Positions 1 to 64,000 of a stretch of DNA of 64,000 nucleotides are shown here, piece after piece. Source of the stretch: Candidatus Sungiibacteriota bacterium (GTDB lineage Bacteria; Patescibacteriota; Minisyncoccia; Sungbacterales; HO2-52-23); assembly GCA_016180435.1 (NCBI GenBank), contig JACPBG010000003.1, forward strand, positions 13,791-77,790. Reading direction: 5' to 3'. Position numbers and translations under genes: made by a program. Numbering within the stretch: the stretch's first letter is position 1; every line of letters starts with the position of its first letter. The notes beneath the pieces were generated by a model. The model saw only the letters and a program-made list of their open reading frames with translations. It was not told the origin of the DNA and did no database searches.

Positions 1-1
1 T

Positions 2-2140
2 GAGCTTCATGAAAAAAGCGGCGGCGCGAAAAATCAATATATTTTTATGCGGCATGGCCAGGCCGTGACTAATGTACGCGATATCGTGTCTACCGATCCG
101 GGCGGAAATTATTCCTTGACTCTTCGTGGCAGAACACAGGCAGAAAAAGCCGGAGAAAAACTAAAAAGCAAAAAAATTGACATCATTTTTTCATCCGATA
201 TTTTGCGCGCCAAGGAAACAGCTGAAATTGTAGCGGGCAAACTCGGTATTAAATCCATCCGGCTCGATGAGCGTCTGCGCGAGATTATTGTCGGGGAATT
301 TGAGGGGCGTTCCATCGGCGCGTACCGTGGTTTTTTTGCGGACGCGCGAGCCCGTTTTACAAAGGCTCCGCCAGGCGGCGAAACATTGCATGATGTACGG
401 CGGCGCGCAATTTCTTTTTTGTACGAATTGGAACGAAAATACGAGGGCAAAACCATTCTTATCGTAAGCCACGGCGATACGCTCTGGATGATGGGCAATA
501 CTGCGCGCGGTTTTTCGGAAGAAGAAGTTTGTGCGCTAAATTTAATGCCCGGGGATGAGGCCACACCCTTTGCGGAGCCGTATGAGGTGGCATATAAAAA
601 TCTGCCGCGGGACGAGACCGGAGATATAAATTTACATCGTCCGTATGTAGATTCGTTTCTGCTGATTTGCCCGAAATGCCGCGGCTCTATGCATCGCGTG
701 TCTGAGGTCGCGGACGTGTGGTTTGATTCTGGAGCAATGCCATACGCGAGCGTTCACTATCCGTTCACGCCCGCGCAAATTCCAAATTCCAAACTCCAAA
801 TCATAAACAAATTCCAAACCCCAAACTCCAAATTCAAAATTCCGTTTCCAGCTGATTATATAGCAGAAGCCGTGGATCAGACGCGCGGATGGTTTTATAC
901 GCTGCTTGCGGTAGCGGTGCTTTTGGGCAAAGGAACGCCATATAGGAATGTAATTTCTCTCGGCCATGTTTTGGATAAAAACGGGCAGAAAATGTCTAAG
1001 TCTAAAGGCAATGTGGTAAATCCGTGGGAAATGATTCAAAAATACGGAGCCGATGCCTTGCGCTGGTATTTTTATACTATAAATTCTCCAGGCGAGCCGA
1101 AGCGTTTTGACGAAAAGGACTTATTGCAGAAATTACGCGGATTTTTAATGACGTTTTGGAACAGTTTTGTTTTGTTTGACACATACATTGATAAAATTCC
1201 AAATTCCAAATTCCAAATTCCAAACAAATCCCAAAGAAAAAATCCAAAAATTCAAAACGTTTTGGATCAGTGGATTATTTTGAAACTGGATATGCTTACG
1301 GCATTCATCACGGAGAAGTTGGATCAGTACGATATCACAGCTGCGGCGCGCGCTATAGAGGATTTTACCGTCATTGATTTTTCGCAATGGTTCTTGCGCC
1401 GTTCGCGCCGCCGTTTTCAGCATCCGGAGTCAATGAAAGAAAAAAATGAAGCAGCAACAACCGCGGCCATAGTTTTGGAAACCCTTTGCCGGATTTCTGC
1501 GCCTTTTGTGCCGTTTCTTTCCGAGGCAATATACCAGGAACTCCGTAAAAAGGGAAAATACAAGGAAACGAGCGTGCATCTTACGGAGTGGCCCATAATA
1601 AAATCAAAAATCAAAATTCCCGCCCCCGCTAAGGCTTCGGCGGACAGGCAAAAATCAAAATTACTGAACGACATGGAGATTGTACGGGATGTTGTAGCAG
1701 AGGCATTGAAATTACGGGCGCAAGCGGGAATTAAGGTAAGACAACCATTACAAGAACTTAGAATCAAGAACTTAGAACTTAGAAATCAGTCGGGACTGCT
1801 TGAATTGATAAAAGACGAGGTGAATGTGAAAAAAATAACTTTCGGAAAAGAACTTAAACTTGATATAAAAATTACGCCGGAATTGAAAGAGGAGGGCTGG
1901 GTGCGTGAATTTATCCGCAATATTCAGGAAATGCGTCGCGATGCCGGGCGAAAACCAGGCCAAAAAATCAGTTGTCAGATTATGGGCTCGCAGAAACTTG
2001 AGCAAATCATGGAGCGCTGGACCAAATTCATTAAAAAAGAAACGAATACGACTGAATTTAAAGTCGGAGGAAAGCGCGTATTCAAAATAGAGCGGGAGGT
2101 TGAATTCGGCGAAGAAAATTTATGGATAGGAATTTCGTAA
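2..2140 (+). CDS. ileS: Isoleucyl-tRNA synthetase, C-terminal two-thirds (5'-truncated at window edge), with an N-proximal histidine-phosphatase (phosphoglycerate-mutase family) domain in the same ORF
   Basis: The frame is open from nt 2 through the annotated M47, so the gene continues upstream. Residues IFMRHGQ...SHGDTLW give the RHG and second-His signature of the histidine phosphatase fold. These are followed by the IleRS hallmarks LHRPYVD, CPKC, VWFDSG and KMSKS (KMSKSKGNVVNPWE) and an anticodon-binding region. Four in-frame repeat insertions are present. Confidence 0.85.
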   Translation, partial: ELHEKSGGAKNQYIFMRHGQAVTNVRDIVSTDPGGNYSLTLRGRTQAEKAGEKLKSKKIDIIFSSDILRAKETAEIVAGKLGIKSIRLDERLREIIVGEFEGRSIGAYRGFFADARARFTKAPPGGETLHDVRRRAISFLYELERKYEGKTILIVSHGDTLWMMGNTARGFSEEEVCALNLMPGDEATPFAEPYEVAYKNLPRDETGDINLHRPYVDSFLLICPKCRGSMHRVSEVADVWFDSGAMPYASVHYPFTPAQIPNSKLQIINKFQTPNSKFKIPFPADYIAEAVDQTRGWFYTLLAVAVLLGKGTPYRNVISLGHVLDKNGQKMSKSKGNVVNPWEMIQKYGADALRWYFYTINSPGEPKRFDEKDLLQKLRGFLMTFWNSFVLFDTYIDKIPNSKFQIPNKSQRKNPKIQNVLDQWIILKLDMLTAFITEKLDQYDITAAARAIEDFTVIDFSQWFLRRSRRRFQHPESMKEKNEAATTAAIVLETLCRISAPFVPFLSEAIYQELRKKGKYKETSVHLTEWPIIKSKIKIPAPAKASADRQKSKLLNDMEIVRDVVAEALKLRAQAGIKVRQPLQELRIKNLELRNQSGLLELIKDEVNVKKITFGKELKLDIKITPELKEEGWVREFIRNIQEMRRDAGRKPGQKISCQIMGSQKLEQIMERWTKFIKKETNTTEFKVGGKRVFKIEREVEFGEENLWIGIS
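781..846. repeat. In-frame CCAAAT/TTCCAAA-type heptad repeat run inside ileS (encodes IPNSKLQIINKFQTPNSKFKIP)
   Basis: ttccaaattccaaactccaaatcataaacaaattccaaaccccaaactccaaattcaaaattcc; the reading frame is preserved. Confidence 0.8.
1196..1262. repeat. Second in-frame TTCCAAA repeat run inside ileS (IPNSKFQIPNKSQRKNPKIQN)
   Basis: ttccaaattccaaattccaaattccaaacaaatcccaaag...; the frame is preserved. Confidence 0.8.
1752..1790. repeat. In-frame GAACTTAGAA-type repeat inside ileS (QELRIKNLELRNQ)
   Basis: agaacttagaatcaagaacttagaacttagaaatc. The same motif family recurs in tatD (15974-16003), leuS (20856-20890) and mfd (62815-62850). Confidence 0.75.
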
Positions 2141-2156
2141 TCATCGGTTAAAGCTC

Positions 2157-2411
2157 ATGATTTATTTCACGGCACACGCCAAGGACAAATTTGAAATATT
2201 GAAACGGCACGGCGTTTTCATTATCCGACGTCAGGTTCTGGATGCGGTGCTGTGCCCTGAAATTGTTGATAATTCTCGGGCTCCGTTAAAAATTGTCCAG
2301 CGTCAGTTTGACGAAACACGGGTATTGCGCGTAGTATATAGGGAGGAAAGGCGAACAAAAATAATCATCACTTTTTATCCGGGCAGAAAATCTCAATATG
2401 AAAAAAAATAA
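2157..2411 (+). CDS. DUF4258-family small protein (putative toxin of a DUF4258/DUF2283 pair)
   Basis: The 84-aa sequence MIYFTAHAKDKFEILKRHGV...LRVVYREERRTKIIITFY matches the DUF4258 pattern (H.A..R...RGI ... LRVVY ... VITVY). It overlaps its partner in the string ATGAAAAAAAATAA. Confidence 0.5.
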   Translation: MIYFTAHAKDKFEILKRHGVFIIRRQVLDAVLCPEIVDNSRAPLKIVQRQFDETRVLRVVYREERRTKIIITFYPGRKSQYEKK

Positions 2412-2418
2412 TATAAAA

Positions 2419-2628
2419 ATGAGTTATGAGCCGGAAGCTGATGTTTTGCGGATAGAGGCGCAAAAAGGGCCCATTTGGTATGCCAGCGAAGTCGGAAATG
2501 TCATTGTGCACTTTAATCGGAAAGGTAATCCGATGTATTTCGAAATTCTCGACGCAACAAAATTCCTCAAAAAAGCATCGACTCTTCTTCATTTTCCTGT
2601 GTCGCGAATTGGCGCGATGGCACAATGA
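2419..2628 (+). CDS. DUF2283-family small protein (putative antitoxin partner)
   Basis: MSYEPEADVLRIE... matches the DUF2283 N-terminus (MKISYDPEADALYI). It lies immediately downstream of the DUF4258 gene. The start could alternatively be 2398. Confidence 0.5.
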   Translation: MSYEPEADVLRIEAQKGPIWYASEVGNVIVHFNRKGNPMYFEILDATKFLKKASTLLHFPVSRIGAMAQ

Positions 2629-2639
2629 GTTATCTCTAT

Positions 2640-2735
2640 ATGGGACCGGTAGATCGCACATGCCAAAATTGTAAAAACGAGTTCACTATCGAACCCGATG
2701 ATTTTGAGTTTTATTTACCCTCCCAAGTTTTGTAA
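2640..2735 (+). CDS. Small ORF or remnant (31 aa, MGPVDRTCQNCKNEFTIEPDDFEFYLPSQVL) duplicating the zinc-ribbon N-terminus of the downstream Cys-rich gene
   Basis: CQNCK.EF.IEP.DFEFY matches the C-terminal ribbon motif of the 2843..4585 gene. It is followed by a perfect 9-bp-stem hairpin ccctcccaa...ttgggaggg (2718-2752). Confidence 0.3.
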   Translation: MGPVDRTCQNCKNEFTIEPDDFEFYLPSQVL

Positions 2736-2842
2736 TGCAAAATTTGGGAGGGCGAGCGAAAAAACATGACACGCCAATGCCAAAATTGTAAACAGAGTGC
2801 CGTATTCATGTCCCGCCGCCGACCTGGTGCCCGGAGTGCAGA

Positions 2843-4585
2843 TTGGTTCGTAGAATTCTCTGGCGAAATGAAAAAACGCTCTATAAGCGGAGTTGTGACG
2901 TTCCGGGACATACGGAGCAATTACTTTCTACGTATTCGGCTGAAAAGCCGTTTAACGTTTATGACCAAAAGTATTGGTGGTCAGATGTATGGGATCCTCT
3001 GCAATTCGGGAGGAAATATGATTTTACACAGCCATTTTTTGAACAATTCCGGCAACTCATTCGGGCGGTTCCGCATCCTATACTTTTGACCGAGTATACT
3101 ACCTGTATAAATAGCGATTATTCCAATTGGGCCGGGGAGCTTAAAAATTGTTATTTAATCTCCGATGCGGATGTGGTGCAGGATTCCGCATACGGATCAG
3201 GAGTGTTTAACTGTAAAGATTGTTTTGATAACGGGAATATCTCGGAATCCGAACTATCGGCGCATAATTTCAATGTGCGTAAGTGCTACCGTACTGTTTT
3301 TTCGGTAGATTGTTCGTCATGTACGGAGGTATGGCTATCTAAAAATTGTATCGGATGCACAAATTGCTTTGGTTGCGTTAATTTAAGAAATAAATCTTAC
3401 CACATTTTTAATGTCCCCTACGATAGAGATAACTATTTTAAAAAATTGGAAGAATTCCGGCTCGGATCATTTGAAAATTTTGAAAAACTGCGGTTTGAAG
3501 CGGAGAAATTTTGGAATGCGCAGCCACAGAAATATATGCGAGGATTTTCTAATACGCGAACCTCGGGTGATTATATCTATCACTCCAAAAATGTTCAGCA
3601 CGGTTTTTTAATTACCGGCGTGGAAGATAGTAAATTTGTAGTTCTTACTCATGTTCCTTCTACGAAAGATTGCTATGACTATACGGATTGGGGATATGGA
3701 GCGGAGCGGCTATATGAATGTATGACGGTGGGGCTAAAGGCGAGTGATATAAAATTTAGTCACATTGTTTTCAGAAATGTGATGGATGTACAATACAGTT
3801 TTTGGTGCGGATCCGGATCATCAAACCTTTTTGGCTGCATCGGCCTCCGCTCCAAATCCTACTGCATCCTAAACAAGCAATACACCAAAGAAGAATACGA
3901 AACACTCGTCCCCAAGATCATTAAACACATGAACTCCATGCCTTATATAGATAAGAAAGGAAGAGTATATAAATATGGTGAATTCTTCCCTCCAGAGCTC
4001 TCTCCCTTCGCATATAACGAAACCATAGCCCAGGAATACTTTCCTTTAACCAAGGAACAAGCCATAGAGCAGGGATATGCCTGGAAAGACCCCGAGGAAC
4101 GAAATTACAAAATCCAAATTCCAAATGATAAACTACCGGATCACATTAAAGACGTTCCCGACGATATCGTGGGGCAGGTGATAGAGTGCGGCCATGCCAT
4201 ACAAGAATCAAGAAGCATGAATCATGAATCAAGAGTAATCTGTAACGAACAATGTACCGAAGCCTTTAAGATCATCAAACCCGAACTGGAGTTCTACCGT
4301 AAAATGAACCTGCCCCTGCCCCGTTTATGCCCCAATTGCCGGCATTACCAGAGAATCAAGCAAAGAAACCCCCTCCGCCTCTGGCACCGCCAATGCATGT
4401 GCCAAGGCGCAAAATCCCAAATCTCAAATTCCAAATCCCAAACAAATTCCAATTTCCAATATAAAAACACTGCCGCTCATTCCCACGGACCAAGTCCCTG
4501 CCCCAATGAGTTTGAGACATCTTACGCTCCGGAGAGACCGGAGATAGTTTATTGCGAGGCCTGTTACAATACGGAGATTATTTAG
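2843..4585 (+). CDS. Cysteine-rich repeat protein with zinc-ribbon motifs (C..C..RNKSY-type repeats, C-terminal CxxC...LPLPRLCPNCR ribbon). The N-terminus appears disrupted (frameshift or deletion near 2796-2806).
   Basis: The long ORF has repeated units (CSSCTEVWLSKNCIGCTNCFGCVNLRNKSYHIFN and CGSGSSNLFGCIGLRSKSYCILN) and a C-terminal ribbon ELEFYRKMNLPLPRLCPNCR. An ATG at 2766 encodes MTRQCQNCKQ in another frame, and VPPPTWCPECR continues in the 2843 frame. The ORF in the 2843 frame has no ATG and uses a TTG start. Confidence 0.55.
   Translation: MVRRILWRNEKTLYKRSCDVPGHTEQLLSTYSAEKPFNVYDQKYWWSDVWDPLQFGRKYDFTQPFFEQFRQLIRAVPHPILLTEYTTCINSDYSNWAGELKNCYLISDADVVQDSAYGSGVFNCKDCFDNGNISESELSAHNFNVRKCYRTVFSVDCSSCTEVWLSKNCIGCTNCFGCVNLRNKSYHIFNVPYDRDNYFKKLEEFRLGSFENFEKLRFEAEKFWNAQPQKYMRGFSNTRTSGDYIYHSKNVQHGFLITGVEDSKFVVLTHVPSTKDCYDYTDWGYGAERLYECMTVGLKASDIKFSHIVFRNVMDVQYSFWCGSGSSNLFGCIGLRSKSYCILNKQYTKEEYETLVPKIIKHMNSMPYIDKKGRVYKYGEFFPPELSPFAYNETIAQEYFPLTKEQAIEQGYAWKDPEERNYKIQIPNDKLPDHIKDVPDDIVGQVIECGHAIQESRSMNHESRVICNEQCTEAFKIIKPELEFYRKMNLPLPRLCPNCRHYQRIKQRNPLRLWHRQCMCQGAKSQISNSKSQTNSNFQYKNTAAHSHGPSPCPNEFETSYAPERPEIVYCEACYNTEII
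4411..4460. repeat. In-frame TCCCAAA/TTCCAAA repeat run in the Cys-rich protein gene (KSQISNSKSQTNSNFQYKN)
   Basis: aaaatcccaaatctcaaattccaaatcccaaacaaattccaatttccaat. Confidence 0.75.
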
Positions 4586-4623
4586 ATAAAGACAGGCCGA
4601 TGTCTCGCCGAAGCTTTAGCGAA

Positions 4624-4662
4624 GGCGGACGAAAGTTGCTACAATTCTGAAGTTGTATAATG
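4624..4662 (+). promoter_or_regulatory. Promoter-like element, copy a (GGCGGACGAAAG-TTGCTACAAT-N-TGTATAAT)
   Basis: ttgcta ... tgtataat reads as a -35 plus an extended -10. It is duplicated about 150 bp downstream. Confidence 0.3.
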
Positions 4663-4777
4663 AAAGCATGCGGAGTCCCGCTTCAATTCAAGAATTGATT
4701 TTGTATATAGACGTAGTAAGCCGAAGGCGTTGCCGCGCGATGATCATAATTTTACTGCTGACTTCGCATGGAATTGA

Positions 4778-4818
4778 GGCGGGACGAAAGTTGCTACAAT
4801 GCAGAAGTGGTATAATAG
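4778..4818 (+). promoter_or_regulatory. Promoter-like element, copy b, upstream of recO
   Basis: ggcgggacgaaagttgctacaatgcagaagtggtataatag, about 50 nt upstream of the 4869 start. Confidence 0.35.
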
Positions 4819-4868
4819 TTTCTTATCTTCTCTAATTCGCGTGAATTAGAGAATAGCAGAATACGTAT

Positions 4869-5357
4869 ATGTTTATATATAGTACGCAAGGAATAATTCT
4901 TTCTCGTTCGACCGCCGGAGAGGCGGATGCGATTTTTTCAATCTATACTAAGGACTTTGGAAAAATTTTGGCACGCGCGCAAGGAATTAAAAAAGAAGAA
5001 GCAAAATTAAAAGGTCATCTGGAGACATTGCATTTAAGTTCAACCCAGTTTGTTTTGGGGAAAAATGGCGCACGGCTCATCGGCGCCTCATTATTGAATT
5101 CGTGGCCCATAATTCGATCCGATTTTGATAAGTCCATGGCCGCTCTGCGTATTACAGAAACGTTTGATCGCCACTGTTTTCCGAATGACCGTGACGAATC
5201 GTTATGGAACGTATTGCTTGAAAGTTTGACCCTGCTTGAGCGCAGCGAATTTTTTGCTGGTGATTTCCAAAAATTTCTACGTTCTTTCGAGGAAAAGTTT
5301 TCGGTCACGCTCGGTTATGGGGATACAAAAAGTGCGGTAAGTTATGGTATACTATAA
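4869..5357 (+). CDS. recO: DNA repair protein RecO (short form)
   Basis: N-terminus QGIILSRSTAGEADAIFSIYTKDFGKILARAQGIKK matches the RecO OB-fold N-terminus (GIVL...GEaD.il.lfT...Gki...AkGarr). Confidence 0.6.
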   Translation: MFIYSTQGIILSRSTAGEADAIFSIYTKDFGKILARAQGIKKEEAKLKGHLETLHLSSTQFVLGKNGARLIGASLLNSWPIIRSDFDKSMAALRITETFDRHCFPNDRDESLWNVLLESLTLLERSEFFAGDFQKFLRSFEEKFSVTLGYGDTKSAVSYGIL

Positions 5358-5359
5358 TT

Positions 5360-7276
5360 ATGTCAAAATTAGAGAATCTTGAAGAAGAACTTTATGGTAA
5401 AGAAGCCGAGGGAAAATTAGCCAAGCGCATGCGCCATAAAGAGGAACTTCCTTTGCCGCATCGCTCCGATCAGACCTCGTGGCAGGAATACGAATCGCCG
5501 CCTCCACCCCAAAATACAAAGCGGCCGCGATTTTTTATTTTTGACTATCGGGCTCTGATTTTGCTTCTGGGGGGATTGGTATTCCTGGCGGTTTTTGCCG
5601 GGGCTATTTTTGTGTATTTTTATTTTCAGACCCAGGGTAAGGAAGCGGAGATTGCAATTTTTTCGCGCGATACCGCAGAATCCGGGGAGAGGGTAACATT
5701 CTCGGTGGTGGTGAAGAATGTTTCGCGATATTCTCTTGAGGACGGGGAGGTGGTGCTAGTTCTTCCTTCCGGCTCGATTCTTATTGAAGAGGGCGAGGAG
5801 CGTTCTGCTCCGTCGCGGCTTGTCAAAAAAATATCTCCGGTCCAGCCGCGTGGCGAAGAAACAATTGAAGTTGCGGCGCGTATTTTTGGGTCGGAGTTTG
5901 AAGAGCGCAAGATTGACGCGTCTTTTCATTATCGGCCGGAGAATCTCCGCGCGCGATTTACCGCGCGCGCCTCCAAGGCGTTTACCATAAACCGTGTACC
6001 CATTGCAATTTCTTGGGAAGTTCCGGAATTGGTTACGCAGAATCAGGAAATGGAACTTCGGGTAGATTATATATCAAACGCGCGCGCGCCTTTTGATGAT
6101 TTATCGTTTCGTATCGAGTATCCGCCCGGGTTTAAATTTATTTCCGCCGATCCCAAGCCGGGTTCCGGAGAGACGATTTGGAGAATCGGCACCCTGGACC
6201 CCGGCGGCGGAGGGAGTATACGCATACGCGGGATTATAACCGGACAGGAAGGCGAGACCAAAGCATTCCGGGGGAGTATCGGATTATATAACTCGGCAAC
6301 CCGTGACTGGAAACCATATGTGGATGCCAGCCAGGATTTGAAGTTTTCAACCGATCCTTTATCGGTCAGGATTTCGCTCGGGCGCGATGTCGAAAATATA
6401 ATTGTACCCGGGGCTCATCCCACATTTTTCGTGTATTATCGGAACAATACGCCGGTTATTTTGCGGAATGTATCCATATTGGTATCTATTGAGGGGGGTA
6501 TAATTTTAAAAGATACGATTTTTGTCAGCCGCGGCGGAGTATTTGATGGAGCGAGGCAGGCAATCATTTGGGGGCCGGGGAATATTCCGGAGCTTCGCGA
6601 AGTTTCGCCGGGCAAAGAGGGAGAATTCTCTTTTTCCGTTCAGACGCGGGCACAGCCCGTGATGCGAAGCGCCACGGATAAGAATCTTTTGGTGAAAGTA
6701 AAGTCACTGGCGCGTCCCGGCGATATCCCGCCGGAACTTGCGGGAACCGATTTGGAGTCGGAACATTCGGTTGAATTTAAGGTATCGTCCAAAGTCATAT
6801 TTTCGGGGAAAAGCGTTTATCGCACCTCCCCTATTAAAAATTTAGGACCCCTGCCGCCTAAAGTCGGCGCAGAAACAACCTATGTAATCGTGTGGGAAGT
6901 TAAGAATTTCACTAATGATTTAAAAAATACCGAAATTAGAGCCACTCTTCCACCGAATATAAAATGGGGGGGAGCAGTTTTCCCGTCCGATGCCAAAATT
7001 ACGTTTAGTGAATCATCGTCCGAGGTGCGGTGGAATATAGAAAATGTTCCGGCCGGTACCGGTGTTATTTCAAAGTCAATGGTGGCCGCGTTTCAGGTCG
7101 TCGTAACGCCTTCGCAGATAGATGCGGGGCGGGCGATTCCTCTGGTTAATGAAGCGCGTTTGACGGCACTTGATAGTTTTACGGGAAGCGGGATGGATGA
7201 GAAAATTGATCCCTTGACTACGGAGACAAGGCAGGATACGTTGACGAATCCTAAAGAATGGCAGGTGGTTCGGTGA
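5360..7276 (+). CDS. Membrane-anchored surface protein with about four DUF11/CARDB-like beta-sandwich repeats
   Basis: Pro-rich N-terminus, a single TM segment (ALILLLGGLVFLAVFAGAIFVYFYF), and repeated GE..tf.v.v.N.s...l.d..v...LP.g motifs. Confidence 0.55.
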   Translation: MSKLENLEEELYGKEAEGKLAKRMRHKEELPLPHRSDQTSWQEYESPPPPQNTKRPRFFIFDYRALILLLGGLVFLAVFAGAIFVYFYFQTQGKEAEIAIFSRDTAESGERVTFSVVVKNVSRYSLEDGEVVLVLPSGSILIEEGEERSAPSRLVKKISPVQPRGEETIEVAARIFGSEFEERKIDASFHYRPENLRARFTARASKAFTINRVPIAISWEVPELVTQNQEMELRVDYISNARAPFDDLSFRIEYPPGFKFISADPKPGSGETIWRIGTLDPGGGGSIRIRGIITGQEGETKAFRGSIGLYNSATRDWKPYVDASQDLKFSTDPLSVRISLGRDVENIIVPGAHPTFFVYYRNNTPVILRNVSILVSIEGGIILKDTIFVSRGGVFDGARQAIIWGPGNIPELREVSPGKEGEFSFSVQTRAQPVMRSATDKNLLVKVKSLARPGDIPPELAGTDLESEHSVEFKVSSKVIFSGKSVYRTSPIKNLGPLPPKVGAETTYVIVWEVKNFTNDLKNTEIRATLPPNIKWGGAVFPSDAKITFSESSSEVRWNIENVPAGTGVISKSMVAAFQVVVTPSQIDAGRAIPLVNEARLTALDSFTGSGMDEKIDPLTTETRQDTLTNPKEWQVVR

Positions 7277-7285
7277 TGCGGTCTT

Positions 7286-7482
7286 GCAATGTTATTTTGA
7301 AACACGGGCGGGCATCCAGCGATGCCCGCCCTAAGCATCCGGCGCGGCGCCGAGCGCTAAATTCTGAAATAGTATTCTTCGAGCTTGTCGAGAAGTCACC
7401 TTATTAAATGTATTTGTGTATTCGATTATTTAGCGCTCGGACCATGCCGCCGCGCCTTCTGATTGTTTTAAAATAACATTGC
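7286..7482. repeat. Palindromic MITE-like structured element, copy 1 (about 197 bp; terminal inverted repeats GCAATGTTATTTTGAAAC / GTTTTAAAATAACATTGC)
   Basis: Outer TIRs; an internal hairpin gggcgggcatccagcgatgcccgccc; a long internal inverted repeat gcatccggcgcggcgccgagcgctaaat / atttagcgctcggaccatgccgccgcgcc. It starts 10 nt after the stop of the upstream gene. Confidence 0.8.
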
Positions 7483-7556
7483 GATACCGCATCGTTCACT
7501 TTTAGAATTTTCTTGATGTAGCGCTATGTGCCGTCGTCACAATAAATTTCTTTATA

Positions 7557-7586
7557 TAAGCCATTTTTACGGCTTGATTTTTTATC
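7557..7586 (+). terminator. Rho-independent terminator-like hairpin (aagccatttttacggctt + T-run)
   Basis: Stem aagcc/ggctt followed by gatttttta, downstream of MITE copy 1. Confidence 0.45.
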
Positions 7587-7664
7587 TTTCCGATGTATAA
7601 TTAGAATATTATAGAGATTCGTGATTCGTAAATATTCGCCATAAATCCGTGAAAATTTGTTTCC

Positions 7665-9338
7665 ATGAATGACAAAGAGCAAAATCTAATGGAAAAAATT
7701 GTATCGCTTGCCAAAAGACGGGGGTTTGTGTTTCCGGGTTCGGAAATTTACGGAGGACTTGCCGGAACTTGGGACTATGGGCCTTTGGGCGTGCGTTTGA
7801 AAGAAAATATCAAGCATGAGTGGTGGCGGCACATGCTTCGTGAAGACCGCATTTATCCCTTGGATGCCGCGATTTTGATGAATTCGAAAACTTGGGAGGC
7901 ATCCGGGCACATTGAGCATTTTTCCGACCCCCTAGTTGAGTGTAATAATTGTAATTATAGAGATAGACCAGATCAGTTGGTTGAGAATGAACTTGATTTA
8001 GCAACAGTTAGAAAGGAATTTCTTGTTATTATAGATGATATTGCGGACAAAATAGATTCGGATACGAATAAAGCAAAAGATCTAATGAAATCTGCAAGAA
8101 TTATAATTCAGGACCGCCTAAAAGACAACTCGCTGTCTCCCGAGGAAATATCTGCACTTCAGTCAACAGTTGAAATGATACTTAATCAATCTGAGTATCT
8201 ATTGAAAAAAAGTGGATCTAGTTTGCAAGTTAAAAGCTTTATTATTAAGGAAGTTTCAAATTCTTTAAAATACCATGGAATAGTTTTGCGTAGATATCTT
8301 AATGCTTTTGTGAGGTGTCCAAATTGTGGAGCAAGAAAATGGGGTATACCAAAGCTATTTCAAATGATGTTCAAAACTCATGCCGGACCAGTTGAAAATG
8401 CGTCCACAGTTGTTTATTTGCGTCCGGAAACCGCGCAGGGAATATTCACAAATTTTAAAAATGTGGTGGATTCGTTTCGTCCGGTTTTGCCGTTTGGCAT
8501 TGCGCAAATTGGGAAGGCGTTCAGAAATGAAATCACTCCGCGTAATTTCCTGTTCCGCGCGCGGGAATTTGAACAAATGGAACTTGAATATTTTTGCCAT
8601 CCGGAAAAAGCGGATGAATACTTCACCGATATACGCAATATGCGGATGGAGTGGTTTTTGTCGCTCGGAATCCGGAAAGACAACATACGATTTCGTGATC
8701 ACGCGAAAGACGAACTCGCGCATTATTCCCGTGCTGCCACAGATATTGAATATCGGTTCGGCTTGAATGAGGGCGGATTTTCCGAATTGGAAGGGATTGC
8801 CAATCGCGGAGATTTTGACCTTTCCAACCACGCCAAGCATTCCGGCATTGATTTGAAACTGGAAGGCATAATGCCCCACGTCATCGAGCCGTCGCTTGGG
8901 CTTGACCGTGCGTTTTTGGCGTTTTTGATGGATGCATATTATGAGGAATCCGTTGGAAGTCCGACTTCCAGCGGGAAGTCGGACTTCCCCGGAAAGCGCG
9001 TGGTATTGAAACTTCATCCTCGCCTTGCTCCGCTGAAAGTCGCCGTATTCCCGCTTCTGGCGAACAAACCGCAATTAGTTGAAAAAGCTAGGAGTATTTA
9101 TGTGATGTTGCGGGAGGCCGGAAGCTGGGGGTTGGGGGCCGCGATAGCTTGGGATGATCGTGGAAACATCGGCAAGCGTTATTTCGCGCAGGATGAAATC
9201 GGCACGCCTTGGTGTGTTACCGTAGATTTTCAGACATTGGAAGATGATACCGTGACGGTGCGGGATAGAGATACGGCCAAGCAGGAAAGAATTTCAATCA
9301 GTGAATTGCAAAAATATTTCAGAGAAAAGTTAATTTAA
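7665..9338 (+). CDS. glyQS: Glycyl-tRNA synthetase (alpha2 dimer type)
   Basis: N-terminus MEKIVSLAKRRGFVFPGSEIYGGLAGTWDYGPLG, class II motifs, and the CNNC...CPNCG zinc motif flanking an insertion. Contains an in-frame 34-bp perfect palindrome. Confidence 0.9.
   Translation: MNDKEQNLMEKIVSLAKRRGFVFPGSEIYGGLAGTWDYGPLGVRLKENIKHEWWRHMLREDRIYPLDAAILMNSKTWEASGHIEHFSDPLVECNNCNYRDRPDQLVENELDLATVRKEFLVIIDDIADKIDSDTNKAKDLMKSARIIIQDRLKDNSLSPEEISALQSTVEMILNQSEYLLKKSGSSLQVKSFIIKEVSNSLKYHGIVLRRYLNAFVRCPNCGARKWGIPKLFQMMFKTHAGPVENASTVVYLRPETAQGIFTNFKNVVDSFRPVLPFGIAQIGKAFRNEITPRNFLFRAREFEQMELEYFCHPEKADEYFTDIRNMRMEWFLSLGIRKDNIRFRDHAKDELAHYSRAATDIEYRFGLNEGGFSELEGIANRGDFDLSNHAKHSGIDLKLEGIMPHVIEPSLGLDRAFLAFLMDAYYEESVGSPTSSGKSDFPGKRVVLKLHPRLAPLKVAVFPLLANKPQLVEKARSIYVMLREAGSWGLGAAIAWDDRGNIGKRYFAQDEIGTPWCVTVDFQTLEDDTVTVRDRDTAKQERISISELQKYFREKLI
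8955..8988. repeat. Perfect 15-bp inverted repeat (ggaagtccgacttcc agcg ggaagtcggacttcc) lying in-frame inside glyQS (encodes GSPTSSGKSDFPG)
   Basis: Read directly; each arm is the reverse complement of the other. Confidence 0.85.
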
Positions 9339-9408
9339 TCAACGAATAACGAATCCTGTACGAATATACGAATTGAATTTATAAATTCGTTACGAAATTC
9401 AATATTCG

Positions 9409-10689
9409 TTGATATCAATGTTTAAAAAAATAACTCTTGACAATGGACTGCGCATAATTACCGCTCCCATGCAAGGTACTAACACCGTGACCACGTTGGT
9501 GCTTTGCGGCACGGGTTCGGATTATGAGTCGCAGGAAATAAGCGGGATTTCCCATTTTTTGGAGCACATGTTTTTCAAAGGCACTCAAAAACGTCCCCTT
9601 CCGACTGATATTACGCACGAGTTAGATAGCATGGGCTCGATTTCAAATGCTTTTACTTCGCACGAATTAACCGGATATTTCGTTAAAGCCGGGAAAGAAT
9701 ATTTAGATCGATCGTTTGATATTTTGTCGGATATTTATAAGAATTCGCTTTTGAACGAAGAGGAAATCGAAAGAGAAAAACAGGTGGTAGTTGAAGAAAT
9801 GCACAAAGACCGCGATAATCCCATGCTTTATATCTGGTGGGTGTGGGAGAAATTGCTTTACGGCGATCAACCGGCCGGTTGGGACGTGATTGGGACGGAA
9901 GAGGTTATAAGAAAATTAAAGCGCGAGGATTTTGTAAATTATTTTTTCCATCAGTATGTTGCATCCAATACGGCGATTGTGGTTGCGGGGAATTTTGAAG
10001 AAATATCCATGCAGAAGCGTATTGAAGAAATTTTTGGGGACATAAGGCATGATCCGCCGGTGCGCAAAAAAGCCGACTTTCGTGAGGGACAAAAAGATTC
10101 GGCGCTGGATATCCATTATAAAGAAACCGATCAGACTCATATTACTTTGGGGTTTCGGGGTTATGACGCCAATCATCCCCAGCGCTATGCCGCTGAATTG
10201 CTTGCCGCAATTCTGGGTGCGGGCATGTCCTCGCGCATGTTTACCGAAATTCGGGAACGATTAGGGTTGGCATATGCCGTATCTTCTGTTCATGAGTCAT
10301 ATTCAAACCGCGGTTATCTTGTGACTTACGCGGGTGTGGCGCACGAGAATGTGGAAAAAACAATTCGCGCAATTTTAGGAGAGTACGGGCGGCTTTGTGA
10401 AGAAAAAGTCAGCGATAAGGAGTTTAAAAAAGTTAAGGACTATATCCGTGGTACAACCCTGATCGCGCTTGAATCCTCTAACGCCGTGGCAAGTTTTGTG
10501 GGCGGAGAGGAGATGTTGACCGGCAAGCCCCTGACAATTGATGAAGTTTTTGCTAAGATAGACGCAGTAACACCCGATCAAATCTGCGCGATTGCCAAAG
10601 ACATCATGCGCCCGGAGAGGTTAAATCTTGCCATGATCGGGCCGTGGAGGGACAGCGCATCATTTATTAAGTTGCTTCGGGAATTTTAG
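9409..10689 (+). CDS. M16-family zinc peptidase (insulinase/pitrilysin-like)
   Basis: Inverted zincin motif HFLEHMFFKG (HxxEH), downstream E, and typical M16 length and organisation. Confidence 0.8.
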   Translation: MISMFKKITLDNGLRIITAPMQGTNTVTTLVLCGTGSDYESQEISGISHFLEHMFFKGTQKRPLPTDITHELDSMGSISNAFTSHELTGYFVKAGKEYLDRSFDILSDIYKNSLLNEEEIEREKQVVVEEMHKDRDNPMLYIWWVWEKLLYGDQPAGWDVIGTEEVIRKLKREDFVNYFFHQYVASNTAIVVAGNFEEISMQKRIEEIFGDIRHDPPVRKKADFREGQKDSALDIHYKETDQTHITLGFRGYDANHPQRYAAELLAAILGAGMSSRMFTEIRERLGLAYAVSSVHESYSNRGYLVTYAGVAHENVEKTIRAILGEYGRLCEEKVSDKEFKKVKDYIRGTTLIALESSNAVASFVGGEEMLTGKPLTIDEVFAKIDAVTPDQICAIAKDIMRPERLNLAMIGPWRDSASFIKLLREF

Positions 10690-10701
10690 TTTTTTAGGAA
10701 A

Positions 10702-11745
10702 ATGCCAAATAAAAATTTACAATCCATGCATATTTCTACCGGAACGATAATCCGCCTCTTTTTGATATTTTTTGGAATTATTTTAATTTATATCATCCGC
10801 GATATATTAACCTCGCTACTTTTTGCCGTGATTATCGCATCGGCCCTGGAGCCGTCAATTGAATGGTTGAAATCATACAAAGTTCCGCGCATTGCCGGAG
10901 TGGTGTTGATTTATGTTGCTATTGGCGCCATGCTTTTCTTTTCTCTTTATCTTGTTTTTCCGTTATTTTTTGATGAGTTCAAGGCGATTTCTTCGACATA
11001 TCCGTCTTTGCAAGACCGTTTGATTTCTGAACTTCAGCGCGTTGATATTTTGCCTTTTGGAGAATATTTACGCGGCAATGTAGAAGAGGTTATCCAAATA
11101 CCCGCGGGTTTTTTCGGGCAATTGAGCGGGGGCGTAATAAATTTCGCTTCAGCCGTATTTGGCGGGGTATTCTCTTTTTTTCTTATCATAATTTTTTCTT
11201 TTTATCTGGCGACGCAGGAAAAAGGAATTGAGAGTTTTTTGCGTCTGATCGCGCCGGTTGAATACGAGCCGTATTTAATAGATTTGTGGCATCGGTCGCA
11301 AAGAAAATTGGGGCGCTGGCTAAGGGCGCAGATGCTTCTGGGCGCGATTGTCGGTGTTTTAATATTTTTTGGGCTTACTATTCTGGGAGTCGAGCATGCC
11401 ATGTTTTTTGCGATGCTGGCAGCGCTATTTGAGGTTATTCCGGTGGTTGGGCCGATTTTGGCTGCGGTTCCTGCGGTTCTTGTATCGGTTTTTGTATCAC
11501 CCATGTTTGCGATATGGGTTGTTGTACTATACATCGCGGTTCAACAATTGGAGTCGCATGTGATTGTGCCTGTTGTTATGCGTACCACTATTGGTTTAAG
11601 TCCGTTGATCGTGGTGCTGGCTTTATTGATTGGCGCGAAATTGGGCGGGATTTTCGGGATTTTGCTTGCGGTGCCTTTGACCGCGATTGGGGCGGAGTTG
11701 ATTAATGATTGGGATAAAAAAAAGAGGGCGCTAATACCGGAGTAG
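10702..11745 (+). CDS. AI-2E family transporter (PerM/YhhT-like, UPF0118)
   Basis: Polytopic membrane protein with the AI-2E-typical topology and conserved C-terminal region (AVPLTAIG). Confidence 0.65.
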   Translation: MPNKNLQSMHISTGTIIRLFLIFFGIILIYIIRDILTSLLFAVIIASALEPSIEWLKSYKVPRIAGVVLIYVAIGAMLFFSLYLVFPLFFDEFKAISSTYPSLQDRLISELQRVDILPFGEYLRGNVEEVIQIPAGFFGQLSGGVINFASAVFGGVFSFFLIIIFSFYLATQEKGIESFLRLIAPVEYEPYLIDLWHRSQRKLGRWLRAQMLLGAIVGVLIFFGLTILGVEHAMFFAMLAALFEVIPVVGPILAAVPAVLVSVFVSPMFAIWVVVLYIAVQQLESHVIVPVVMRTTIGLSPLIVVLALLIGAKLGGIFGILLAVPLTAIGAELINDWDKKKRALIPE

Positions 11746-11766
11746 GGGCGGTATTCCTCGGTAATA

Positions 11767-11950
11767 TGATTTTGAAACACATGCGGCCGTCCAGCGACGG
11801 CCGCATTAAGCATCCGGCGCGCGCCGAGCACTTAATTTATCAAAAATAGTTCCCGAGCTTGTCGAGGGACTACCTTTAGTGAAGTCAATACCGCAATCGT
11901 GGGTTGAGTGCTCGGACCATGCCGCGCGCCTTCTGATTGTTTCAAAATCA
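11767..11950. repeat. Palindromic MITE-like structured element, copy 2 (about 184 bp), homologous to 7286..7482
   Basis: TIRs tgattttgaaaca / tgtttcaaaatca; hairpin tgcggccgtccagcgacggccgca; internal IR ...ccgagcactta / ...gagtgctcgg. The stems differ from copy 1 by compensatory changes. Confidence 0.8.
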
Positions 11951-12004
11951 CATCACCTCGACCGCCCCACTCTGATATTTTATTAAAAGAAGATTTGCTA
12001 AATG

Positions 12005-12040
12005 TAGCTCAACGGAAACGTTGAGCTATCGATTTTGTTT
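12005..12040 (+). terminator. Rho-independent terminator (tagctcaacg-GAAA-cgttgagcta + T-run)
   Basis: Perfect 10-bp stem with a GNRA loop, followed by tcgattttgttt. Confidence 0.55.
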
Positions 12041-12106
12041 GACAATAGAATATGGGTAGTGTATCCTTATTTCAGAACTTTAGACATGAATTTATAGAGG
12101 CGAACA

Positions 12107-12304
12107 ATGTCCAGAGTTAAAAGAACTAGCACGGATAAGTTCGGAGAACACATTGACGAAATAATTAATCTTTTTCGCGGTGCCGATAAGAAAAAGTTGA
12201 AAGCCGCCACTGCGTCCAAAGATCCGGAAAAAATGATCGAAGCACTCGATGTTACAAAAAAAGAGTTAAAGGCGCTCCATGAAAGAGGAAGAAAGTTGTG
12301 TTGA
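12107..12304 (+). CDS. Small charged hypothetical protein (65 aa)
   Basis: Upstream TTGACA-N17-TATCCT-like promoter (12040-12070). The product is charged and helical, and is preferred over the antisense 98-aa ORF. Confidence 0.35.
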   Translation: MSRVKRTSTDKFGEHIDEIINLFRGADKKKLKAATASKDPEKMIEALDVTKKELKALHERGRKLC

Positions 12305-12383
12305 GTATTTTGAGCGAAACTTTTAAAGAACTGGCCCCCCCTGGTATTAGGTGAATCCATCAAGAAATAACTTGATGGAATTT

Positions 12384-12878
12384 TTATATGAGAAAATAAA
12401 CCGCGATTAAAAGAATGGCAAGTTGAAATGGGACGCCAATCAGGGGGTAGGGTCCGAGGCGGATTCGGGTGTGCATGCGATTATGGAAGCGGTGGACGGG
12501 TTCAAGAAATTTTAATCCGAGAATCGTATAAACTCCTTGTAAAAAATCAGGAAGGCAGCTGCCTACAGCGGCAAGTCCCATCCAAATTATGGTTTCAAAC
12601 GACACGGGTCCGACGATGAACCACATTAAAGCAAGTCCCAAAGTCCCGTCCAGTGACATTTTTATGAAATCCCCGCCAAACTTCGGATGGCGAATACTGA
12701 TTTTTTTTACATTCGTCGATTCATCTCTTTCGGGCGAGTGAAGTTCATAATCCCAATGAGGGATGGCATCGGATAGATAGTGTGTTGCGAGTGCAATAAC
12801 AAAAGTAAGCGCAGGATGGACATGCGCGATAGGCCGGGTTATGGCGGCGGCAATGGCTATATGGGTGGTAAGGGTCAT
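12384..12878 (-). CDS. Membrane-bound metal-dependent hydrolase-like protein (YdjM/DUF457-like)
   Basis: Multi-TM protein with the motif HYLSDAIPHWDY (H...D...H). Confidence 0.45.
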   Translation of the reverse strand: MTLTTHIAIAAAITRPIAHVHPALTFVIALATHYLSDAIPHWDYELHSPERDESTNVKKISIRHPKFGGDFIKMSLDGTLGLALMWFIVGPVSFETIIWMGLAAVGSCLPDFLQGVYTILGLKFLEPVHRFHNRMHTRIRLGPYPLIGVPFQLAILLIAVYFLI

Positions 12879-12965
12879 GAAGACAAATTTTCAATTTTTA
12901 ATTATCAATTTCCAAACAAATAAAGTATAACATTATTAGATAAAAAAAGAAGCGCTGGTGGGCGC

Positions 12966-13427
12966 TTAGATTTTTTTATTGAGGCGGGCCCTGATTCTGA
13001 GAAGATCGATATCGTTGTCTATGCGGCGTAAGAAGAGTTTGTTGTCTCTAATTTCGGTCGGGTATCGTGCTTCGTCGGGGAAGAGAATGATGATTGCTAT
13101 GCTATTTTCTGAGATCTTTTTGAGTGTCGCATGCAGATAGGAATCGCTAACGAGAATATCCAGCTGTTCCCGACAATCTTCGGGCTGGATTTTATCGGAG
13201 CAACTGAATTGACCCGTTTCCAGCAGTGCTTTACGATTCCTGTCTATTTTTATGGATTGAACCCCCTTTTCTTTTACTTCCCGAATAATCCTATTTGCTG
13301 CGATTTCTGGCGACGAGGTTGATTGCGAATGCCGTGAAACGATATCTATTGGAAAGAGTGCTCCTAGAAAGAAAGATAGAATAAATATTCCGGCAAAGGC
13401 GAGATAGCACCTGGTATGATTGTTCAT
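12966..13427 (-). CDS. Membrane-anchored hypothetical protein
   Basis: Start chosen at MNNHTRCYLAF because GAGGAG sits 4 nt upstream (reverse complement of 13428-13445). An N-terminal TM segment is present. Confidence 0.45.
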   Translation of the reverse strand: MNNHTRCYLAFAGIFILSFFLGALFPIDIVSRHSQSTSSPEIAANRIIREVKEKGVQSIKIDRNRKALLETGQFSCSDKIQPEDCREQLDILVSDSYLHATLKKISENSIAIIILFPDEARYPTEIRDNKLFLRRIDNDIDLLRIRARLNKKI

Positions 13428-13460
13428 AAAACTCCTCAATTTGAAGGAACGATAAGATAT

Positions 13461-14972
13461 ATGTATCATAAAGCTATTATGCCGTCAAGCGAAAAGGAAA
13501 CTTTCTATATAACCACCACCCTGCCTTATGTAAATGCGGATCCGCATATCGGGTTTGCTTTGGAAATTATTCAGGCCGATGTGATCGCGCGGTATAAGCG
13601 TCAGCAGGGGTATGATGTAATATTTAATACAGGCACGGATGAGCACGGGTTAAAAATTTATCGCAGGGCGCTTGAAGAAAAAAAAGATCCGCAAAAATAC
13701 GTGGACGAACTTGCTCCGCGATTTGAACGCCTGAAATCCGCGCTTAATTTAAGTTACACCCATTTTATCCGCACCACCGATCCGCATCACAAGCTCGCGG
13801 CACAGGAATTTTGGAAACGGTGCCGGGCCGCGGGTGATATATATAAAGCGGCGTATCATACCAAATATTGCGTGGGATGCGAGCTTGAAAAGACCGACTC
13901 CGAACTTGAAGATGATCGCTGTCCCGTCCATCCCAATCTGCAAGTTGAGATAATTGAAGAAGAGAATTATTTTTTCAGATTTTCCAAATATGAAAAACCG
14001 CTTCTCGGATTCTTCGCAGAGAATTCAAAATTCGTACTTCCGGAACACCGTTTTAACGAGGTTAAAAATTTTGTGGCTTCGGGTCTGCGTGATTTCAGTA
14101 TTTCGCGCCGATCCGAGAAAATGCCATGGGGCGTTTCGGTCCCGGATGATCCGGAGCATGTTATGTATGTCTGGTTTGATGCTCTGGTAAATTACATTTC
14201 CACCCTGGGCTGGCCGGAAGATAGGGTAAATTTTAGCGCATACTGGCCGGGCATGCAGGTTGCGGGAAAAGACAATTTGAGGCAGCAGGCCGCTATGTGG
14301 CAGGCTATGCTTTTGTCTGCGGGGATTCCCAATTCAAAACAGATTTTTATCCACGGATTCATTACGGTAGACGGAGAGAAGATGTCAAAGTCCCGCGGAA
14401 ATGTAATTGATCCGGCGGAGCTTGTTCAAAAATATAGCACAGATTCAGTTCGATATTATCTGCTGCGTGAAATTCCGTCCGGCGAGGACGGGGACTTTTC
14501 ATATAAAAAATTTGAAGATAGATACAACGGGGATTTAGCCAATGGACTGGGGAACCTGGTCGCAAGAGTTGTAACGCTTGCGACCAAAGTCAAAAGTCCC
14601 GCCAGGGGCGAGGCTCGCTTGAGGCGGCAAAAACCAAAAGCCAAAACCGAAGTTCAAAATATAAAATTAATCCCTGAACTGAAAAATGTAAAAGAAAATT
14701 ATGAAAAGGCGATGGAGGAGGTACGGCTGATTGAGGCGCTGGAAGAAGTATGGAAATTAATTCATATAGCGGATAAATATGTGAATGAAGAAAAACCATG
14801 GGAAAATAAAAAGCCGGAAGTGATTTCCGATCTTTTGTTTCTGATTCTTGAAATCGCGTCTTTGCTTAACCCGTTTTTGCCCGAAACCGTGGAAAAAATA
14901 AGGGAACAGATAAAAATTGCCGACGGTCAATTTGAGATAAAAAAAAGCGAAAATTTGTTTCCACGGCTATGA
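13461..14972 (+). CDS. metG: Methionyl-tRNA synthetase
   Basis: PYVNADPHIGFALE (HIGH-type), KMSKSRGNVIDP, and an anticodon-binding helical domain. The alternative start at 13479 is equally plausible. Contains the in-frame 35-bp palindromic element at 14598-14633. Confidence 0.88.
   Translation: MYHKAIMPSSEKETFYITTTLPYVNADPHIGFALEIIQADVIARYKRQQGYDVIFNTGTDEHGLKIYRRALEEKKDPQKYVDELAPRFERLKSALNLSYTHFIRTTDPHHKLAAQEFWKRCRAAGDIYKAAYHTKYCVGCELEKTDSELEDDRCPVHPNLQVEIIEEENYFFRFSKYEKPLLGFFAENSKFVLPEHRFNEVKNFVASGLRDFSISRRSEKMPWGVSVPDDPEHVMYVWFDALVNYISTLGWPEDRVNFSAYWPGMQVAGKDNLRQQAAMWQAMLLSAGIPNSKQIFIHGFITVDGEKMSKSRGNVIDPAELVQKYSTDSVRYYLLREIPSGEDGDFSYKKFEDRYNGDLANGLGNLVARVVTLATKVKSPARGEARLRRQKPKAKTEVQNIKLIPELKNVKENYEKAMEEVRLIEALEEVWKLIHIADKYVNEEKPWENKKPEVISDLLFLILEIASLLNPFLPETVEKIREQIKIADGQFEIKKSENLFPRL
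14598..14633. repeat. GGCGAGGCTCGC-centred palindromic element (cccgccaggggcgaggctcgcttgaggcggcaaaa) in-frame in metG (SPARGEARLRRQK)
   Basis: Near-identical to 18065-18098 in leuS. Related copies lie at 49555-49600 (topA) and 63625-63659 (pth). Confidence 0.85.
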
Positions 14973-15221
14973 TTTTTTGGATCGTCCAGTGGCGTATCTG
15001 TGCCGATCGATGTGGGTACGTTTGGCTTTGAATTTTTGTTCCAGCTCGTAATTCCTGCAGTAATTGCACACTGTGTTTGGCCAGCGACACCTACATTTTT
15101 GGTCATTAAGCTTATCTTGCGCAGCAGATAAATTATGAGACATGATTATCACTTTTAAAAAACTTATTCTATTGATAGCACGGGGGCTATATTTACGTCA
15201 AGCATTAAGGGTTAATAAAAA

Positions 15222-15245
15222 AGCGGAAATTTGTTTCCGCTATTA
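15222..15245 (-). terminator. Terminator hairpin gcggaaacaaatttccgc + T-run, reading on the minus strand
   Basis: Perfect 7-bp stem followed by ttttttatt on the minus strand, downstream of the 15272..15526 gene. Confidence 0.5.
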
Positions 15246-15271
15246 TGGCGTTTATTTCCGCTGTTGTAAAA

Positions 15272-15526
15272 CTATCGGAGTATTTTGATCGTTTTTGGTA
15301 CTTCGTGCGAGAAAGTATACATTGCCTTGCATTCCAGGCATTGTACCACTATGTACCCTACGTACTCTACGTAATGTTTGGGGGAGATGAAGGAGAAGGT
15401 CGTTTCCACGGCATGCCGGTGACTTGGTGCGCCGTCGCAATAATAGCGACCACCATTTTTGGAAACCACCTCTGCTTTTACGACAAATTGTGATATGTCG
15501 TTCGGTACGAAAAGGGGACGTGCCAT
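15272..15526 (-). CDS. Small hypothetical protein (84 aa, Cys-containing)
   Basis: GGAG lies 7 nt upstream of the ATG (GGAGTAAAAAGATGG) and a terminator lies downstream. No recognisable family. Confidence 0.45.
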   Translation of the reverse strand: MARPLFVPNDISQFVVKAEVVSKNGGRYYCDGAPSHRHAVETTFSFISPKHYVEYVGYIVVQCLECKAMYTFSHEVPKTIKILR

Positions 15527-15577
15527 CTTTTTACTCCAGTATAAGATCTGGGATTAGTTTATCAGAAGACCATAATC

Positions 15578-16459
15578 ATGTCAACTCTAAAGTTATTTGA
15601 TGTCCATACTCATACTCAATTTGCCGCATTTAAGGATGAAATCGATGTGGTGATTAAACGCGCGCTGGACGCCGGGATCTGGTTGGTAAATGTGGGAACC
15701 CAGCGCGATACTTCGGCCAAGGCAGTTGAAATAGCGAATAAATATTCGGAGGGAGTATATGCAACAGTCGGGCTTCATCCTATTCATACGGAAAAGTCAT
15801 TCCACGACGAAAAAGAATTGGGTGCGTTAGTGTTCTCTAATTCGCGCGAATTAGAGAATAAGAACTTGCCTGGATTTTTAAGTCGAGCAGAAGAATTTGA
15901 TTATGAGTATTACAAAAAATTAGCCGAAGATCCGAAAGTTGTTGCGATCGGGGAGTGCGGGCTGGACTATTATAGAACTAAGAATTTAGAACTTAGAACT
16001 AAGCAGTTTGATACTTTTAAAAAACAGATTGAGTTGGCGGTTGAATTAAAAAAACCATTGATGATTCATTGCCGTAACGCCTTTGAAGATTTGATCGACA
16101 TTCTACAAACTACAAACTATAAACTAAAATCCGGTATAATACATTTTTTCTCCGGTACCGTAGAAGATGCGCGAAAACTTTTGGATCTCGGATTTTCATT
16201 TTCTTTCGGTGGTGTTATAACGTTTACCCGAGATTACGATGAAGTCGTGAAATATATGCCACTGGAGCGAATCTTGCTGGAGACCGATGCGCCATATGTG
16301 GCACCGGTTCCATATCGCGGGAAACGCAATGAACCATTGTATGTTGTGGAAGTAGCAAAAAAAATAGCGGAGCTTAAAGCCGTTGCGCCAGGCGATATAG
16401 AAAGAATTACAACCGAAAACGCCTTGAAAATATTCGGAATAAAAAATGACCGCGATTAG
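15578..16459 (+). CDS. tatD: TatD-family metal-dependent deoxyribonuclease/hydrolase
   Basis: LFDVHTHTQF (HxH), a conserved E, and an HF.S..GG motif. Contains in-frame GAACTTAGAA and CTACAAACTA repeat insertions (15974-16003, 16108-16135). Confidence 0.8.
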   Translation: MSTLKLFDVHTHTQFAAFKDEIDVVIKRALDAGIWLVNVGTQRDTSAKAVEIANKYSEGVYATVGLHPIHTEKSFHDEKELGALVFSNSRELENKNLPGFLSRAEEFDYEYYKKLAEDPKVVAIGECGLDYYRTKNLELRTKQFDTFKKQIELAVELKKPLMIHCRNAFEDLIDILQTTNYKLKSGIIHFFSGTVEDARKLLDLGFSFSFGGVITFTRDYDEVVKYMPLERILLETDAPYVAPVPYRGKRNEPLYVVEVAKKIAELKAVAPGDIERITTENALKIFGIKNDRD

Positions 16460-16466
16460 TGCGGTC

Positions 16467-17387
16467 TTATTCGTATACATATGTTAGCCAGCGCGAGTAT
16501 TCCGGATGTTTCCCGCGCACCACCTCGGCGTAAAGATTCGCAAACTGCGTAGTAACTTTATCCGATTTGCTGGTCCATGGGGTAATTTGCCCCATGGATT
16601 CGCGTTGGATTTCAACAACCAGAAGAACTTCCATGGCGGTGCCGCAAAGAAACACCTCATCGCTTTTGAAAAGCGCCTCCGGCGTGATCAATGTCTCCTC
16701 TACGCGGTAGCCGTAGTCACGCGCCAGTACCAGGATCGTTTGTCGCGTAACCCCGTCTAATATTGATCCTTTTGACGGCGTATATATATTTCCGTTTGTA
16801 ACCATAAAAATATTTTCTGCAGATCCTTCGGCAACCATTCCCATCCAATCCAGAAGTATGGCTTCGTCGAATCCGGAATCCAGAGCATCGCGAAGCGCCA
16901 AAATTGAGTTTACGTAGTGCCCGCTGATTTTTGCTTCAACGTGGGTGCTTCGCGGGTCAATTCGCAGATATTTTGAAATTTTGGCGCGGATTTGTTCGTG
17001 TTCCAAGCGTTTGTTCCAGGAAAATACGGCAATCGCGACATCAGTTTTTTCTCCGAGGCGTAGTCCCAGGCGTTCTTCTCCGTACCAAGCGATTGGGCGA
17101 ATATATCCTTCGCGGAGTCCGCTTTTTTTGATCAGTTCTTTTATGGCATCCGTGAGTACTTCCGGCGAATAGCGCAGGATCATATATGCTTTGCGCTGGG
17201 AATAGTCAAAACGCTCCAGGTGCTTATCGAGCCGGAAAATAGCCGGACCGCGTTCTTCGGTGTCGTAAAAGCGTATTCCTTCAAATACTCCCATGCCGTA
17301 ATGAAGCCCCTGGCAGAAAATATTGGTTTTGGCATTTCGTCCGTCTATGATCTTGCCATTTTTCCAGACGTATTTTGAAAGCACCAC
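16467..17387 (-). CDS. ilvE: Branched-chain amino acid aminotransferase (class IV PLP enzyme)
   Basis: Class IV fold motifs (EGIRFYDT, LDKHLERF, catalytic Lys region) and 306 aa. Confidence 0.8.
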   Translation of the reverse strand: MVLSKYVWKNGKIIDGRNAKTNIFCQGLHYGMGVFEGIRFYDTEERGPAIFRLDKHLERFDYSQRKAYMILRYSPEVLTDAIKELIKKSGLREGYIRPIAWYGEERLGLRLGEKTDVAIAVFSWNKRLEHEQIRAKISKYLRIDPRSTHVEAKISGHYVNSILALRDALDSGFDEAILLDWMGMVAEGSAENIFMVTNGNIYTPSKGSILDGVTRQTILVLARDYGYRVEETLITPEALFKSDEVFLCGTAMEVLLVVEIQRESMGQITPWTSKSDKVTTQFANLYAEVVRGKHPEYSRWLTYVYE

Positions 17388-17497
17388 AGCCGTTCCTTAT
17401 GAAAGATCTTCAATATCTTTATACTCTGGCGCCGAAATTTAGGCAAATCGTTTTCTTGCGAAATGGATTTTTTTCGGTTATAATCGAATTATAATTT

Positions 17498-20400
17498 ATG
17501 CGCTATTTTCCCCACAAAATAGAAAAAAAGTGGCAAAAAATTTGGCTGAAAATGGAAATCTATGAACCCGACATCAAGAAAACCAAAAAGCCGTTTTATA
17601 ATTTAATGATGTTTCCGTATCCTTCCGCCGAAGGACTGCATGTTGGGAATATGTACGCGTTTACCGGCGCGGATATTTATGGTCGTTTTATGCGGATGCG
17701 GGGGCGTGATGTTTTTGAGCCGATCGGCCTTGATGGTTTCGGGATCCATTCGGAAAATTTTGCCATGAAAATTGGGAGGCACCCGGCGGATCAGGCCAAA
17801 ATTTCGGAGAAAAATTTTTACCGTCAGCTTGAGGCGCTTGGAAACGGGTTTGCTTGGTGTGAACGGCTTGAAACATATAACCCCGAATATTATAAATGGA
17901 CCCAATGGATTTTTGTGCAAATGTTTAAACGCGGCCTTGCCTATCGCAAAAAGCAGGCAGTGAATTGGTGTCCCAACTGCAAAACAGTGCTTGCGGATGA
18001 GCAGGTCATACAGAAATCCGAAATCCGAAATCCGAAATCCGAAACAAATTCGAAATTCGAAATTCCCGCCGGAGGCGAGGCTCGCTCGGGGCGGCAAAAT
18101 TCAAAACAAAAAATCACGATTGGCGTATGCGAACGATGCGATACGCCGGTGATTAAAAAAGAACTGGAGCAATGGTTTTTCAAAATAACGGATTATGCCG
18201 AGCGGCTTCTCGGAAATCTTGCAAAACTTGATTGGTCGGAGCGCGTCAAAATCGCGCAAAAAAACTGGATCGGGAAATCCGAGGGCGCTTTAATCAAATT
18301 TCCAATTTCCAATTTCCAATTTCCAATTAAGGATCTTGATTTTGTATTTATCCATGGATATAAAGGCGATTCACGGGATATTTTTTGGCCATGGTTTAGA
18401 AAAGAAATCGAACGTAGAGGCGCTAAGGTCTTTGCCCCCGACTTGCCCAATTCAGATGCGCCTAATATAAATGAACAGGTTCAATATGTTTTAAAGCAAC
18501 ATTCATTTAGCGAAAAGACCGTTATTGTGACTCACTCTTTGGGGGGCGTGGTTGCTATGAAATTATTGCCTTTATTGCACGATAAAATAGAACGGCTTTT
18601 GCTGGTGGCACCGCCTCTTCGGACGGAATTTCTGGATGGAAAAAAACGCCCGGCTTTAGAGGACGCTTGTGATTGGAAATTCAATTTTAATGAAATTAAA
18701 AAACACGCGAGGAATATTAGTGTTTTAGCAGATACGGAAGATCATGTTGTGTCCTTGGATCAACTCGTAGAAATTGCCGGACAGCTTAATGCCAGATTAC
18801 GGAAAACTGTGGCGAGTGCCCCGCATTTTAGAGAAATTGTAGAGCCGGAAATCGTAAACGAATTGTTTCCGGAAATTGAGATTTTTACCACGCGGCCGGA
18901 CACGCTTTTTGGAGCAACGTACCTCGTACTCTCGCCAGAGTACGAGGAAATTTCCAATTTCCAATTTCCAATTTCCAATCGCGGGGAAGTTGACGAATAT
19001 ATTAAAAATACGAAAGCTAAAACCGAGGAGGAAAGAATTTCCGAAGGCAGAGAAAAAACCGGAGTTGAATTAAAAGGAATAAAAGTTATAAATCCGGTAA
19101 ACGGCGAGGAAATCCCGGTGTGGGTTGCGGATTATGTTTTGGGCGGAGTGGGGATGGGCGCTATTATGGCGGTTCCGGCGCATGATGAGCGCGATTTTGA
19201 GTTCGCGAAAAAACACGATTTGCCGATTAAGACAGTCGTCGAATCATTCTACATTCAAAAAGAGGAACCGGGCGTATATAGAGAAAATGAATCAATCGTA
19301 CCGCGGGACGGGATAATTACAATTATCAAGCATTGGTCTGAAGATAAATATATTGGTCTTAAATGGAAAAAGGTTGCCTGGGGAACATTTCTTACGGGTG
19401 GCATAGAGAAAGGGCAAACCGCGGAACAGGCCGGAGTTGCTGAAATTTTGGAAGAAACAGGATATCTTCACCCCAAGTTTATTCGAGAACTTGGCATAAC
19501 GCACGGGCTTTTTTATCACGTTCCCAAAAAAGAGAATCGTCTTGTGCATGCACATATTCTCTATTTTGAATTGCAGGATGGGGCCCGGACCGAGATATCC
19601 GAAAAAGAGCAAGAGATTCATGATATAAAATGGTTGACTCTAAAAGAGCTTAAATCTTTCCTTACCCCCGCTACTCATACTTATGCCCTTGATTTATTTA
19701 GGGAGGGAATAAAAGTATATACGGGCGGGGGAATTCTTTGTAATTCCGGAGAATTCAACGGTATGGATTCAGAAAAGGCCAAATTGGAAATTACGAAATT
19801 CGTCTGCGGAGAGCGTAAAATTCAGTATCGCTTGCGGGATTGGTTGATTTCGCGACAAAGGTATTGGGGACCTCCAATTCCAATGATTTTTTGCGAGAGC
19901 TGCAAAAAATCACTGGAAAATTCCAAATTCTCGAAAGGAGAATTAGAAAATCCCGGATGGACAGCGGTGCCGGAAAAGGATTTGCCGGTAAAATTGCCGT
20001 ATGTGAAAAATTTCCGGCCGACCGGTACGGACAAATCACCCCTTGCCACTGTTAAAAAATTTTACAAAGTTCGCTGTCCCAAATGTAAATCTTGGGCTCG
20101 TAGGGAAACCGATGTTTCGGACACTTTCCTGGATTCGGCATGGTATTATTTACGCTATCCGAGCGTAAAAATGCAAAATTCAAAAATCAAAATGCAAAAT
20201 GAAAATTCAAAATCTAAAAATATAGAAATTCCTTGGAATTCGGAAATTACTAAAAAATGGACACCGGTGAACATGTACATAGGCGGAGCAGAACATTCTG
20301 TGCTTCATCTTCTTTACTCTCGTTTTTTAGCAATGGCGTTTAAGGATTGGGGATTGACGCATTTTGAAGAACCATTCACAAAATTTCGCGCGCATGGGCT

Positions 20401-21121
20401 TTTGATAAAAGACGGAACGAAGATGTCAAAGTCCAGGGGGAATGTGGTCAATCCGGATGAGTATATTAGAGCGTATGGCGCGGATGCTCTGCGTATGTAT
20501 TTGATGTTTTTGGGGCCGTTTGAGCAGGGCGGGGATTTTCGGGATGACGGGATCAGGGGAATAACACGGTTTTTGGAGAGAGCATACAAACTAATTTCCA
20601 ATTTCCAAAATCCAATTTCCAAACAAATTCCAAATTCAAAATCACAAATTCAAAAAATATTACACCAGACAATTAAGAAAGTAACGGAAGATATTGAGAA
20701 CCTGCAATACAATACGGCGATTTCGGCTTTAATGATACTTTTGAATAAGTTTGAAGAAAATCCGTCCGCAGTTACTAAAGAACACGTTTCAATATTTTTG
20801 CGATTGTTGGCTCCGGTTGCGCCCTTCATAACGGAGGAATTGTGGAGTATGTTTCCTACAAACTACAAACTACAAGCTACAAGCGTACATAAAAATAAGT
20901 GGCCGGAATATGACCCGAAATTGATTCAAGAAGACACGTTTGAGCTGGTGGTCCAGATAAACGGCAAAGTGCGGGACAAATTTGAGGCTCCGATTGATGT
21001 CTCTGAAGATAATGCAACCCGTTTGACTTTGGGGCGGGAGAGGGTTAAGAGTATAGTTGGAACCTTAAAACCGCGTAGGATTATTTTTGTCCCGAAGCGG
21101 TTGATAAATATCGTGATTTAG
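17498..21121 (+). CDS. leuS: Leucyl-tRNA synthetase carrying two extra inserted domains in one continuous ORF: an alpha/beta serine hydrolase (about 18329-18830) and a Nudix-like domain (about 19290-19720)
   Basis: LeuRS motifs: PYPSAEGLHVGN (HIGH-type), TTRPDTLFGATYLV, AVPAHDERDFEFA (editing Asp), NSGEFNGMD, YRLRDWLISRQRYWGPPIP and KMSKSRGNVVNP. The insert FIHGYKGD...THSLGG (GxSxG) resembles a YdeN/RBBP9-type hydrolase. The insert GGIEKGQTAEQAGVAEILEETGY is a Nudix-box-like sequence in which E is replaced by Q and R by A. At least six in-frame repeat insertions are present. Confidence 0.9.
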   Translation: MRYFPHKIEKKWQKIWLKMEIYEPDIKKTKKPFYNLMMFPYPSAEGLHVGNMYAFTGADIYGRFMRMRGRDVFEPIGLDGFGIHSENFAMKIGRHPADQAKISEKNFYRQLEALGNGFAWCERLETYNPEYYKWTQWIFVQMFKRGLAYRKKQAVNWCPNCKTVLADEQVIQKSEIRNPKSETNSKFEIPAGGEARSGRQNSKQKITIGVCERCDTPVIKKELEQWFFKITDYAERLLGNLAKLDWSERVKIAQKNWIGKSEGALIKFPISNFQFPIKDLDFVFIHGYKGDSRDIFWPWFRKEIERRGAKVFAPDLPNSDAPNINEQVQYVLKQHSFSEKTVIVTHSLGGVVAMKLLPLLHDKIERLLLVAPPLRTEFLDGKKRPALEDACDWKFNFNEIKKHARNISVLADTEDHVVSLDQLVEIAGQLNARLRKTVASAPHFREIVEPEIVNELFPEIEIFTTRPDTLFGATYLVLSPEYEEISNFQFPISNRGEVDEYIKNTKAKTEEERISEGREKTGVELKGIKVINPVNGEEIPVWVADYVLGGVGMGAIMAVPAHDERDFEFAKKHDLPIKTVVESFYIQKEEPGVYRENESIVPRDGIITIIKHWSEDKYIGLKWKKVAWGTFLTGGIEKGQTAEQAGVAEILEETGYLHPKFIRELGITHGLFYHVPKKENRLVHAHILYFELQDGARTEISEKEQEIHDIKWLTLKELKSFLTPATHTYALDLFREGIKVYTGGGILCNSGEFNGMDSEKAKLEITKFVCGERKIQYRLRDWLISRQRYWGPPIPMIFCESCKKSLENSKFSKGELENPGWTAVPEKDLPVKLPYVKNFRPTGTDKSPLATVKKFYKVRCPKCKSWARRETDVSDTFLDSAWYYLRYPSVKMQNSKIKMQNENSKSKNIEIPWNSEITKKWTPVNMYIGGAEHSVLHLLYSRFLAMAFKDWGLTHFEEPFTKFRAHGLLIKDGTKMSKSRGNVVNPDEYIRAYGADALRMYLMFLGPFEQGGDFRDDGIRGITRFLERAYKLISNFQNPISKQIPNSKSQIQKILHQTIKKVTEDIENLQYNTAISALMILLNKFEENPSAVTKEHVSIFLRLLAPVAPFITEELWSMFPTNYKLQATSVHKNKWPEYDPKLIQEDTFELVVQINGKVRDKFEAPIDVSEDNATRLTLGRERVKSIVGTLKPRRIIFVPKRLINIVI
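18013..18064. repeat. In-frame GAAATCC/GAAATTC heptad repeat in leuS (IQKSEIRNPKSETNSKFEIP)
   Basis: gaaatccgaaatccgaaatccgaaatccgaaacaaattcgaaattcgaaattcc. Confidence 0.8.
18065..18098. repeat. GGCGAGGCTCGC palindromic element copy in leuS (cccgccggaggcgaggctcgctcggggcggcaaaa; AGGEARSGRQ)
   Basis: About 90% identical to the metG copy at 14598-14633. Confidence 0.85.
18297..18328. repeat. In-frame ATTTCCA repeat x4 in leuS (FPISNFQFPIKD)
   Basis: aatttccaatttccaatttccaatttccaatt. Confidence 0.8.
18949..18980. repeat. In-frame ATTTCCA repeat x4 in leuS (ISNFQFPISN), preceded by an 11-bp inverted repeat cctcgtactct/agagtacgagg (18922-18948)
   Basis: atttccaatttccaatttccaatttccaatcg. Confidence 0.8.
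20168..20222. repeat. In-frame AAAATGCAAAAT/TTCAAAA repeat in leuS (KMQNSKIKMQNENSKSKN)
   Basis: aaaatgcaaaattcaaaaatcaaaatgcaaaatgaaaattcaaaatctaaaaa. Confidence 0.75.
20594..20655. repeat. In-frame TTTCCAA/ATTCAAA repeat in leuS (ISNFQNPISKQIPNSKSQIQKI)
   Basis: atttccaatttccaaaatccaatttccaaacaaattccaaattcaaaatcacaaattcaaaaa. Confidence 0.8.
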
Positions 21122-21130
21122 GAGGAAGAG

Positions 21131-21232
21131 GTGCTAGATTTTTTTATGAATATCACGCTCATGATAGTTCTTCTGGCAACAATTGCGTTAGTCGTAACAG
21201 TGATAGTGGTAAAAAGGAGGCAACATGAATAA
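21131..21232 (+). CDS. Tiny hydrophobic peptide (about 28-33 aa, single TM segment: MNITLMIVLLATIALVVTVIVVKRRQHE)
   Basis: GGAGG 5 nt upstream of a GTG at 21131, with an in-frame ATG at 21146. Below the 60-aa ORF-track cutoff. Confidence 0.25.
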   Translation: MLDFFMNITLMIVLLATIALVVTVIVVKRRQHE

Positions 21233-21359
21233 GGCGCGAAAACGTTTGCGTCAGCGTTGTCCTCGTTGCGGTTCGGCCTGTGATGGCTGGATGTGTGGAA
21301 GAGAGCATAAGCAAAAGAAAGGAGGTATTTATGGCAGGGAAGAAAAAAGATCCGCTTAA
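21225..21359 (+). CDS. 44-aa mini zinc-ribbon peptide (MNKARKRLRQRCPRCGSACDGWMCGREHKQKKGG...)
   Basis: GGAGG with a 5-nt spacer before the ATG, and a CPRC...C..C motif. Overlaps its neighbours in the manner of translational coupling. Confidence 0.3.
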   Translation: MNKARKRLRQRCPRCGSACDGWMCGREHKQKKGGIYGREEKRSA

Positions 21360-21570
21360 ATATATGAGCGAATCCGAGGCGCTCAAACGAGCTCACGCGT
21401 GCGTCAAGGATATGGTGCAAAAACTTGAAAGACTGAATGAGAAGCCATTTTCCAAGAAGGAACGAAGATTGCTTCTTCAGAAATTACAAGACGTGACACT
21501 TCGGTATTTAGACAAACATTTCGTCGTTGTTGTCGATACGGACGATCGAGTTCGCAAAAATCCCAGATAA
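21331..21570 (+). CDS. 79-aa charged helical hypothetical protein (MAGKKKDPLKYMSESEALKRAHACVKDMVQKLERL...)
   Basis: GGAGG 5 nt upstream of the ATG at 21331; a terminator hairpin cccagataacttctggg + T-run follows at 21569-21597. Confidence 0.45.
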   Translation: MAGKKKDPLKYMSESEALKRAHACVKDMVQKLERLNEKPFSKKERRLLLQKLQDVTLRYLDKHFVVVVDTDDRVRKNPR

Positions 21571-21595
21571 CTTCTGGGGTATTTTTTATATCCGA

Positions 21596-21700
21596 ACCCC
21601 GTTAAAGAAAAACCAACCGGACATTTTTTAATTTAGAGTTAACAAAAAATACTAAACATTCTTGCAGTAAAAACGTTTTCTGTTTTTCTCTAACGGGGTG
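21596..21700. repeat. CCCCGTTA(A/G)AG-TIR MITE-like element (aaccccgttaaag ... ctctaacggggtg)
   Basis: Same TIR family as 37109-37313 and the in-frame copy in mfd at 61976-62078. Confidence 0.6.
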
Positions 21701-21785
21701 AACCCTTTTCTTTCAATAAGAAGTTATATAATGTATAGATACATAAGCGCTATAGCGCCACTTTTAGAAAATTCATAAGTGAGCA

Positions 21786-21990
21786 TATGGGCGGTTGAGG
21801 ATGTTTGATTTTAGACAATGGGAGGATTAGTTTGTTAGGTTCTCCGCCGCAGGCGGATTCAATAAGAAAATTCTCCAAGCGAGTCACAGGCGGAATTTAG
21901 CATTTTGCTTTTAAGGCAATGGGAGGATAAGTTTGCATGGTTTCTGCCGCAGGCGGATACAATACGAAAACCCATAAACGAGCTAATCAT
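21786..21990. repeat. Family-B structured repeat (two tandem units containing ttttagacaatgggagg ... ccgccgcaggcgg ... gagtcacag)
   Basis: Shares the motifs gggcggttgaggatgtttgattttagacaatgggagg with 41380-41420 and 47375-47395. Confidence 0.7.
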
Positions 21991-22135
21991 TCTTTATTCA
22001 ATTAACGCAGGGCTGGCGAATAAATGGTGAGAAAATGTGACAAGGGAAGCCGGCTCTGCCGGAGGGTTTCCGTCACATTTTCGGCTCCATTTATCCAGAC
22101 CGAAGTTTTGAATAAAAATGATTGGCGAGTGAAAA

Positions 22136-23980
22136 ATGTGCGGAATTGTCGGATACATAGGTACAAAACGCGCCATCCCTATTTTATTGGACGGCCTGAA
22201 AGCGCTTGAATATCGCGGATACGATTCAAGCGGTTTTGCCGTACTCACCAAAAACGGAAACATCAAAAGCGAAAGAGCGGTGGGGAAGATTATGAATTTA
22301 GAGGAAAAAATCAGCGGCCGAGAAGATCTTTTCGGAACTTGCGGCATCAGCCATACCCGGTGGGCAACTCACGGCGGAGTTACGGAGGCAAACGCCCATC
22401 CGCATGCCGATTGCCGGCAGGAGATCTGGGCCGTGCATAACGGCATTATTGAAAATTATAAGGAACTGCGGCGCGACTTGGAAAAATTAGGACATAAATT
22501 CCGTTCCGAAACCGATACTGAAACCATCGTGCATTTGATTGAGGAGTTCAAGAATAAAAATCCGGAATTGCCGCTGGAAGAAGCGGTCCGGCTGTCTTTG
22601 CTTACTATCCGCGGAACATACGGCATTGCGGTGATTGATGCGCGCGAGCCCAAAAAACTTGTGGCAGCCAGGAATTTCAGCCCCCTGCTTCTTGGTATCG
22701 GAGATGGAGAATATCTGGTGGCATCGGACGCCTCCGCAGTGCTTAAATACACAAAGCAGGTGATATACCTTGATGACGGTGAAATTGCCGTGCTTTCGCA
22801 TGATGGGCATAGCGTCCATGATTTGAAACGGAAAAATCATGAGAAAAAATTGCACGAGATTGAATGGTCTTTGGAAGACGCGCAAAAAGGCGGGCATCCG
22901 CATTTCATGCGAAAGGAAATTTTTGAGCAGCCGGAAGCAATTGAAAATTCCATTCGCGGAAGGATCGTCGCCAAAGGCGGCCGCGCAAAATTAGGGGGAA
23001 TTGCGGAAATTACGGATCGTTTAAAAAGTGTCCGCCGCATCCATGTCGCGGCTTGCGGCACCGCCTATCTTGCGGGGAGGGTGGGAGAATACATGCTGGA
23101 GGAATATGCCGGAATTCCAACCGAGGTTGATCTGGCTTCGGAATTTCGTTATCGCAAGCCCGTATTTTGCGATGGGGATTTGTTCATTGCCGTTTCGCAA
23201 TCCGGAGAAACAGCCGATACCCTGGCTGCGCTTCGCGAGGCCAAAGAAAAAAGTGTACTAACCCTTGGAATTGTAAATGTGGTGGGGTCAACCATTGCGC
23301 GTGAAACCGATGTCGGAGTATATCAGCATATCGGACCGGAGATCGGGGTGGCGTCCACCAAGGCCTTTACGTCCCAGGTTGCGATTCTTGCCTTGCTTAC
23401 GCTTCTTTTGGGGCGCCAGCGCGAGATGTCCGGGGTTATGGGCGAGCGCATTGCCGCGGAATTAAAAAAAATTCCTTTGCATATCCGCGCAATTTTAAAA
23501 AATAGCGGTCAAATCGCCGCCCTTGCCCAAAAATACCAAAAATACGAAAATTTTTTGTATCTTGGCAGGAAATATAATTTGCCGGCGGCGCATGAGGGCG
23601 CCTTGAAGCTTAAAGAAATTTCGTATGTGCACGCCGAAGGGTGCGGAGCAGGCGAGATGAAGCACGGGCCGATTGCCATGATTGATGAGAATTTCCCATC
23701 GGTTTTTATCGCGCCGCAGGATTCCGTATATGACAAAATGATTTCCAATATTGAGGAAGTCAGGGCGCGCAAAGGCCCGATAATTGCGATCGCCACCCAA
23801 GGTGATGAAAAAATTCGTGAACTTGCGGATGATGTGATATATATTCCCAAAACTCTGGAGATGTTAACCCCGATTTTATCCGTAATTCCGCTTCAGCTTT
23901 TCGCTTACCATTTTGCGGTTTTGCGCGGCTGTGATGTAGACAAGCCGAGGAATTTAGCTAAAAGTGTTACCGTGGAATAG
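22136..23980 (+). CDS. glmS: Glutamine--fructose-6-phosphate aminotransferase (isomerising)
   Basis: N-terminal nucleophile MCGIVGYIG, a glutaminase domain and two SIS domains; 614 aa. Confidence 0.95.
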   Translation: MCGIVGYIGTKRAIPILLDGLKALEYRGYDSSGFAVLTKNGNIKSERAVGKIMNLEEKISGREDLFGTCGISHTRWATHGGVTEANAHPHADCRQEIWAVHNGIIENYKELRRDLEKLGHKFRSETDTETIVHLIEEFKNKNPELPLEEAVRLSLLTIRGTYGIAVIDAREPKKLVAARNFSPLLLGIGDGEYLVASDASAVLKYTKQVIYLDDGEIAVLSHDGHSVHDLKRKNHEKKLHEIEWSLEDAQKGGHPHFMRKEIFEQPEAIENSIRGRIVAKGGRAKLGGIAEITDRLKSVRRIHVAACGTAYLAGRVGEYMLEEYAGIPTEVDLASEFRYRKPVFCDGDLFIAVSQSGETADTLAALREAKEKSVLTLGIVNVVGSTIARETDVGVYQHIGPEIGVASTKAFTSQVAILALLTLLLGRQREMSGVMGERIAAELKKIPLHIRAILKNSGQIAALAQKYQKYENFLYLGRKYNLPAAHEGALKLKEISYVHAEGCGAGEMKHGPIAMIDENFPSVFIAPQDSVYDKMISNIEEVRARKGPIIAIATQGDEKIRELADDVIYIPKTLEMLTPILSVIPLQLFAYHFAVLRGCDVDKPRNLAKSVTVE

Positions 23981-24019
23981 TTGATATGATGGCCACCTTG
24001 TCATTAAATTTTAACTTGT

Positions 24020-24571
24020 TTAATCAAGCCGGTTTTTTATGTATGATTTCAAGGCGCTTCTAAATGGAAGCGCAAATTTTTTAGGATGGCGCTTTACGTC
24101 TTTAAGCAGAGATTTAAGGCCAACAAATTTATACATACTTATTTCGTACGAATTGGGGCAAATTTTTTCAGAAGCGCGTCCTGTATATAGATGATGAATT
24201 AATTTTCCGTGGCGGCTTATAACATCAAATCTTCCTATATATTTGAGTCGGGTTTTAATATGCAGTTCCTCATACAATTCTCGTTTGGCAGCAGAAAGAT
24301 ATGATTCGCTTTTCTCTACGTGCCCGCCAGCCGAGGAGGTAAAAAGGCTGGGATATGCTTTGGCAAATTTAGGCCTCTGACAAATTAAAAGCTCGCCCGC
24401 CGGATTGAATAAAAATATATGTACAATGCGGCGCCATAGGCCCAGCCGTTTAGCGTCTTCTTTGGTACTAATGGTAATCCTCTTGTCATTCATATCAAAA
24501 AGATCAAAAATCCGTTTTTGGGGAAACCGTTTAGGATATTTTTTGGTTTTAGGATATATGGTGAAGGCCAT
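24020..24571 (-). CDS. Nudix hydrolase
   Basis: Nudix box GGHVEKSESYLSAAKRELYEELHI (GG.vE.gE......REl.EElg). Confidence 0.8.
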   Translation of the reverse strand: MAFTIYPKTKKYPKRFPQKRIFDLFDMNDKRITISTKEDAKRLGLWRRIVHIFLFNPAGELLICQRPKFAKAYPSLFTSSAGGHVEKSESYLSAAKRELYEELHIKTRLKYIGRFDVISRHGKLIHHLYTGRASEKICPNSYEISMYKFVGLKSLLKDVKRHPKKFALPFRSALKSYIKNRLD

Positions 24572-24653
24572 AAAAGCATCACGTAATAATTTACAAGAAT
24601 TGTATGAGAAAAAAATTTGCCGCCTACTTGAGGTAAAAACTGCGTCAAGTTTA

Positions 24654-25199
24654 ATGAGACCGCGCCGTTTGATTATATCAGGAATTTCGGGTTCGGGGAA
24701 AACAACCCTGGGAAAGGCGCTGGAAAAAAGGGGATTTCAAAAATTTCCCAATGTAGTCACCCGGCCACGTCGTCCGGGTGAGCGAGCAGAGGAAAACATT
24801 TTTATTGATGATAAAATATTCAATCGTTGGCGCAAAGAAAGGCGTTTGGTCATGTGCCGTCAAACTAATGGTGTCTGGCACGCCATTTTTAAAAAACATC
24901 TGAATCACGTTAAAAATTCACGCCACCCTATTTATTTTGACAAAAGTATTCCATCGGCTCGTCGTCTCACTGAATTTTTGCCTGGTGTAAAATTTTTATT
25001 GATTTACCTTTTGCCTCCATCATTTCGCATATTGTATAATCGCTTAAAGCTCCGTGAAGAAAAAGATGGAATGGGAAAGGAAGAAATTCATCAGCGATTT
25101 TTTGAAGAAATAAATGAATTGGGGCAAAGCGCGCAACTGCCTTACGCATACATCGTAAATGATAAGATTGAGCGTATTATTCGTCTTATTTCGCAATAA
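24654..25199 (+). CDS. Guanylate kinase-like P-loop kinase
   Basis: P-loop IISGISGSGKTT at residues 7-18 when started at 24654, plus VVTRPRRPGE (the TTRPPRxGE Gmk motif). The longer ORF from 24405 would overlap the divergent Nudix gene. Confidence 0.6.
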   Translation: MRPRRLIISGISGSGKTTLGKALEKRGFQKFPNVVTRPRRPGERAEENIFIDDKIFNRWRKERRLVMCRQTNGVWHAIFKKHLNHVKNSRHPIYFDKSIPSARRLTEFLPGVKFLLIYLLPPSFRILYNRLKLREEKDGMGKEEIHQRFFEEINELGQSAQLPYAYIVNDKIERIIRLISQ

Positions 25200-25206
25200 A
25201 TAAAAA

Positions 25207-25899
25207 ATGAAGGCCGTAATTTTAGCAGCCGGAGAGGGGATTCGCATGCTGCCCCTTACGGAAAATAAACCCAAACCCTTGCTTGAGGTCCTTGGCAAGC
25301 CGCTTTTGCAATACTCTTTTGAGGCGTTACCCGACGTGGTGGATGAAGTTATTTTATTGGTTGGATATTTGGGTGATCAAATTCGTGATTATTGCGGCAA
25401 TGAGTTTTTGGGACGAAAAATCCGCTATGTGGAGCAAAAAGAAAAGCGCGGGACTGCGCATGGACTTTGGATATGCCGCGAATTTTTAGGGAACGAAAGA
25501 TTTCTGACATATTATGCCGACGACATTCAGCAAAAAGACGATTTGAAGGCCTGCCTTAAATATCCATTGGCAATTTCCGTAAGCACTGTATCAGATCCGC
25601 GAAAATTCGGAGTGGTCAGCGTAGATAAAAATATGCGGGTGCTGGATTTAGTGGAAAAGCCGGAAATTCCGCCATCCAATTTTGTTTCCACCGGCATTAA
25701 AGTACTGGATGAACGGATTTTTAAATATTTTTCCCCGCATCGCGAAAACGGCGAACATTATATTACGGATCCCTTGCGCGGTCTGGCGCATGATTGCGAA
25801 ATGATCGCGGTTCCGGCGTCGCACTGGATCCCGATTGGATATCCGGAGGATTTGAAAAAAGCCGAAATATTATTGGGTAAACGGGCGGGCATAAGATAA
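25207..25899 (+). CDS. Sugar-phosphate nucleotidyltransferase (GlmU N-terminal-like / RmlA-like)
   Basis: MKAVILAAGEGIRMLPLTENKPKPLLEV (G.G.R..P.T...PK signature). Confidence 0.85.
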   Translation: MKAVILAAGEGIRMLPLTENKPKPLLEVLGKPLLQYSFEALPDVVDEVILLVGYLGDQIRDYCGNEFLGRKIRYVEQKEKRGTAHGLWICREFLGNERFLTYYADDIQQKDDLKACLKYPLAISVSTVSDPRKFGVVSVDKNMRVLDLVEKPEIPPSNFVSTGIKVLDERIFKYFSPHRENGEHYITDPLRGLAHDCEMIAVPASHWIPIGYPEDLKKAEILLGKRAGIR

Positions 25900-26096
25900 A
25901 TCCCGCCCTTTCACCGCGGGGTATTACACCCCGCGGTAAATGCAAAACAATCTCCATTCATTCCTGTGCCAAGAGCATGGGGTATTCAGGAAAGAGCGGG
26001 ATAAATACGTCAGATTTTTTTCAAAGCAGGATACTTGCAATTCGTCCTGCTTTTTGATACGCTTTTCATGGTTCTTAACAACAGATAGAGGAAATT

Positions 26097-27464
26097 ATGG
26101 AAAAGTATTTATTGAATACTCGGAGTGAATTCGAAACACATTTGAAAGAACTTGTGGAGATGCCAACAGTAAGTGCGGAGCCGGAGCGGGCGGGTGACAT
26201 CCGGCGTTGTGCCGAATATGCCGCGCGGATGCTGGGCGCCGGGGGTTTCAAATCGGGCGTGTTTGAAACCGCGGGTAATCCAATCGTGATCGGCCAATAT
26301 ATCCATGATGAACGCGCCCAAACCGTCATGATTTATAACCATCTGGATGTACAGCCGGCTGATAAAGAGAAAGAAGGATGGCGCACGGACCCGTTTACCT
26401 TTACGAAGATCGGTGATAAGTATTTTGGGCGAGGAACCACGGACGATAAAGGCCCGGCATTAGCCGCATTTTTGGCAGCGCACTATGCGGTATGGAAAAA
26501 ACTTCCAATTAACTTTTTTATCGTGTGGGAATTAGAGGAGGAAAGCGGCAGCACCAATTTCCATGAGCTTTTTGGCGATCGTTACCCGTTTTTATGCCGT
26601 CCCGATCCCGATGTGGTTATTGTGTCAGATGGCCTTTGGCGTGATCGCGAACATCCGGCCATTGAATACGGGCTTCGCGGCAATCTATGCTTTTCTTTGG
26701 CGCTTCAGACCGCAGATCATGATACCCATTCGGGTTGCACCGGCGGATTTGCGCGGAATCCGATAGTTGAACTTTGTGCCTTAATCTCAAGGATGGTTAA
26801 TGCCGTGACCGGGGATATAAAAATTCCCGGCATATATCGTAAAGTTTGCGGCGTGAATTTAGAGGAGTTGGAGAATTTAAGCCGAGGATTTGATCAGGAG
26901 GTCTTTAAGAAGGCGTGGGGGCTTCACACCACACGTAAGATGACTAACGAAGAAGCGGTTGTCTCTTTGAAGCTTTTGCCGACTTTTGAGGTGGTGAATA
27001 TCTCCGGCGGATATGAGGGTCCTGGGTTTAAGACCATCGTGCCGCACCGCACAGAGGCCAAAATCAGTATGCGGTTGGTTCCTGATCAGAATCCGGAGCA
27101 AGTGCTTGAGGCGGTGAAAAAATTCGTGGCACGAATGAATCCAGATGTGGAGGTACGAGCTTTGAGGGGAACGGCAAAACCATATGCCTCGGATTATAAA
27201 AATCCTTATTTTCAAATGCTGCAGCAGATTGTTGGCGAAGTGACGGGAAAAGAGTGTGCGCTGGATCGTTCGGGCGGATCAATCGGCGCCGTGGGCACTA
27301 TGGCCGAGTATTTAAAGGCGCCCATTGTTTTATTCGGATTAAGTTTGCCCGAACACGGATATCATGCTCCAAACGAATATTTTGAATGGTCCCAGGCCGA
27401 GGCGGGTATCCGCATATTCGCCGAGTACTTTGAAGAAATCTCGAAACTTAAAAGTCCCGTTTAA
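26097..27464 (+). CDS. M20-family metallopeptidase (dipeptidase/ArgE/DapE-like)
   Basis: IYNHLDVQPAD...GRGTTDDKGP, the M20 metal-binding motifs. Confidence 0.85.
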   Translation: MEKYLLNTRSEFETHLKELVEMPTVSAEPERAGDIRRCAEYAARMLGAGGFKSGVFETAGNPIVIGQYIHDERAQTVMIYNHLDVQPADKEKEGWRTDPFTFTKIGDKYFGRGTTDDKGPALAAFLAAHYAVWKKLPINFFIVWELEEESGSTNFHELFGDRYPFLCRPDPDVVIVSDGLWRDREHPAIEYGLRGNLCFSLALQTADHDTHSGCTGGFARNPIVELCALISRMVNAVTGDIKIPGIYRKVCGVNLEELENLSRGFDQEVFKKAWGLHTTRKMTNEEAVVSLKLLPTFEVVNISGGYEGPGFKTIVPHRTEAKISMRLVPDQNPEQVLEAVKKFVARMNPDVEVRALRGTAKPYASDYKNPYFQMLQQIVGEVTGKECALDRSGGSIGAVGTMAEYLKAPIVLFGLSLPEHGYHAPNEYFEWSQAEAGIRIFAEYFEEISKLKSPV

Positions 27465-27502
27465 TTTAATCGGGACTATTTATTATCCGGTTAGGACTTG
27501 TT

Positions 27503-28447
27503 TTAACGGGACCCATATTTTTTCTCAAGTTCGGCAAGATATGCCTCAAGCGCGGATGTTTCAGCCGGAGATTTTTTAAGATCGGCAATCAGCAATTTTA
27601 GGTCTCCGCATTTTTCATAGAGCGCCACCACGCGATCAAAATATTTATGGTACAGATAATCATAGCTTATTTTAGCCTCCAGTCGATTTTCTTCCAGTGA
27701 CTCTTGGTTAAGAGATTCTCCGATATTTCTGAACTCCGCCATATAGTTTGGATAATCTTCCGCAATCTCAAATATTTTTTCATACCATTCTTCTTCGGGT
27801 ATATGCAAAAAAATATCCAGCACAGTTTTAACAAAATCGTTTAGTTCCCGTGAAATAGCGCGGTAGCGCTGTATCAGGGCCTCGGTTTTAGTATAATTGG
27901 CACGGTCTTCGGCGTATTCAAAAAACTTAAGCGCGGCCAAGGTCGCCAAGGGGGTTATGATCGCTTCTTGGTTGATAGTTCCACGAAGATGCTCGGTGTT
28001 CATATGCAGGTCTTCATGCAGGATGACGTCCACTTTTCTCATAAGCTCTTCTTTGGCAAAATCCGGAGTTATGGTTGATCCTTTGTCGGCGAGTTGCTCG
28101 CCTAGGCGCGTATAGATGCTGTAGCTTTTATTATATAGATACCAATTCTGTATAATTTTTCGCGGGGACTCTGAAAAATACAGCCAAAATTCCATTTCTA
28201 TGGGTTCGTGCAATGCAAGAGTACCGCGCTTTTGCGCCATGACCACAAGCCAGTCCTGGCGCGGGGCCTCCAGAGCAGTTTTGGTTAGTACGGCGCTTGG
28301 TTCAATGCCGATGGTTTTTCCGAATTCTTTGACTTCTTTGGAAAGCGCTGCGGTTTCACGCAGGAGTTCTTCTTCGGATTTTTCTGCAGCTGCGGCCTTG
28401 GGTTCAAAAAGAAAAATGCACAGGATAATCAAAAGGATTTTTCTCAT
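27503..28447 (-). CDS. Secreted protein with a zincin HExxH motif (putative metallopeptidase, DUF2265-like)
   Basis: Signal peptide MRKILLIILCIFLFEPKAAAA, plus VILHEDLHMNTEHL (HExxH with a downstream E). Confidence 0.45.
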   Translation of the reverse strand: MRKILLIILCIFLFEPKAAAAEKSEEELLRETAALSKEVKEFGKTIGIEPSAVLTKTALEAPRQDWLVVMAQKRGTLALHEPIEMEFWLYFSESPRKIIQNWYLYNKSYSIYTRLGEQLADKGSTITPDFAKEELMRKVDVILHEDLHMNTEHLRGTINQEAIITPLATLAALKFFEYAEDRANYTKTEALIQRYRAISRELNDFVKTVLDIFLHIPEEEWYEKIFEIAEDYPNYMAEFRNIGESLNQESLEENRLEAKISYDYLYHKYFDRVVALYEKCGDLKLLIADLKKSPAETSALEAYLAELEKKYGSR

Positions 28448-28596
28448 AAACTACCGGGGTTTTATTGTAAAGTTCTGATTTAAGAATTAGCACGGATGGA
28501 GTATAAAAGTAAAGTCCCGCTGAAGCGGGACGGATCCATATATTATACTGAAAAATTACTATCCAGTATGTCGCGCAGAACTGTATCTACCGCGTG

Positions 28597-29415
28597 TCAG
28601 GTTCCTTCCAGGATCAGGTCAATCGGCATGCGGCCATCAAACACTTTGTGCGGGCGGGTTAGCCATTCATAGATAAGGGCGGGGTGTCGGGTCGCATCTG
28701 TTTCCGTTTGTGAAAATACTGACTTGAGAAGTTCAATCCGTTCTTTTCCGATTTTTATTTTCTCAAATCCCTCGGCTGTTTTACGGAGATATGTACTTTC
28801 GCTTTGGTGCTCCTGTGCGCGGGCGATTACCATTGTATATGGTCGGACATCTCGTGAAATAGTTGATCCGGCTGCCACCATGGCATCGTTTCCGATCGTG
28901 ATAGGCGCTATGAGATTCGCGTTTGTTCCGATGAATACGCCGTTGCCGATTGCGATGGGATGTTTTTTCGTGCCATCATAATTTGCGGTAATTACACCCG
29001 CGCCGATATTTACATTATTGCCTATATCTGCATCTTCTATGTCGCAATGGTGTTTCGCCGTAAAGTTTTTCCCAATCCTGCAGCGTTTAAATTGTGCCGT
29101 AAATCCGATTTTCGCTCCGGATTTGATTTGGCAATTCTCTATGCAGGCTGTGGGGCCAATAGAGGAGTCGGGCCCGATTTTGCTGTTTACAATCCAGGAG
29201 CCGGGAAGTATGGTTGATCGCGGACCAATTTGTATATTTCCGACAAAGAAAATATTCGGACCAAGCCGCACTCCGCCACCAAATTTTAAAGATGAACCCT
29301 CGCTCACAAATACCGTTTCTTCGTTATCAACCAACATGTTCGGTCTGCGGGAATTTTTAAAGAATCCCGATTCACGCAGGGTTATAAATCGTGGCGACGA
29401 TTCGCGCTTTTCCAT
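28597..29415 (-). CDS. Left-handed beta-helix (hexapeptide-repeat) acyltransferase, GlmU C-terminal-like, with a C-terminal DUF2384-like tail
   Basis: Multiple [LIV]G.N..IG hexapeptide repeats. The C-terminal segment YEWLTRPHKVFDGRMPIDLILEGT resembles the WL..P...LgG..Pldll motif of the Xre/MbcA/ParS antitoxin C-terminal domain. Confidence 0.65.
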   Translation of the reverse strand: MEKRESSPRFITLRESGFFKNSRRPNMLVDNEETVFVSEGSSLKFGGGVRLGPNIFFVGNIQIGPRSTILPGSWIVNSKIGPDSSIGPTACIENCQIKSGAKIGFTAQFKRCRIGKNFTAKHHCDIEDADIGNNVNIGAGVITANYDGTKKHPIAIGNGVFIGTNANLIAPITIGNDAMVAAGSTISRDVRPYTMVIARAQEHQSESTYLRKTAEGFEKIKIGKERIELLKSVFSQTETDATRHPALIYEWLTRPHKVFDGRMPIDLILEGT

Positions 29416-29474
29416 ATAATCCTTTCTTTGTGGAACTACTTTTGAAACGAACTTTACGCTATGCTGGTTATATC

Positions 29475-30146
29475 ATGCGTAAGATAAATTACAAGGTGAT
29501 GCGAAAGAAGCCCCAGAATCAAAAGTTAATATTTATAGATTTTGACGATGTTTTGTTGAATACCAAAACATTCCGAAAAGAACTTTTCTCCGGTCTCGGC
29601 GTGCCCTATAAATACGCGGTCAAGTGCTATGTAGAAATGCAGAATACGCGGGGACGGTATGATCCCCATCCTTACTTTATGTTTATACGGAGGTGCTATC
29701 CCAATATGCGATATCGGCTTTTGATGCGGATGCTTAATGCCAAGCAAATGCGCACGCGCCGTCACGTTTTTGCGGATTCGGAAAAGTTTTTGCGCTGGTT
29801 GAGAAAGGACGGTTGGCGAATTGAGCTTGTGTCAAGCGGGAATTACGCCATGCAAAAAAGGAAAATTCTGGGCAGCGGCCTTGCCAAATTTTTCCATAAG
29901 ATTCATATTGTGCCCATAACCCGTGCCAAGGGCCGCGAAATACGCCGGGTTTTAAACGGCAGGCGCGGCAATTTCGTTTTTATCGATGATGTTAAAATTA
30001 TTGTTGATGATGTGAAGAAACTTCATCCGGAAGCATTTGTATTTCAGATGCGCAGGCGCAGAGACCGGGAAAAATCAAATCGAGTTGATGCGGTTGTTAA
30101 AAATTTTTCCCAGGCCGTTAATATCCTTAAAAAATTACATGCTTAA
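29475..30146 (+). CDS. HAD-superfamily hydrolase
   Basis: Motif I FIDFDDVL, motif II LVSSG, motif III K, motif IV FIDDV. The start is uncertain (29475 or 29499). Confidence 0.55.
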   Translation: MRKINYKVMRKKPQNQKLIFIDFDDVLLNTKTFRKELFSGLGVPYKYAVKCYVEMQNTRGRYDPHPYFMFIRRCYPNMRYRLLMRMLNAKQMRTRRHVFADSEKFLRWLRKDGWRIELVSSGNYAMQKRKILGSGLAKFFHKIHIVPITRAKGREIRRVLNGRRGNFVFIDDVKIIVDDVKKLHPEAFVFQMRRRRDREKSNRVDAVVKNFSQAVNILKKLHA

Positions 30147-31098
30147 AAAAAATAAGGAAAAGAAGCCGCGAATTGTGGTAATCGGCGGCGGTACCGGGGC
30201 ATTTACCGTGCTTTCGGGCCTGCGCAAATATCCGCTGGAGCTGGCGGCCATAGTATCTATGGCGGATGATGGCGGATCAACCGGCGTTCTCCGAGAAGAG
30301 TTCGGAATCTTGCCGCCCGGCGACGTGCGCCGGGTTTTGGTCGCTATGGCGCATTCCGATAACCGCATGATGTCGGAGCTTTTTAATTACCGCTTTGCCG
30401 AAGGAGGATTACGAGGCCATACTTTCGGCAATATAATGCTTGCCGCACTTTCCCGCGTTACTGGCAGTTTTGAGGGCGCAATTTATGAGGCATCGCGGAT
30501 TTTGCGCGTGCGCGGAACTGTGATTCCGGTAACTCTTGATAATGTGCGGCTTTGCGCGAAATTGGAAAATGGCGCCGTGATACGCGGAGAATCCAATATT
30601 GATATGCCCAAACACGATGGCCGATTGCATATTAAAAAATTATGGCTTGATCCGGCGGCATATTTAAATAAAAAGGCGCGGGAAGCGATTCTCGCGGCGG
30701 ATATGATTGTAATCGGTCCGGGAGATCTTTATACAAGCATTATGCCCAATTTGGTAGTTCACGGTATGAGGGATGCCATCCGAAAATCCAGAGCCAAAAA
30801 AGCGTATGTTGTGAATTTGATGACCAAATGGGGGGAAACCAACGGATATGCAGCCGCGGATTTTGTGCGCATGGTGGAGAAAGAATTGGGCGGCGGGGTT
30901 TTGCATTATGCGCTTATAAATTCTAAGCATCCGTCTGCGGACCGCCTGCGGCAATACGAAAAAGAATCCTCGGAATTTGTTGCCCCAGGAGAACTTTCCA
31001 AGAAACCCGTTGCGGTTTTTGGAGATTTTTTGCGTAATCGCGGATTTGTGCGCCATGATCCGGATAAATTGGCGAAAGTTCTGGTATCACTTATTTAG
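30139..31098 (+). CDS. YvcK/CofD-family protein (gluconeogenesis factor / 2-phospho-L-lactate transferase-like, UPF0052)
   Basis: IVVIGGGTGAFTVLSGLRKY...ADDGGSTG signature. Started at the internal Met at 30139, overlapping the upstream stop by 8 nt. Confidence 0.75.
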   Translation: MLKKNKEKKPRIVVIGGGTGAFTVLSGLRKYPLELAAIVSMADDGGSTGVLREEFGILPPGDVRRVLVAMAHSDNRMMSELFNYRFAEGGLRGHTFGNIMLAALSRVTGSFEGAIYEASRILRVRGTVIPVTLDNVRLCAKLENGAVIRGESNIDMPKHDGRLHIKKLWLDPAAYLNKKAREAILAADMIVIGPGDLYTSIMPNLVVHGMRDAIRKSRAKKAYVVNLMTKWGETNGYAAADFVRMVEKELGGGVLHYALINSKHPSADRLRQYEKESSEFVAPGELSKKPVAVFGDFLRNRGFVRHDPDKLAKVLVSLI

Positions 31099-31120
31099 CG
31101 TATAAATCCGTATAAATTTT

Positions 31121-31780
31121 ATGCAAAAAGCGGTTATTTTTGATATGGACGGCGTTATTGCCGATACCCAGATAATTCATGCCTCGGTCGCAAGCAACAT
31201 GCTTCGCGATGTGGGGATTGTTGTAGATCCAGACATCATATCTTATAAATATGCAGGCGTTTCTTATCCAACGATGTTTCGGGAAATTTTTGACCAATCC
31301 GGAATTCAAAAAGGCGTTGAGGAAATAGTTGCTAAGACCAGAAGTACGGCGTTAAAAGCGCTGCAGGAAACCGAAATTGTACCACTTCCCGGGGCCTTAG
31401 AATTGATACAAATCTGTCTTGAAAACGGATTTGCTACGGCCATCGCGTCATCTTCGCGGTTTGCCATGATTGATACGGTTTTGAATAAACTTGGTTTAAC
31501 CGGAAAATTTCACGCAATTGCGTCGGGCGAAGAAGTTAAACGCGGCAAGCCCGATCCGGAAATTTTTCTTTTGGCGGCGCAAAGAATCAGTATAAATCCG
31601 CAAAATTGCGTAGTAATTGAAGATAGCTATCATGGCATGTTCGGAGCAAAGTCGGCCGGGATGAAATGTATAGGACTGATACGTGATGGAGATTTTGACC
31701 GGGGATATCCGGCCGATCTTCTTGTAAAAAACCTTCATGAGGTGTCAGTTGGAACCATCCTGGATATTTTGGGACAGTAG
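31121..31780 (+). CDS. HAD hydrolase, beta-phosphoglucomutase-like subfamily
   Basis: VIFDMDGVIADTQ (DxDG motif), a C1 cap, and the VIEDS motif IV. Confidence 0.8.
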   Translation: MQKAVIFDMDGVIADTQIIHASVASNMLRDVGIVVDPDIISYKYAGVSYPTMFREIFDQSGIQKGVEEIVAKTRSTALKALQETEIVPLPGALELIQICLENGFATAIASSSRFAMIDTVLNKLGLTGKFHAIASGEEVKRGKPDPEIFLLAAQRISINPQNCVVIEDSYHGMFGAKSAGMKCIGLIRDGDFDRGYPADLLVKNLHEVSVGTILDILGQ

Positions 31781-31811
31781 AATTTTCAAAAATAAAAGCC
31801 CGCGGGGGGCT

Positions 31812-32456
31812 TTATGCAAATTGGCAAATGATATGGATGGCGTCAACAAGAGCTTGCCGTGAAATGGATGGCGCATGCCGGTGATGTACATTGCGGCAAA
31901 CTTCATCCGATAGCAAAGGAAGCTGTATCAAGCCGAAATGTGCCGAAATGTCAGGAAGTTCAATAGAGCCGGGTCTTCTCGGAGAGTTTTTTTGCCTTTC
32001 TATCATAATTGGTACAATTGAGGAAACATAGCTGCAATCCGATGGCCGGAGATCTTGTGCGCATATTGCCGGAATTTCTTTTTCGGCAAGCGCCTGGATA
32101 ATCATATCCGCATCCAGGGTGCATGGCAGTATGCGGCTTTCGTCGTCCAATCCCACACTTGTCCCTCCTCGTTCTATCGGAAAACGGTTATACACGACTT
32201 TTTGGAAAGTAATGCAAGTACGCTGCGGAATTGTTTCAAACGTCAATACCGCATCGGGTTTGAGCACGTGAATACGATTACTTAGTCGTGGAAATGTTTG
32301 CCCGAGGTTGTCGTTATCTACGATCATTGATTCAATGTGCAGATCGTCTGGAAGAAACATATCCTGATGCCATTGTTGAATGATTCCGGCTATTAGTTCG
32401 CAGGGATCCGCTAAAAGGTCATTTCGTTTGCAGGCTACAATTATAATTTTTTTCAC
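31812..32456 (-). CDS. Hypothetical protein (Rossmann-like N-terminus)
   Basis: 214-aa ORF with no family recognised. Confidence 0.4.
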   Translation of the reverse strand: MKKIIIVACKRNDLLADPCELIAGIIQQWHQDMFLPDDLHIESMIVDNDNLGQTFPRLSNRIHVLKPDAVLTFETIPQRTCITFQKVVYNRFPIERGGTSVGLDDESRILPCTLDADMIIQALAEKEIPAICAQDLRPSDCSYVSSIVPIMIERQKNSPRRPGSIELPDISAHFGLIQLPLLSDEVCRNVHHRHAPSISRQALVDAIHIICQFA

Positions 32457-32535
32457 GGTTTTATCCCCAGTTTGCTAAGAGCTGTTTTTATTTGTACGCT
32501 ATTTATAATCCAAAGTCAATGTTATGTTAAGTTGT

Positions 32536-32582
32536 CGTAGCTTCGAGGCTAAACCTCGATAGTTAACTATCGAGGTTTAGCC
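32536..32582. repeat. Near-perfect 20-bp-arm palindrome tcgaggctaaacctcgatag TTAA ctatcgaggtttagcctc upstream of tsaC
   Basis: Read directly. Same motif family as the in-frame palindrome at 62960-63010 in mfd. Confidence 0.8.
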
Positions 32583-32605
32583 TCTGTTGCATTTGTCTAT
32601 AGTTT

Positions 32606-33295
32606 ATGCGAATTATCAAACTTAACGAATCAAATCAAGCGATAGTTATAAAAAATGCCATAAAAATTATTCAAGGTGGCGGAATTGTGATTGGTCCCAC
32701 CGATACGGTTTACGGGATTTTTTGCGATGCGCGGAATAAAGATGCAATAAAGAAAATTTTTGCCTTAAAAGGGCGCCCCCGACAAAAAGCCCTCCCGATT
32801 TTTGTGCGCGATATAAAAATGGCGCGATATTATACGTATATTTCGGATGCCAAAGCGAGGTTTTTGGAGAAAGTGTGGCTTACCCCGTTAGATAATGAGC
32901 GAAGCGAAAATATAATGGGGCCCGGATTCGTAACCGTAGTTTTTCAACATAAGGATAAGTTGCCGAGGGTTTTAACCGGGGGCCTTGACACCGTCGGGAT
33001 TCGTATTCCGAATCATCCTTTTTTGCGCGAATTATTATTTATTTTGGACTATCCGGTTGCGCAGACCTCGGCCAATGTTTCTGATGCGCCTCCGGCCCGT
33101 AATGTCGCGGAAATTAAGAAGTATTTTATAGGCGCCAAAACCAAACCCGATTTAGTCATTGATGCCGGAGAGATTGAGGGGGAACCATCCGCGGTGATTG
33201 ATTGTACTGGAGTAAGGCCCGTTATTTTGCGAACCGGCACGCTTTCATTCGATACTCTGAATGATTTTTGGGACTCTCCGACGGATGGAAATTGA
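32606..33295 (+). CDS. tsaC: L-threonylcarbamoyladenylate synthase (YrdC/Sua5 family)
   Basis: YrdC-domain motifs GGIVIGPTDTVYGIFCDA, ALKGRP, LP.FV, and GIRIP.H. Confidence 0.8.
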   Translation: MRIIKLNESNQAIVIKNAIKIIQGGGIVIGPTDTVYGIFCDARNKDAIKKIFALKGRPRQKALPIFVRDIKMARYYTYISDAKARFLEKVWLTPLDNERSENIMGPGFVTVVFQHKDKLPRVLTGGLDTVGIRIPNHPFLRELLFILDYPVAQTSANVSDAPPARNVAEIKKYFIGAKTKPDLVIDAGEIEGEPSAVIDCTGVRPVILRTGTLSFDTLNDFWDSPTDGN

Positions 33296-33353
33296 CAGAT
33301 ATTCCGTACTCTGATACGATTTTTACAGTTCATTCACGAAAGAAAAATAATCC

Positions 33354-34109
33354 ATGAAATCGGTAATGGAGATGACCCTGGAAGAACTATCTGCGTTTGT
33401 TGCGGAACGATGGCCGTTTGATGAAAATAATTATGATCAACTCAGACGCATTATGTCTGTACCGGTAGCCGTACGTACAAAATTTTCGATAATGCATATT
33501 CATAAGCATTTGAGTAAAACAGTAGGATTGATAGCTGACTTCTTGGAGCCGCTTGATCATCAAACTTTCGCTCTGCTGGCTAGATATTTGGATTCGGTTA
33601 AATGCAGAAATATTTTGGCGATGGTGGCAAAAAACCTTTTGGTCAGTACGGTTCGTCTTATAGAAGCCGCTAATCTCGCTCCTTACGACGCGAATCTAGA
33701 GCGGCAGATTAATGAAATGACACTGTCGGAACTGTGTTCACATGTTGAAGCGCATTACCCTTTCGGTTACGGTGAGCTTGGGCGGATCCCTCCTCTGACG
33801 CACAATAAGGATTATGATACATTGCGTTTGAAATTCGCCCTGGAGGACATTCACTACGAATTAAGTGAAGCGACTGGCGTTATTGGTAAATTTTTGCGCG
33901 ACCGCAATAAAAATCCAATCATTGGTAATATGATTGCTTATATGGAATCGCCAGTCTCCAGAAAAGAACTTGAACCCATAGCGATGATGCTGACATTAAA
34001 TATGGCCCGTTTAATCGGAGTCATGTCATTGGCGCCATACTTGGAAGAAGAATTTTCCTTACGGGCATACGAACACCACCGGATACACCCGAAGAATAAG
34101 AAATTATGA
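33354..34109 (+). CDS. Hypothetical all-alpha protein with an internal tandem duplication (possible MazG/HisE-like NTP-pyrophosphatase fold)
   Basis: Two approximately 115-aa repeats, MTLEELSAFVAERWPFDENNYDQL... and MTLSELCSHVEAHYPFGYGELGRI... Confidence 0.35.
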   Translation: MKSVMEMTLEELSAFVAERWPFDENNYDQLRRIMSVPVAVRTKFSIMHIHKHLSKTVGLIADFLEPLDHQTFALLARYLDSVKCRNILAMVAKNLLVSTVRLIEAANLAPYDANLERQINEMTLSELCSHVEAHYPFGYGELGRIPPLTHNKDYDTLRLKFALEDIHYELSEATGVIGKFLRDRNKNPIIGNMIAYMESPVSRKELEPIAMMLTLNMARLIGVMSLAPYLEEEFSLRAYEHHRIHPKNKKL

Positions 34110-34206
34110 CCCCTCACGGGTCTTTTTTATATCCCGGGTTGGCATGTGGATTGCGGTATATTGTTGGACTTATAAGTTTGGAGTATCCTTTAAGTTACAT
34201 TCTTTT

Positions 34207-34884
34207 ATGCTTTTATCTCGCCATGCCATTTTGCGTCATTTCAAAGAGGGGAATATTGTAATTGACCCCTTTGACGATCGAAAATTAAAAACCACCAGCT
34301 ACGATGTTGCGTTGGGTGAGTGGTTTTGGCGCGAAGGACATCCGGAGAGTCGCGCAACACTTCATAATGTATATGACGAGGAATCAACTAAGCGGGTGTG
34401 GCAGGGGCCTTATGGTGCGGAAAGTGCGAGGGCGGTAAGCGAGCGGCTTGGGCTTAATCTTAAAAATATTAAACCCGAAGATAAAATTATTCTTTTACGT
34501 CCGGGCGAGACGGTCTTGGCGCACACTGATGAATTTATAGGCGGACGCAATAAAGTGGTTTCCAAAATGTATGCGCGCTCGTCTCTTGGCAGAAACTTTG
34601 TGGAAGTTTGCAAAGACGCGGGCTGGGGGGACATCGGATATTTCAACCGTTGGACCATGGAGGTGACAAATAATTCGCAGTATTTTACGATCCCGTTGGT
34701 GGTGGGGCGCCGCATCGGGCAGATGGTGTTTTATGAGGTAGAGCCGGTGGCAAGCGGAGCGGATTATGTGGCGGAAGCGGGAAAGTATCAACTATCGCAG
34801 GATATTGAGGAGGTCAAAAAAACCTGGAAGCCGGAGATGATGATACCGAGCATGCATTTAGATTGGGAGGTACGCTCCGTATAG
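34207..34884 (+). CDS. dCTP deaminase / dUTPase-fold protein (Dcd-like) with a C-terminal extension
   Basis: N-terminus ILRHFKEGNIVIDPF...TSYDVALG and core LRPGETVLAHTDEFIGG...SSLGR...GWGD.G matching Dcd family blocks. Confidence 0.65.
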   Translation: MLLSRHAILRHFKEGNIVIDPFDDRKLKTTSYDVALGEWFWREGHPESRATLHNVYDEESTKRVWQGPYGAESARAVSERLGLNLKNIKPEDKIILLRPGETVLAHTDEFIGGRNKVVSKMYARSSLGRNFVEVCKDAGWGDIGYFNRWTMEVTNNSQYFTIPLVVGRRIGQMVFYEVEPVASGADYVAEAGKYQLSQDIEEVKKTWKPEMMIPSMHLDWEVRSV

Positions 34885-35147
34885 CGGTTATCGGCAATTC
34901 TTTTTACAGACACGCAAAAATTTCCCTGCGAGAAATTTTTCTCAGGATCCGGCATTGCTCTCCCGCCTTTAGCGGGATCCATGCCCGCAATGTCTCATCA
35001 TGGTCTGTAAAAAGAATTGCCGATAACCGCATTTATTTTGCTATAAGGTTTTCGTAATGTAACCGGCATTTGCCGGTTTTTTTGATTGACATAAAAAAGC
35101 AAGCGTGTTACTAATGGATATAGATCTTTAATGTTGAGGATGAATCT

Positions 35148-35597
35148 ATGTTAACGAAGCCGACAGAAGCGCAGATCAAAAAAGCATGTGAGTTCTGGGC
35201 GGGAAAACTTGGTAAATTTAACGCATTTTTCCAGACTAAAGAGGAACGGAAAGATCCGGCGAACCGCGAAACATCTTATGAAGAAACTCGAGCGACAGTA
35301 GACGGCCAGCAACATGCGGCGCAATTTTCTACGGCGGAGGCCAAAGAGCGGTTGAAAGTGGAAATTCGTAAATATTTACGTGAGCATGAGTTTGAATTCG
35401 TTCCGGATTTGGGAAGGCGCGTCCATATTTGTTTAGATGTAGATTACCACCCAAGGTATGATTTTTTCGATATCGTAGATAAAGCCGGACTTGATCCGCA
35501 TGATTTTTTGTTTCCGATCAAGACACAACTTGTTATAAAGCCGGACGGCGGGGTAGTTGTTTTTGAGGGCATTAACGCGGAACCGTATGAAATTTAA
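35148..35597 (+). CDS. Hypothetical protein
   Basis: 149-aa ORF with no family recognised. Confidence 0.4.
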   Translation: MLTKPTEAQIKKACEFWAGKLGKFNAFFQTKEERKDPANRETSYEETRATVDGQQHAAQFSTAEAKERLKVEIRKYLREHEFEFVPDLGRRVHICLDVDYHPRYDFFDIVDKAGLDPHDFLFPIKTQLVIKPDGGVVVFEGINAEPYEI

Positions 35598-35695
35598 ATA
35601 GGTTCGAGTCAGCATCTGCCGGCTTATTTTAATTGCCGGTTTTTGTTTGTTTACGCGGGGGTTGACTTTTATTTTAGGATTAGTATCATAGAATT

Positions 35696-35953
35696 ATGAA
35701 ACGCATCCCAAAATTACCAACTATTGATGTTAAAAAATACGGAGGGCGGCAGGTTGCGATTGTGGATGGAAAGATCATCGCATCTGGACGTACTTTACGT
35801 CAGGTTATTTTGCGGGCGCGAAAAATAATTCCTTCGCGGCCACTGCATGAGATTAGAGTTTTTTCCGTACCAAGATCTCTGTCGGTGATTTATTATGCCC
35901 AATATTCAGATTTTTCCATATGGTATCACGCTTCGGGAGGGGGGTGCAGTTGA
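35696..35953 (+). CDS. DUF5678-like small protein (copy 1)
   Basis: MKRIPKLPTIDVKKYGGRQVAIVDGKIIASGRTLRQVILRARK; a paralogue lies at 46530. It overlaps the downstream aspartic protease by 59 nt. Confidence 0.5.
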   Translation: MKRIPKLPTIDVKKYGGRQVAIVDGKIIASGRTLRQVILRARKIIPSRPLHEIRVFSVPRSLSVIYYAQYSDFSIWYHASGGGCS

Positions 35954-36359
35954 TGTTTTCCCGGCGGCAGAAGTTACTTTTGAGGTGAGCAAAAATGAGC
36001 GGTTAACCCTATTTTTTATCATTGATTCCGGAGCGGCAATTTCCGCACTTCCTAAAAGCGATGCTCCAATGCTTGGTATAGATGCCAAGAGCGGTATTTT
36101 GACGAATATTTCTGGTGTCGGCGGAAATTCCGTTATTGGCTGGACGCATGAAGTTGCTGTGGGTTTGGGGAAATATAATTTAAAGCTCCCGATCGTCTTT
36201 TTGGATCATAGCGAAGCGCCTCGGGTATTAGGACGTGCCGGACTCTTTAACCGCTATACGATTATTTTTGAAGAAACCAAACATAGAAGCAGTTTCATGG
36301 ATAATTCTACCAAGGAGTCCCGTAAAATTGCTAAAATCGTTGATGGGGGCGCATCTTAG
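35895..36359 (+). CDS. Retropepsin-like (clan AA) aspartic protease
   Basis: FIIDSGAAISALP (D-S/T-G-A catalytic motif) and about 150 aa, typical of bacterial Asp_protease_2 proteins. Confidence 0.65.
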   Translation: MPNIQIFPYGITLREGGAVDVFPAAEVTFEVSKNERLTLFFIIDSGAAISALPKSDAPMLGIDAKSGILTNISGVGGNSVIGWTHEVAVGLGKYNLKLPIVFLDHSEAPRVLGRAGLFNRYTIIFEETKHRSSFMDNSTKESRKIAKIVDGGAS

Positions 36360-36458
36360 AGGTTAAGAAAAATCAGTTCCGGCTTAGCCGGTTTTTTAAT
36401 TGCGTGCTTAATCGGTTCGTGGTATTCTCAAAGAAGCACTTTTCTACGGAGAAATGAG

Positions 36459-37064
36459 ATGAAGAAGGCCCATTTATTGGCGTTGACTGTTTTGATTGTT
36501 GCGCTTTACGCCAACAGCATATTCGCTCAAGAGATTAAAGTAGGCGGGAAGAGTTTCCAATTTTCCGAGATTCTTTCTAAAACAAAATTAGAGGGCGATA
36601 TAGTGACAAATCCCATCGACTATAAAATCGTTACCATACGTTTTGCGCCGGGTTCGAGCTGGAAACAACAGCTTCCGGAGCTTCAGAATCGCATATGGGG
36701 GTTGAACAAACTCAATTTTAGTTTTAATATTTTTTCTGATTACAGTCCGTTTTATCAACTGGAAGGCGAACTTTTATTTTATCCTAATACAAAATTCGGT
36801 ACTGTTAGAGTGGAAATTTATACGGTGAGCTACGCCGAGCGCCACCGTTTTAGCAGATTGACCGATATTTGGAATAAAATATTGGTCATTACGGAGAAAT
36901 CAAGAGAGACAGATGGAATGGGATTATCGTGTGTTGAGATGACCGGGCTTTTATATTTAAGCGACGCGGTTCAAGAAAATACCGTGATGACCCTGGACGA
37001 ATCCGAATGGAAATTCAATTTTGATCCGCAATCCGCCGAACTTGTGAATTGCAATAAAAAATAA
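36459..37064 (+). CDS. Secreted hypothetical protein
   Basis: Signal peptide MKKAHLLALTVLIVALYANSIFA; a terminator hairpin aaccccgtcaaggggtt follows. Confidence 0.45.
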   Translation: MKKAHLLALTVLIVALYANSIFAQEIKVGGKSFQFSEILSKTKLEGDIVTNPIDYKIVTIRFAPGSSWKQQLPELQNRIWGLNKLNFSFNIFSDYSPFYQLEGELLFYPNTKFGTVRVEIYTVSYAERHRFSRLTDIWNKILVITEKSRETDGMGLSCVEMTGLLYLSDAVQENTVMTLDESEWKFNFDPQSAELVNCNKK

Positions 37065-37108
37065 AACCCCGTCAAGGGGTTATTTTATTTAAACGCGCGG
37101 ATGTTTTA

Positions 37109-37313
37109 CCCCGTTAGAACGCCGTCGACTCCTGTCGGCGGTAATGGCAGAGATAAATGATGGAAGTGTAATGCTCCCATCTACGGGTCGCTCGCCCCGT
37201 TAGAGATGCGGCGCGACAAGACCCCGGCGGTACTAGTGAAAAATGTAATTTTTTTCTTAAATGGATTCAACTCTATAAATCTCTAACGGGGCGAAGCGCC
37301 CGTTCTAACGGGG
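37109..37313. mobile_element. Nested CCCCGTTAGAG-TIR MITE-like element (outer TIR ccccgttagaacg / cgttctaacgggg; inner TIR ccccgttagagat / atctctaacgggg)
   Basis: Two concentric pairs of perfect 13-bp inverted repeats in the hyp-glyA intergenic region. Confidence 0.7.
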
Positions 37314-37351
37314 TTTTACAATAAACAATAGATGTTTTAGAATTTAAGAAT

Positions 37352-38722
37352 ATGGCAATGCAATATAAAAACGTAAAAAAATATGATAGGGAGATTTATA
37401 ATCTTATCCGTGAAGAAGAACGAAGGCAGAAAGATGGGTTGGAACTTATCCCTTCGGAAAGTTACGCATCCGCCGCTGTGCTTGAGGCCCTGGGCAGTAT
37501 TTTGAATGACAAATATGCGGAGAATTATCCGGGAAAACGCTATTACGGCGGGTGCGAGACCGTGGATAAGGTGGAACGGTTGTGCCAGGAACGCGCCTTA
37601 AAAGTTTTTCGCGCGCAAGGATACAAAGTAAATGTCCAGCCCTATTCCGGAAGTCCGGCCAATATTGAGGTGTATGCGGGATTGCTTGATTTTGGAGATA
37701 CGATCATGGCTTTGCGCTTGGATCATGGCGGCCACTTGACCCACGGTTCTCCGGTAAGTTTTTCAGGTAAGGCATACAAATTTATTCATTATGGAGTTGA
37801 TCCAAAAACTGAATGTCTTGATTATGACGAAATTGCGCGGCTCGCCCAAAAACATAAGCCCAAAATTATTCTTTCCGGATTTACCGCCTATCCGCGGCTG
37901 ATAGATTTTAAAAAAATGCACGCGATTGCAAAATCTGTCGGCGCAATTTCCATGGCGGACATTTCGCATATTTCGGGACTTATCATCGGCGGCGCTCATC
38001 CCTCGCCTTTTCCGTTCACGGATGTGGTGACAACTACTACGCATAAAACCCTGCGCGGTCCGCGCGCGGCTATGATATTTTCTCGAAAAGATAAAAGTAT
38101 AAAGATAAAAGATAAAAACGTCTTGATTTCTGAAGCTATTGATAAGGCAGTTTTCCCCGGCATGCAGGGCGGGCCGCATGAGCACACGATCGCGGCAATT
38201 GCCGTGGCTTTGCACGAGGCAAAAAAACCGGAATTCAGAAAATTTGCGGAGCAGGTGGTTAAAAATGCCAAAGTACTTGCCATAGCCATCCAAAAAGAAG
38301 GACTCCGTTTAATTTCGGGGGGAACCGATAATCATCTGATGTTAATTGATTTACGGCCGTTTGGCCCGGGTAGGGGAAAATTTATTGAAAAAGCATTGGA
38401 GGCAGTACGTATTAGTGTAAACAAAAGTCCTATTCCCAATGACCCTTCGCCGCCGTTTTATCCGTCCGGAGTCCGTCTGGGCACCCCGGCGATAACCAGC
38501 CGCGGCATGAAAGAAAAAGAAATGCGTGTTATTGCGGGATTTATCGCGCGTGTGGTGCGGGAATTTTCGCACGTCATACTGCCGGAGGAAAAATCCGAGC
38601 GCGCCACGGCGGTACGTGAATTTACCCAGAAACTTTCTCGCAGCCAATTTGTCAAAAAAATAGGTAGTGAGGTTAAACAGTTCGCATCAAGATTTCCGGT
38701 CCCGGGGATTGACACGAAATAA
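37352..38722 (+). CDS. glyA: Serine hydroxymethyltransferase
   Basis: SHMT motifs (LIPSENY-type N-terminus, PLP-Lys region TTTTHKTLRGPR). Has an in-frame AAAGATAAAAG repeat at 38086-38116 (KDKSIKIKDKN). Confidence 0.95.
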   Translation: MAMQYKNVKKYDREIYNLIREEERRQKDGLELIPSESYASAAVLEALGSILNDKYAENYPGKRYYGGCETVDKVERLCQERALKVFRAQGYKVNVQPYSGSPANIEVYAGLLDFGDTIMALRLDHGGHLTHGSPVSFSGKAYKFIHYGVDPKTECLDYDEIARLAQKHKPKIILSGFTAYPRLIDFKKMHAIAKSVGAISMADISHISGLIIGGAHPSPFPFTDVVTTTTHKTLRGPRAAMIFSRKDKSIKIKDKNVLISEAIDKAVFPGMQGGPHEHTIAAIAVALHEAKKPEFRKFAEQVVKNAKVLAIAIQKEGLRLISGGTDNHLMLIDLRPFGPGRGKFIEKALEAVRISVNKSPIPNDPSPPFYPSGVRLGTPAITSRGMKEKEMRVIAGFIARVVREFSHVILPEEKSERATAVREFTQKLSRSQFVKKIGSEVKQFASRFPVPGIDTK

Positions 38723-38783
38723 TCAGTATGTTACGTATAAACACATAAGTTCTTTATAGATTTTTTGCGTAGATGGTAGCAAT

Positions 38784-39071
38784 ATGAAGAAGCGGACATT
38801 CATGATGTTGGTTGCGATCTTTCTTCTTGTGCCGATTGGCAGTTTTGGGCAAAATAAGCCGGTTGATATCTGTATTTCAGTAATTGATATGCAGATCGTC
38901 CCGGTTGCACGAATTCCTTTCTTCGGTGGGCAAGTGCTTGTAGGAGGGCGTCGCTATCAATTGCCCGACGGCAGGATCATCGAAATTCCCATTCCAGTCT
39001 TTCCGGAACACATGAAAATCGGATCAGATGGATTGCCCCTTTATTGCGGGCCACACAAAGTAGTGAAATAA
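38784..39071 (+). CDS. Small secreted hypothetical protein (95 aa)
   Basis: Signal peptide; preceded by the repeated promoter-bearing 60-mer gattgacacgaaataatcagtatgttacgtataaacacataagttcttt (38700-38755). Confidence 0.4.
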   Translation: MKKRTFMMLVAIFLLVPIGSFGQNKPVDICISVIDMQIVPVARIPFFGGQVLVGGRRYQLPDGRIIEIPIPVFPEHMKIGSDGLPLYCGPHKVVK

Positions 39072-39128
39072 AGGAAGCCATTTGCGCTTCCTATTTTATT
39101 TGACCCATTTTGCGGCTAATGATATTAT
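39072..39128 (+). promoter_or_regulatory. Terminator-promoter cassette (hairpin aggaagccatttgcgcttcct + T-run, then TTGACC-N17-TATTAT)
   Basis: An identical 70-nt block recurs at 39947-40003; a variant terminator half lies at 41172-41201. Confidence 0.6.
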
Positions 39129-39135
39129 AAAAAAT

Positions 39136-39369
39136 ATGAATGTTATTACTATTCCAAAAGGAGAATTTGTGGTTATTCCGCGTAAGGACTACGAGGAACT
39201 TACTGAACTAAAAAAATGGATTCCAGTAGTTAAACCCACCCGGGGTGAGTTACGGGTTATACGGCGCGGTGAGCGGGAGATTGCACGTGGCGAGTACGTT
39301 TCGTGGTCAAAGGTAAAATATGAACTGGAACGCCGTCTTAACCGAAGTCGCAATAAAGCATCTGGATAA
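39136..39369 (+). CDS. Type II antitoxin (Phd/YefM-like N-terminus), cassette 1
   Basis: The ATG lies 8 nt downstream of the -10; MNVITIPKGEFVVIPRKDYEEL; the gene overlaps the downstream toxin. Confidence 0.5.
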   Translation: MNVITIPKGEFVVIPRKDYEELTELKKWIPVVKPTRGELRVIRRGEREIARGEYVSWSKVKYELERRLNRSRNKASG

Positions 39370-39577
39370 AATTCCGGCGCATGATGTCAAGGCAATTAAA
39401 ATAGTTATACAGCAGATGGAGGAGAATCCATATCTTGGTGATATTGTAAAGCTGGGGGGAGAAAATAATCGTTGGCGAAGACGCGCCGGAAATTATCGCC
39501 TTATGTATAACATTCTTTCCAAAGAAAGGATTATTTTTATTTATGATATTCGACGGCGTACCAGCAATACGTATTAA
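39320..39577 (+). CDS. RelE/ParE-family toxin, cassette 1
   Basis: C-terminus GNYRLMYNI...IIFIYDIRRRTSNTY matches the RelE/ParE motif (GnYRiiY.i.d....v.i..i.hR). 85 aa. Confidence 0.6.
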   Translation: MNWNAVLTEVAIKHLDKIPAHDVKAIKIVIQQMEENPYLGDIVKLGGENNRWRRRAGNYRLMYNILSKERIIFIYDIRRRTSNTY

Positions 39578-39690
39578 AACGTTTCTTTTGACTGAAAAGA
39601 TTTGCCTCCAAATTTCCAGTTCCGGGGATTGACACGAAATAATCAGTATGTTACGTATAAACACATAAGTTCTTTGCATCGGAGGTAATT

Positions 39691-39948
39691 GTGGCTTCCC
39701 AAATACGCATTTTTTTGAAAAGTGCTTACTTTATTTTATGCGTTGATGCTATCGCACAAGGCGGGATTGTATCACTTCTGGTTTTTCGGGATCCCGCCCA
39801 ACTTTCGTATAGCCACGGCTGGGACGTATTTGCGCGGGCATTGTTTCTTTTAATGAGCATATGTTCGGCCGCGGGAGTGTCCATTTTGTGTTTTGCGTTC
39901 TTTTTCTCTTTTACATCGCTCTATAAAAGAGCATTTTTAATCAGTTAG
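39691..39948 (+). CDS. Small membrane protein (85 aa, GTG start)
   Basis: GGAGG 8 nt upstream of a GTG; two or three TM segments. Preceded by the second copy of the gattgacacgaaataatcag... 60-mer (39620-39676). Confidence 0.35.
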   Translation: MASQIRIFLKSAYFILCVDAIAQGGIVSLLVFRDPAQLSYSHGWDVFARALFLLMSICSAAGVSILCFAFFFSFTSLYKRAFLIS

Positions 39949-40010
39949 GAAGCCATTTGCGCTTCCTATTTTATTTGACCCATTTTGCGGCTAATGATAT
40001 TATAAAAAAT

Positions 40011-40247
40011 ATGAATGTGGTTACTATTCCTCAAAAATTAGCGCAGAAAGGTGATTTGGTAGTAGTCCCTCGGCGGGAATATGAGGCGCTTTTACGCAGG
40101 CAGCCCAAACTTATTCCAGTCATAAAGTTGACCCCTCTTGAAATGCGGGCTATTGAAAAAAGCGAGAAAGAACTTGCACGCGGGGATTATGTAACTTTAG
40201 ATGAATTAGAACATGAGTTGGGAAGTGCGAATACCAAAAAACGTTAG
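40011..40247 (+). CDS. Type II antitoxin, cassette 2 (paralogue of 39136..39369)
   Basis: Identical promoter/5' leader; MNVVTIPQKLAQKGDLVVVPRREYEALL. Confidence 0.5.
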   Translation: MNVVTIPQKLAQKGDLVVVPRREYEALLRRQPKLIPVIKLTPLEMRAIEKSEKELARGDYVTLDELEHELGSANTKKR

Positions 40248-40470
40248 GAAATGTATCAAGCGATTCCCCAAGGAAGATCGCGAACGCGTGATTGAAACGC
40301 TTCGCGATTTTGTTATTGATCCGTGGCGCGGGGATATCGCCAAAATTGGCGAAAAGGACAATTTATGGCGCCGACGGATCGGTAATTATCGCATTTCTTA
40401 CTCCATATTTATAAATTTGAACGTTGTTGAAATTAAAGACATTAAAAGGCGTACCAGCAATACGTATTAA
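40213..40470 (+). CDS. RelE/ParE-family toxin, cassette 2
   Basis: GNYRISYSI...VVEIKDIKRRTSNTY; identical C-terminus and 3' flank (taaaacgtttcttttgactgaaaagatttgcctccaaatttccagttccggg) to cassette 1. Confidence 0.6.
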   Translation: MSWEVRIPKNVRKCIKRFPKEDRERVIETLRDFVIDPWRGDIAKIGEKDNLWRRRIGNYRISYSIFINLNVVEIKDIKRRTSNTY

Positions 40471-40609
40471 AACGTTTCTTTTGACTGAAAAGATTTGCCT
40501 CCAAATTTCCAGTTCCGGGAATCTGACCCGATTTTATTGACACCGGAACGGTTTAAATGCTATAAGTAGTTAAAGTTCTTTGCAATTTGTTTAGAGAAAG
40601 GAAAGAGTT

Positions 40610-41164
40610 ATGAATCATAAAAAAGGTCTTACTCTGATGGAGATGTTGATAGTTATGACTGTGATTGGGATTTTGGCAGCGATAATCGTGCCGAGATTGC
40701 AAGAACGTAATCCGTGGTCACCTCCGGAAGTATACGCTTTATTTAGCGGCGAGCACGAATTGCGGCGCATGGTTGAACGTGAGGGCGCTGCTGAAAGTCG
40801 TTTAAGCGGTAGCGGGTTTTTTGTTCTAGGAACCGGAGCGATAACGATTGAAGGTACAACCAAATCGGCAACCCATATCACGTTTGCGTGGAAACATCCA
40901 CATGGAAAGAAAACTTTTGTGATCAGCACCATGCCCATTGAAAAAATACAGCCGACGTTTGACGTTTCGGCAACCGTTCCGCGTATCCGGTTTCAACTGC
41001 ATCCGAATTGTGCAGGAGGTGTGGGAAATGTTCGTTGTCCGGAGTGGAAACTGAAAGAGTGGGGGCCGCAAGCGATGATTGATAGCGGGTACATCGTGTA
41101 TGCGACATTGTTTATAAGAGAAGAGGATTGGCCAACGAAAATTCAGTTGCCGCTTTCAAAATAG
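40610..41164 (+). CDS. Prepilin-type N-terminal cleavage/methylation domain protein (type IV pilin/pseudopilin-like)
   Basis: MNHKKGLTLMEMLIVMTVIGILAAIIVPRL (class III signal peptide, G-[FL]TL-E motif). Confidence 0.75.
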   Translation: MNHKKGLTLMEMLIVMTVIGILAAIIVPRLQERNPWSPPEVYALFSGEHELRRMVEREGAAESRLSGSGFFVLGTGAITIEGTTKSATHITFAWKHPHGKKTFVISTMPIEKIQPTFDVSATVPRIRFQLHPNCAGGVGNVRCPEWKLKEWGPQAMIDSGYIVYATLFIREEDWPTKIQLPLSK

Positions 41165-41401
41165 AATATAAAGGAAGCCCTCGCGCTTCCTATTTTATTT
41201 GATTTTATGCAAATTTTATGCTATTTAAAGGTAGTGTAATGTATCAGGCGTGAAGCGCTACACTAAGAAAATTTTAAGTGAGTCAAAACGGTTGAGGCGT
41301 TTTGTTTTCGAAGCGATGGGGGGCGTTAAATCATGTTTTCCGCCTTAGGCGGACACAATAAGAAAATATCTAAGCGGAGTCATGGGCGGTTGAGGATGTT
41401 T

Positions 41402-41509
41402 GATTTTAGACAATGGGAGGTCCGATTTGCTTGGTTCCGCCGAAGGCGGAAAATCGGACTGACCTTTAGTGAGGCGGCCGCTGGGAGCCGCCGAATCGTG
41501 TCTAAAATC
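41402..41509. repeat. Family-B structured element, compact copy (closing stem gattttagaca/tgtctaaaatc with nested stems), 33 nt upstream of folD
   Basis: An 11-bp closing helix; nested helices gtccgattt/aaatcggac, ccgcc/ggcgg and gcggcc...gccgcc. The homologue at 47375-47614 has compensatory changes (ggcggc/gccgcc versus ggccgc/gcggcc). Confidence 0.7.
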
Positions 41510-41541
41510 AAATATCCGAAAACCGCCATACGAAGCGATCT

Positions 41542-42399
41542 ATGATTTTACTTGACGGGAAAAAACTGGCGGAAAAAATTCTGGATGAGGTGAAAAAGGA
41601 TGTTGCGGGATTGGATGAAAAACCGCGTCTGGCTATTGTGCTGGTGGGCAAAAATACGGCCATTGAGAAATTTATTGAACAAAAAAAGAAGGCCGCGAAG
41701 TCGGTCGGTATTGACGTGTGCATATATCCGTTTGATCAGGCCATAAGTACGAACGAACTCCGTAAGCGTCTTTCCGAAATAGTGCATGAGAAAAAAAATA
41801 CCGGTGTGATTGTGCAGTTACCTTTGCCGGAACAAATTCATGTTCAGTATATTTTAAATGCCATTACGCCCGAAAAAGATGTGGATGTATTATCTTCCCG
41901 CGCGATTGGGAATTTTTCCACCGGACGAAGCAAAATCATGCCGCCGGTTGCAGGCGCCATAAAAGCACTGTTTGAGGAATACGGAATTGATTATAAAAAT
42001 AAGCATGTAGTAATTTTGGGCGCCGGAAATCTGGTTGGAAAGCCGACGGCATTATGGTTGCTCAATGAAAAGGCGACATTTAGCGTTATACGCAGTTCCA
42101 CTCGGCATCCGGAAGAATTTTTGCAGCAAGCCGATATAATAATATCCGGAATCGGTAAACCGGGATTTATCACGGGAAACATGATAAAGGACGGCGCGGT
42201 TTTAATAGATGCCGGAACTTCGGAATCCGAAGGCCCCTCGACCGGGCTCGGGGTAAAAAAATTAGTTGGTGACGTTGATTTTGAGTCAGTTGCCGCCAAA
42301 TGTTCATTTCTTACTCCGGTTCCGGGTGGCGTAGGTCCACTGACAGTTGCGCTACTTTTTAAAAATTTAGTTGCGATATCCCCCCATGAATATCCTTGA
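41542..42399 (+). CDS. folD: Bifunctional methylenetetrahydrofolate dehydrogenase/cyclohydrolase
   Basis: MILLDGKKLAEKI, VQLPLP, ILGAGNLVGKP, and GGVGPLTVA FolD motifs. Confidence 0.95.
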   Translation: MILLDGKKLAEKILDEVKKDVAGLDEKPRLAIVLVGKNTAIEKFIEQKKKAAKSVGIDVCIYPFDQAISTNELRKRLSEIVHEKKNTGVIVQLPLPEQIHVQYILNAITPEKDVDVLSSRAIGNFSTGRSKIMPPVAGAIKALFEEYGIDYKNKHVVILGAGNLVGKPTALWLLNEKATFSVIRSSTRHPEEFLQQADIIISGIGKPGFITGNMIKDGAVLIDAGTSESEGPSTGLGVKKLVGDVDFESVAAKCSFLTPVPGGVGPLTVALLFKNLVAISPHEYP

Positions 42400-42961
42400 T
42401 TTAGAACTATTTAGTATTTTAAACTCTTTAGCCGGAATTAATGAATTTTGGGATGGGATAATTATCTTTCTGGCAAGTTGGACTCTTTATTTTATGATAG
42501 CGGGCGTGGTTATTTTTCCAATTATTCCGTATATATCTTCAGGGTTTTACGGATTTTGGCGAAAGAATAAAGAATTTTTTTTGACAGCCCTGCTGTCGTC
42601 TTTTATCGCGCGGTTTTTATTGACGGAATTAATCCGGATTTTATATTATCGCCCCCGGCCATTTTCTATCGCGCCGGAAATTTTAGCCAAAAGCCAGGTC
42701 TATGTAATCCAGCTTCTGCCCCATGCCAGTAGTTCGTCTTTTCCTTCGGGGCATGCGGCATTTGCTTTTGCATTGGCTTTTGCGGTCTATTACTATTATC
42801 CGCGGCTGGGCGGAGTATTTTTTGCCGTAGCGATTTTAATGGGTGCGGCGCGGGTGGCAGCCGGAGTGCACTGGCCCCTGGATATTTTAGGCGGCGCGGT
42901 TGCGGGGATTGGATCGGCATGGCTACTGTGTGTTCTACGTGATTGGTATTTTAAAAAATAA
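42371..42961 (+). CDS. PAP2-family phosphatase (undecaprenyl-diphosphatase-like)
   Basis: PSGHAAFAF and AAGVHWPLDILGG (PAP2 motifs 2 and 3); multi-TM. Confidence 0.75.
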   Translation: MRYPPMNILDLELFSILNSLAGINEFWDGIIIFLASWTLYFMIAGVVIFPIIPYISSGFYGFWRKNKEFFLTALLSSFIARFLLTELIRILYYRPRPFSIAPEILAKSQVYVIQLLPHASSSSFPSGHAAFAFALAFAVYYYYPRLGGVFFAVAILMGAARVAAGVHWPLDILGGAVAGIGSAWLLCVLRDWYFKK

Positions 42962-43297
42962 AGCCCCGTCGGGGCCTAACATATAAGTTTTCTAATTGTT
43001 CGGTGGTCAGCCTTCGGTTTTTCCGGGGGTTGTTTTATATGGAGTAAATCGCACATTTTGTAAAACATACATTGTTTCGGCGCGTTTGAAATGCATTTTT
43101 TTGCATGATCACAGGGCTTCTCCGCATAACGAAAATCAAAATCATGCGAGCTTCGGCTCATTATTTACTCATTTTTCGGGTACTTCTGCTGTTTTAGCAA
43201 ATTCTTGCGGGGAAAGCAATACTACACGCCGTTTGACAATGCAGGAAAGCGGTTTTACTATATATTCAGTACCTTTAATTCACGGAGATGTTTTTCC

Positions 43298-43855
43298 ATG
43301 AAATTATTTACCGAGTCAAAAATTCTTTGGGGGAGTTTTCTCAAATCCACCGTTCTTAAGGCGCTTGGCATAGTTCTCATGTCGCTGGGCATGCTTGCCT
43401 TATTTGGGGCGCTATTTTTATTCGCATCACGTTTATTTGCGGCTGAAATTTCACTTGTGCCCAAGTGTGTCCCATTTTCTATGTCAGAAGTTCCGGATGA
43501 GACCAGGCCGGAGTGGAAGTTTATGTATGAATGGAAAGTTGATGATGACCGCACAGGATTTATGTATGAAATTGATTCCGGATTTCATCTCGGCGTGTGG
43601 TATCATTTTGGGAAACTTGCACACAAGGCATGGGCTTGTGACGCGTCGGAGAATAACGGAAAACATCCGTTGGACAAAGCCGATCATATGATTTCAATCT
43701 TTCTGGAAGACGGAACATGGTCAATTCCGGTTTATGCCCAGCGGCCCGAGCGTATGAATTTATACGCAGGATCGGTTCTCTCCGGATATTTTTTATATCT
43801 CCGGGATAAAGATGGCAATATAGTCGCGTGGCGAACTATTGAACGCCCAAAGTAA
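43298..43855 (+). CDS. Membrane-anchored hypothetical protein
   Basis: Started at MKLFTESK with GGAG 12 nt upstream; N-terminal TM segment. Confidence 0.45.
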   Translation: MKLFTESKILWGSFLKSTVLKALGIVLMSLGMLALFGALFLFASRLFAAEISLVPKCVPFSMSEVPDETRPEWKFMYEWKVDDDRTGFMYEIDSGFHLGVWYHFGKLAHKAWACDASENNGKHPLDKADHMISIFLEDGTWSIPVYAQRPERMNLYAGSVLSGYFLYLRDKDGNIVAWRTIERPK

Positions 43856-43927
43856 AACCGTTCCTTTTGGAGCGGATTTTTATTGATTTTTTTGAATTTT
43901 ACATTACAATGGGAAAGTATAGAAGAC

Positions 43928-44010
43928 GGGCGAGTGGCGGAATGGTTTACGCGCACGACTCAAAATCGTGTGGTCGAAAGGCCGTGTGGGTTCGAATCCC
44001 ACCTCGCCCA
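43928..44010 (+). tRNA. tRNA-Leu (anticodon CAA), class II with a long variable arm; CCA not encoded
   Basis: Acceptor stem GGGCGAG/CTCGCCC with discriminator A; anticodon stem-loop CACGA-CTCAAAA-TCGTG (anticodon CAA); variable arm TGGTCGAAAGGCCGTGT; T-arm GTGGG-TTCGAAT-CCCAC. Confidence 0.85.
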
Positions 44011-44024
44011 ATTAGTATTTTTTT

Positions 44025-44801
44025 ATGGCCAGAATCATCACATTATGTAATCAAAAAGGCGGGGTGGGGAAATCAACATCGGCTCAAAACCTTTCGGTTT
44101 TTTTGGCGGCACTTGGAAAAAAAGTGCTATTGGTTGATTTTGATCCGCAAGCCAATACCACGTCTGGCCTTGGTTTTAACCCGCGCAAAATAGAAAAAAG
44201 CATTTATCATGCGCTTATCGGGAAAATTACCGCTAGCGACGCCGTAAAAAAAAGCGGGATTCTGGCTGTTGATATTTTGCCGGCATCTCCTGCGCTTGCC
44301 GGCGCGTCGGTGGAACTTGTTGACATGCGCAGCCGAGAGTATAAACTAAAAGAAATCCTTGAGCCGTTGCGCCGGAAATACGACTTTATTATAATTGATT
44401 CTCCGCCGAGTTTAGGGCTTCTTACCATAAACGCGCTTACCGCATCGCAAAAGGTGGTTATCCCGGTGCAGTGCGAATATTACGCCCTGGAGGGCCTTGC
44501 TGATCTGCTCCGTACTATACAGCTTGTTAATTCCAATTTGAAAACCCGTACCGCTATTTTAGGAGCGCTTCTCACCATGTATGACCGGAAATCGCGTTTG
44601 CATCGCGCAGTAGCCAAAGAAATCCGGCGTAAATTCCCGGGATACGTGTTTGAGGCCGTGATTCCGCGAAACATAAGTTTGGCCGAAGCCCCGTCATTTG
44701 GTAAAACAATTTTGCAATATGATCCGTATTCGCACGGAGCCAAAGCGTATAGGCAATTGGCGGAAGAGATATTGAGGTTGGAGGGAATAAGAAAAATATG
44801 A
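44025..44801 (+). CDS. parA: ParA/Soj chromosome-partitioning ATPase
   Basis: Deviant Walker A KGGVGKST; 258 aa; adjacent to parB. Confidence 0.9.
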   Translation: MARIITLCNQKGGVGKSTSAQNLSVFLAALGKKVLLVDFDPQANTTSGLGFNPRKIEKSIYHALIGKITASDAVKKSGILAVDILPASPALAGASVELVDMRSREYKLKEILEPLRRKYDFIIIDSPPSLGLLTINALTASQKVVIPVQCEYYALEGLADLLRTIQLVNSNLKTRTAILGALLTMYDRKSRLHRAVAKEIRRKFPGYVFEAVIPRNISLAEAPSFGKTILQYDPYSHGAKAYRQLAEEILRLEGIRKI

Positions 44802-44993
44802 TGCCAATCTACAAATCTTATGCCAATTTGGCGAATTGCGAATCGTTACTATTTGAGCTTGCTTGCCTCGCTGTAGCGAGAGCGAAGCGGGTCGATAATA
44901 TACATTTAAGGCATCTTCTCGATTTCACTTAAAGAATAAGTATTTGCAATTTGTAGATTAGCATTAAATTCGCATCGGATTGGCATCACATTT

Positions 44994-46028
44994 ATGGAGT
45001 CATTAGGAAGAGGTCTTGAATCCTTAATTCCCGATAGGGGGCCGGAAGAAATTCCGGCGGATTTGGGCGCGGAAAATAGTGAGGATAAAATTACTCCGGA
45101 ATCCGAACACAATTTAACTGCCAGGGCGGGAACGCCCGCATCTCCTCTGGCATCGCTCGGCGCGTCACAGCGCGCTACTTTTCATGATAATTTCCAGCCC
45201 AAAAAAACCGATTCGGTTTTTTGGATTGAAATAGATAAGATTGAATCCAACCCTTATCAGCCGCGCCGCGAATTTAACGAGGGCGCGTTGAAGGATCTCG
45301 CCATGTCCATACGCGAGCATGGATTATTGCAGCCGATTTTGGTTTCCAAGCAAGAGATCGAGACCCAAACCGGACTGGATGTCAGGTATCAATTGATTGC
45401 TGGAGAAAGAAGGTGGCGCGCGGCGACGCTTGCCGGACTTTCGCAAATTCCGGCTGTGATCAGGCGCGGCGTGCCGGATAATCGCCTGAAATTGGAATTG
45501 GCTTTGATTGAAAATGTTCAGCGTGAGGACTTAAATCCCATGGAGCGCGCGCGGGCCTTCAAGCAATTAGTTGATGAGTTCCATCTGATGCAAAAAGAAA
45601 TTGCCGAGCGTATTGGCAAATCGCGCGAAACCGTGGCCAACACTTTAAGGCTTTTAACCCTTCCTGCAGACATCCAGCAAGGGTTGCATGAGGGGCGTAT
45701 TACCGAGGGACATGCGCGCGCGGTTTTAATTGCCGGGGATGATCAAACCAAACAATTTGAAGTATATAATGCGATCTTAATGGATCGTTTGAATGTGCGC
45801 GAGGCGGAAAATCGCGCACGGCATGTGTCCGGCAAAGCGTTTACCCCGCGCAAGCGCCCTTCGGCAGTGCAGGACCCGGAACTTCGCCGTTGGCAGAATG
45901 AATTGCAGGAGCGTTTGGGAACCAAAGTGCGTTTGGAAAAATTGGGCGACCGCGGAAAAATTATTGTTGAGTTCTATTCCGACGAAGAGCTTCAAGGGCT
46001 GTTGGGCAAATTAATACACGAAACATAA
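44994..46028 (+). CDS. parB: ParB/Spo0J partition protein
   Basis: ParB box IEIDKIESNPYQPRREF, GLLQPILV, HTH region, and C-terminal dimerisation segment. Has an N-terminal low-complexity extension. Confidence 0.9.
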   Translation: MESLGRGLESLIPDRGPEEIPADLGAENSEDKITPESEHNLTARAGTPASPLASLGASQRATFHDNFQPKKTDSVFWIEIDKIESNPYQPRREFNEGALKDLAMSIREHGLLQPILVSKQEIETQTGLDVRYQLIAGERRWRAATLAGLSQIPAVIRRGVPDNRLKLELALIENVQREDLNPMERARAFKQLVDEFHLMQKEIAERIGKSRETVANTLRLLTLPADIQQGLHEGRITEGHARAVLIAGDDQTKQFEVYNAILMDRLNVREAENRARHVSGKAFTPRKRPSAVQDPELRRWQNELQERLGTKVRLEKLGDRGKIIVEFYSDEELQGLLGKLIHET

Positions 46029-46161
46029 ATTTGATGGCGGAATTTTATCCCCACACCAAATTTGGTGTGGGGGTTTGTTTGGATGAGGAACTTAGGGGAA
46101 TACTTGACAAATTGATCAGAGAGGTGTAGATTTATTGTGGTTCATTGCTGGGAGTTTATTT

Positions 46162-46458
46162 ATGCGAAACTTGTGGAAGTTATTGTTAGATCTTTTTGGT
46201 TTAACTAAAAATTATTATCCTTCTTTCAGTCCTGGTGAAACCTTGTTGGTAGAAGAAGGCGGACGGCTACTCTTTGGGGTAGTAGAACAGGTTACCGGTC
46301 GTCATGAGTTCGATAGGGTGTTGTTTAAGTATTCAACAACTTCAAGTTTTAGCGCCAATCTGCCTTTTTTTGTTACCATGGTTCGGCAAAAGGTTTCATT
46401 GGCGGATGTCTTGACTAAGGCCAATCAGCTCCCCAATCCGTATCTTAAAACAATTTAG
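46162..46458 (+). CDS. Hypothetical small protein
   Basis: GGGAG 8 nt upstream of the ATG; preceded by a parB-3'-end-like duplicated module containing TTGACA-N17-TAGATT; a terminator atcggctctcgggccgat + T-run follows. Confidence 0.4.
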   Translation: MRNLWKLLLDLFGLTKNYYPSFSPGETLLVEEGGRLLFGVVEQVTGRHEFDRVLFKYSTTSSFSANLPFFVTMVRQKVSLADVLTKANQLPNPYLKTI

Positions 46459-46529
46459 TCGTTGATCTAATCGGCTCTCGGGCCGATTTTTTTGTTTGAC
46501 ATTTTTGGCTGGTAAGTTATACTAAAATT

Positions 46530-46751
46530 ATGAAGCGGTTTACAACCCCTATCATTGATGTAAAAAAATATGGCGGAAAACAGGTGGCGATTGTGAAAGG
46601 AAAAATTGTGGCTTCCGGTATCACCACCCGGGAGGTGTTGGAGAATGCCAGAAAAAAACTTCCGCATGCGACTTGGCGCGATATTCTCTTGGTGAGCGTT
46701 CCTATAATTTTATCCCCACACCTTTCCAGAGTATTTCATAGGAAGGTGTGA
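46530..46751 (+). CDS. DUF5678-like small protein (copy 2, orphan)
   Basis: MKRFTTPIIDVKKYGGKQVAIVKGKIVASGITTREVLENARKKLP, a paralogue of 35696..35953. Confidence 0.5.
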   Translation: MKRFTTPIIDVKKYGGKQVAIVKGKIVASGITTREVLENARKKLPHATWRDILLVSVPIILSPHLSRVFHRKV

Positions 46752-46885
46752 GGATTTATTAATTTGGGTGTAAGCGCGGAAAAATCATGACTGAGTTTTA
46801 TTCGGATGAGGAACTAAGAGGCATACTTGACAAATTAATAAGGGAGGTGTAATCTGTGTGTAGCTATTTGGAAAGGTGAATCGCA

Positions 46886-47248
46886 ATGGAAGAACAAATG
46901 TTGGTTGCTCCGACTTCGGAAGATTTAAGGTTATCCGACTTTATTAAGGGTGAGTTCGTGCGGTGGCATGAAAAAGGAGTAGAACATTTTGGGATAGTGG
47001 CCGAAATAAATTTAGGTGAATCTCAGGTTTTGGCGGTTCAAGGTGGGAATCCTTTCCCCACTTGTTTCTTTTATTTTGCGACGTCAGAACAGCGGGTTCG
47101 CAATAAGGAGGTAGACCTGCGAAAGACGACTTTGGGTGAGTTTCTGATAGATTCGAACACGATATCTAGGAATTACTCGGACTGTTCTAAAAAATATAAC
47201 GAAGTCGTCGATTCATTGGCAGTTCTTTTGCGTGCTGTAAATCATTAA
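46886..47248 (+). CDS. Hypothetical protein (distant paralogue of 46162..46458)
   Basis: Preceded by the second parB-tail-like module (MTEFYSDEELRGILDKLIREV coding remnant, TTGACA-N17-TAATCT); a similar terminator hairpin follows. Confidence 0.4.
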   Translation: MEEQMLVAPTSEDLRLSDFIKGEFVRWHEKGVEHFGIVAEINLGESQVLAVQGGNPFPTCFFYFATSEQRVRNKEVDLRKTTLGEFLIDSNTISRNYSDCSKKYNEVVDSLAVLLRAVNH

Positions 47249-47374
47249 CAGTTCGGTCCTCGGGCCGATTTTTTATAGTTTAAATAATAGCCAGGCTCAA
47301 AGCCCTACCTGTCGGTAGGTAGGGCTACCATAAGCAAACCTTTTAAGCGAGCGTTGCGGCCGAAGGTATTTTCT

Positions 47375-47614
47375 ATTTTAGACAATGGGAGGATAAAATT
47401 GCTTGCCCCGCACCAAATTTTGACTGCCGCTTTCGTTTCCATCCAAGCAAATATGAACATCTGTTAAGAAATACAGAATATGTCCCGCCAGCTTATTCGA
47501 GGTGGCACGGAAACGGTCAAAATTTTGATGACGGGGCTTGGCTTGTGCGAAGCGCAAAAATTTGTCCGACCCTTAGCGAGGCCGCCGCAGGAGCGGCCGA
47601 GACGTGTCTAAAAT
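47375..47614. repeat. Family-B structured element, long copy, downstream of relA
   Basis: attttagaca...tgtctaaaat closing stem; shares the gaggcCgccgc...gcggCcga stem (compensated relative to the 41-kb copy) and the gagtcacag motif. Confidence 0.65.
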
Positions 47615-47644
47615 AGGAAATACCCGAGAAGCCGCATCAGCGAG

Positions 47645-49375
47645 TCACAGTAATTTATAACTTACATCCTCAATCCCTTTTATCCCCTTTAATCTCACCA
47701 TCATTTTTTCCACCTCGGTTTTATTTTTAAATCCCTCGGCATGTATTAGAAGCGCCGCCCATTTTTGATTTTTGGTGTCGGTATCCACTTTTTTTATATT
47801 TATTTTGTGTTTGGCCAGCATGTGGGTTACGTCGCGTAACAGTCCCACCCGGTCGCGGATCGTCAGGTTGAATTCCACTGTTTCTCCGCCGCGTTTTTCG
47901 AATTTTTTATCCCCCTCGGAATGTTTAAGAAAAGAACTTATTTTTTTACGCGCCTGCGCGCTTTTTACTATTTTCAGCCAATCGCGGCTCGGTTTTTTGT
48001 TTTTCTGTTTTAAGATTTCCACAATGTCCCCGTTTTTCAGGATATGATCCAAGGCAACCATTTTTCCGTTGATTTTGGCGCCGACTGCGGTGTTTCCAAT
48101 ATCGGAATGCACATGATACGCAAAATCAATGGGCGTAGATCCTTCCGGCAGATCAAAGGCATCGCCTTTGGGAGTCAGGACAAAAATCCTATCTTTGAAA
48201 AAATCGATTTTTAGCGCCTCCAAAAATTCCTCCGGTTTTTCAAATTCCTTTTGCCATTCGCGTAGCTGCTCAATCCAGGCAAAGTGCCGCGCATTTATTT
48301 TGGAGGAGCGCCCTTCGGCATACGCCTGGGTGTCGCGGCGTTTCATTTCCGAATATGCCCAATGCGCGGCAATTCCGAATTCCGCTTCTCCATGCATTTC
48401 TGGCGTTCGTATCTGAATTTCTATCGGACGCTCTTCATGGCCGATTACGGTGGTATGAAGCGAGCGATAGCCGTTGGGCTTGGGAAGCGCAATATAATCT
48501 TTGATGCGCCCGGGTAGGGGTTTCCAGAGTTTATGTATTACGCCAAGCGTCGCGTAGCAATCTTCAATTGTAGGCACAATGATGCGCAGCGCCACTATAT
48601 CCGTGATTTTTCTTACATCCATGCCATAACGCAGAAGTTTTTTGTAGAGCGAATAATAATGCTTGGCGCGCGCATTTATTCCGGTGAAAGGAATTCTTTC
48701 TTTCACAAGCTCCTCGGTAAGCACCGGTTTTATCCGCTCGACATATTTTCGCCAATCCTCATAGGTTTCTTTGGCCTCTTTCATAAGCCATTCGTATTCC
48801 GAAGAATACACATGGGGGAAAGACAGATCCTCCAATTTTCCCGAAAGATCCGCCATGCCGAGGCGATAAGCCAGGGGCGCGTAAATTTCCAGGGTTTCCA
48901 ACGCAATCCGTTTTTGTTTTTCCGGCGGCAGATGAGAAAGAGTTTGCATATTATGGAAACGGTCCACGAGTTTCAGTAAAACCACGCGAATATCTTCGCC
49001 GATTGCCAGAAACATTTTACGCAAGCTCTCGGCCGAGCGTTCGGTGCCGCGGTATCTTATTTTATCCAGTTTGGTGACTCCTTGAACCAGAAACGCAATT
49101 TCGTCTCCGAATTCTTTGCGTATGTCTTTAATCGAGTGGTACGTATCTTCGCATACGTCGTGCAGGAGCGCGGCGGCAATGGTGGAGGAGTCAAGATGCA
49201 TGTCAACGAGTTCAGATGCGGTTGCCAGGGGATGGGATATATATGGGTCGCCGGATTTCCGTTTTTGTTCTCCATGGGCTTTGGCGGCAAAATCGTAGGC
49301 GCGTTTAATCAACATCAGGTCCTCTGCGGAGCGCGCCTGCGCTTTTATTTTTTCGAAAAGATTTTGCGCGGTCAT
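47645..49375 (-). CDS. relA: Bifunctional (p)ppGpp synthetase/hydrolase RelA/SpoT
   Basis: HD domain (HD...DVCED), synthetase domain (RIKDYIALPKPNGYRSLHTTV), TGS and ACT domains. Start placed at MTAQNLFEKIKA; the longer ORF from 49669 would run into topA. Confidence 0.9.
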   Translation of the reverse strand: MTAQNLFEKIKAQARSAEDLMLIKRAYDFAAKAHGEQKRKSGDPYISHPLATASELVDMHLDSSTIAAALLHDVCEDTYHSIKDIRKEFGDEIAFLVQGVTKLDKIRYRGTERSAESLRKMFLAIGEDIRVVLLKLVDRFHNMQTLSHLPPEKQKRIALETLEIYAPLAYRLGMADLSGKLEDLSFPHVYSSEYEWLMKEAKETYEDWRKYVERIKPVLTEELVKERIPFTGINARAKHYYSLYKKLLRYGMDVRKITDIVALRIIVPTIEDCYATLGVIHKLWKPLPGRIKDYIALPKPNGYRSLHTTVIGHEERPIEIQIRTPEMHGEAEFGIAAHWAYSEMKRRDTQAYAEGRSSKINARHFAWIEQLREWQKEFEKPEEFLEALKIDFFKDRIFVLTPKGDAFDLPEGSTPIDFAYHVHSDIGNTAVGAKINGKMVALDHILKNGDIVEILKQKNKKPSRDWLKIVKSAQARKKISSFLKHSEGDKKFEKRGGETVEFNLTIRDRVGLLRDVTHMLAKHKINIKKVDTDTKNQKWAALLIHAEGFKNKTEVEKMMVRLKGIKGIEDVSYKLL

Positions 49376-49425
49376 GTGTATTTTTAATAAATCCTGGCGT
49401 TTTTTCAATACAAATCCGCGTATTT

Positions 49426-51537
49426 TTACGCGGATTTTTCTTTTGTTTCTAGCTCTGATAGAGGATTTGTCCACGATGCAAAATCGCAGTTGGGGTAGCG
49501 CGAGCATCCGAAAAACACTTTGCCTCGGCGCGTGCGCCGCATGATCACGTCTCCCCCGCCCGCCGGGGCGGGCGAGGCTCGCCCGTCTTTGATGGGCGGC
49601 TCTGCGCATTTCGGACACTTCATGCCAATGGTTTGGGGCTCTTGTTTCAGGGTCTTGGTTGTTTTGCAATCGGGGAAGCCGGAGCAGGCCAAAAATTTTC
49701 CAAATCTTCCAAGTTTAACAATCATGGGTTTTCCGCATTTTTCGCAAATTTCGTCCGTGGTTTCGGCAATTTCATGTTTTTTCACCTCTTCGTATTTTGA
49801 TTCAAGATGCTTGGCGAATGGCTCGTAAAATTCGCGGATAACCGGCTGCCACTCCATTTTTCCTTCGGCTATCTCGTCCAGTTCCTCCTCCATTTTAGCA
49901 GTAAATTGTATGTCCACGATTTCCGGAAAGTGTTCGACCAGCATATCGTTTACCAGAAATCCGACCTCGGTGGGTTTTAGATACCTCCGTTCATGGCGTT
50001 CAACGTATTTTCGGGCAAGAATTGTGGAAATAATAGGAGCATAAGTGGATGGCCGGCCAATGCCATTTTTTTCAAGAGTTTTTACCAAGGTTGCTTCTGA
50101 AAAACGCGGCGGCGGCTGGGTAAAATGCTGAAGGGGTTTTAACTCCCGGCATTCAAGTCGATCGTTTTTGGCAAGTTCCGGAAGTTCGGCTTCGGAAAAT
50201 TTCATGGGGTAAATTTTGAGGAACCCGTCGAATTTCATAACTTGTCCCGTTGCCCGAAAAGTATAGCTGGTAGCTGGTAGCTGGTAGCTGGTAGCTACGG
50301 CAATATCTATGCTGGTGGCATCAAATATTGCCGCTGGCATTTGTGATGCGATAAATCTTCGCCAGATCATGTCATAGAGCCGGAATTGGCGCTGGTCCAG
50401 GAACTTTTTAATGGACTCCGGAGTGCGTCGAGGATCGGTTGGCCGAATGGCTTCATGGGCCTCTTGCGCTCCCCTGGAAGTTGTTTTGAACCGGCGGGGT
50501 GAGGCCGGGGCATAGCGATCTCCCAACTCTTTTTTCAAGAATGCCGCGGCATCGCGCAGTGAGTCCTCGGAAAGATTAAGCGAGTCGGTCCGCATGTATG
50601 TGATAAGTCCGGTGGATCCCTCGTCTCCGAGTTCAATTCCCTCATAAAGCTGCTGGGCGAACATCATGGTTTGTTTGGAAGAAAATCCGAGGCGGCGGAA
50701 CGCATCTTGTTGAATAGTTGAGGTCATGTATGGAGGAAGAGGATTTTTGGATACTGCTTTTTTTTCCACTTCATTTATCGTCCACTCCGCATTTTCCAGA
50801 TTTTTAACAATTTTTTCTGACTCTTCCGCGCTTGCGATATCAAATTTATCCAGCGTCTTATCCCCGATTTTTACTAAATTCGCTTCAAACTGCTGTTCGT
50901 GCTGTTGGTTTTCTGTTCGCGTTGTTTGTGTTTTGAGGAGCGAAGCGACGATAGACCAATATTCTTTGGTCTTAAAATTTTGAATTTCTCGTTCCCGCTC
51001 CACAATCAGGCGCACCGCAACGGACTGCACTCGTCCGGCGGATAGGCCGCGATACATTTTTTTCCACAAAAATGGCGATAGTTTATATCCTACCAGCCGG
51101 TCAAGGATCCGGCGCGCCTGCTGGGCATCAACCTGTTTTAGGTCAATATCGCGCGGATTTTTTAAAGCGTCATTTATGGCGCGTTCAGTTATTTCGTGAA
51201 ATACGATCCTTTCGATGTTATCGCCCGGCCGATCTTCGAGTCCGAGTGCGCTGATAAGATGCCAGGCAATGGCCTCTCCCTCGCGGTCTTCGTCGGTCGC
51301 GAGTATTATTTTATCCGCGGACTTGGCTTCTTTTTTTAATTGGTTTACGTTTTTCCGGCTTTTTAAGGGGATTATATAGCGCGGTTCGAAGTTTTTTTCT
51401 ACATCAATTCCAAGATCGGATTTGGGCAAATCGCGCACGTGGCCATAGCTTGATTCCACAATAAAATCGCTCCCTAAGAATCGGGAGATGGTTCGGGCTT
51501 TGGTGGGACTCTCAACTATTACTAAACTTTTTGCCAT
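49426..51537 (-). CDS. topA: DNA topoisomerase I
   Basis: Toprim N-terminus MAKSLVIVESPTKARTISRFLG, catalytic Tyr region, and C-terminal CxxC zinc ribbons. Has in-frame inserts (the GGCGAGGCTCGCC element at 49555-49600 and the CTACCAG x4 repeat at 50264-50296). Confidence 0.95.
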   Translation of the reverse strand: MAKSLVIVESPTKARTISRFLGSDFIVESSYGHVRDLPKSDLGIDVEKNFEPRYIIPLKSRKNVNQLKKEAKSADKIILATDEDREGEAIAWHLISALGLEDRPGDNIERIVFHEITERAINDALKNPRDIDLKQVDAQQARRILDRLVGYKLSPFLWKKMYRGLSAGRVQSVAVRLIVEREREIQNFKTKEYWSIVASLLKTQTTRTENQQHEQQFEANLVKIGDKTLDKFDIASAEESEKIVKNLENAEWTINEVEKKAVSKNPLPPYMTSTIQQDAFRRLGFSSKQTMMFAQQLYEGIELGDEGSTGLITYMRTDSLNLSEDSLRDAAAFLKKELGDRYAPASPRRFKTTSRGAQEAHEAIRPTDPRRTPESIKKFLDQRQFRLYDMIWRRFIASQMPAAIFDATSIDIAVATSYQLPATSYTFRATGQVMKFDGFLKIYPMKFSEAELPELAKNDRLECRELKPLQHFTQPPPRFSEATLVKTLEKNGIGRPSTYAPIISTILARKYVERHERRYLKPTEVGFLVNDMLVEHFPEIVDIQFTAKMEEELDEIAEGKMEWQPVIREFYEPFAKHLESKYEEVKKHEIAETTDEICEKCGKPMIVKLGRFGKFLACSGFPDCKTTKTLKQEPQTIGMKCPKCAEPPIKDGRASPAPAGGGDVIMRRTRRGKVFFGCSRYPNCDFASWTNPLSELETKEKSA
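49555..49600. repeat. GGCGAGGCTCGCC palindromic element copy in-frame in topA (encodes GRASPAPAGGG on the minus strand)
   Basis: cccgcccgccggggcgggcgaggctcgcccgtctttgatgggcggc. Confidence 0.8.
50264..50296. repeat. In-frame (AGCTGGT)x4 heptad repeat in topA (ATSYQLPATSYQ on the minus strand)
   Basis: agctggtagctggtagctggtagctggtagcta. Confidence 0.8.
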
Positions 51538-51720
51538 AATTTATAAAAATACAAAATATAGGAACCAAAATTCAAGCAGGGATTAAAATTCAAAATTCAC
51601 CTAATTCCTAATTCACCTAATAAAATTTTTAAGGCCCGAATTCTTAATTGCTTTATTAGATATTTTATTAGAAATTAGACAATTAGGTAATTAGGAATTT
51701 ATCTTAATGGGCTTTGTGTT

Positions 51721-52821
51721 TTAAGTGATTCGTTGATATGTATCTCCCCCCGTATTTTTTATGAGCCCCTTTAATTCAAGCATTGAAAGCGTGGCTATGA
51801 TTGCGGAGGTTTCTAAATTCGTGCCGACTTTAATGGCGTCTACGCCAAGCGGTTCGGTCAGTATTTCAAAAATTAATTTTTCCTTTTCACCCAGCCCGGC
51901 GGCAAATTTTTCCGCCCCCTCTTTATTATACTCTATTCCGAGCTCTTCTAAAATATCTTCGGCAGTTGTTACGCATTTGGCGCCTTCTTTTATAAGTGCG
52001 AGCGGTCCGCGGGAATATAGAGAAAATATTGATCCGGGTAGCGCAAATACGTCGCGATTTTGTTCAAGAGCAAGCCGCGCGGTGATAAGCGCTCCGGATC
52101 GCTCCGGCGCTTCAATAACCAGCACTCCTTGTGACAATCCGGAAACAATCCGATTTCTTTGCGGAAAATGCTCTTTGAGCGCCGGAGTCCCGGGCGCGTA
52201 TTCGGATATTACTGCTCCATTATTTTCTATTATTCTTCGGGCAAGGCCTTTGTGCTGCGGCGGAAAAATAGAATTTTGATCAATACCCGAACCCAAGACC
52301 GCAAGAGTGTGCCCGCCGGAATCAAGCGCGGTTTCATGCGCCCGTCCGTCAATGCCCGTGGCAAGTCCGCTTACGATAGTTAAAAAGTCAGCCAGGCGCT
52401 GGGTAATTTTTTCCGCCGCCTCAAGCCCATAGTGGGTTGGTTTTCTGGTGCCGACCACCGCAATGGATCGGGTATTAAGGAGCGAAATATCTCCTTTGCC
52501 GTAAATAACGGCAGGCGGGCTCGGAATTTCCTTTAACGATTCGGGATAATTCGGATCATCTTCGTGGATTGCCCAAATGCCCTCGCGGATCAATGTTCCC
52601 AGTCCTTTATCCGGATGGATAGACGGGCGTTTCCAGAGAATTGATTGCAGGGCGGCGGCCGTAATTCCAACGGAAGCCAGCGCCGATTCATTGGCGTACC
52701 AAGCTGTTTCATAATTCCCGAAATGGTTTTTGAGCGCGCGCAAAGTTACCGGTCCGATGCCGGGGATGGAATTAAAAGCATGTAGAAATTTCAGATCAGT
52801 CATGTCGGTTACTCTACACAA
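51721..52821 (-). CDS. dprA: DNA processing protein DprA (Smf)
   Basis: SAM-like N-terminal domain plus Rossmann DprA domain (AVVGTRKPT.YG...IVSGLA.GID...H). The start may be the internal Met at 52803. Confidence 0.88.
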   Translation of the reverse strand: MCRVTDMTDLKFLHAFNSIPGIGPVTLRALKNHFGNYETAWYANESALASVGITAAALQSILWKRPSIHPDKGLGTLIREGIWAIHEDDPNYPESLKEIPSPPAVIYGKGDISLLNTRSIAVVGTRKPTHYGLEAAEKITQRLADFLTIVSGLATGIDGRAHETALDSGGHTLAVLGSGIDQNSIFPPQHKGLARRIIENNGAVISEYAPGTPALKEHFPQRNRIVSGLSQGVLVIEAPERSGALITARLALEQNRDVFALPGSIFSLYSRGPLALIKEGAKCVTTAEDILEELGIEYNKEGAEKFAAGLGEKEKLIFEILTEPLGVDAIKVGTNLETSAIIATLSMLELKGLIKNTGGDTYQRIT

Positions 52822-52866
52822 TTTTTATTTATTGGGCAAATGAGGTAATATAAAATCGATAGTTCT

Positions 52867-53373
52867 TTGGGAATATATATGCGCGTATTCATGCGATATG
52901 TGCTCGTTTTGCTGCCACTTTTTTTCTTTGTGCAAAGTTGCGCATTCTTTCGATTCAATCCTCGTTCGGATACGGAATTTCGTAAACATCCTCTCGGCAT
53001 GAGTATCTATAATATGAGCGGGATGGAAATAAGCGATGCAGAATGGCAGAGGATTTTTAGTGAGGTTGCGGCCGCGCATCAGGCGCTTAAGGCCTGTTTG
53101 AAAATGAAGGGGGCTACATATAAAGAGCTTATGACACGCTCCATTGTTATTATTCCTCCGGAGGATATATTTTATATCGATGATAAAACGGGCGGGTTTG
53201 TAAATCTAATCTCCATTTTTATCCGTAAGGATAACGTATTTTTATTTTCCATACGCCATGAATGGATTCATATGTACATTTTTTTCGAGAATCCTTTAAC
53301 GCTTGGTGACCCGCCTCATTGGAGCAGGAAGTTCGCGCGCTGCGAAGAAAAATATCATCGTGAGAACAATTGA
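52867..53373 (+). CDS. Putative lipoprotein (hypothetical)
   Basis: Lipobox LFFFVQSC after a hydrophobic h-region. Confidence 0.4.
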   Translation: MGIYMRVFMRYVLVLLPLFFFVQSCAFFRFNPRSDTEFRKHPLGMSIYNMSGMEISDAEWQRIFSEVAAAHQALKACLKMKGATYKELMTRSIVIIPPEDIFYIDDKTGGFVNLISIFIRKDNVFLFSIRHEWIHMYIFFENPLTLGDPPHWSRKFARCEEKYHRENN

Positions 53374-53512
53374 GCACGGCACGGAAATTTTCCGCGCTTT
53401 TTTATTGACACAGCTACGCTACAAGCTCAGCCTTTGGGTTGGGGAATTTGACACTTAAATAACGTGCCGGTAGGGTGATAATATTGTACTTTGCTAAAAA
53501 AAGGGTGCAGTC

Positions 53513-55621
53513 ATGCAAAAAAAGATATTTTATGCAGTCGCGATTTATCTGTTACTGGTCGGAACTGTTGTCCGGGCGGGTGACATGCCCGAGACCAGAA
53601 TTGAGAACGTGTGCGAGATTATGCATGCGGTTGAAGTGTGCGATCCGTATCAGTGGCTTGAAAGTGACGCTTCTGAAGTTAAACAGTGGGTGGATGAACA
53701 GAATCGTTATGCGGCATCACAGTTAAGCGGCATTTCCCAACGCACGGCTATCCGTAAACGGCTTGCGGATCTTTATAAATCGTACAGTCGATCATTGCCT
53801 TATGTTTATGGCAATCGGTATTTTTTTAGCGCAGGCGGCAGCGAACAGAGGATTCTCTATGTTCAGGAAGGAGAAGATGGAACACCCCGCGTGCTTATTG
53901 ATCCTAACGCGTTGAGTGAAAAAGCCGGAAAAACAATTTCTTTGGGCGGTTGGAACGTGTCGCGTGACGGTAAACTCTTAGCATACGGATTATCCGACAC
54001 CGCGGGTGATGCCAAGTCGCGCTATGTGTTGAAAGTTGATTCCGGCGAGAACCTTTCGGATGTCATTCCATCTTACCTGTTTCCTTATGTCAATGACTGG
54101 GCGTATGACGGAAGCGGGTTTTACTATACCCGAAGGCCGTCTTCCGTTCCGGCCGGAGAAGAAAAATATCACCAAAAGCTTTATTTTCACCGACTCGGAA
54201 CACTATGGCAGGATGATACACTGCTTTGTTGTGAGGGCCTTAGAAAAGAGGCGTGGCCGTGGGCGCGTGTTTCCGATGACGGCCAATGGCTTTTGGTGAG
54301 TGTCATGGTTGAGGCGCGAAAGCACGAGATTTTTCTGAAAGACCTTTCAGATGATGCAGTTGATCTTATTCCGGTGATACGCGGCGTTAGTGCGGAATTT
54401 TATTCCGTAATCCACGGCCAGTATTTGTATATTCTCACTAATCATGAAGCGCCGCTTTGGAAAATAATGCGGGTAAAAATTGAGGATGTTTCCAAAGGCA
54501 TGGATGCCTGGCAGACGGTTATTCCCGAAGGAACGCATGGAATAGAAGGTATGCATATTTTCGGTGATCAATTGTTCGTGAAAACCCTGGAAAATGTTTC
54601 CTCCCGCTTTACAAGCCATACTCTTGAAGGTCAGTATCTTAGGACAATTCCTCTTCCGGTTTTGGGTTCGCTGGACGGATTCAGTTATGAACCAAGATCG
54701 CAAGAATTCTTTTTTGGGTTCAGTTCTTTCTTTTTTCCATATACTGTTTATCGGTACGACCTTGAAAGTGAAAATTATGAGAAACTTTGGGGCGATAATG
54801 TGTCGGGCGTAGATCCCACGCAGTTTGATATTTGGCAGATTTGGTACTCGTCTAAAGACGGCACCGGGGTTCCCATGTTTTTAATGCACAAGAAAGGACT
54901 GGCGCGCGATGGGAACAATCCGACGCTGCTTTACGGATATGGCGGATTTGGCATAAGCATTACGCCGTATTTTGACAAGGACATGCTTATGTTTCTTGAA
55001 CGCGGCGGCGTATATGCGATTGCCAATTTGCGCGGCGGAGGCGAATTCGGAGAAAAATGGCATGAAGCCGGGCAACGCGAGAAAAAGCAAAATGTTTTTG
55101 ATGACTTCATTGCCGCAGCCGAATGGTTGATTCGGGAAAACTATACCAACCCGGAACGCCTTGCCATATTCGGGTGGTCAAACGGCGGGCTTCTTACAGC
55201 GGCCGCCTTGACACAGAGATCGGATCTTTTTAAGGCGGTAATCATTGGCGCTCCGGTGCTGGATATGGTTCGCTTTGTGAAGTTTGTGGGCGGAAGATAT
55301 TGGATAAATGATTACGGCGATCCGGATGATCCGGCGCATTTCAGTAATCTTCTGGCGTATAGCCCCTACCACAATGTTCGGGACGGCGTGTTTTATCCAG
55401 CCACCTTGATTCTTATTGCCGATACGGATGATCGGGTGCATCCTCTGCATGCCTATAAAATGGCTGCCCGGCTTCAGGCGGCCAACGCTTCGGACAATCC
55501 TATTTTGCTTCGCGTAGAAAAAGGAACAGGCGGACATGGGGGGGCTACGACCATGTCTCGAAAGATTGAGATGAATGCGGATAAGTGGAGTTTTATATTT
55601 TTGCACCTCAATATTGAGTAA
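53513..55621 (+). CDS. Prolyl oligopeptidase family serine peptidase (S9A)
   Basis: Signal peptide, beta-propeller N-terminal domain, catalytic GWSNGGLL (GxSxGG), and Asp/His in the C-terminal alpha/beta hydrolase domain. Confidence 0.85.
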   Translation: MQKKIFYAVAIYLLLVGTVVRAGDMPETRIENVCEIMHAVEVCDPYQWLESDASEVKQWVDEQNRYAASQLSGISQRTAIRKRLADLYKSYSRSLPYVYGNRYFFSAGGSEQRILYVQEGEDGTPRVLIDPNALSEKAGKTISLGGWNVSRDGKLLAYGLSDTAGDAKSRYVLKVDSGENLSDVIPSYLFPYVNDWAYDGSGFYYTRRPSSVPAGEEKYHQKLYFHRLGTLWQDDTLLCCEGLRKEAWPWARVSDDGQWLLVSVMVEARKHEIFLKDLSDDAVDLIPVIRGVSAEFYSVIHGQYLYILTNHEAPLWKIMRVKIEDVSKGMDAWQTVIPEGTHGIEGMHIFGDQLFVKTLENVSSRFTSHTLEGQYLRTIPLPVLGSLDGFSYEPRSQEFFFGFSSFFFPYTVYRYDLESENYEKLWGDNVSGVDPTQFDIWQIWYSSKDGTGVPMFLMHKKGLARDGNNPTLLYGYGGFGISITPYFDKDMLMFLERGGVYAIANLRGGGEFGEKWHEAGQREKKQNVFDDFIAAAEWLIRENYTNPERLAIFGWSNGGLLTAAALTQRSDLFKAVIIGAPVLDMVRFVKFVGGRYWINDYGDPDDPAHFSNLLAYSPYHNVRDGVFYPATLILIADTDDRVHPLHAYKMAARLQAANASDNPILLRVEKGTGGHGGATTMSRKIEMNADKWSFIFLHLNIE

Positions 55622-55734
55622 ATATGAATCGGCGTGGTTTTTATAAATCGCGCTTTTTTATCGGTTGCGTTATTTTTTAATAGTGCTACAGGTGGGTATA
55701 AGTACATTGAAATTTAACGAATGGAAAGAGTTGC

Positions 55735-56913
55735 ATGAAGCGCCTGATTTTTCTAATGTCGCTTTTTTATCTTATTCAGGTTTATGGAGGAAATCCCGGC
55801 ATATATGATCTTTCATTTGGTTTGTATCTTAAAGAAACGCTTGGATTTTCGGCGGAAAAAATTGCGCATATCGGGACTATTATACTTCTGCCCTGGAACA
55901 TAAAGCCTCTCTGGGGAATCATGGCGGATAGTTTTCCGCTTTTCGGGTCTCAACTACGGAATTATTTTTTCCTATGCTATGCGCTGGCCGCCGTTACTCT
56001 TTTTGTTCTATCGATCGTGGATTCTTCTTCCGTCTCAATCATTATCGGGGGAGTTTTTATGGTTTCTTTGTGTATCGCGTTTTCCGATGTTCTTACCGAT
56101 AAGATGATGGTGGTTGAGGGTTCGGCTCGCAAGAAAACAGGAGTTTTGCAAGCTACCCAGTGGACAGCCGCGGGACTTGGCGGTGGGGGAATGTATTACC
56201 TTGGAGGAATTTTTGCCGGGCGATTGGGCCTTAAAGTCGCGTTTCGCATGAGCACCATTGTTCCGCTGGTCGGACTCTTTGCCACATATTTTTTTATTCG
56301 TGAGGAAAGAACGGATCGAGAGGCGATATCTTTGGGAAAAAGCAGCAGGGCACTATGGATTGCCGCGAAATCCAAACAATTTCTGGCGGTCGCCGCCTTT
56401 ATTGCTTGTCTTCGTTTCAGTCCGAATCCGCCGCTTCTTTTCTATTTGCGCGATGTATTGAAGTTTGACCCGGAATTTATGGGCACGCTGGATGCGATTG
56501 GATCTATAGCGCAGGGTATCGGGGCGGCGGTATTCGGGATTTTATGTTCAAGAATCTCGCGAAAAACGCTTCTAAATATGACAATCGGACTTAGCGCGCT
56601 CTCGTCTTTAGGCCTTATATTCATGCATGATGTCCAAAGTGCCATATGGGTATATGGTTTTACCGGATTTTTCAGCATGATTGCAACGCTTGGAATTTTG
56701 GAACTTGCGGTACGCCTTTGTCCTGTGGGAGCAGAGGGGACCGCCTATGCGTTTCTCGTATCGATCTACAATTTTGCTGGACGGCCCGCGACGATTATCG
56801 GTGCGCGGATGTATGATAACGGCGTTTCGTTTACCGCTTTAGTTCTCGTCGGTTCGGCGTTCACGCTTCTTTGCTGGTTTCTAATCCCCATTCTTAAACT
56901 TGAAAAAGAATGA
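55735..56913 (+). CDS. MFS-type transporter, possibly folate-biopterin transporter (BT1) family
   Basis: 12 predicted TM segments; the N-terminal motif LPWNIKPLWGIMADSFPLFG resembles the BT1 signature (LPWs.KPlwG..SD). Confidence 0.5.
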   Translation: MKRLIFLMSLFYLIQVYGGNPGIYDLSFGLYLKETLGFSAEKIAHIGTIILLPWNIKPLWGIMADSFPLFGSQLRNYFFLCYALAAVTLFVLSIVDSSSVSIIIGGVFMVSLCIAFSDVLTDKMMVVEGSARKKTGVLQATQWTAAGLGGGGMYYLGGIFAGRLGLKVAFRMSTIVPLVGLFATYFFIREERTDREAISLGKSSRALWIAAKSKQFLAVAAFIACLRFSPNPPLLFYLRDVLKFDPEFMGTLDAIGSIAQGIGAAVFGILCSRISRKTLLNMTIGLSALSSLGLIFMHDVQSAIWVYGFTGFFSMIATLGILELAVRLCPVGAEGTAYAFLVSIYNFAGRPATIIGARMYDNGVSFTALVLVGSAFTLLCWFLIPILKLEKE

Positions 56914-57022
56914 AAGATTTTTATGGTAGTTGGGGCGTCTCTATCGGGCGCTCTTTTATTTTGTTGCGGTTTTGGTATGTTTATAGTAGGTCATTAAATA
57001 GAAGTTTTTTGAGGAGGTTTTC

Positions 57023-57799
57023 ATGAATAAAATAGCGCGATTGCGAGTGGGTTTTGGGGTATTGCCTTTGATATTCGGTTTTTTCTTTTTTGCTTGCGGA
57101 AACGATGATGTCGAAAATGGAAAGCCGGTTGACACTCATCCCATCGGAATTGCGCCGCCGAAAAAAAGCTCCGGGATAATTACGGGCCGAGTTATGCTCG
57201 CGCGCAATGTATATGCGTCGCAGCCGAAAAGTATCTCAATCAGCAAGGATACGGATATTTGCGGGTTCAGCAAGTCGGATAAATCTTTGTTGATGCGGGA
57301 CGGCGGCATTGAAAATACGGTCGTATGGATCGAGGGTATGCCCGCGGGCCGTTCCTGGCCGTTTCATTTTCCGGCGCTTGATCAAAAAAAGTGCGAATTT
57401 AAACCGAGATTAATGTTTGTGGGGGTCGGAGAGGAAATGACCGTTTTGAATAACGATGGCATTCTTCATAATTTACATACATACAGCCGCATAAATCCGG
57501 CGCTGAATATCGCCCAGCCGAAGTTTAAGAAAGAAATTAAAGTTAAATTTGAAAAACCCGAGATTATAAAAATCGGTTGCGATGTCCACAGTTGGATGTC
57601 CGGCGTTGTCGTTGTTGCGGACCATATTTATTATGCGGCCACCAATAGCGAGGGCGAATTTAATTTTTTGCAGGACGTTCCTGCCGGAAAATATATGTTG
57701 CGCGCCTGGCACGAAAAACTCGGGGAATTATCACAGGAAGTTTTGGTTGAGTCGGGGAAAACCACTGAAATCATTTTTGAATATACAAAAATCCCCTAA
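57023..57799 (+). CDS. Putative lipoprotein (hypothetical)
   Basis: Lipobox FFFFACG. Confidence 0.45.
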   Translation: MNKIARLRVGFGVLPLIFGFFFFACGNDDVENGKPVDTHPIGIAPPKKSSGIITGRVMLARNVYASQPKSISISKDTDICGFSKSDKSLLMRDGGIENTVVWIEGMPAGRSWPFHFPALDQKKCEFKPRLMFVGVGEEMTVLNNDGILHNLHTYSRINPALNIAQPKFKKEIKVKFEKPEIIKIGCDVHSWMSGVVVVADHIYYAATNSEGEFNFLQDVPAGKYMLRAWHEKLGELSQEVLVESGKTTEIIFEYTKIP

Positions 57800-58080
57800 G
57801 GTTTCTTCGGGGACTTTTTATTGCGATAACCCGAATGGCTGGATAAGTCAATGTTGACGTGATTTAATCCGGAGATATTCTTAGATTAGTAATCTAAATA
57901 CGCTTATTTTATCAAGGATCCCAGAAAGGAAAGGGCAACCCGCCTAAATTTTGCCGAGCAAAATTTAGGCGAGGCCATTCTATCCCTAAGGATAGAATTT
58001 GTAATAGCCCTTTACTTTTCTCGGGATTTTTTGGTAGGGTTGGCGTAGCGGTCTTTTACAAGACAAGGAAGGAATATGTT

Positions 58081-59568
58081 ATGAAAGCGCGAATGCTTAT
58101 CGGGGGATTGATGGTAATATTCCTTGTGTTCTTTGCAGGGAATGTCAGCGCCGAATGGCCGAAAGTTTGTGAAGGCCAGCCGCCTCATTATTTAAGAGGA
58201 TTCACTCAAACCAACGATCAGATTGATGCATTTAAGCAGATGCAGTTGAATTTTGCGGCCAGCCGTTCCGACTCTTCGTTGTTGCGTGCCCGTTGGGCGT
58301 CAAACATCGGAGAGAGCGCCACCTTCATCTTTTATGGACATACCGTAAGTATTTATTTCCCCATGTATCAAAGGTTGGGGAACGTGGTGTATTATTATAC
58401 CGCAGCTGGAGCGACTCCTTTGACGGTTGAGGAATTTGAGTGCGTAAAAGAAGACTTTGGGCAGTGGATTCAGCAGGCAATTGATGCGAATTACGATGAT
58501 CACAGGAGAATTACCGATCTCGCGGTGGAAAGCTTTGCTGCCGGAAATAATATGACTCCCGATGCGGTGCGTAAGTTGATTGCAAGGCCCATTCCTGAAT
58601 ACGGCACGAATTACGGAGATGTCTTAAAAATACCCCTGTTGGAACCCGCCGATTTTATCAAGGGCGTAAAACATATTTATTTTACTTCGATGTCTTCCTG
58701 CAATGCCTGGGTGTATTTGCAGACGATCGTAGCATTTTCTCCGTGCACTCGCCGTTGGGACTACATCATGGGATATCCCACGGTTGCCAAGCATGAGCTT
58801 ATACATGCCAACGCCAAATTACAAGGGTTTCCTATCGGATGGTACTCCAATATGGAGCTTTTTGCGGCACTGCTTCCTTTTTTGGAACAGCCGACTGATC
58901 TTGAAACATTTTTTTATCACGGATACCTTTCCAAACCATGGGAGGCACTGGAAGTGTTTGGCAGTTTTGATGTGGCCAAAATCCGAAAAGAATTTTTCAG
59001 ATATGACGTTTGGGGGGGTGGATCCGCGATGAATCGCGAAGTAATTGCCGAATATCTGTCCGAAATAAACAAGGCCGCCGAATGGCTGCGTGAAAGCGGG
59101 CTGAAGGTGCTTGCTAAATTCTATACTGATCCGCATTTTTGGGTGGCCGTGAATGATATGTCGCATGACGATGACATGGCCTATATGGTGATTATGGCCG
59201 GACTCTATGAGCCTACGGCTCTCGGAGGGCATGATAACACCGTGCGTTTCATTCTTAAACACTCGGATCAATCTAAAAGCATTGCCGATGGCGCCTGGAG
59301 CCGGGTAGGCAAGTCGCGTTCCTTAATGTTTGATGAGCGGCGCCAGAAAGCACTGGAGGAACTTGTGCGTTTTGCCGATGCGCTTGGAATTTCTAAGGAG
59401 GAACTGATTCGCAAGGGACGCGCCTACGGGTTCCGCAGCGAGCATTTGGAAAACATGGACTTGGATTTGGCGCGCGAAATTTTAAGAAGTTTTTTGAGCG
59501 GCGATGGCGTATTTGGTAAGCCCATCGGATCTAAATTACTGCAAGAAAAGGAGGTACGATTGCCATGA
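58081..59568 (+). CDS. Secreted hypothetical protein
   Basis: Signal peptide MKARMLIGGLMVIFLVFFAGNVSA; 4-nt overlap (ATGA) with the next gene, indicating an operon. Confidence 0.5.
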   Translation: MKARMLIGGLMVIFLVFFAGNVSAEWPKVCEGQPPHYLRGFTQTNDQIDAFKQMQLNFAASRSDSSLLRARWASNIGESATFIFYGHTVSIYFPMYQRLGNVVYYYTAAGATPLTVEEFECVKEDFGQWIQQAIDANYDDHRRITDLAVESFAAGNNMTPDAVRKLIARPIPEYGTNYGDVLKIPLLEPADFIKGVKHIYFTSMSSCNAWVYLQTIVAFSPCTRRWDYIMGYPTVAKHELIHANAKLQGFPIGWYSNMELFAALLPFLEQPTDLETFFYHGYLSKPWEALEVFGSFDVAKIRKEFFRYDVWGGGSAMNREVIAEYLSEINKAAEWLRESGLKVLAKFYTDPHFWVAVNDMSHDDDMAYMVIMAGLYEPTALGGHDNTVRFILKHSDQSKSIADGAWSRVGKSRSLMFDERRQKALEELVRFADALGISKEELIRKGRAYGFRSEHLENMDLDLAREILRSFLSGDGVFGKPIGSKLLQEKEVRLP

Positions 59569-61196
59569 AGCGCGTACGTAACCTATTTTTATTTTCACTC
59601 CTCGCAACATTTGCGGCAGGATGTGTTACTGCTGCCAAGCAAGGATGTTTGGATGAATTGAGTGCGCGATATCCAACGTATACCGTAAAAGAGCGCCTGG
59701 TTCTTTTTTATGGAGCAAAGGGCGTGGGATGCATTCAAGAGTGGTTCTATGAGGTGGAGCGGGATAAAAGTGGTAAGCCCGGCATTCCGCGTATAGCGTA
59801 TCACAAAGTAAAGATGGATCAGATTTTGCGCGTGGAAGAAAAACAGTTGAAGGACGTGGAAGAGGTACTTGATACCAATCCTAAAAATGAGGAATGGTAT
59901 AAGCTTTTGGAAGAAACCGGCCGGCGCCCCGACTTCGAGGCCAATGAGCGGGCTTTGCGATTTCGCGTAGCGCGTCTGCGTCTTAATGTCAATCACAATG
60001 AATTCCGGAAGTTTTTAGGAGAGGTTGACACCTCGGCAGAGGCCGAGAAACGCCGTCAAGGTTATTCGGTACGGATTTTCCTGCCGGAATTTGATCCGCA
60101 ACGCGAAGCTCCTTTTACCGCCAAATTCGTGGCAGAAGCCAAACGTGACGGAAAACTTGCGTTTATTGGCATGACCACGGTATTTGACTACGAACTGCTC
60201 GGGAAAAAAGAGCCGGATCCGGAATTTCCGTCCGATCCTAACCGTTTCCTTTGGAAGGAAAAATACGAGGGATTGGAAATGCGGATCTATAAAGTAATGA
60301 ATTCACGGCAAGTGCGCGACAAACAGCCGCATTATATAGAAGCAACCCGTATTACGCATCGTTTCGATAAGAATGGTGCGCTGATCGCCACGGAACGTGA
60401 ATCAAAACCGGCTTTGCGCATTTTTGCTTCTCCATCCGACACCCTGGACATTGTGGTGTTGGATACTGATCGCGAAGGCGATTTGGGATTTGGATTCCCG
60501 GATATTGTTGAGAAGTTGTACGGAGGTATTACTACCGGTAAGGAACTTTATTTACAGCATCAAACCCTGCTCTCTAAACTTTTTCCGGATCGAATTGATG
60601 ATAAGCGAAAACCCATGCCCAAGCCCAAACCTCAAAAATTTGGGGTGGTCGTAGCCGGTACGCCGGTCGATCCTTGGGAGAAGGCGCCGACGAATGATGG
60701 TTGGAAAGTCCCACATGATTACATAAGTGAAAAAAAGGATAATTACAATGTGGACGTGGTGCTTGAGTCGCGCAAAAGCGGTGATTACACTTCGCCGCGC
60801 AAAATTCTGGCTTTATCCAGGGCGTATTATTCAACGGCCAATTCGTGGCAGCCGGTCAAGGGAGAGGTGGTGGAATATTACCGGCCGCTTCCGGAATTTT
60901 ACGAACAAAATATTTTGGAGGCCAGGGTGGATTGGTCCAATCGGCGGAAGATTGTTATTGAACGCGAGGGCAAGGCCGGTGTTTCGGGTATCGTGAATCC
61001 AGGCAAAAATGCCTTTACCGAAGAACGTCCTTATATGGTTGAATTTAGTGACGGCGAGACGCGATGGAGGATTGTTGATCGCGACAAAAGCGGCATTTTC
61101 ATGTATCGCATGGAGGTAGTGCGATCGGGCGGAAGCATGTTTGGGGGTTATTCGGACAATTCTCCGGTGGATTCTTCCTCCGGTAATGATTGGTGA
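59565..61196 (+). CDS. Putative lipoprotein (hypothetical)
   Basis: Lipobox LLATFAAGC; translationally coupled to the upstream gene. Confidence 0.5.
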   Translation: MKRVRNLFLFSLLATFAAGCVTAAKQGCLDELSARYPTYTVKERLVLFYGAKGVGCIQEWFYEVERDKSGKPGIPRIAYHKVKMDQILRVEEKQLKDVEEVLDTNPKNEEWYKLLEETGRRPDFEANERALRFRVARLRLNVNHNEFRKFLGEVDTSAEAEKRRQGYSVRIFLPEFDPQREAPFTAKFVAEAKRDGKLAFIGMTTVFDYELLGKKEPDPEFPSDPNRFLWKEKYEGLEMRIYKVMNSRQVRDKQPHYIEATRITHRFDKNGALIATERESKPALRIFASPSDTLDIVVLDTDREGDLGFGFPDIVEKLYGGITTGKELYLQHQTLLSKLFPDRIDDKRKPMPKPKPQKFGVVVAGTPVDPWEKAPTNDGWKVPHDYISEKKDNYNVDVVLESRKSGDYTSPRKILALSRAYYSTANSWQPVKGEVVEYYRPLPEFYEQNILEARVDWSNRRKIVIEREGKAGVSGIVNPGKNAFTEERPYMVEFSDGETRWRIVDRDKSGIFMYRMEVVRSGGSMFGGYSDNSPVDSSSGNDW

Positions 61197-61227
61197 TTTA
61201 TTTGAAACAAGTCCTGCATTAGCGGGA

Positions 61228-63453
61228 CTATTTTTTATAAGTTTCCACGGCCTCCGATAAAATTTGACAATACAGATTAAGCCCCACTTTGTTGATGGCG
61301 CCGGATTGTTCGCGGCCAAGCACATTTCCCGCCCCGCGGATTTCAAGATCGCGCAAGGCAATTTCATATCCTTGGCCGAGTTCCGAATATTCTTTCAGCG
61401 CCTCAAGGCGTTCGGCGGCTTTATCTGTTAAGTGTCGCGGTTTGTATAGAAAGTAGGCATGAGCCTTTTTGGATCCGCGGCCAATACGGCCTCTTAGCTG
61501 GTGGGCTTCGGCAAGTCCCAGGCGCGTGGCGTCATCTACAATAAGTGTGTTGGCGGACGAAATATCAAGTCCGTTTTCGATGATGGTGGTTGCCAGAAGA
61601 ATATTTATTTTTTTATCGCGGAATTGGTCCATGATATGAATTATTTCTTTTTCTTTCATGCGGCCGTGCATAATCCCTATTTTTTGGAAACTAAGTTTCC
61701 AAGCGCTTGGAAACTTAGTTTCCAAATAACGAAGAAGTTTTTCTTTCACCGCATCCATGGTTTCAATGCGGTTATGTAAAAAATATATTTGTCCGTGGCG
61801 GGAAAGTTCATGATCAATCGCGCGGACAATCGTTTGTGAAGAATAGGGCAGTACATAAGTCGCGATAGGGAGGCGTTCCGGAGGCGGGGAGTCAATGCGC
61901 GAAATATCACGGAGCTTGGCTAGCGCCAGCGACATGGTGCGCGGGATCGGTGTAGCGGATAAGGACAGGATGTCAACCCCGTTAGAGATATGGAACGAAT
62001 CGGCATTAGGGGGAGCGTGCTTGGGGACATAGCGATTTTCACTTAGTGTTTCGGTGTCGGATAAATCTCTAACGGGGTCAACTTCGGAACGCAAATCTTT
62101 AAAATATTCTTTTTGTTTGACCCCGAAGCGCTGTTCCTCGTCAATAATAACCAGCCCCAGGTTTTTAAACCGGATATCGCGCGAGAGTATACGGTGCGTT
62201 CCGATTACGCAATCAATGGATCCGTCCGCAAGGCCTCCGAGTATTTTTTTAGTTTCGCTTATGGATGTAAGGCGCGACAGCATGGATATGGTCACCGGCA
62301 GACGGCCGCCTATCCGCTCTTTAAACGTATTTAGGTGCTGTGCCGCAAGAATCGTGGTGGGAGCCAGAATGGCAACTTGTCGGCCTGAGCAAATTGCGCG
62401 TAAAGCCGCGCGTATGGCGATTTCGGTTTTTCCGAACCCCACGTCTCCGCAAAGAATCCGGTCCATGGGCCGCGGTCCGGAAAGATCGTGCATAATTTCA
62501 TTCTCGGCTTTTATCTGATCAGGCGTTTCCGTAAATGCAAAAGTATGGCGCAGTTCTTTCTCCAGTGTTTCGTCTCCGGGATGCGGCGGGCGCATGGCCG
62601 TGGCGCGCTTTTGATAAAGTTTTATGAGTTCCTGCGCCATTTTTTGCGTATCCTCGCGGATTTTGCGCGTGGTTTTTTGCCAGATCGATCCGCCCAAACG
62701 ATGAATTTTAGGAGTTTCAAATCCTATGTACGGGGACAGGCGGTTTTTTTGGTCAATGGGAACATATAGTCGATCCGGCGCTTTTCCTGACCCAGGTGCT
62801 GCGTATTCAATGAGAAAGAACTTAGAACTTGGAGTTGACAACTTGGAATTATCGCTAAGTTCTTGTTTGCTAAGATCTAAGTTCTCGGAATAGGAATTTT
62901 CAGAAACGATTCCTCTGAAAATTCCTATTCCGTGGTCCACATGCACCACATAATTTCCCGGAGCAAGTTTATCTATCGAGGCTAAGCCTCTATAGTGGTA
63001 TCGAGGCTTAGCCTCGATAGGAGGCGTTGGCCTTGGATAAATTGAGACAATCTGGTTTCCGGAAAACTCAATTAAATACGGTTTCTCGGTATTTATCGGC
63101 CAGATTTCTATAATTCCCCCGCGTACGGCAAAAATTCCTTTGCCGGACGTATGTGTGCTTCGTTCATATCCGAAATCGGCAAATTGTCGTAAAACCTCAT
63201 GTGGACGGATAACCAGATCCTTTTCAAGAAACAATGAATTGTCGCGCCACCATGGATTGGAAATACGTGCTTTTTTAATTGCGGCGGCGTTTTCCGAGAA
63301 CCAACCTCCTTCGCTCGCCGCGGCGAGCTTCGGTGGGCGCGACAAAACAGCCCGCTCCAGATTCTGGGGGGATATAGATACGATCAACAGTTCGCTTATT
63401 ACATCTGACATCTGACATCTGATATTTAACGCGGGATTAAAGTCAATCGTCAA
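61228..63453 (-). CDS. mfd: Transcription-repair coupling factor Mfd (short form lacking the UvrB-homology N-terminal domains), with multiple in-frame palindromic insertions
   Basis: RNAP-interaction domain (IEIWPIN...), helicase motifs GDVGFGKTE (Walker A), DEEQRFG (DExx), TRG motif region and C-terminal domain. In-frame inserts at 61976-62078, 62815-62850 and 62960-63010. The start may be the internal Met at 63411. Confidence 0.85.
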   Translation of the reverse strand: MTIDFNPALNIRCQMSDVISELLIVSISPQNLERAVLSRPPKLAAASEGGWFSENAAAIKKARISNPWWRDNSLFLEKDLVIRPHEVLRQFADFGYERSTHTSGKGIFAVRGGIIEIWPINTEKPYLIEFSGNQIVSIYPRPTPPIEAKPRYHYRGLASIDKLAPGNYVVHVDHGIGIFRGIVSENSYSENLDLSKQELSDNSKLSTPSSKFFLIEYAAPGSGKAPDRLYVPIDQKNRLSPYIGFETPKIHRLGGSIWQKTTRKIREDTQKMAQELIKLYQKRATAMRPPHPGDETLEKELRHTFAFTETPDQIKAENEIMHDLSGPRPMDRILCGDVGFGKTEIAIRAALRAICSGRQVAILAPTTILAAQHLNTFKERIGGRLPVTISMLSRLTSISETKKILGGLADGSIDCVIGTHRILSRDIRFKNLGLVIIDEEQRFGVKQKEYFKDLRSEVDPVRDLSDTETLSENRYVPKHAPPNADSFHISNGVDILSLSATPIPRTMSLALAKLRDISRIDSPPPERLPIATYVLPYSSQTIVRAIDHELSRHGQIYFLHNRIETMDAVKEKLLRYLETKFPSAWKLSFQKIGIMHGRMKEKEIIHIMDQFRDKKINILLATTIIENGLDISSANTLIVDDATRLGLAEAHQLRGRIGRGSKKAHAYFLYKPRHLTDKAAERLEALKEYSELGQGYEIALRDLEIRGAGNVLGREQSGAINKVGLNLYCQILSEAVETYKK
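61976..62078. mobile_element. CCCCGTTAGAGAT-TIR MITE-like element inserted in mfd without breaking the ORF
   Basis: accccgttagagat ... atctctaacggggt, perfect 14-bp TIRs about 75 bp apart; the mfd ORF reads through (…SDTETLSENRYVPKHAPPNADSFHISNGVDI…). Confidence 0.75.
62960..63010. repeat. CGAGGCTAAGCCTCGATAG palindrome pair in-frame in mfd (PIEAKPRYHYRGLASID)
   Basis: atctatcgaggctaagcctctatagtggtatcgaggcttagcctcgatagg, the same motif as the intergenic palindrome at 32536-32582. Confidence 0.8.
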
Positions 63454-63463
63454 ATGTCAATTG

Positions 63464-64000
63464 TCAGGTGTTTTTGTTGATTATTCCCACTGCTTTTTCC
63501 TGTTCTCCGGTTGCGAATGCCCCGACGCCCTCAAAGATTTTCTTTTCGAGTTTGCGGATTTGTTTTTGTTCATCCGGTTTAAGTTTCTGCAACACAAGCT
63601 TTTCCGCCTCTACGCGTTTTTTGCGCCCGCCTTTGGCGAGGCTCGCCCCAAAGGGCGGCTGGATTCCGACACGAAGCCGCCAAAAATCCCAACTTCCTAA
63701 AGCGCGTTTTATCGATTCCACCCCTTTATGGCCTGCTGAATGCTTATGGAATGAAAGTTTGGCGCGGCCAAGCAAAATATCGGCGTCATCATGAAGCACT
63801 ATCGTATCACGCGGTTTTACTTTATAAAATCGGGCTACGGGACCCGCGGCATTTCCGGATTTATTCATAAAGGTATCGGGCAGGAGTAGTGTGGCTTTTA
63901 TTTTTTCGATTCTGCCTTCGGAAATAAGCGCGTTCCATTTTTTTTCAAATTTAAATTCTGGAAAGCCGAATTTATTTCCGATGGATTGTGCGGTTTCGCG
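63464..64000 (-). CDS. pth: Peptidyl-tRNA hydrolase (5' end beyond window)
   Basis: Reverse-strand translation continues past the annotated Met to the window edge (…IGNKFGFPEFKFEKKWNALISEGRIEKIKATLLLPDTFMNKSG…HKHSAGHKGVESI). Contains an in-frame GGCGAGGCTCGCC element at 63625-63659. Confidence 0.85.
   Translation of the reverse strand, partial: RETAQSIGNKFGFPEFKFEKKWNALISEGRIEKIKATLLLPDTFMNKSGNAAGPVARFYKVKPRDTIVLHDDADILLGRAKLSFHKHSAGHKGVESIKRALGSWDFWRLRVGIQPPFGASLAKGGRKKRVEAEKLVLQKLKPDEQKQIRKLEKKIFEGVGAFATGEQEKAVGIINKNT
63625..63659. repeat. GGCGAGGCTCGCC palindromic element copy in-frame in pth (PFGASLAKGG on the minus strand)
   Basis: cccgcctttggcgaggctcgccccaaagggcggct. Confidence 0.8.

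Follow-up and report, generated by a model that had tools for sequence, protein, structure and literature searches.

In-frame heptanucleotide arrays within housekeeping genes of a Parcubacteria bacterium

Heptanucleotide arrays in the window

The window, i.e., the whole stretch of 64,000 nucleotides analysed here, belongs to the CPR/Parcubacteria genome ("Candidatus Sungbacteria") of a tiny groundwater bacterium. It harbors about 22 arrays of tandem 7-nucleotide units in ileS, a Cys-rich open reading frame (ORF), metG, tatD, leuS, glyA, topA, and mfd; two further sites are intergenic. The features are as follows.

776..846, plus strand: ileS array 1, CAAATTC/CAAACTC-type, about 10 imperfect copies; encodes QIPNSKLQIINKFQTPNSKFKIP
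1194..1262, plus strand: ileS array 2, AAATTCC, 4.4 copies, perfect in 1194-1224, then a degenerate tail; encodes KIPNSKFQIPNKSQRKNPKIQN
1600..1625, plus strand: short ileS array, AAAATCA, 2.4 copies
1751..1790, plus strand: ileS AGAACTT array, period 7/14; encodes QELRIKNLELRNQ
4102..4126, plus strand: array in the Cys-rich ORF, AAATTCC-like, 3.6 copies
4202..4234, plus strand: array in the Cys-rich ORF, CAAGAAT/CATGAAT, 4.7 copies
4411..4460, plus strand: array in the Cys-rich ORF, AAATCCC-type, 4.4 copies and more
12886..12925, no strand assigned: intergenic array, AATTTTC-type
14587..14660, plus strand: metG composite of AAAGTCA units, a GC-rich hairpin element (14599-14627), and CAAAAAC/CAAAAGC units
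15973..16003, plus strand: tatD array A, AGAACTT-type, 4 copies; encodes YRTKNLELRTK
16103..16135, plus strand: tatD array B, CTACAAA, 3.4 copies; encodes LQTTNYKLK
18013..18112, plus strand: leuS zinc-loop composite of GAAATCC (4.6 copies), GAAATTC units, a hairpin element (18066-18094), and an AAAATTC-like tail
18297..18328, plus strand: leuS AATTTCC array, 4.6 perfect copies; encodes KFPISNFQFPI
18949..18980, plus strand: leuS AATTTCC array, 4.4 perfect copies; encodes EISNFQFPISN
20168..20222, plus strand: leuS AAAATKC-type array, about 7 copies; encodes KMQNSKIKMQNENSKSKN
20587..20655, plus strand: leuS TTCCAAA/AATTTCC-type array, about 9 copies
20856..20890, plus strand: leuS CTACAAA array, 3.9 copies; encodes PTNYKLQATS
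38086..38117, plus strand: glyA array, AAAAGAT, 4.6 copies; encodes RKDKSIKIKDKN
50264..50296, minus strand: topA array, TAGCTGG on the plus strand, 4.7 perfect copies; coding AGCTACC, encodes VATSYQLPATSY
51585..51699, no strand assigned: intergenic cluster upstream of topA, AAAATTC, CCTAATT, and ATTAGAA units
62815..62850, minus strand: degenerate mfd array, coding strand TCCAAGT/TGTCAAC/TCCAAGT/TCTAAGT
63401..63422, minus strand: array at the extreme 5′ end of the mfd ORF, ACATCTG, 3.1 copies; coding CAGATGT, IRCQMSDV

All ORFs hosting arrays are open, and the reading frame is kept through the arrays. Pfam matches to IleRS, MetRS, TatD, LeuRS, SHMT, TopA, and Mfd lie on either side of them; the Cys-rich ORF (2843-4585) has no Pfam match. 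An Rfam search of the window returned tRNA-Leu and no other RNA family. Period 7 is exclusive. It accounts for 25 of the 57 rows in the Tandem Repeats Finder output, the other rows being mostly multiples or overlaps of the same arrays. When lags of 2-15 were compared with dinucleotide-style shuffles, 13 exact runs of at least 10 matched positions were found at lag 7, where 0.05 are expected, and none at lags 2-6 and 8-15; the lag-7 surplus is present already in runs of 5-6 matches. No arrays of period 3, 6, or 9 occur in the window.

An earlier, sequence-only reading had reported runs of heptads or decamers expanded in frame inside housekeeping genes. All of the sites that it listed exist, and Tandem Repeats Finder, the lag runs, the open ORFs, and the Pfam matches bear out the 7-base unit, the location inside housekeeping genes, and the in-frame reading. 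However, its GAACTTAGAA decamer is the heptamer AGAACTT with a period of 7/14, the runs at 1600-1616, 14628-14646, and 38101-38117 are short, with 2.4-2.7 copies each, and the repeat at 62815-62850 is degenerate. Three arrays, at 4102-4126, 4202-4234, and 63401-63422, had been overlooked.

Compared with Thermus thermophilus IleRS (1ILE), ileS array 1 constitutes a 17-aa insertion and array 2 adds about 6 aa; the glyA array is an 11-aa insertion compared with SHMT 1KKJ. The TAG within the unit of the AGAACTT array in ileS (1751..1790) is never in frame. As for the mfd array at 63401..63422, it may represent a 5′ leader if translation actually begins at a codon further downstream. The ACATCTG unit of this array is also encountered at an unrelated LeuRS site in a relative (locus L039).

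Arrays in tatD and leuS

Both tatD arrays replace a native loop with no or nearly no change in length. In an AlphaFold model of TatD (pLDDT 84.5), array A occupies a strand-to-helix loop and the helix N-terminus, and array B a helix end and the loop preceding a strand; the array segments are modelled as ordered (pLDDT 83-86). Most homologues carry a native RLGEETKEKQ at site A, and a relative (locus L002) carries an AGAATCA unit there. Site B displays 73 distinct peptides in 74 homologues, with an identity of 29% at a 7-residue lag versus 3-5% at other lags.

In LeuRS, the zinc-loop composite represents net inserted sequence when compared with most orthologues. The array at 18297..18328 sits in the hairpin joining the catalytic core to the editing domain, a hotspot that bears arrays in 22 of 49 orthologues. 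At 18949..18980 (LeuRS aa 484-496), 15 of 49 orthologues carry arrays whose unit sequences differ (AATTTCC, GAATTAA, AAAATTG, AATCTCA, AATATCA, AATTGCA, and others) and which are nevertheless identical in length, equal to the native loop of orthologues without an array, and all anchored on an invariant Asn. The CTACAAA unit of 20856..20890 recurs at the orthologous site in locus L002. Residues encoded by arrays are invariant in 4 of 96 cases versus 30% of LeuRS overall (Fisher p = 7e-11).

The alpha/beta-hydrolase domain of LeuRS is seemingly bracketed by two AATTTCC arrays. The possibility that this domain represents a mobile cassette was considered and rejected: it is a clade-conserved insertion, conserved clade-wide like the Nudix domain, and its right junction lacks an array. 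The left array is part of the core-to-editing hairpin, a hotspot even in orthologues without the hydrolase domain; the right array sits off the junction, 20 residues into the editing domain.

Taxonomic spread and unit repertoire

In 938 kb surrounding the LeuRS genes of relatives, 119 period-7 arrays were found versus 0-4 at any other period. A set of named genomes, comprising distant LeuRS relatives only (47% identity or less) and serving as taxonomic control, yielded 56 period-7 arrays in 1.35 Mb versus 9 or fewer at other periods; within this set, arrays are concentrated in Patescibacteria loci, most non-CPR loci having 0-1. Some close relatives show no array over about 25 kb, as exemplified by locus L007. 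Of 132 arrays, 112 (85%) reside in ORFs, which cover 89% of the sequence; arrays thus show no preference for genes.

The 98 arrays inside genes employ 56 distinct units, where about 86 are expected by composition; AATT is three times over-represented, and identical units reappear in unrelated genes and genomes. The narrow repertoire or the AATT excess could point to a sequence-specific agent rather than to generic slippage. No conserved flanks, target site, or ends were detected around the 98 arrays (maximum 0.14 bits). A mini-hairpin register model, in which a 4-bp self-complementary core and a 3-nt loop make up the heptamer, was rejected: despite the AATT excess, palindromic tetramers are not enriched as a class (50% of units versus 38-43% expected), and half of the units have none.

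Selection and formation in place

That selection acts on the arrays, as the earlier reading had proposed from the maintained frame, is corroborated in two ways: invariant residues are avoided, and would-be in-frame stops have been individually altered. A consensus unit with a sense-strand stop underlies 28% of in-gene arrays, compared with 54% of random units matched in composition and 80-85% of units in intergenic arrays. Each of the 30 stops that would fall in frame is altered by a single base, whereas out-of-frame copies retain the stop triplet in 61 of 75 cases. Arrays inside genes mostly comprise 4-5 copies and do not exceed 53 nt; an intergenic one extends to 123 nt.

The description of the arrays as expanded insertions holds for IleRS (+17 and +6 aa) and SHMT (+11 aa) but not for LeuRS aa 484-496 or either TatD site, which are length-neutral or nearly so. 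Orthologues bear arrays at matching loop positions, and formation or turnover in place is evident at these sites; since orthologous arrays are often equal in length and different in unit, native loops have been made periodic in place and not only expanded.

A GC-rich hairpin element

A GC-rich hairpin element of 29-41 nt with the core GCGAGGCTCGC is present in four copies in the 64 kb, all in frame inside genes. Core and fold are both conserved within this family, and no match to the core was found in 2.43 Mb of other loci examined. Two copies reside within arrays (metG and leuS), each preceded by '...TC' and followed by 'CAAAA...'. The other two lie outside arrays:

49561..49601, minus strand: hairpin element copy, in frame in topA
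63628..63660, minus strand: hairpin element copy, in frame in ORF 63464-63868

The leuS zinc-loop array is common to sequences P0007 and P0009, neither of which contains the element; judged from these two alone, the array probably predates the hairpin insertion. In a further relative (locus L006), a composite array occupies another site and not the leuS zinc loop. The co-location of hairpins and arrays could equally be explained by permissive loops shared by both. The proposal that arrays act as landing pads for a mobile element is weakly supported: two of the four hairpin copies sit inside arrays, but the array flanks are not conserved and the right junction of the hydrolase domain lacks an array.

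Origin of the arrays

With somewhat more confidence than doubt, the arrays can be regarded as heptanucleotide microsatellites arising from a lineage-wide DNA-level process in Parcubacteria, filtered by selection and translated. In this process, strands would misalign in a 7-base register while DNA is replicated or repaired, duplicating a unit or copying bases from one unit to its neighbour, so that weakly constrained sequence would become 7-periodic and copies would be kept alike (concerted evolution). Most arrays lie in genes because about 89% of the genome is coding. Purifying selection would confine arrays to tolerant loops and linkers and net length changes to multiples of 3; it would also favor the orientation with an A-rich, G-poor coding strand and hydrophilic heptad peptides (IPNSKFQ, TNYKLQ) and retain arrays whose in-frame stop was removed by a point change. 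Because 7 = 2 × 3 + 1, reading passes through all three frames over three units, which yields one 7-residue peptide period. The arrays would then be translated as ordinary hypervariable surface loops rather than switches. Simple slippage alters length in 7-base steps that are lethal when they occur in essential genes, and on its own it leaves length-neutral loop replacement unexplained; such replacement would call for transient misalignment or conversion, or for compensated gain and loss. We infer a molecular cause for the 7-base register and a homogenisation of the copies through transient misalignment or conversion rather than through gain-loss cycles. The polymerase footprint, a proposal from the literature, may set the register.

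Assembly or sequencing artefacts, or pseudogene hosts, a possibility raised by the sequence-only reading itself, are almost certainly not the explanation, and nothing was found that speaks for them. Over 5,828 bp with five arrays within, the window agrees at 100% identity with an independent Logan contig (SRR4343430, present in 4 samples), the read length exceeds that of every array, orthologous arrays occur in many unrelated metagenomes, and the host ORFs are intact, with Pfam matches continuing on either side. It is also extremely improbable that the arrays are contingency loci in which unit gain or loss switches genes on and off, i.e., the phase-variable linkers suggested earlier. Since the unit is not a multiple of 3, a one-unit change would shift the frame, and heptanucleotide tracts are described in the literature as driving the switching of some Haemophilus and E. 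coli genes. However, rather than dispensable surface, restriction-modification, or virulence genes, the hosts here are IleRS, LeuRS, MetRS, TatD, SHMT, TopA, and Mfd, and for the single-copy essential enzymes among them (IleRS, LeuRS, MetRS, TopA) an OFF state would be lethal. The slippage polymorphism expected between strains did not materialize either. Copy number is unchanged in 5 arrays at 100%, 10 at 98.55%, and 2 at 99.7-99.98% identity, few of these arrays being intergenic; no 7- or 21-nt length polymorphism was found in three sets of near-identical contigs, and the sole array differing between close strains lies within a recombined tract. Phase variation is unsupported because near-identical strains show no change in copy number; moreover, in-gene arrays are short, and orthologous array length is kept across deep divergence.

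An adaptive role, in which arrays are retained to provide hypervariable or flexible loops on housekeeping proteins (recognition escape, or disordered regions as in Borgs), is unlikely, although the same loops are hit in many orthologues, the peptides are highly diverse (73 of 74 distinct in TatD), and the units form a limited, hydrophilic repertoire. According to PMC9879509, the tandem repeats of Borgs give rise to disordered regions under selection, whereas the model shows the TatD arrays as ordered segments at loop and helix ends (pLDDT 83-86). Furthermore, the in-gene frequency of arrays does not exceed the coding fraction, intergenic arrays exist whose units are full of stops, and the hosts are enzymes of the cytoplasm that do not obviously require variable surfaces. 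Lower still is the probability assigned to a mobile or templated agent leaving insertion-excision footprints with 7-bp target duplications or short-template tracts, or using the arrays as hairpin landing pads. In support of such an agent, two of the four copies of the genome-specific hairpin element lie inside the metG and leuS arrays, the latter array being probably older than the insertion; the repertoire is narrower than expected, with identical units in unrelated genes and genomes; and small dispersed hairpin repeats reportedly reside in heptamer arrays of Nostoc. Yet many unrelated unit sequences are in use, no flanking or terminal motif is conserved, arrays have formed in place without length change, and no transposase or reverse transcriptase is linked to them among the annotated array-host ORFs. 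The two other hairpin copies are outside arrays, and the confinement of both arrays and hairpins to permissive loops is enough to account for their co-location. Very improbable, finally, are functional nucleic-acid signals, be it sites for single-strand-binding or cold-shock-type proteins, one per heptamer, or tracts governing translation or mRNA stability. TAACTGA repeats upstream of starts have been proposed as translational regulators and CspB has been reported to bind heptamer direct repeats (both in PMC4679880), and one intergenic cluster lies upstream of topA. Against this, units vary by site and orthologue so that there is no common recognition sequence, most arrays are located deep within ORFs, and the window lacks Rfam matches except for one tRNA.

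A more far-reaching reading is possible but doubtful: a hitherto undescribed mutational process in Parcubacteria that copies at a fixed 7-base offset, overwrites weakly constrained parts of essential genes in place, homogenises the copies, and generates tracts that are preferred insertion sites of the hairpin element. If this were true, each lineage would bear its own heptamer unit at a matching loop of equal length, and heptad-peptide loops would be continually generated. The process would give CPR bacteria a separate engine of new protein sequences and provide orthologue-anchored material for explaining the 7-base preference.

A surplus of 7-base repeats in bacteria was recognised in 2007 (Mrazek et al. 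2007, as summarised in PMC4679880 and PMC4692102), and its cause has never been explained since. Published intergenic repeats occupy positions that cannot be matched between species. In the present lineage, which is large and uncultured, the phenomenon affects genes that are conserved universally. For every array, the exact orthologous position, the native sequence, and the structural context are known, so that array birth, homogenisation, and decay can be reconstructed on a phylogeny; array load can in turn be correlated with replication and repair gene content across thousands of CPR genomes. The arrays enlarge and diversify CPR proteins, accounting for odd low-complexity inserts in aminoacyl-tRNA synthetases, TopA, and SHMT, and they are a potential source of error in alignment, phylogeny, and domain annotation.

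Comparison with known systems

Rickettsia palindromic elements are selfish, palindromic DNA of 100-150 bp with a family consensus, inserted in frame in protein-coding genes. As in the case of the arrays, the added DNA is accepted in frame in those portions of housekeeping proteins that are exposed at the surface, and it is translated. In contrast, the arrays are tandem repeats of 20-70 nt without consensus or palindromy, and the mutually unrelated units give no family consensus of the kind expected for an in-frame miniature element (RPE/MITE/REPIN type). Rickettsia palindromic elements are a closer fit to the hairpin/palindrome inserts of the window. The latter also resemble the very small dispersed repeats of Nostoc punctiforme, hairpins of tens of nucleotides that are said to be embedded in tandem heptamer arrays, as are the 29-41-nt elements in metG and leuS; they differ in that there are four copies per 64 kb, all in frame in genes, of unrelated sequence.

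Borg repeats within ORFs are said to be longer, with units divisible by 3, and to be read as selected disordered regions. Like the arrays, they are perfect, recently formed, located in ORFs, and add low-complexity peptide segments (PMC9879509). Unlike them, the arrays have a unit of 7 nt, attain a peptide period only via all three frames, and are ordered in TatD (pLDDT 83-86).

More similar are the TAACTGA repeats of Beggiatoaceae, cyanobacteria, and Bacteroidetes and the cyanobacterial STRR, heptamer arrays with 2-6 or more copies. According to PMC4679880, a few TAACTGA repeats reside in ORFs, in stop-free orientation, encoding LSVISYQ-type heptad peptides in variable surface loops (RNA polymerase beta'-like protein). 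In the same source, TAACTGA is one dominant unit, mostly located just upstream of start codons with a proposed regulatory role, and intergenic sets in Cyanothece strains differ mostly by indels in 7-nt increments. The arrays described here, in contrast, employ dozens of units (AAATTCC, AATTTCC, CTACAAA, AGAACTT, and others) rather than TAACTGA or CCCCAGT before starts, lie mostly in genes, and show no 7-nt indels between strains.

The closest relationship is to the long simple-sequence repeats (LSSR) of prokaryotes, although no literature linking CPR, Patescibacteria, or Parcubacteria to heptamer or simple-sequence repeats was found. Heptanucleotides are the most abundant LSSR class in many prokaryotes, and one proposal ascribes this to slippage linked to the polymerase footprint (Mrazek et al. 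2007, as summarised in PMC4679880 and PMC4692102). Both systems feature head-to-tail 7-nt units, many different ones per genome, with period 7 singled out, a patchy phylogenetic distribution, and slippage as presumed origin (Mrazek, Guo & Shah 2007, as summarised there). Accordingly, the tandem 7-nt units exceed chance and period 7 is over-represented with several units, while a mainly intergenic location and one-unit length polymorphism between close strains are absent. As described in these summaries, LSSR of Xanthomonas, Nostoc, Burkholderia, and others are mainly intergenic, and in-gene repeats favor multiples of 3. In contrast, 85% of the arrays reside in ORFs, essential housekeeping genes included, where they occupy orthologous loops of a CPR host with lineage-specific units and conserved length.

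Heptamer arrays in the window

The 7-base repeats are real: exact lag-7 runs with at least 10 matched positions number 13 in the window versus 0.05 in shuffled sequence, and none occurs at lags 2–6 or 8–15 when maximal exact self-matches are counted for each lag separately. The surplus at lag 7 is still seen at runs as short as 5–6 matches. Period 7 accounts for 25 of the 57 rows returned by Tandem Repeats Finder, most of the remainder overlapping these arrays or repeating them at a multiple of the period, and a tolerant scan yields about 20 arrays with thresholds that are arbitrary, yet equal for every period. All sites named by the sequence-only reading are present, and three further arrays had been overlooked. 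The run at 1752–1790, described as a decamer, is indeed a repeat, but its unit is the heptamer AGAACTT (period 7/14).

Selected heptamer arrays of the window
776–1262: two runs of CAAATTC/AAATTCC units in the isoleucyl-tRNA synthetase gene; a predicted IleRS peptide spanning array junctions would be ...HYPFTPAQIPNSK...
1600–1616: short array
14628–14646: short array
38101–38117: short array
62815–62850: degenerate array
4102–4126: array overlooked earlier
4202–4234: array overlooked earlier
63401–63422: array overlooked earlier
12886–12925: intergenic array
51585–51699: intergenic arrays

The host ORFs all run uninterrupted through the arrays, with Pfam matches on either side (IleRS, MetRS, TatD, LeuRS, SHMT, TopA, and Mfd), and an independently assembled Logan contig (SRR4343430) shows 100% identity across 5,828 bp, five arrays included. 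Assembly artefacts and frameshifted pseudogenes are therefore excluded. An additional host, a Cys-rich ORF of 580 amino acids (2843–4585), contains many CxxC motifs and three heptamer arrays and has no match in Pfam.

Distribution across lineages

The nearest LeuRS and TatD relatives are found in metagenome-assembled Parcubacteria named Candidatus Sungbacteria, Liptonbacteria or Paceibacterota; a TatD with 100% identity is encoded on a 146-kb contig of one NCBI "Candidatus Sungbacteria bacterium". The period-7 signal is a property of the lineage rather than of the window, and it is patchy even inside the lineage. In a related species, a syntenic contig (L002, LeuRS ~66–71% identical) harbors 10 period-7 arrays and none of any other period in 9.6 kb; another locus (L007) has zero arrays in 25 kb. 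Around LeuRS relatives in 80 metagenome loci (938 kb), period 7 accounts for 119 strict arrays and each other period for 0–4; the arrays crowd into the nearer relatives and are absent at ~40% identity. Named genomes (80 genomes, 1.35 Mb) yield 56 period-7 arrays versus at most 9 at other periods, mostly from several Patescibacteria classes; since the loci are phylogenetically related, these counts do not represent independent events. Most loci from gut Bacillota, Melainabacteria and similar groups have 0–1 period-7 arrays, and one Chloroflexia locus has three. Heptamer arrays of AGTGGTC/ACTGACC are present in a Chloroflexia MAG (L118). Arrays exclusively of period 7 also occur on some viral contigs, several of them at 67–68% G+C, and the underlying process is therefore not restricted to CPR but marks some phage or high-GC genomes too. 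Four IMG/VR contigs retrieved using AATTTCC x3 (L168, L173, L174, and L175; G+C 0.52–0.68) each carry 4–7 period-7 arrays of various units and nearly no arrays of other periods.

Identical units turn up in unrelated genes and genomes. The repertoire comprises 56 distinct units in 98 arrays, compared with ~86 predicted from composition, and AATT is enriched 3-fold in the units. CAGATGT, for example, occurs in mfd (window 63401–63422) and in the LeuRS gene of another genome (L039 3905), and two species have CTACAAA in TatD as well as in LeuRS (window 16103 and 20856; L002 3588 and 8353).

Placement and selection within proteins

In the window and array-bearing loci pooled, 112 of 132 arrays (85%) lie within long ORFs, which make up 89% of the sequence, the ORF calls in the loci being heuristic (long open frames). 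Genes therefore do not attract arrays; arrays occur simply wherever DNA is. Within proteins, their positions are far from random. Of the 96 residues that LeuRS arrays encode, 4 are invariant, versus 30% overall (p = 7e-11), and across 49 orthologues the arrays stack at few alignment positions, namely aa 266–277 (22), 454–462 (17), and 484–496 (15), with further positions at aa 889–917, 1032–1050, 1090–1101, and 1118–1129. Surface-loop placement, which had been proposed for verification by structural modelling, agrees for TatD with an AlphaFold model (74-sequence alignment, pLDDT 84.5) that puts both arrays at loop or helix-end positions: array A (15973–16003) in the loop following strand 121–130 and the first turn of helix 137–157, and array B (16103–16135) at the end of helix 169–178 and in the loop preceding strand 187–189.

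Translation of a heptamer array passes through every reading frame, which makes a stop at any position of the cyclic unit hazardous. A sense-strand stop is present in the consensus unit of 28% of in-gene arrays versus 54% of random units of the same composition; for intergenic arrays, the figure is 80–85% (either strand). In the 27 in-gene arrays with a stop in the consensus, each of the 30 occurrences in frame is altered at one base (TAA to TTA, CAA, TAT, etc.), and the triplet is kept in 61 of 75 out-of-frame occurrences. An open ORF was a condition of inclusion, such that the lack of in-frame stops is expected; what is informative is that the deviation is confined to the in-frame copy. The coding strand of the arrays contains 48% A and 9% G irrespective of the DNA strand carrying the gene, and the encoded heptads, exemplified by IPNSKFQ, SNFQFPI, TNYKLQ, and RIKNQES, are hydrophilic. 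In-gene arrays do not exceed 53 nt, perfect ones clustering at 30–36 nt; the longest array, 123 nt of GTAGATG, is intergenic (L053 19496–19618, a Patescibacteria-like locus). The view that the arrays are kept in frame under selection thus agrees with the open ORFs, the altered in-frame stops, and the avoidance of invariant LeuRS residues.

Array turnover under length constraint

Arrays arise as net insertions at some sites and occupy native loops at others. Relative to Thermus thermophilus IleRS, ileS arrays 1 and 2 add 17 and ~6 residues, respectively; compared with a Bacillus SHMT, the glyA array inserts 11 residues, and the leuS zinc-loop array is missing in most orthologues. At LeuRS aa 484–496, 15 orthologues have arrays that agree in length, the unit being particular to each (AATTTCC, GAATTAA, AAAATTG, AATTAAA, AATTGCA, AATCTCA, AATATCA, AGAATCA, and others), all terminating at an invariant Asn codon AAT; orthologues without an array have equal-length, non-periodic DNA. 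TatD site A reads RLG-EETKEKQ in most homologues and RIKNQESRIKQ or RTKNLELRTKQ, one residue longer, in a subset. Site B shows 73 distinct peptides in 74 homologues, mostly of 13–16 residues, with 29% identity at a 7-residue lag versus 3–5% at lags 3–9. Loops of equal length with differing units thus become or stay 7-periodic in place, the units drifting and the copies remaining alike: array turnover is concerted evolution under length constraint. Plain gain or loss of 7 nt would not suffice in an essential gene because the resulting frameshifts would be lethal. Neighbouring units might copy bases without a change in length, by transient misalignment or conversion; alternatively, gains and losses could be balanced, or changes could proceed in three-unit steps. 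No length variants of exactly 7 aa were seen at LeuRS 484–496 or the TatD sites, which mildly favours base copying between neighbouring units; this copying step is an inference.

The sequence-only reading had also envisaged phase-variable or contingency linkers, with slippage polymorphism expected across strains. Between L002 and a close relative (L163; 98.55% identity over 9.1 kb), copy number differs in 0 of 10 arrays. Arrays are likewise identical among three contigs at 99.7–99.98% identity, the sole indel of which is intergenic and outside arrays, and between the window and its 100% identical Logan counterpart. Given unchanged copy numbers and essential hosts, the arrays are not switches; contingency behaviour is ruled out as far as assemblies can show. 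One array does differ between L002 and L163: TatD site B (TACAAAC... versus TTGATTCATGCTTC...) sits in a ~215-nt tract with 78 differences, a pattern that points to a recombination patch replacing one array allele by another. In leuS of the same pair (L002 8126–8130, L163 8316–8344), a 24-nt in-frame indel lies between the inverted arms ATTCTTCG...CTAAGAAT.

Hairpins, palindromes, and extra domains

A genome-specific GC-rich hairpin element, CCGCC-N4-7-GCGAGGCTCGC-N4-12-GGCGG, has four copies of 29–41 nt in the window, all in frame and all folding as hairpins.

Copies of the GC-rich hairpin element
14599–14627: metG
18066–18094: leuS
~49561–49601: topA
~63628–63660: ORF 63464–63868

No match to its 11-nt core, GCGAG[GC]CTCGC, occurs elsewhere in 2.43 Mb of related loci. 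The suggestion that arrays serve as landing pads for mobile elements gains some substance, as weak evidence, from the metG and leuS copies (2 of 4), which are embedded in heptamer arrays. Against it, arrays have no conserved flank (≤0.14 bits) and no common consensus, and arrays and hairpins may share permissive loops. In its favour, the leuS array around the hairpin is common to two LeuRS relatives (P0007 and P0009) that lack the hairpin element, so that the array is probably older than the insertion. The arrangement resembles one that Elhai et al. reportedly described in Nostoc in 2008, where small dispersed hairpin repeats are embedded in heptamer arrays.

Short palindromes may constitute a second class of in-frame mini-insert. 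The tatD palindrome at 15826–15865, TTCTCTAATTCGCG|CGCGAATTAGAGAA, encodes FSNSRELEN in frame, within a hypervariable loop where homologues have FSNSQEFEN or SYSQEYEN; its arm is repeated intergenically at 4820–4861. A nested in-frame palindrome, KFPSAWKLSFQK, occurs in mfd (61680–61729), and an intergenic perfect 20+20 palindrome at 32545–32584.

Array-bounded cassettes (LeuRS alpha/beta-hydrolase and Nudix, IleRS histidine-phosphatase) were considered and rejected, the domains being clade-conserved insertions. IleRS (ileS 2–2140, truncated at the window's left edge) has a His_Phos_1 histidine-phosphatase domain ahead of the zinc-binding segment. LeuRS (leuS 17498–21121, 1207 aa) has serine-hydrolase (alpha/beta-hydrolase) and NUDIX domains in and around the editing domain, of which relatives possess both, one or neither.

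Relation to known heptanucleotide repeats

Of the original interpretation, in-frame, selection-filtered arrays stand, phase variation does not, and landing pads keep slight support. Misalignment in a 7-base register, filtered by selection to give translated hypervariable loops, is the most likely mechanism and, in our judgement, a reasonably probable one; the cause of the number seven is conjectural. As summarised in PMC4679880 and PMC4692102, a 2007 report found that heptanucleotide repeats outnumber all other long simple-sequence repeats in many prokaryotes, suggested that 7 nt favours slippage by matching the stretch of DNA that the polymerase holds, and noted that in-gene repeats tend towards units divisible by 3 in length. 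Most TAACTGA repeats of Beggiatoaceae and cyanobacteria lie between genes, the few in ORFs adopting a stop-free orientation that encodes LSVISYQ in variable loops (PMC4679880). The window arrays belong to the same general kind. Within an incomplete coverage of the literature, no paper describing heptamer arrays of this sort in CPR was found. In contrast to the known repeats, the arrays described here are hosted by CPR, lack strain-level length polymorphism, lie overwhelmingly in genes, essential ones included, and reappear at orthologous positions, where the unit depends on the lineage and the length is conserved.

Follow-up and report, generated by a model that had tools for sequence, protein, structure and literature searches.

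The DNA analysed here, a 64,000-nucleotide stretch from a Candidatus Sungiibacteriota bacterium (the window), carries a previously undescribed family of folded palindromic repeats, which belongs to one small clade of ultra-small Sungbacteria-like bacteria. The elements measure 115-250 nt, and the same three-way junction can be folded from either strand. We demonstrate the family itself, its fold, the paired changes in its helices, its position, its patchy distribution and its mosaicism. By analogy with the ERIC, Correia and REP repeats, we read it as a clade-restricted intergenic palindromic repeat whose transcript may act as a 3′ structural cap or as an RNase III site, an explanation to which we give slightly less than an even chance. 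The roles proposed in the initial annotation of this DNA, namely a MITE, a 3′-UTR stabiliser or a processing site, are still the leading candidates.

Fold and members of the family in the window

A structural seed built by hand gave a covariance model (R1), and the matches of R1 gave a second one (R2). The two structured copies first reported are both present on the + strand, at 7275-7493 (copy 1; 85.6 bits with R1 and 94.7 bits with R2) and, with its extended basal helix, at 11741-11972 (copy 2; 85.6 and 94.5 bits). They are 84% identical over ~230 columns and share five collinear direct-repeat blocks (D1-D3, D5). Copy 1 folds with −109.7 kcal/mol (z = −11.8) and copy 2 with −90.4 kcal/mol (z = −9.2), and in neither case was any of 200 dinucleotide shuffles as good; the reverse strands fold nearly equally well (z = −9.9 and −8.0, respectively).

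The element had been described as fully palindromic, but all full members fold as an asymmetric three-way junction and not as a simple palindrome. The basal helix, P1, is near-perfect, has 30-50 bp, and normally begins at a stop codon or at most ~12 nt from it. On the 5′ side follows P2, a hairpin of 9-11 bp with the family loop UCC..GCG, and then P3, a long arm that has a conserved 7-nt bulge, CCAWGC, on its 3′ strand only. The junction strands J2/3 and J3/1 form a 2-bp helix in full members, while nested inserts are optional and carried by some copies. The arms have the consensus ..GCGGUUUUCGGNUAUUUGAUUUUAGACAC and its complement, with the inner arm sequence ..UUUUAGACAC / ..UGUCUAAAA.. kept between copies, and the unpaired motifs UCC..GCG, UAAG, CCAWGC and AUUG are conserved across sub-types and genomes. 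By inspection, neither the bulge nor the P2 loop has a consistent covarying partner for a specific tertiary pairing, and the arms hold no IHF, attC or dif-like consensus.

Three sub-types can be told apart by their unpaired strands: W (J2/3 UAAGCAUYC, bulge ACCAUGC, J3/1 UYCUGAU), S (J2/3 UAAGGGKC, bulge RCCAAGC, J3/1 UCCCAU) and V3 (J2/3 UCAGGAUCC, bulge UCCAUGC, J3/1 UCAUCAU). Copies 1 and 2 are both of type W, with the J2/3 strand UAAGCAUCC, the J3/1 strand UUCUGAU, the bulge ACCAUGC, a P3a of 8-9 bp and a P3b of 12-13 bp that carries an insert of ~65 nt. In copy 1, the P1 arms (5′ 7275-7304, 3′ 7464-7493) form an inverted repeat of 30 nt with 90% complementarity, followed inwards by P2 (7306-7331), J2/3 (7332-7340), P3a (7341-7349 with 7448-7456), P3b (7350-7362 with 7428-7440), the nested insert (7363-7427), the bulge (7441-7447) and J3/1 (7457-7463). 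Copy 2 has an outer helix (11741-11753 with 11961-11972) around a P1 core of 20 nt with 90% complementarity (11760-11779 with 11938-11957), and then P2 (11781-11806), J2/3 (11807-11815), P3a (11816-11823 with 11923-11930), P3b (11824-11835 with 11904-11915), the insert (11836-11903), the bulge (11916-11922) and J3/1 (11931-11937).

The P2 loop, UCCAGCGA, is unchanged between the two copies, in agreement with the initial annotation, and the compensating changes quoted there are real: P2 reads GGGCGGGCA/UGCCCGCCC in copy 1 and AUGCGGCCG/CGGCCGCAU in copy 2, and P3b reads GAGCGCUAAAU/AUUUAGCGCUC and GAGCACUUAA/UUGAGUGCUC, respectively. P3a shows a paired one-base indel (GGCGCGGCG/CGCCGCGCC versus GGCGCGCG/CGCGCGCC). 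The ~65 nt P3b insert of both copies contains the hairpin CGAGCUUGUCGAG, which is also found, in flipped orientation, as the P3b of an S-type copy in relative L038, and in relative L007 (6190-6250) the insert stands as a separate piece beside an element, not inside it. As independent repeats the hairpin motifs of the insert were discarded, each being present once in the window.

The family had been reported as two copies, while the window holds at least five full members and at least three truncated 3′ halves, and the family occurs at about one copy per 13 kb; R2 matches at 7291-7477 (+), 11766-11951 (+), 34899-35015 (+), 41399-41512 (−) and 47371-47618 (−). The V3 copy at 34884-35030 (+; 66 bits with R1, 92 bits with R2) has no insert and shows the three unpaired strands given above for its sub-type; its helix begins at the G of the TAG stop codon of a dCTP-deaminase gene (Pfam). 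An S-type copy at 41382-41529 (−; 94.5 bits with R1, 101.9 bits with R2), with J2/3 UAAAGGUCA, bulge ACCAAGC and J3/1 CUCCCAU, is antisense to its + strand neighbours, with its 5′ flank directly next to the ATG of folD (41542). The other S-type copy, at 47355-47636 (−; 64.5 bits over 47371-47618 with R2), begins 9-12 nt past the TGA of a − strand relA/spoT-like gene and carries within its bulge a palindromic insert of ~150 nt, with the direct repeat CAAG on both sides. Among the truncated units, the one at 41289-41354 (−) comes after the 41.4 kb copy, across a conserved linker, and retains the 3′ half only (hairpin, degenerate bulge, CCCAUCG and 3′ arm). Two further 3′-half units stand in tandem at 21789-21958 (−) with a period of ~100 nt (U1, 21900-21958; U2, 21789-21858), each with the hairpin, ACCAUGC or ACCUAAC, UCCCAUUG and the 3′ arm; the 3′-arm pattern matches at 21808 and 21909, and the 5′-arm pattern has no match in this region, the 5′ half being missing from both units.

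Other repeated sequences were observed in the same DNA. The ~150 nt palindromic module CCCCGUNAUCAA...GGAUGGAAACGAAAGC...CGGGG (47395-47530, − strand, in the window and 9485-9630 in relative L003) interrupts the 7-nt bulge of S-type elements from two genomes and is bordered by the direct repeat CAAG or AAG. Its CCCCGT termini resemble those of a second, unrelated palindromic family with the termini CCCCGTTAGA.../...TCTAACGGGG, which occurs at 37100-37320 and 21590-21700; at 37.1-37.3 kb one copy of this family is nested in another, the outer one apparently lying within a TTTTA direct repeat, as in a MITE. Small paralogous ORFs (..IDVKKYGG.QVAIV.GKI..) at 35698-35890 and 46531-46700, together with the duplicated flanking blocks TTTTATCCCCACACC.. 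and GGATGAGGAACT.AG.GG.ATACTTGACAAATT.AT.AG.GAGGTGTA at 46029-46130 and 46700-46860, suggest a duplicated small-gene cassette. Two copies of a ~45 nt block, GGCGG(G)ACGAAAGTTGCTACAAT.C.GAAGT.GTATAAT, at 4650-4830 look like a duplicated TTGCTA-N17-TATAAT promoter, and tandem heptamers occur within long ORFs (GTAGCTG four times at 50270-50300, + strand; GTAGYTT three times at 20855-20880, − strand).

Paired changes and distribution among relatives

The initial annotation had suggested a covariance-model search, a comparison with Rfam and a look for covariation in additional copies, and all three turned out favourably. The search with R2 gave 13 matches (E-values between 1e-22 and 1e-12). Five are those listed above for the window, and the others come from loci in five or six genomes related to it (two each in L033, L003 and L038, one each in L007 and L017); there were none in ~105 kb of slightly more distant relatives (L006, L010, L029-L032, L036 and L037). 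No element matches Rfam 15: at the gathering threshold the window yielded one tRNA only, and permissive scans of W- and S-type copies gave chance-level matches (E ≥ 0.3), far under the cut-offs. Known RNA families (hammerhead, twister, twister-sister, pistol, hatchet, HDV-like, 6S, T-box and riboswitches) were thus rejected as identities.

For the analysis of covariation, 10 copies were aligned by hand with N padding, because MAFFT aligned the full elements poorly with respect to structure. Overall, 93-96% of cells are paired and 35-41 pairs have changed on both sides. Standard pairs fill 95.5% of the cells in the hand alignment and 93.3% in the covariance-model alignment (A7), figures that favour the structure, since the hand alignment was fitted to it and A7 also leans to the model; the values fall to 61% and 60% after shuffling, and to 37-47% and 38-46% when partners are slid by 1-3 columns. 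Both sides have changed in 41/46 pairs by hand and in 35/40 in A7, and one-sided (wobble) changes are rare. Even the 2-bp junction helix covaries by sub-type (W CA/UG, S GG/CC, V3 GA/UC). The shared architecture is not in doubt, despite the structure-fitted alignments.

The compensation between copies is real; its use in the initial annotation as evidence of selection on structure, possibly that of an RNA, is not supported in that form. RNAs selected on one strand usually have many G.U pairs and very few A.C, while in the 13-copy alignment G.U occupies 13 and A.C 16 of 499 pair cells (binomial p = 0.71 against 50:50), and in the hand alignment 9 and 11. With G.U no commoner than A.C, complementarity is kept equally on both strands, as in a DNA palindrome, and compensation is no safe ground for inferring selection on RNA structure. 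The same pattern can arise without RNA selection, through template switching during the repair of quasi-palindromes or through arm-to-arm conversion. Signs of events at the DNA level are the exchange of P3b with its insert between otherwise identical orthologous copies, the occurrence of the hairpin CCCGAGCUUGUCGAGGG in both orientations, the presence of different sub-types at one and the same site in relatives, and the antisense copies.

GlyRS, FolD and YchF homologues place this DNA in a Sungbacteria-like Parcubacteria lineage, and sub-types W and S occur together in at least three genomes. Synteny around both initially flagged copies (RecO, DUF11 protein, GlyRS, M16 peptidase, AI-2E transporter, MetRS) is conserved in relatives, and in relatives with 77-82% GlyRS identity these two intergenic sites hold elements of the same architecture whose sequence differs strongly. 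Syntenic sites are occupied in the window, L007, L017 and L003; in L010 both spacers are empty of the element and contain the terminator only, and L031 and L032 have hardly any spacer. This pattern of occupancy fits a single old gain and repeated insertion equally well. The glycyl-tRNA synthetase of the window (7665-9338, 557 aa) has itself an insertion of ~120 aa that is absent from most homologues (416-450 aa), the best local alignment covering only ~61% of the query.

Copy 2 and its ortholog in L017 are identical at 66/66 nt across P1, P2, J2/3 and P3a (5′ half). Between the same two genomes the neighbouring AI-2E gene agrees at only 59% of its third codon positions, and the spacer past the element cannot be aligned. 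This points to purifying selection on the primary sequence or to repeated or recent overwriting from a conserved source.

The family fragments assemblies at its copies: short-read contigs of the organism of the window (L014-L016) end within repeat copies, and in a relative's scaffold (L006, 5585-5683) an N gap lies exactly at the expected element site after the AI-2E gene. In L033, a dCTP-deaminase gene is bracketed by inverted elements at 6015-6126 (−) and 6847-6968 (+), whose 5′ ends point toward the start and stop codons in a layout like that of a composite transposon.

Outside these genomes the family was sought by pattern. The GGACCATGCC-N5-10-CCTTCTGATTG pattern was found in 185,579 species genomes at one further locus only, L001; the S-type pattern had two chance matches in metagenomes, neither fitting the covariance model; a viral scan gave eight matches, all in one phage coding sequence and none fitting the model; and blastn against 50,697 phage records returned nothing. 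A full-text search of the literature found no paper on such repeats in CPR bacteria. The contig of L001 and L038 (CAZPDF010000005.1) is labelled 'Candidatus Saccharibacteria', probably in error, as its YchF shares 72-77% identity with proteins assigned to Sungbacteria or Sungiibacteriota. Transfer across phyla was dismissed on the same grounds, since a YchF closest to Sungbacteria places L001 and L038 in the same clade.

Position between stop codon and terminator

At six of the eight independent sites the element lies in sense orientation directly past a stop codon and ahead of a terminator, following genes for the DUF11 protein, the AI-2E transporter, dCTP deaminase, RelA/SpoT, YchF and FtsK. 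Since these flanking genes are functionally unrelated, the element is not a gene-specific regulator. The remaining two sites are antisense to the flanking genes, and both adjoin a start codon via the junction CATAGATCGCT. The placement in 3′ UTRs proposed in the initial annotation is thus a rule, not a law.

The elements had been said to start 10-20 nt after the stop codon. When 50 nt of flank were added to the fold, however, the basal helix extended to 30-50 bp and reached the upstream stop codon in both flagged copies: in copy 1 it begins at 7275, within the TGA stop (7274-7276) of the ORF 5360..7276, and in copy 2 it takes in the TAG with which the AI-2E transporter gene ends (11743-11745). 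In several relatives the final codons of the gene recur, inverted, in the 3′ flank, and the outer helices at the AI-2E and DUF11-protein genes consist of such inverted copies of host coding ends.

The intrinsic terminators that had been noted downstream were recovered by a terminator scan as hairpins with T tracts at 7557-7576 and 12004-12029. After copy 1, a conserved 3′ linker (..CACUUUUAGAAUUUUCUUGAUGUAGC..) and the terminator with its T tract occupy 7494-7586 (+), and after copy 2 they occupy 11973-12039 (+), the latter terminator being kept in L017 and L006. According to the flank alignment, the ~60 nt from the 3′ arm to the terminator hairpin are homologous among copies, and the repeated unit therefore spans from stop codon to terminator, in effect a portable 3′-end module. 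The element is not itself an intrinsic terminator, since the basal helix has no T tract after it and the terminators are separate structures 60-90 nt farther on.

No reverse transcriptase, transposase or recombinase adjoins any copy in the flanking-gene tables examined, and no transposase was found in the loci of relatives or among the ten flanking proteins of the window that were scanned. No target-site duplication was seen where the helices end, either in the copies at 7275, 34884 and 41382 or in the relatives' copies. Two other identities were considered and set aside. The layout is superficially similar to that of a retron ncRNA (msr-msd), with end pairing and two hairpins, but no reverse-transcriptase gene is adjacent (the neighbours checked are the DUF11 protein, GlyRS, AI-2E transporter, dCTP deaminase, FolD, RelA/SpoT, YchF and FtsK). 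On the opposite strand the bulge reads ATG or TTG, ~8-10 nt past GGGAGG or AGAAGG; a small protein encoded there was rejected by hand translation and the ORF list, as the frames have 11-12 codons or are not conserved between copies.

Competing readings and significance

In the reading that we favour, a repeat of the ERIC, Correia or REP kind, the element would have been multiplied and reshuffled at the DNA level by duplication, recombination and conversion between copies, and its Watson-Crick palindrome would be kept up by processes acting on DNA hairpins. At the RNA level it would form part of the 3′ UTR, since the terminator lies beyond it and RNA polymerase has to transcribe through it to get there, and its very stable structure would block 3′-to-5′ exonucleases and/or offer RNase III a long duplex. 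Several observations count against this reading. The 66/66 identity with L017 exceeds what a passive stable hairpin needs, the conserved unpaired motifs fit a specific partner better than a generic block to exonucleases, two sites are antisense, and no target duplication, transposase or other partner gene was seen.

By analogy, the element appears to work most like the ERIC, Correia and REP repeats; it is a member of none of those families. ERIC/IRU sequences, imperfect palindromes more than 100 nt long, are found in transcribed intergenic regions and usually on the 3′ side of genes. They have size variants made by internal insertions, a copy number that varies highly between related species and an unclear mode of spread, and the hairpin in their transcripts is believed to influence how stable the mRNA is. 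The present element shares the palindromic form, the length of 100-plus nt, the position 3′ of genes and the size variants from internal inserts, but it has no sequence relationship to ERIC and another host phylum, it folds as an asymmetric three-way junction whose junction, bulge and loop motifs are conserved, it comprises three sub-types, and its basal helix reaches the stop codon and even draws on inverted copies of coding ends. Correia elements (CREE/NEMIS) of Neisseria, of ~100-160 bp, are abundant and co-transcribed, with long terminal inverted repeats and long and short forms; their long duplex RNA is an RNase III substrate, their fold is a simple hairpin, and they possess an IHF site and a TA target duplication. 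Size, long terminal inverted repeats and the presence of long and short forms are common to both, whereas in the present element no target duplication was found and the internal helices covary. REP/BIME/REPIN units are single hairpins of 20-40 nt that contain a conserved GTAG, are associated with a RAYT transposase and are believed to make the upstream mRNA more stable. Like them, our element is palindromic, lies between stop codon and terminator and forms clusters with partial units; unlike them, it is much larger (115-250 nt) and branched. REP-like GTAG and hairpin terminators were also considered as a second family, and were dropped because a GTAG-plus-hairpin scan of the window gave only scattered unrelated cases. 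With integron attC sites the element shares a conserved fold of variable sequence, the location 3′ of genes, bulged bases and variable terminal structures. In contrast to attC, whose folding is strand-specific, its arms have by inspection no RYYYAAC/GTTRRRY core sites, no integrase was seen, and its neighbours are syntenic housekeeping genes, not cassettes.

A true MITE, that is, a non-autonomous DNA transposon that is moved in trans by a transposase encoded elsewhere in the genome and whose fold arises incidentally from its terminal inverted repeats, seems to us rather unlikely. It would explain a small, multicopy element without an ORF, with terminal inverted arms of 30-50 bp and an inner part conserved between copies, as well as the patchy, clade-restricted distribution with empty syntenic sites, the two orientations and the truncated and nested copies; the second palindromic family CCCCGTTAGA.. 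of the same genome, with its apparent TTTTA target duplications, and the CAAG repeat around the 150-nt insert of the 47.5 kb copy point the same way. However, the full copies inspected have no target-site duplication, no transposase was found in the flanking genes scanned or in the relatives' loci, and a DDE-type MITE does not need the covarying P2, P3a, P3b and 2-bp junction helix. Moreover, the copies of one genome have diverged into three sub-types, with no recent burst, and cut-and-paste insertion would not make arms that run into host coding sequence. We consider it highly improbable that the element is a DNA-level site, forming a cruciform or hairpin for a nucleoid, topoisomerase or recombinase protein or bounding a segment invertible between its inverted arms. 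The purely Watson-Crick, strand-symmetric pairing, the long, near-perfect arms, the one flipped hairpin and the two copies inverted relative to the rest would all suit such a site, but no recombinase or invertase gene is adjacent, no site was seen in both orientations (the relatives examined have no element upstream of folD), and the binding of duplex DNA does not need a multi-branch asymmetric fold with covarying internal helices.

That the element is a new class of functional structured RNA, acting in cis at mRNA 3′ ends, with its junction catalytic or bound by a specific protein or RNA, is in our judgement unlikely. Such an RNA could, for example, couple translation termination at the stop codon with the processing or the stability of the mRNA, or give rise to 3′-UTR-derived small RNAs with CU-rich (UCCC/CCUCC) seeds. 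The conservation of unpaired junction, bulge and loop nucleotides over three sub-types and several genomes argues for it, as do the covariation of all helices, the coexistence of the W and S motif sets in at least three genomes, a conservation between orthologs far above neutral (66/66 nt versus 59% of third codon positions), the onset of the basal helix at the stop codon in most sense copies and the 6 to 2 bias for the sense orientation. Against it stand the missing strand asymmetry of G.U and A.C, with G.U in 13/499 cells being atypical of selection on one strand, the close relatives that do without the family, the antisense, partial tandem and decayed copies, the lack of a common theme among the neighbouring genes, and the lack of a match to any known ribozyme or riboswitch model. 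In a more specific version, which we regard as decidedly unlikely, a functional RNA of the Sungbacteria clade would have its basal helix opened by the terminating ribosome, and its junction, bulge and loop would recruit a factor or be catalytic, thereby coupling translation to mRNA processing or stability, or freeing sibling small RNAs.

What is new in the repeat of ERIC, Correia or REP kind proposed here is the phylum and the conserved branched fold, while the kind of element is only modestly novel. The small, streamlined genomes of CPR/Patescibacteria are believed to be poor in repetitive DNA, and to our knowledge almost nothing is known of their non-coding elements. In this setting, the family fills the gap between stop codon and terminator of housekeeping genes with a branched fold that survives complete sequence turnover, and, because assemblies break exactly at its copies, it is a practical nuisance for the assembly of MAGs. 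It also provides a clean natural data set on the general question of where the 'compensatory' changes of palindromic repeats originate, in selection on the RNA or in repair of the palindrome at the DNA level. Should the RNA prove functional, CPR bacteria would have one of their first described lineage-specific RNA classes.

Follow-up and report, generated by a model that had tools for sequence, protein, structure and literature searches.

Rickettsia palindromic elements (RPEs) are ~150 bp long, and each encodes one conserved peptide (PMC10969869). Here, we describe an element in a 64-kb stretch of DNA (the window, taken at its full length) from a MAG of Candidatus Sungbacteria (Patescibacteria). 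As with RPEs, palindromic repeats lie in frame in unrelated housekeeping genes, and the extra peptide is tolerated by the fold (PMC10969869; PMC3733652). The element is set apart from RPEs by size, frames, and host: it measures 30 nt in leuS, 33 nt in pth, and ~46 nt in topA, whereas an RPE measures ~100-150 bp; it is read in six frames to give six peptides, whereas an RPE family gives one conserved peptide from a single frame; and its core is found across many phyla in association with heptamers, whereas RPEs are confined to Rickettsia. The parallel with RPEs that the first-pass annotation of this DNA had drawn is therefore apt for the effect and not for membership (30-33 nt and six frames vs ~150 bp and one peptide).

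REP sequences and REPINs resemble the element in being imperfect palindromes of 20-40 nt, non-autonomous and present in many copies, with conserved stems, variable loops, and occasional positions inside genes (PMC3733652; PMC3116915). A REP carries a conserved tetranucleotide, GTAG or CGTC, at one of its ends (PMC3733652), whereas the element ends with C-CCGCC and GGCGG-C and shows neither tetranucleotide in its flank logo. In addition, REPs are predominantly extragenic and species-specific, whereas the element is mostly intragenic (50/77), has a core common to many phyla, and occurs as single units instead of inverted doublets.

Heptanucleotide repeats (STRR; GGGAATC in Xanthomonas; TAACTGA in Beggiatoaceae) are described in the available text of two papers as over-represented tandem 7-mers of many bacteria, in arrays of ~4 units that are possibly mobile and mainly intergenic (PMC4692102; PMC4679880). 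The same available text makes no mention of a conserved hairpin core inside heptamer arrays. In contrast, 18 of the 22 heptamer arrays of the window lie inside ORFs, and some of them contain the hairpin element. The SDRs of Nostoc punctiforme, reportedly described by Elhai et al. in 2008, are said to be mobile and 21-27 nt long, to form hairpins in some cases, and to lie within heptameric repeats and conserved genes; they are reportedly known from a few cyanobacteria. The element shares this reported heptamer association, and none of its 68 genome loci, among the matches listed, carries a cyanobacterial label.

IS200/IS605 and other HUH transposons have subterminal hairpins, insert beside a short target without duplication, and excise seamlessly. 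HUH single-strand elements have a length of several hundred bp or more, or they derive from an identifiable parent. In the present element, hairpins are present, no duplication is seen, and the T|C preference is weak; it differs in that the whole of it consists of two hairpins, with no known parent. Two further classes are rejected. A MITE (DDE-derived, 70-300 bp, with target duplication) is inconsistent with a length of 30-33 nt and with the missing duplication in leuS and pth, and an intrinsic terminator (a gene-end GC hairpin with a trailing T-run) is inconsistent with copies that lie inside ORFs and have no T-run.

Copies of the element in the window

The core GCGAGGCTCGC occurs exactly four times in the window, at positions 14608, 18075, 49572, and 63636, with the central G always on the plus strand. 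Dinucleotide shuffling gives a mean of 0.01 occurrences, and 0 of 100 shuffles reach four. The count is thus far above expectation; a count within expectation was what the first-pass annotation had named as evidence against the element. CCGCC...GGCGG arms are present around all four cores, and the host genes, confirmed by Pfam, are metG, leuS, topA, and pth, each with a reading frame that continues uninterrupted across its copy. The original claim of a palindromic DNA element, as opposed to a protein motif, inserted in frame in these four unrelated essential genes is upheld. The four exact copies share one orientation, on the strand with uniformly positive GC skew. The density is 4-5 copies per 64 kb, and all five window copies lie inside ORFs.

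The metG gene (MetRS; 13416-14972, plus strand) carries a canonical 31-nt copy at 14598..14628 (plus strand; C CCGCC AGG GGCG AGGCT CGCT TGA GGCGG C) that is translated as PARGEARLRR. It is embedded in degenerate heptamers (14586..14649, plus strand; caaagtc aaaagtc before the element, aaaaacc aaaagcc aaaaccg after it). The leuS gene (LeuRS; 17498-21121, plus strand) carries another canonical 31-nt copy at 18065..18095 (plus strand; C CCGCC GGA GGCG AGGCT CGCT CGG GGCGG C), translated as PAGGEARSGR. This copy is part of a composite insert of ~36-38 codons in the ZN1 (first zinc-binding) loop of LeuRS (18014..18127, plus strand), delimited by alignment with the T. thermophilus protein and by a tandem-repeat scan, in which (GAAATCC)4 and (GAAATTC)2 are followed by the hairpin element and by A-rich degenerate heptamers.

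The topA gene (TopA; 49426-51537, minus strand) carries an extended copy of ~46 nt in the second zinc ribbon (49555..49600 in plus-strand coordinates; minus-strand reading EPPIKDGRASPAPAGGG), in which the stems of both half-hairpins are lengthened. The dprA gene adjoins topA. The pth gene (Pth; 63464 to beyond 64000, minus strand) carries a 33-nt copy at 63626..63658 (plus strand; CCCGCC TTT GGCGAGGCTCGCC CCAAAG GGCGG), translated from the minus strand as PPFGASLAKGG. A further segment in ileS, within the anticodon-binding domain of IleRS (1620..1643, plus strand; CCGCC CCCGCTAAGGCTTC GGCGG), has AAAAATC heptamers on both sides and is tentatively assigned to the family as a decayed or variant copy. 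The predicted folds are a hairpin for the metG copy, two hairpins for the topA copy, and a weak structure for the ileS copy.

Some details of the first-pass annotation need adjustment. It had described a common architecture with five-nucleotide spacers and GGGCGG ends; the CCGCC/GGCGG arms are indeed found in all four copies, but in metG and leuS the spacers that adjoin the 11-mer have only 4 nt, and the metG copy ends with aGGCGG. It had also placed each copy in a different frame or strand. That is correct for topA and pth, whereas metG and leuS share both strand and frame (PARGEARLRRQ and PAGGEARSGRQ), so that three frames are used and not four. The tentative fifth, decayed copy in ileS, the occurrence of the core outside this genome, and the link with heptamers go beyond that annotation.

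Sequence and fold of the element family

The family was sampled as ~140 copies from genomes and metagenomes, with labels spanning more than eight phyla (Patescibacteria, Planctomycetota, Omnitrophota, Ignavibacteriota, and others), the phylum assignments being the MAG taxon labels as given. The consensus is strictly oriented, 5'-C CCGCC NNN GGCG AGGCT CGCC NNN GGCGG C-3'. The element is GC-rich and usually 30-33 nt long, reaching ~46 nt in the extended topA copy. Since the search patterns demanded exact stems, stem conservation is partly built in, and only the positions that those patterns left free are informative. These positions are near-invariant (C-1 in 46/46, G8 in 45/46, C20 in 42/46, and C+29 in 46/46 copies). 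Of 81 copies, 74 have AGGCT as the 5-nt linker, 4 have AGACT, and none has AGCCT. The six loop positions vary freely, leaving 25 non-loop bases.

The consensus is predicted to fold with -16.7 kcal/mol as RNA (z = -2.9) and -10.8 kcal/mol as DNA (z = -3.3), either into a single long hairpin or into two tandem mini-hairpins (CGCC-loop-GGCG). Enlarged loops open and close with complementary bases in 28 of 33 cases, 24 of which are C..G, and these compensating pairs point to the double hairpin. Compensated loop extension is the only structural evidence; stem and linker covariation is not found, because stems and linker are invariant. At gathering thresholds, Rfam detects only a tRNA in the whole window, and permissive Rfam scans return nothing relevant, either for the leuS element or for the region upstream of glmS. 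The core sequence has no literature match in a relevant context, the literature on heptamer repeats, CPR palindromes, and RPEs serving as background only. This widespread and very small insert, which adds loops to proteins, is apparently undescribed.

No stop codon occurs in the element in any of the six frames. Among 77 genome copies, 50 lie inside confident ORFs, where they use six frames to encode six different peptides, with a mild over-use of frame 1 (26/50). The translated products are loops of 10-16 residues rich in Gly, Ala, Arg, and Pro. The host genes are diverse. The element persists in essential genes because it lacks stop codons in all six frames, because it is a whole number of codons long (a multiple of three), and because the surviving copies lie in tolerant surface loops. 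An orientation set by replication is rejected: across 77 copies, orientation is not tied to the local GC skew (43 of 77) and tracks only the gene strand.

Empty sites, filled sites, and target preference

Orthologues supply empty sites for leuS and pth. The window LeuRS has 36-38 extra residues as compared with T. thermophilus LeuRS, and also as compared with ~95 of 120 homologues. In two orthologues (L125 and L126), the flanking heptamer-derived insert is kept and exactly 30 nt of the element are missing. In the closest Pth relatives (66-78% identity), exactly 11 residues (33 nt) are absent, with no duplication of the flanks. When filled and empty sites of leuS and pth are compared, no target duplication is found apart from a single, ambiguous C; the similarity of left and right flanks is rejected as a target duplication, its source being the pre-existing heptamer periodicity. 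Since the orthologues supply these empty sites, the gain is precise, site-specific, and free of target duplication. TopA has 15-16 extra residues in its second zinc ribbon as compared with 45 homologues, and MetRS has ~12 as compared with relatives at 66% identity, with less exact boundaries.

The first-pass annotation had named, as the finding that would speak against insertion, orthologues that encode the same segment by divergent, non-palindromic DNA. For leuS and pth, the orthologues either lack the segment precisely or carry the same palindrome, and no such divergent equivalent is found. The expected position in a surface loop is seen for Pth, in which the insert forms the only low-confidence coil of a predicted model with a mean pLDDT of 91.7.

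The element is carried by 7 of 120 Pth homologues, at the same position and in the same orientation and frame, and these homologues are interspersed with neighbours whose sites are empty. The rarer 33-nt form is the one present in all seven. The window copy is of the canonical AGGCT type. The other four pth copies that were read as DNA all have a T-type end, and three of them have an AGACT-type centre; the fourth (L262) has a C centre and a decayed stem. Because AGGCT and AGACT/T-end subtypes share one site, at least two independent insertions took place in pth. The pattern also fits a single old insertion that was later lost precisely many times, together with conversion between copies.

In-phase 7-mer repeats lie beside 21-25% of genome copies, as compared with 1.8% of control positions, and flanking repeats of other periods are at background level. 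The association is replicated in metagenomes (17-30% vs 2.3%). In the window, CTACAAA recurs in tatD and leuS, TAGAACT in ileS and tatD, and AATTTCC occurs at three places in leuS. Of 71 copies, 41 have a T immediately 5' of the element, a weak preference for T|C sites. The target rule is loose, because heptamer and inverted-repeat flanks are both absent from ~65% of copies. Taken together, copies are added precisely, the same site can be hit repeatedly, and 7-bp tracts and T|C sites are favoured. A gap-tolerant pattern search for filled and empty leuS alleles in JGI metagenomes returns nothing, the species being probably absent from that collection; beyond this one scan, neither within-population polymorphism nor an excision product is seen.

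Mobility, alternatives, and wider meaning

The copies probably represent a new, ultra-small, dispersed mobile DNA palindrome that is non-coding and non-autonomous, and that is RPE-like in effect without being an RPE. By analogy with known systems, such an element may move as single-stranded hairpin DNA, with the enzyme supplied in trans. Our guess at the mover, again by analogy, would be an HUH-type single-strand transposase of the IS200/IS605, RAYT, or IS91-like kind, acting by cut-and-paste or by copying. An HUH type would fit better than a DDE transposase, because there is no target duplication, hairpins are present, and the target is short.

This mechanism rests on analogy because the enzyme search found none. 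Pfam identifies no transposase in the 64-kb window, and no TnpA is identified. RAYT is found neither in the window (tblastn and Pfam) nor near the 68 genome loci among the matches listed. All-against-all clustering of the ORFs of these 68 loci, again among the matches listed, yields no neighbour family that recurs in more than four loci. The one Y1_Tnp gene seen lies beside metG in another locus (L121); the window contains no homologue of it, the hairpins that flank it are different, and a Y1/RAYT link through this gene is rejected. A phage or plasmid carrier is likewise rejected, as IMG/VR contains no canonical copies and PLSDB and INPHARED give only chance-level matches.

The near-invariance of non-loop positions across phyla may reflect recognition by the moving enzyme or by another conserved protein. 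Near-invariant non-loop positions next to drifting loops would also be expected of a functional nucleic-acid signal under selection, for example a site bound by a conserved protein, a signal for DNA uptake or recombination, or a hairpin in the mRNA that acts on translation or stability, with mobility secondary or with recruitment after insertion. In particular, the pth copies differ at 0-4 of 26 non-loop positions, as compared with 10-23 of 63 in the essential coding DNA on either side, compensating pairs close the enlarged loops, and purines prevail in the loops on the coding strand, whichever way the element is oriented. The position of dprA beside topA could be read in the same sense, since these bacteria depend on DNA uptake. 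However, recent spread or conversion between copies could also give the conservation, most orthologues do without the element, positions within genes are scattered, the orientation of the 50 coding copies to transcription is mixed (32 to 18), and a match to an Rfam family is absent. An uptake sequence as such is rejected, because uptake sequences are lineage-specific and occur at ~1 copy per kb, whereas this core spans phyla and has the low density of 4-5 copies in 64 kb. We consider a selected signal unlikely.

Somewhat less probable still is a spread by recombination instead of transposition, that is, by ectopic gene conversion or template switching between heptamer arrays, with the 7-mers as homology and no dedicated enzyme. 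About a quarter of copies lie exactly in phase within heptamer arrays, conversion tracts ending inside repeats would preserve the phase automatically, and the same heptamers recur at several window loci (tatD, leuS, and ileS). Yet ~65% of copies, those of pth and topA included, have no heptamer flanks, and two subfamilies share the pth site without flanking homology. In addition, this model leaves unexplained the transfer between genomes that is required if phyla whose heptamers are unrelated have an identical core.

An origin of the segments as protein loops, whether native or selected by convergence, or as ancestral remnants lost elsewhere, instead of as DNA insertions, is very improbable. 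The peptides are all rich in Gly, Ala, Arg, and Pro, metG and leuS have the common frame PAxGEARxxRQ, frame 1 is mildly over-used (26/50), and in a distant Pth (L019) unrelated DNA encodes an equally long loop at the same position; but one DNA sequence gives six unrelated peptides in six frames, orthologues have precise empty sites, the conservation across phyla is of DNA and not of peptide, and a palindrome is inexplicable at the protein level. Chance, base composition, or an assembly artefact is the least credible reading, for although the search patterns often match in high-GC genomes, where linkers and flanks are then random, the positions that the patterns left free are invariant in DNA of <60% GC, four cores are found in the window as compared with 0.01 expected, the metG copy, which is carried by SRR4343430, SRR12113419, and SRR12113429, is identical in contigs from three independently assembled runs (L122-L124), and the copies lie in frame within long ORFs. 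The protein-loop reading and the chance or artefact reading are already contradicted by these observations.

Beyond the mobile palindrome proposed for this genome, we raise, as a possibility short of an even chance, a hitherto unrecognized, pan-bacterial class of 'nano' mobile elements: a double hairpin of ~31 nt with 25 almost fixed non-loop bases, which would home to heptamer tracts as well as to particular sites within essential genes and would be moved or maintained by conserved machinery. If so, the class would be a general source of protein loop insertions in uncultured bacteria and might explain the origin of coding heptamer arrays, and its members would be, to our knowledge, among the smallest transposable units.

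Since the element is free of stops in six frames, it lengthens spurious ORFs, for example the upstream extension of relA in the window, and the low-complexity peptides that it encodes can mislead protein alignment and annotation of MAGs. Its in-phase association with heptamers bears on the puzzle of the common 7-bp repeats in bacteria. An invariant 25-base core across phyla implies a conserved recognition partner, and a new mobilisation enzyme could come to light where gene content goes together with the presence of the element. In-frame palindromes in essential genes are best known from Rickettsia; the present case is a second one, of much smaller size and much wider distribution, chiefly among uncultured lineages whose genomes are reduced, and in-frame palindrome insertion may be a general route to protein surface loops.

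Copies of the element and their empty sites

The central 11-mer of the element, GCGAGGCTCGC, has four exact matches in the window, starting at 14608, 18075, 49572, and 63636. The mean number expected by chance is 0.01 and none of 100 dinucleotide-preserving shuffles reaches four, excluding chance as the origin of the copies. Database entries named Candidatus Sungbacteria (Patescibacteria) match the MetRS and Pth proteins at 100% identity, and the source is a MAG of that group. By Pfam, the host genes encode MetRS (metG, 13416–14972, + strand), LeuRS (leuS, 17498–21121, +), topoisomerase I (topA, 49426–51537, −), and peptidyl-tRNA hydrolase (pth, 63464 to the window end, −). CCGCC...GGCGG arms bracket all four cores, and every host reading frame is uninterrupted across its copy. 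The first-pass annotation had reported such in-frame palindromes in these genes; the finding is real and its interpretation essentially right. Its statement that each copy has a different frame or strand fails for the metG and leuS copies, which share both (reading PARGEARLRRQ and PAGGEARSGRQ), and its 5-nt spacers beside the 11-mer are actually 4 nt in these two. The central G lies on the + strand in all four copies, an agreement not significant alone. A fifth, decayed copy (1620–1643) lies in the IleRS gene, with AAAAATC units on either side.

By orthologue alignment, the inserts are insertions with exact boundaries, as had been proposed. Between EQVIQ and CERC, LeuRS has 36–38 residues in the window versus two in the aligned T. 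thermophilus protein. About 95 of 120 LeuRS homologues have the compact form ADEQV-I-A-GKCERC, and a dozen carry a heptamer-derived insert here (IQKSQIPNxKSxTNSKSQI..KQKITI) without the hairpin. The window leuS DNA reads ...gaa att | CCCGCCGGAGGCGAGGCTCGCTCGGGGCGG | caa aat...; the syntenic orthologue at locus L125 and the leuS at locus L126 read ...caa att | aaa/caa..., an empty site with exactly 30 nt missing. In Pth, the eight closest relatives (66–78% identity) have GIQ|RKKR versus GIQ-PPFGASLAKGG-RKKR in the window. The nearest empty pth site in DNA (locus L263) reads cggaatccag|agaaaaaaacgc, and the window reads cggaatccag|33 nt|cgcaaaaaacgc. Comparison of filled and empty sites at leuS and pth reveals no target duplication beyond one ambiguous C. 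The second zinc ribbon of TopA has 15–16 extra residues between CxxC and the next strand relative to 45 homologues, and MetRS has about 12 relative to relatives at 66% identity, located in a linker of variable length in solved structures.

The first-pass annotation also expected surface loops, which the AlphaFold model of full-length Pth (mean pLDDT 91.7) bears out for this protein. The sole low-confidence stretch, residues 142–148, falls within the insert (137–147), which is modelled as coil after a strand (129–136) and before a helix (154–157). As modelled, the insert is tolerated in a disordered loop. In a distant Patescibacteria Pth (L019:3949–4578, −), a canonical copy (SRQGRGSPRAA) lies close to the N-terminus; where the window protein has its insert, this Pth has a loop of equal length encoded by unrelated, non-palindromic DNA.

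Other features accompany these genes. LeuRS is 1207 aa long owing to two whole inserted domains, a Ser_hydrolase/alpha-beta hydrolase (aa 283–437) and a NUDIX domain (aa 627–721), an architecture common to many Paceibacteria homologues, including Sungbacteria and Liptonbacteria. ORF 47–2140 joins an N-terminal His_Phos_1 to a class I synthetase C-terminal half (IleRS-like: tRNA-synt_1, Anticodon_1, DUF5915) and could be another synthetase that has gained a foreign domain, or else a split gene. Other GC-rich inserts occur in equivalent permissive MetRS and LeuRS loops of other Patescibacteria (metG of P0047, L121:2300–2420; LeuRS homologues P0124, P0134, P0149, P0186, P0187, and P0202). One is ctcaaaactCCCGCCttcgccaaggctacGGCGGGCaagc, read PAFAKATAGK; further ones give peptides like LARRSPGEGG and SRGGEPRPETGRG. 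Therefore, several hairpin families seem to use equivalent sites. Apart from one 2-kb bin at about zero, GC skew is positive throughout the 64 kb, suggesting a single replichore close to the origin; the window also has parA and parB (44025–46028).

Consensus, fold and spread

We scanned one genome per species for CCGCC-N3-8-GCGAGGCTCGC-N3-8-GGCGG. Among the matches listed, loci above 60% GC resemble chance matches, and at least 68 loci lie below 60% GC. In the latter, again among matches listed, the positions that the pattern did not fix are nearly invariant, namely C before CCGCC (46/46), G8 (45/46), C20 (42/46), and C after GGCGG (46/46), and the six loop positions vary freely. A metagenome scan constrained the four half-stems alone, with the 5-nt linker open to any sequence. 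Contigs below 60% GC have the linker AGGCT in 74 of 81 copies, AGACT in four, and the reverse complement AGCCT in none; in high-GC contigs linkers are random. The near-constant AGGCT, never AGCCT, indicates that the element is strictly oriented, with the consensus 5'-C CCGCC NNN GGCG AGGCT CGCC NNN GGCGG C-3'.

The element also occurs well beyond this genome. By depositors' labels, among matches listed, the 68 loci comprise Patescibacteria or other CPR (33), Planctomycetota including Brocadiaceae (14), uncultured Gammaproteobacteria (5), Omnitrophota (4), Ignavibacteriota (4), Bacteroidota (2), Elusimicrobia, Chlamydiales, Deltaproteobacteria, and Syntrophaceae (1 each), and unclassified (2). 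Several MAGs have copies on three or four separate contigs (among matches listed). At the sensitivity used, scans of viral contigs (IMG/VR), plasmids (PLSDB), and phages (INPHARED) show no copy of the element. Some MAGs have the 31-nt core at the tip of a longer palindrome, such as gtcgcct-[core]-gggcgac or tccgcct-[core]-tggcgga, and in others it is framed by a conserved GGATnCCnGC-[core]-GCnGGnATGACAA (loci L001, L008, L031, L101; L024, L084, L153, L207). This nesting suggests, at the sequence level, larger lineage-specific elements built around a common core.

The consensus is predicted to fold into one hairpin with a 3x3 internal loop (RNA, −16.7 kcal/mol, z = −2.9; DNA, −10.8 kcal/mol, z = −3.3), and the longer pth and topA copies into two tandem hairpins. 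The stems are invariant, so classical covariation is unavailable. Among enlarged loops (5–7 nt), however, 28 of 33 begin and end with complementary bases, C..G in 24 of them, so that each half, CGCC(C)-loop-(G)GGCG, is extended as a separate hairpin. This supports a double-hairpin form alongside the single long hairpin or cruciform. A second, intergenic repeat family (21800–22000, 41300–41495, 47367–47470) has units of about 100 nt, in which ATTTTAGACAATGGGAGG...TTTG...GGTT precedes the short hairpin CCGCC-NNA-GGCGGA and then CAATAAGAAAA. These units occur as tandem pairs upstream of glmS and folD. Its hairpin has a CCGCC/GGCGG motif identical to one half of the element, and the family has no Rfam match.

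We counted copies as coding in ORFs of at least 200 codons and at least twice the length of any competing frame. Among matches listed, 50 of 77 genome-set copies qualify, and they use all six frames (sense 8, 15, 9; antisense 4, 11, 3), giving the six distinct peptides PPxARLAxGG, PAxGEARxxRQ, SRQxRGSPxAA, PPxASLAxGG, AAxGEPRxxRE, and SRxxRASPxAG. Hosts are diverse, including class I aminoacyl-tRNA synthetases, CysRS, UvrD helicases, kinases, ribonucleotide reductase, RNase PH, and another Pth. The element acts at the DNA level and is not a protein motif; six-frame usage and the empty sites in leuS orthologues exclude a protein-level origin. Coding-strand loops are purine-rich for either core orientation, which suggests that, once inserted, copies are filtered or drift at the peptide or mRNA level. 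Because it has no stop codon in any of six frames, the element can inflate ORF predictions. The RelA/SpoT ORF call (47645–49669, −) extends about 120 codons upstream of the HD domain, overlapping the topA 3' end and running through the topA copy in another frame.

Heptamer arrays and the pth target

Tandem repeats flanking the element have period 7 and no other period. In the genome set, among matches listed, the period-7 test is positive for 23% of left flanks, 21% of right flanks, and 25% across the junction, versus 1.8% of controls; an independent metagenome set gives 20, 17, and 30% versus 2.3%. The element sits exactly between units, e.g. agcgttc agcgttc | element | agcgttc agcgttc; the heptamer is lineage-specific and the hairpin constant. 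Among 142 non-redundant copies, 37 lie in heptamer arrays, 14 are nested in longer inverted repeats, mostly in non-CPR MAGs, and 92 lie in neither. T immediately precedes the element in 41 of 71 copies, and C follows the insert. Heptamer arrays and T|C junctions are thus preferred sites. The leuS empty-site comparison (L125, L126) indicates that the array predates the hairpin.

The window contains 22 tandem 7-bp arrays, of which 18 are inside ORFs. Positions of the arrays include 776–843, 1194–1257, 1751–1784, 4102–4452, 15973–16126, 18013–18063, 18297–18328, 18949–18979, 20168–20219, 20587–20655, 20856–20882, 38086–38117, 50264–50296, and 63401–63422. The ORFs are IleRS, a 580-aa ORF of no assigned family, TatD, LeuRS, SHMT, TopA, and a 741-aa ORF (61228–63453). 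Coding arrays give 7-residue peptide repeats, e.g. NFQFPIS, KFQIPNS, PATSYQL, and LQATSYK, and heptamers recur between loci (CTACAAA in tatD and leuS, TAGAACT in ileS and tatD). Perfect arrays span 4.4–4.7 units (31–33 nt), close to the length of the element; adding or removing one unit would put the ORF out of frame.

Seven of 120 Pth homologues are filled at one codon boundary, in the same orientation and frame, and each adjoins empty-site relatives in a neighbour-joining tree. The five filled copies examined in DNA are all 33 nt long, the less common form. Centre and end are canonical in the window copy; of the other four, three have an AGACT-type centre and all a T-type end, and the remaining centre, at locus L262, is C in a copy whose stem has decayed. 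These differing subtypes argue that one site was hit independently at least twice, and thus for probable target specificity. Pairwise, the copies differ at 0–4 of 26 non-loop positions versus 10–23 of 63 in the surrounding essential coding DNA, which fits hairpin constraint, recent insertion, or homogenisation between copies equally.

Mechanism and relation to known repeats

Sequence comparison thus shows a precise gain of 30–33 nt without target duplication, and the core is strictly oriented and nearly invariant, with hairpin-forming halves. The element is probably non-autonomous and mobilised in trans as single-stranded hairpin DNA. By the general traits of the two classes, HUH-type enzymes (IS200/IS605, RAYT, or IS91-like) would fit better than DDE transposases, because target duplication is lacking, the element forms hairpins, and its target is short. 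Homology and Pfam searches find no HUH-type transposase gene in the 64-kb window, and no protein family recurs beside the genome loci among matches listed. At locus L121, a related metG with a variant hairpin has a Y1_Tnp (IS200/RAYT-like) gene (3931–4644) at a distance of 1.3 kb. The palindromes on either side of this transposase gene (gagacccggtctc) are unrelated to the element, and the gene was rejected as the mobiliser since it carries different hairpins. Spread by conversion between heptamer arrays and a selected nucleic-acid signal, each alone or both combined, are possible alternatives to mobilisation in trans. An assembly artefact is excluded.

The first-pass annotation likened the element to Rickettsia palindromic elements (RPEs), which are defined by larger size and a conserved encoded peptide (PMC10969869). 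The analogy holds for the in-frame effect on host genes, but the element lacks the RPE size and a single conserved peptide. REPs are comparable in size and stem conservation; however, the element lacks the GTAG/CGTC tag, is mostly intragenic, and is not species-specific. For a MITE it is too short and lacks target duplication. The nearest parallel, as far as descriptions go, may be the small dispersed repeats that Elhai et al. (2008) reportedly found inside heptamer repeats of Nostoc. Heptamer repeats as such are described as over-represented in bacteria, mostly between genes (PMC4692102, PMC4679880). The core sequence was not found in a relevant context in the literature searched. We conclude that these very small palindromic inserts form a new family that crosses phyla and is tied to heptanucleotide repeats.
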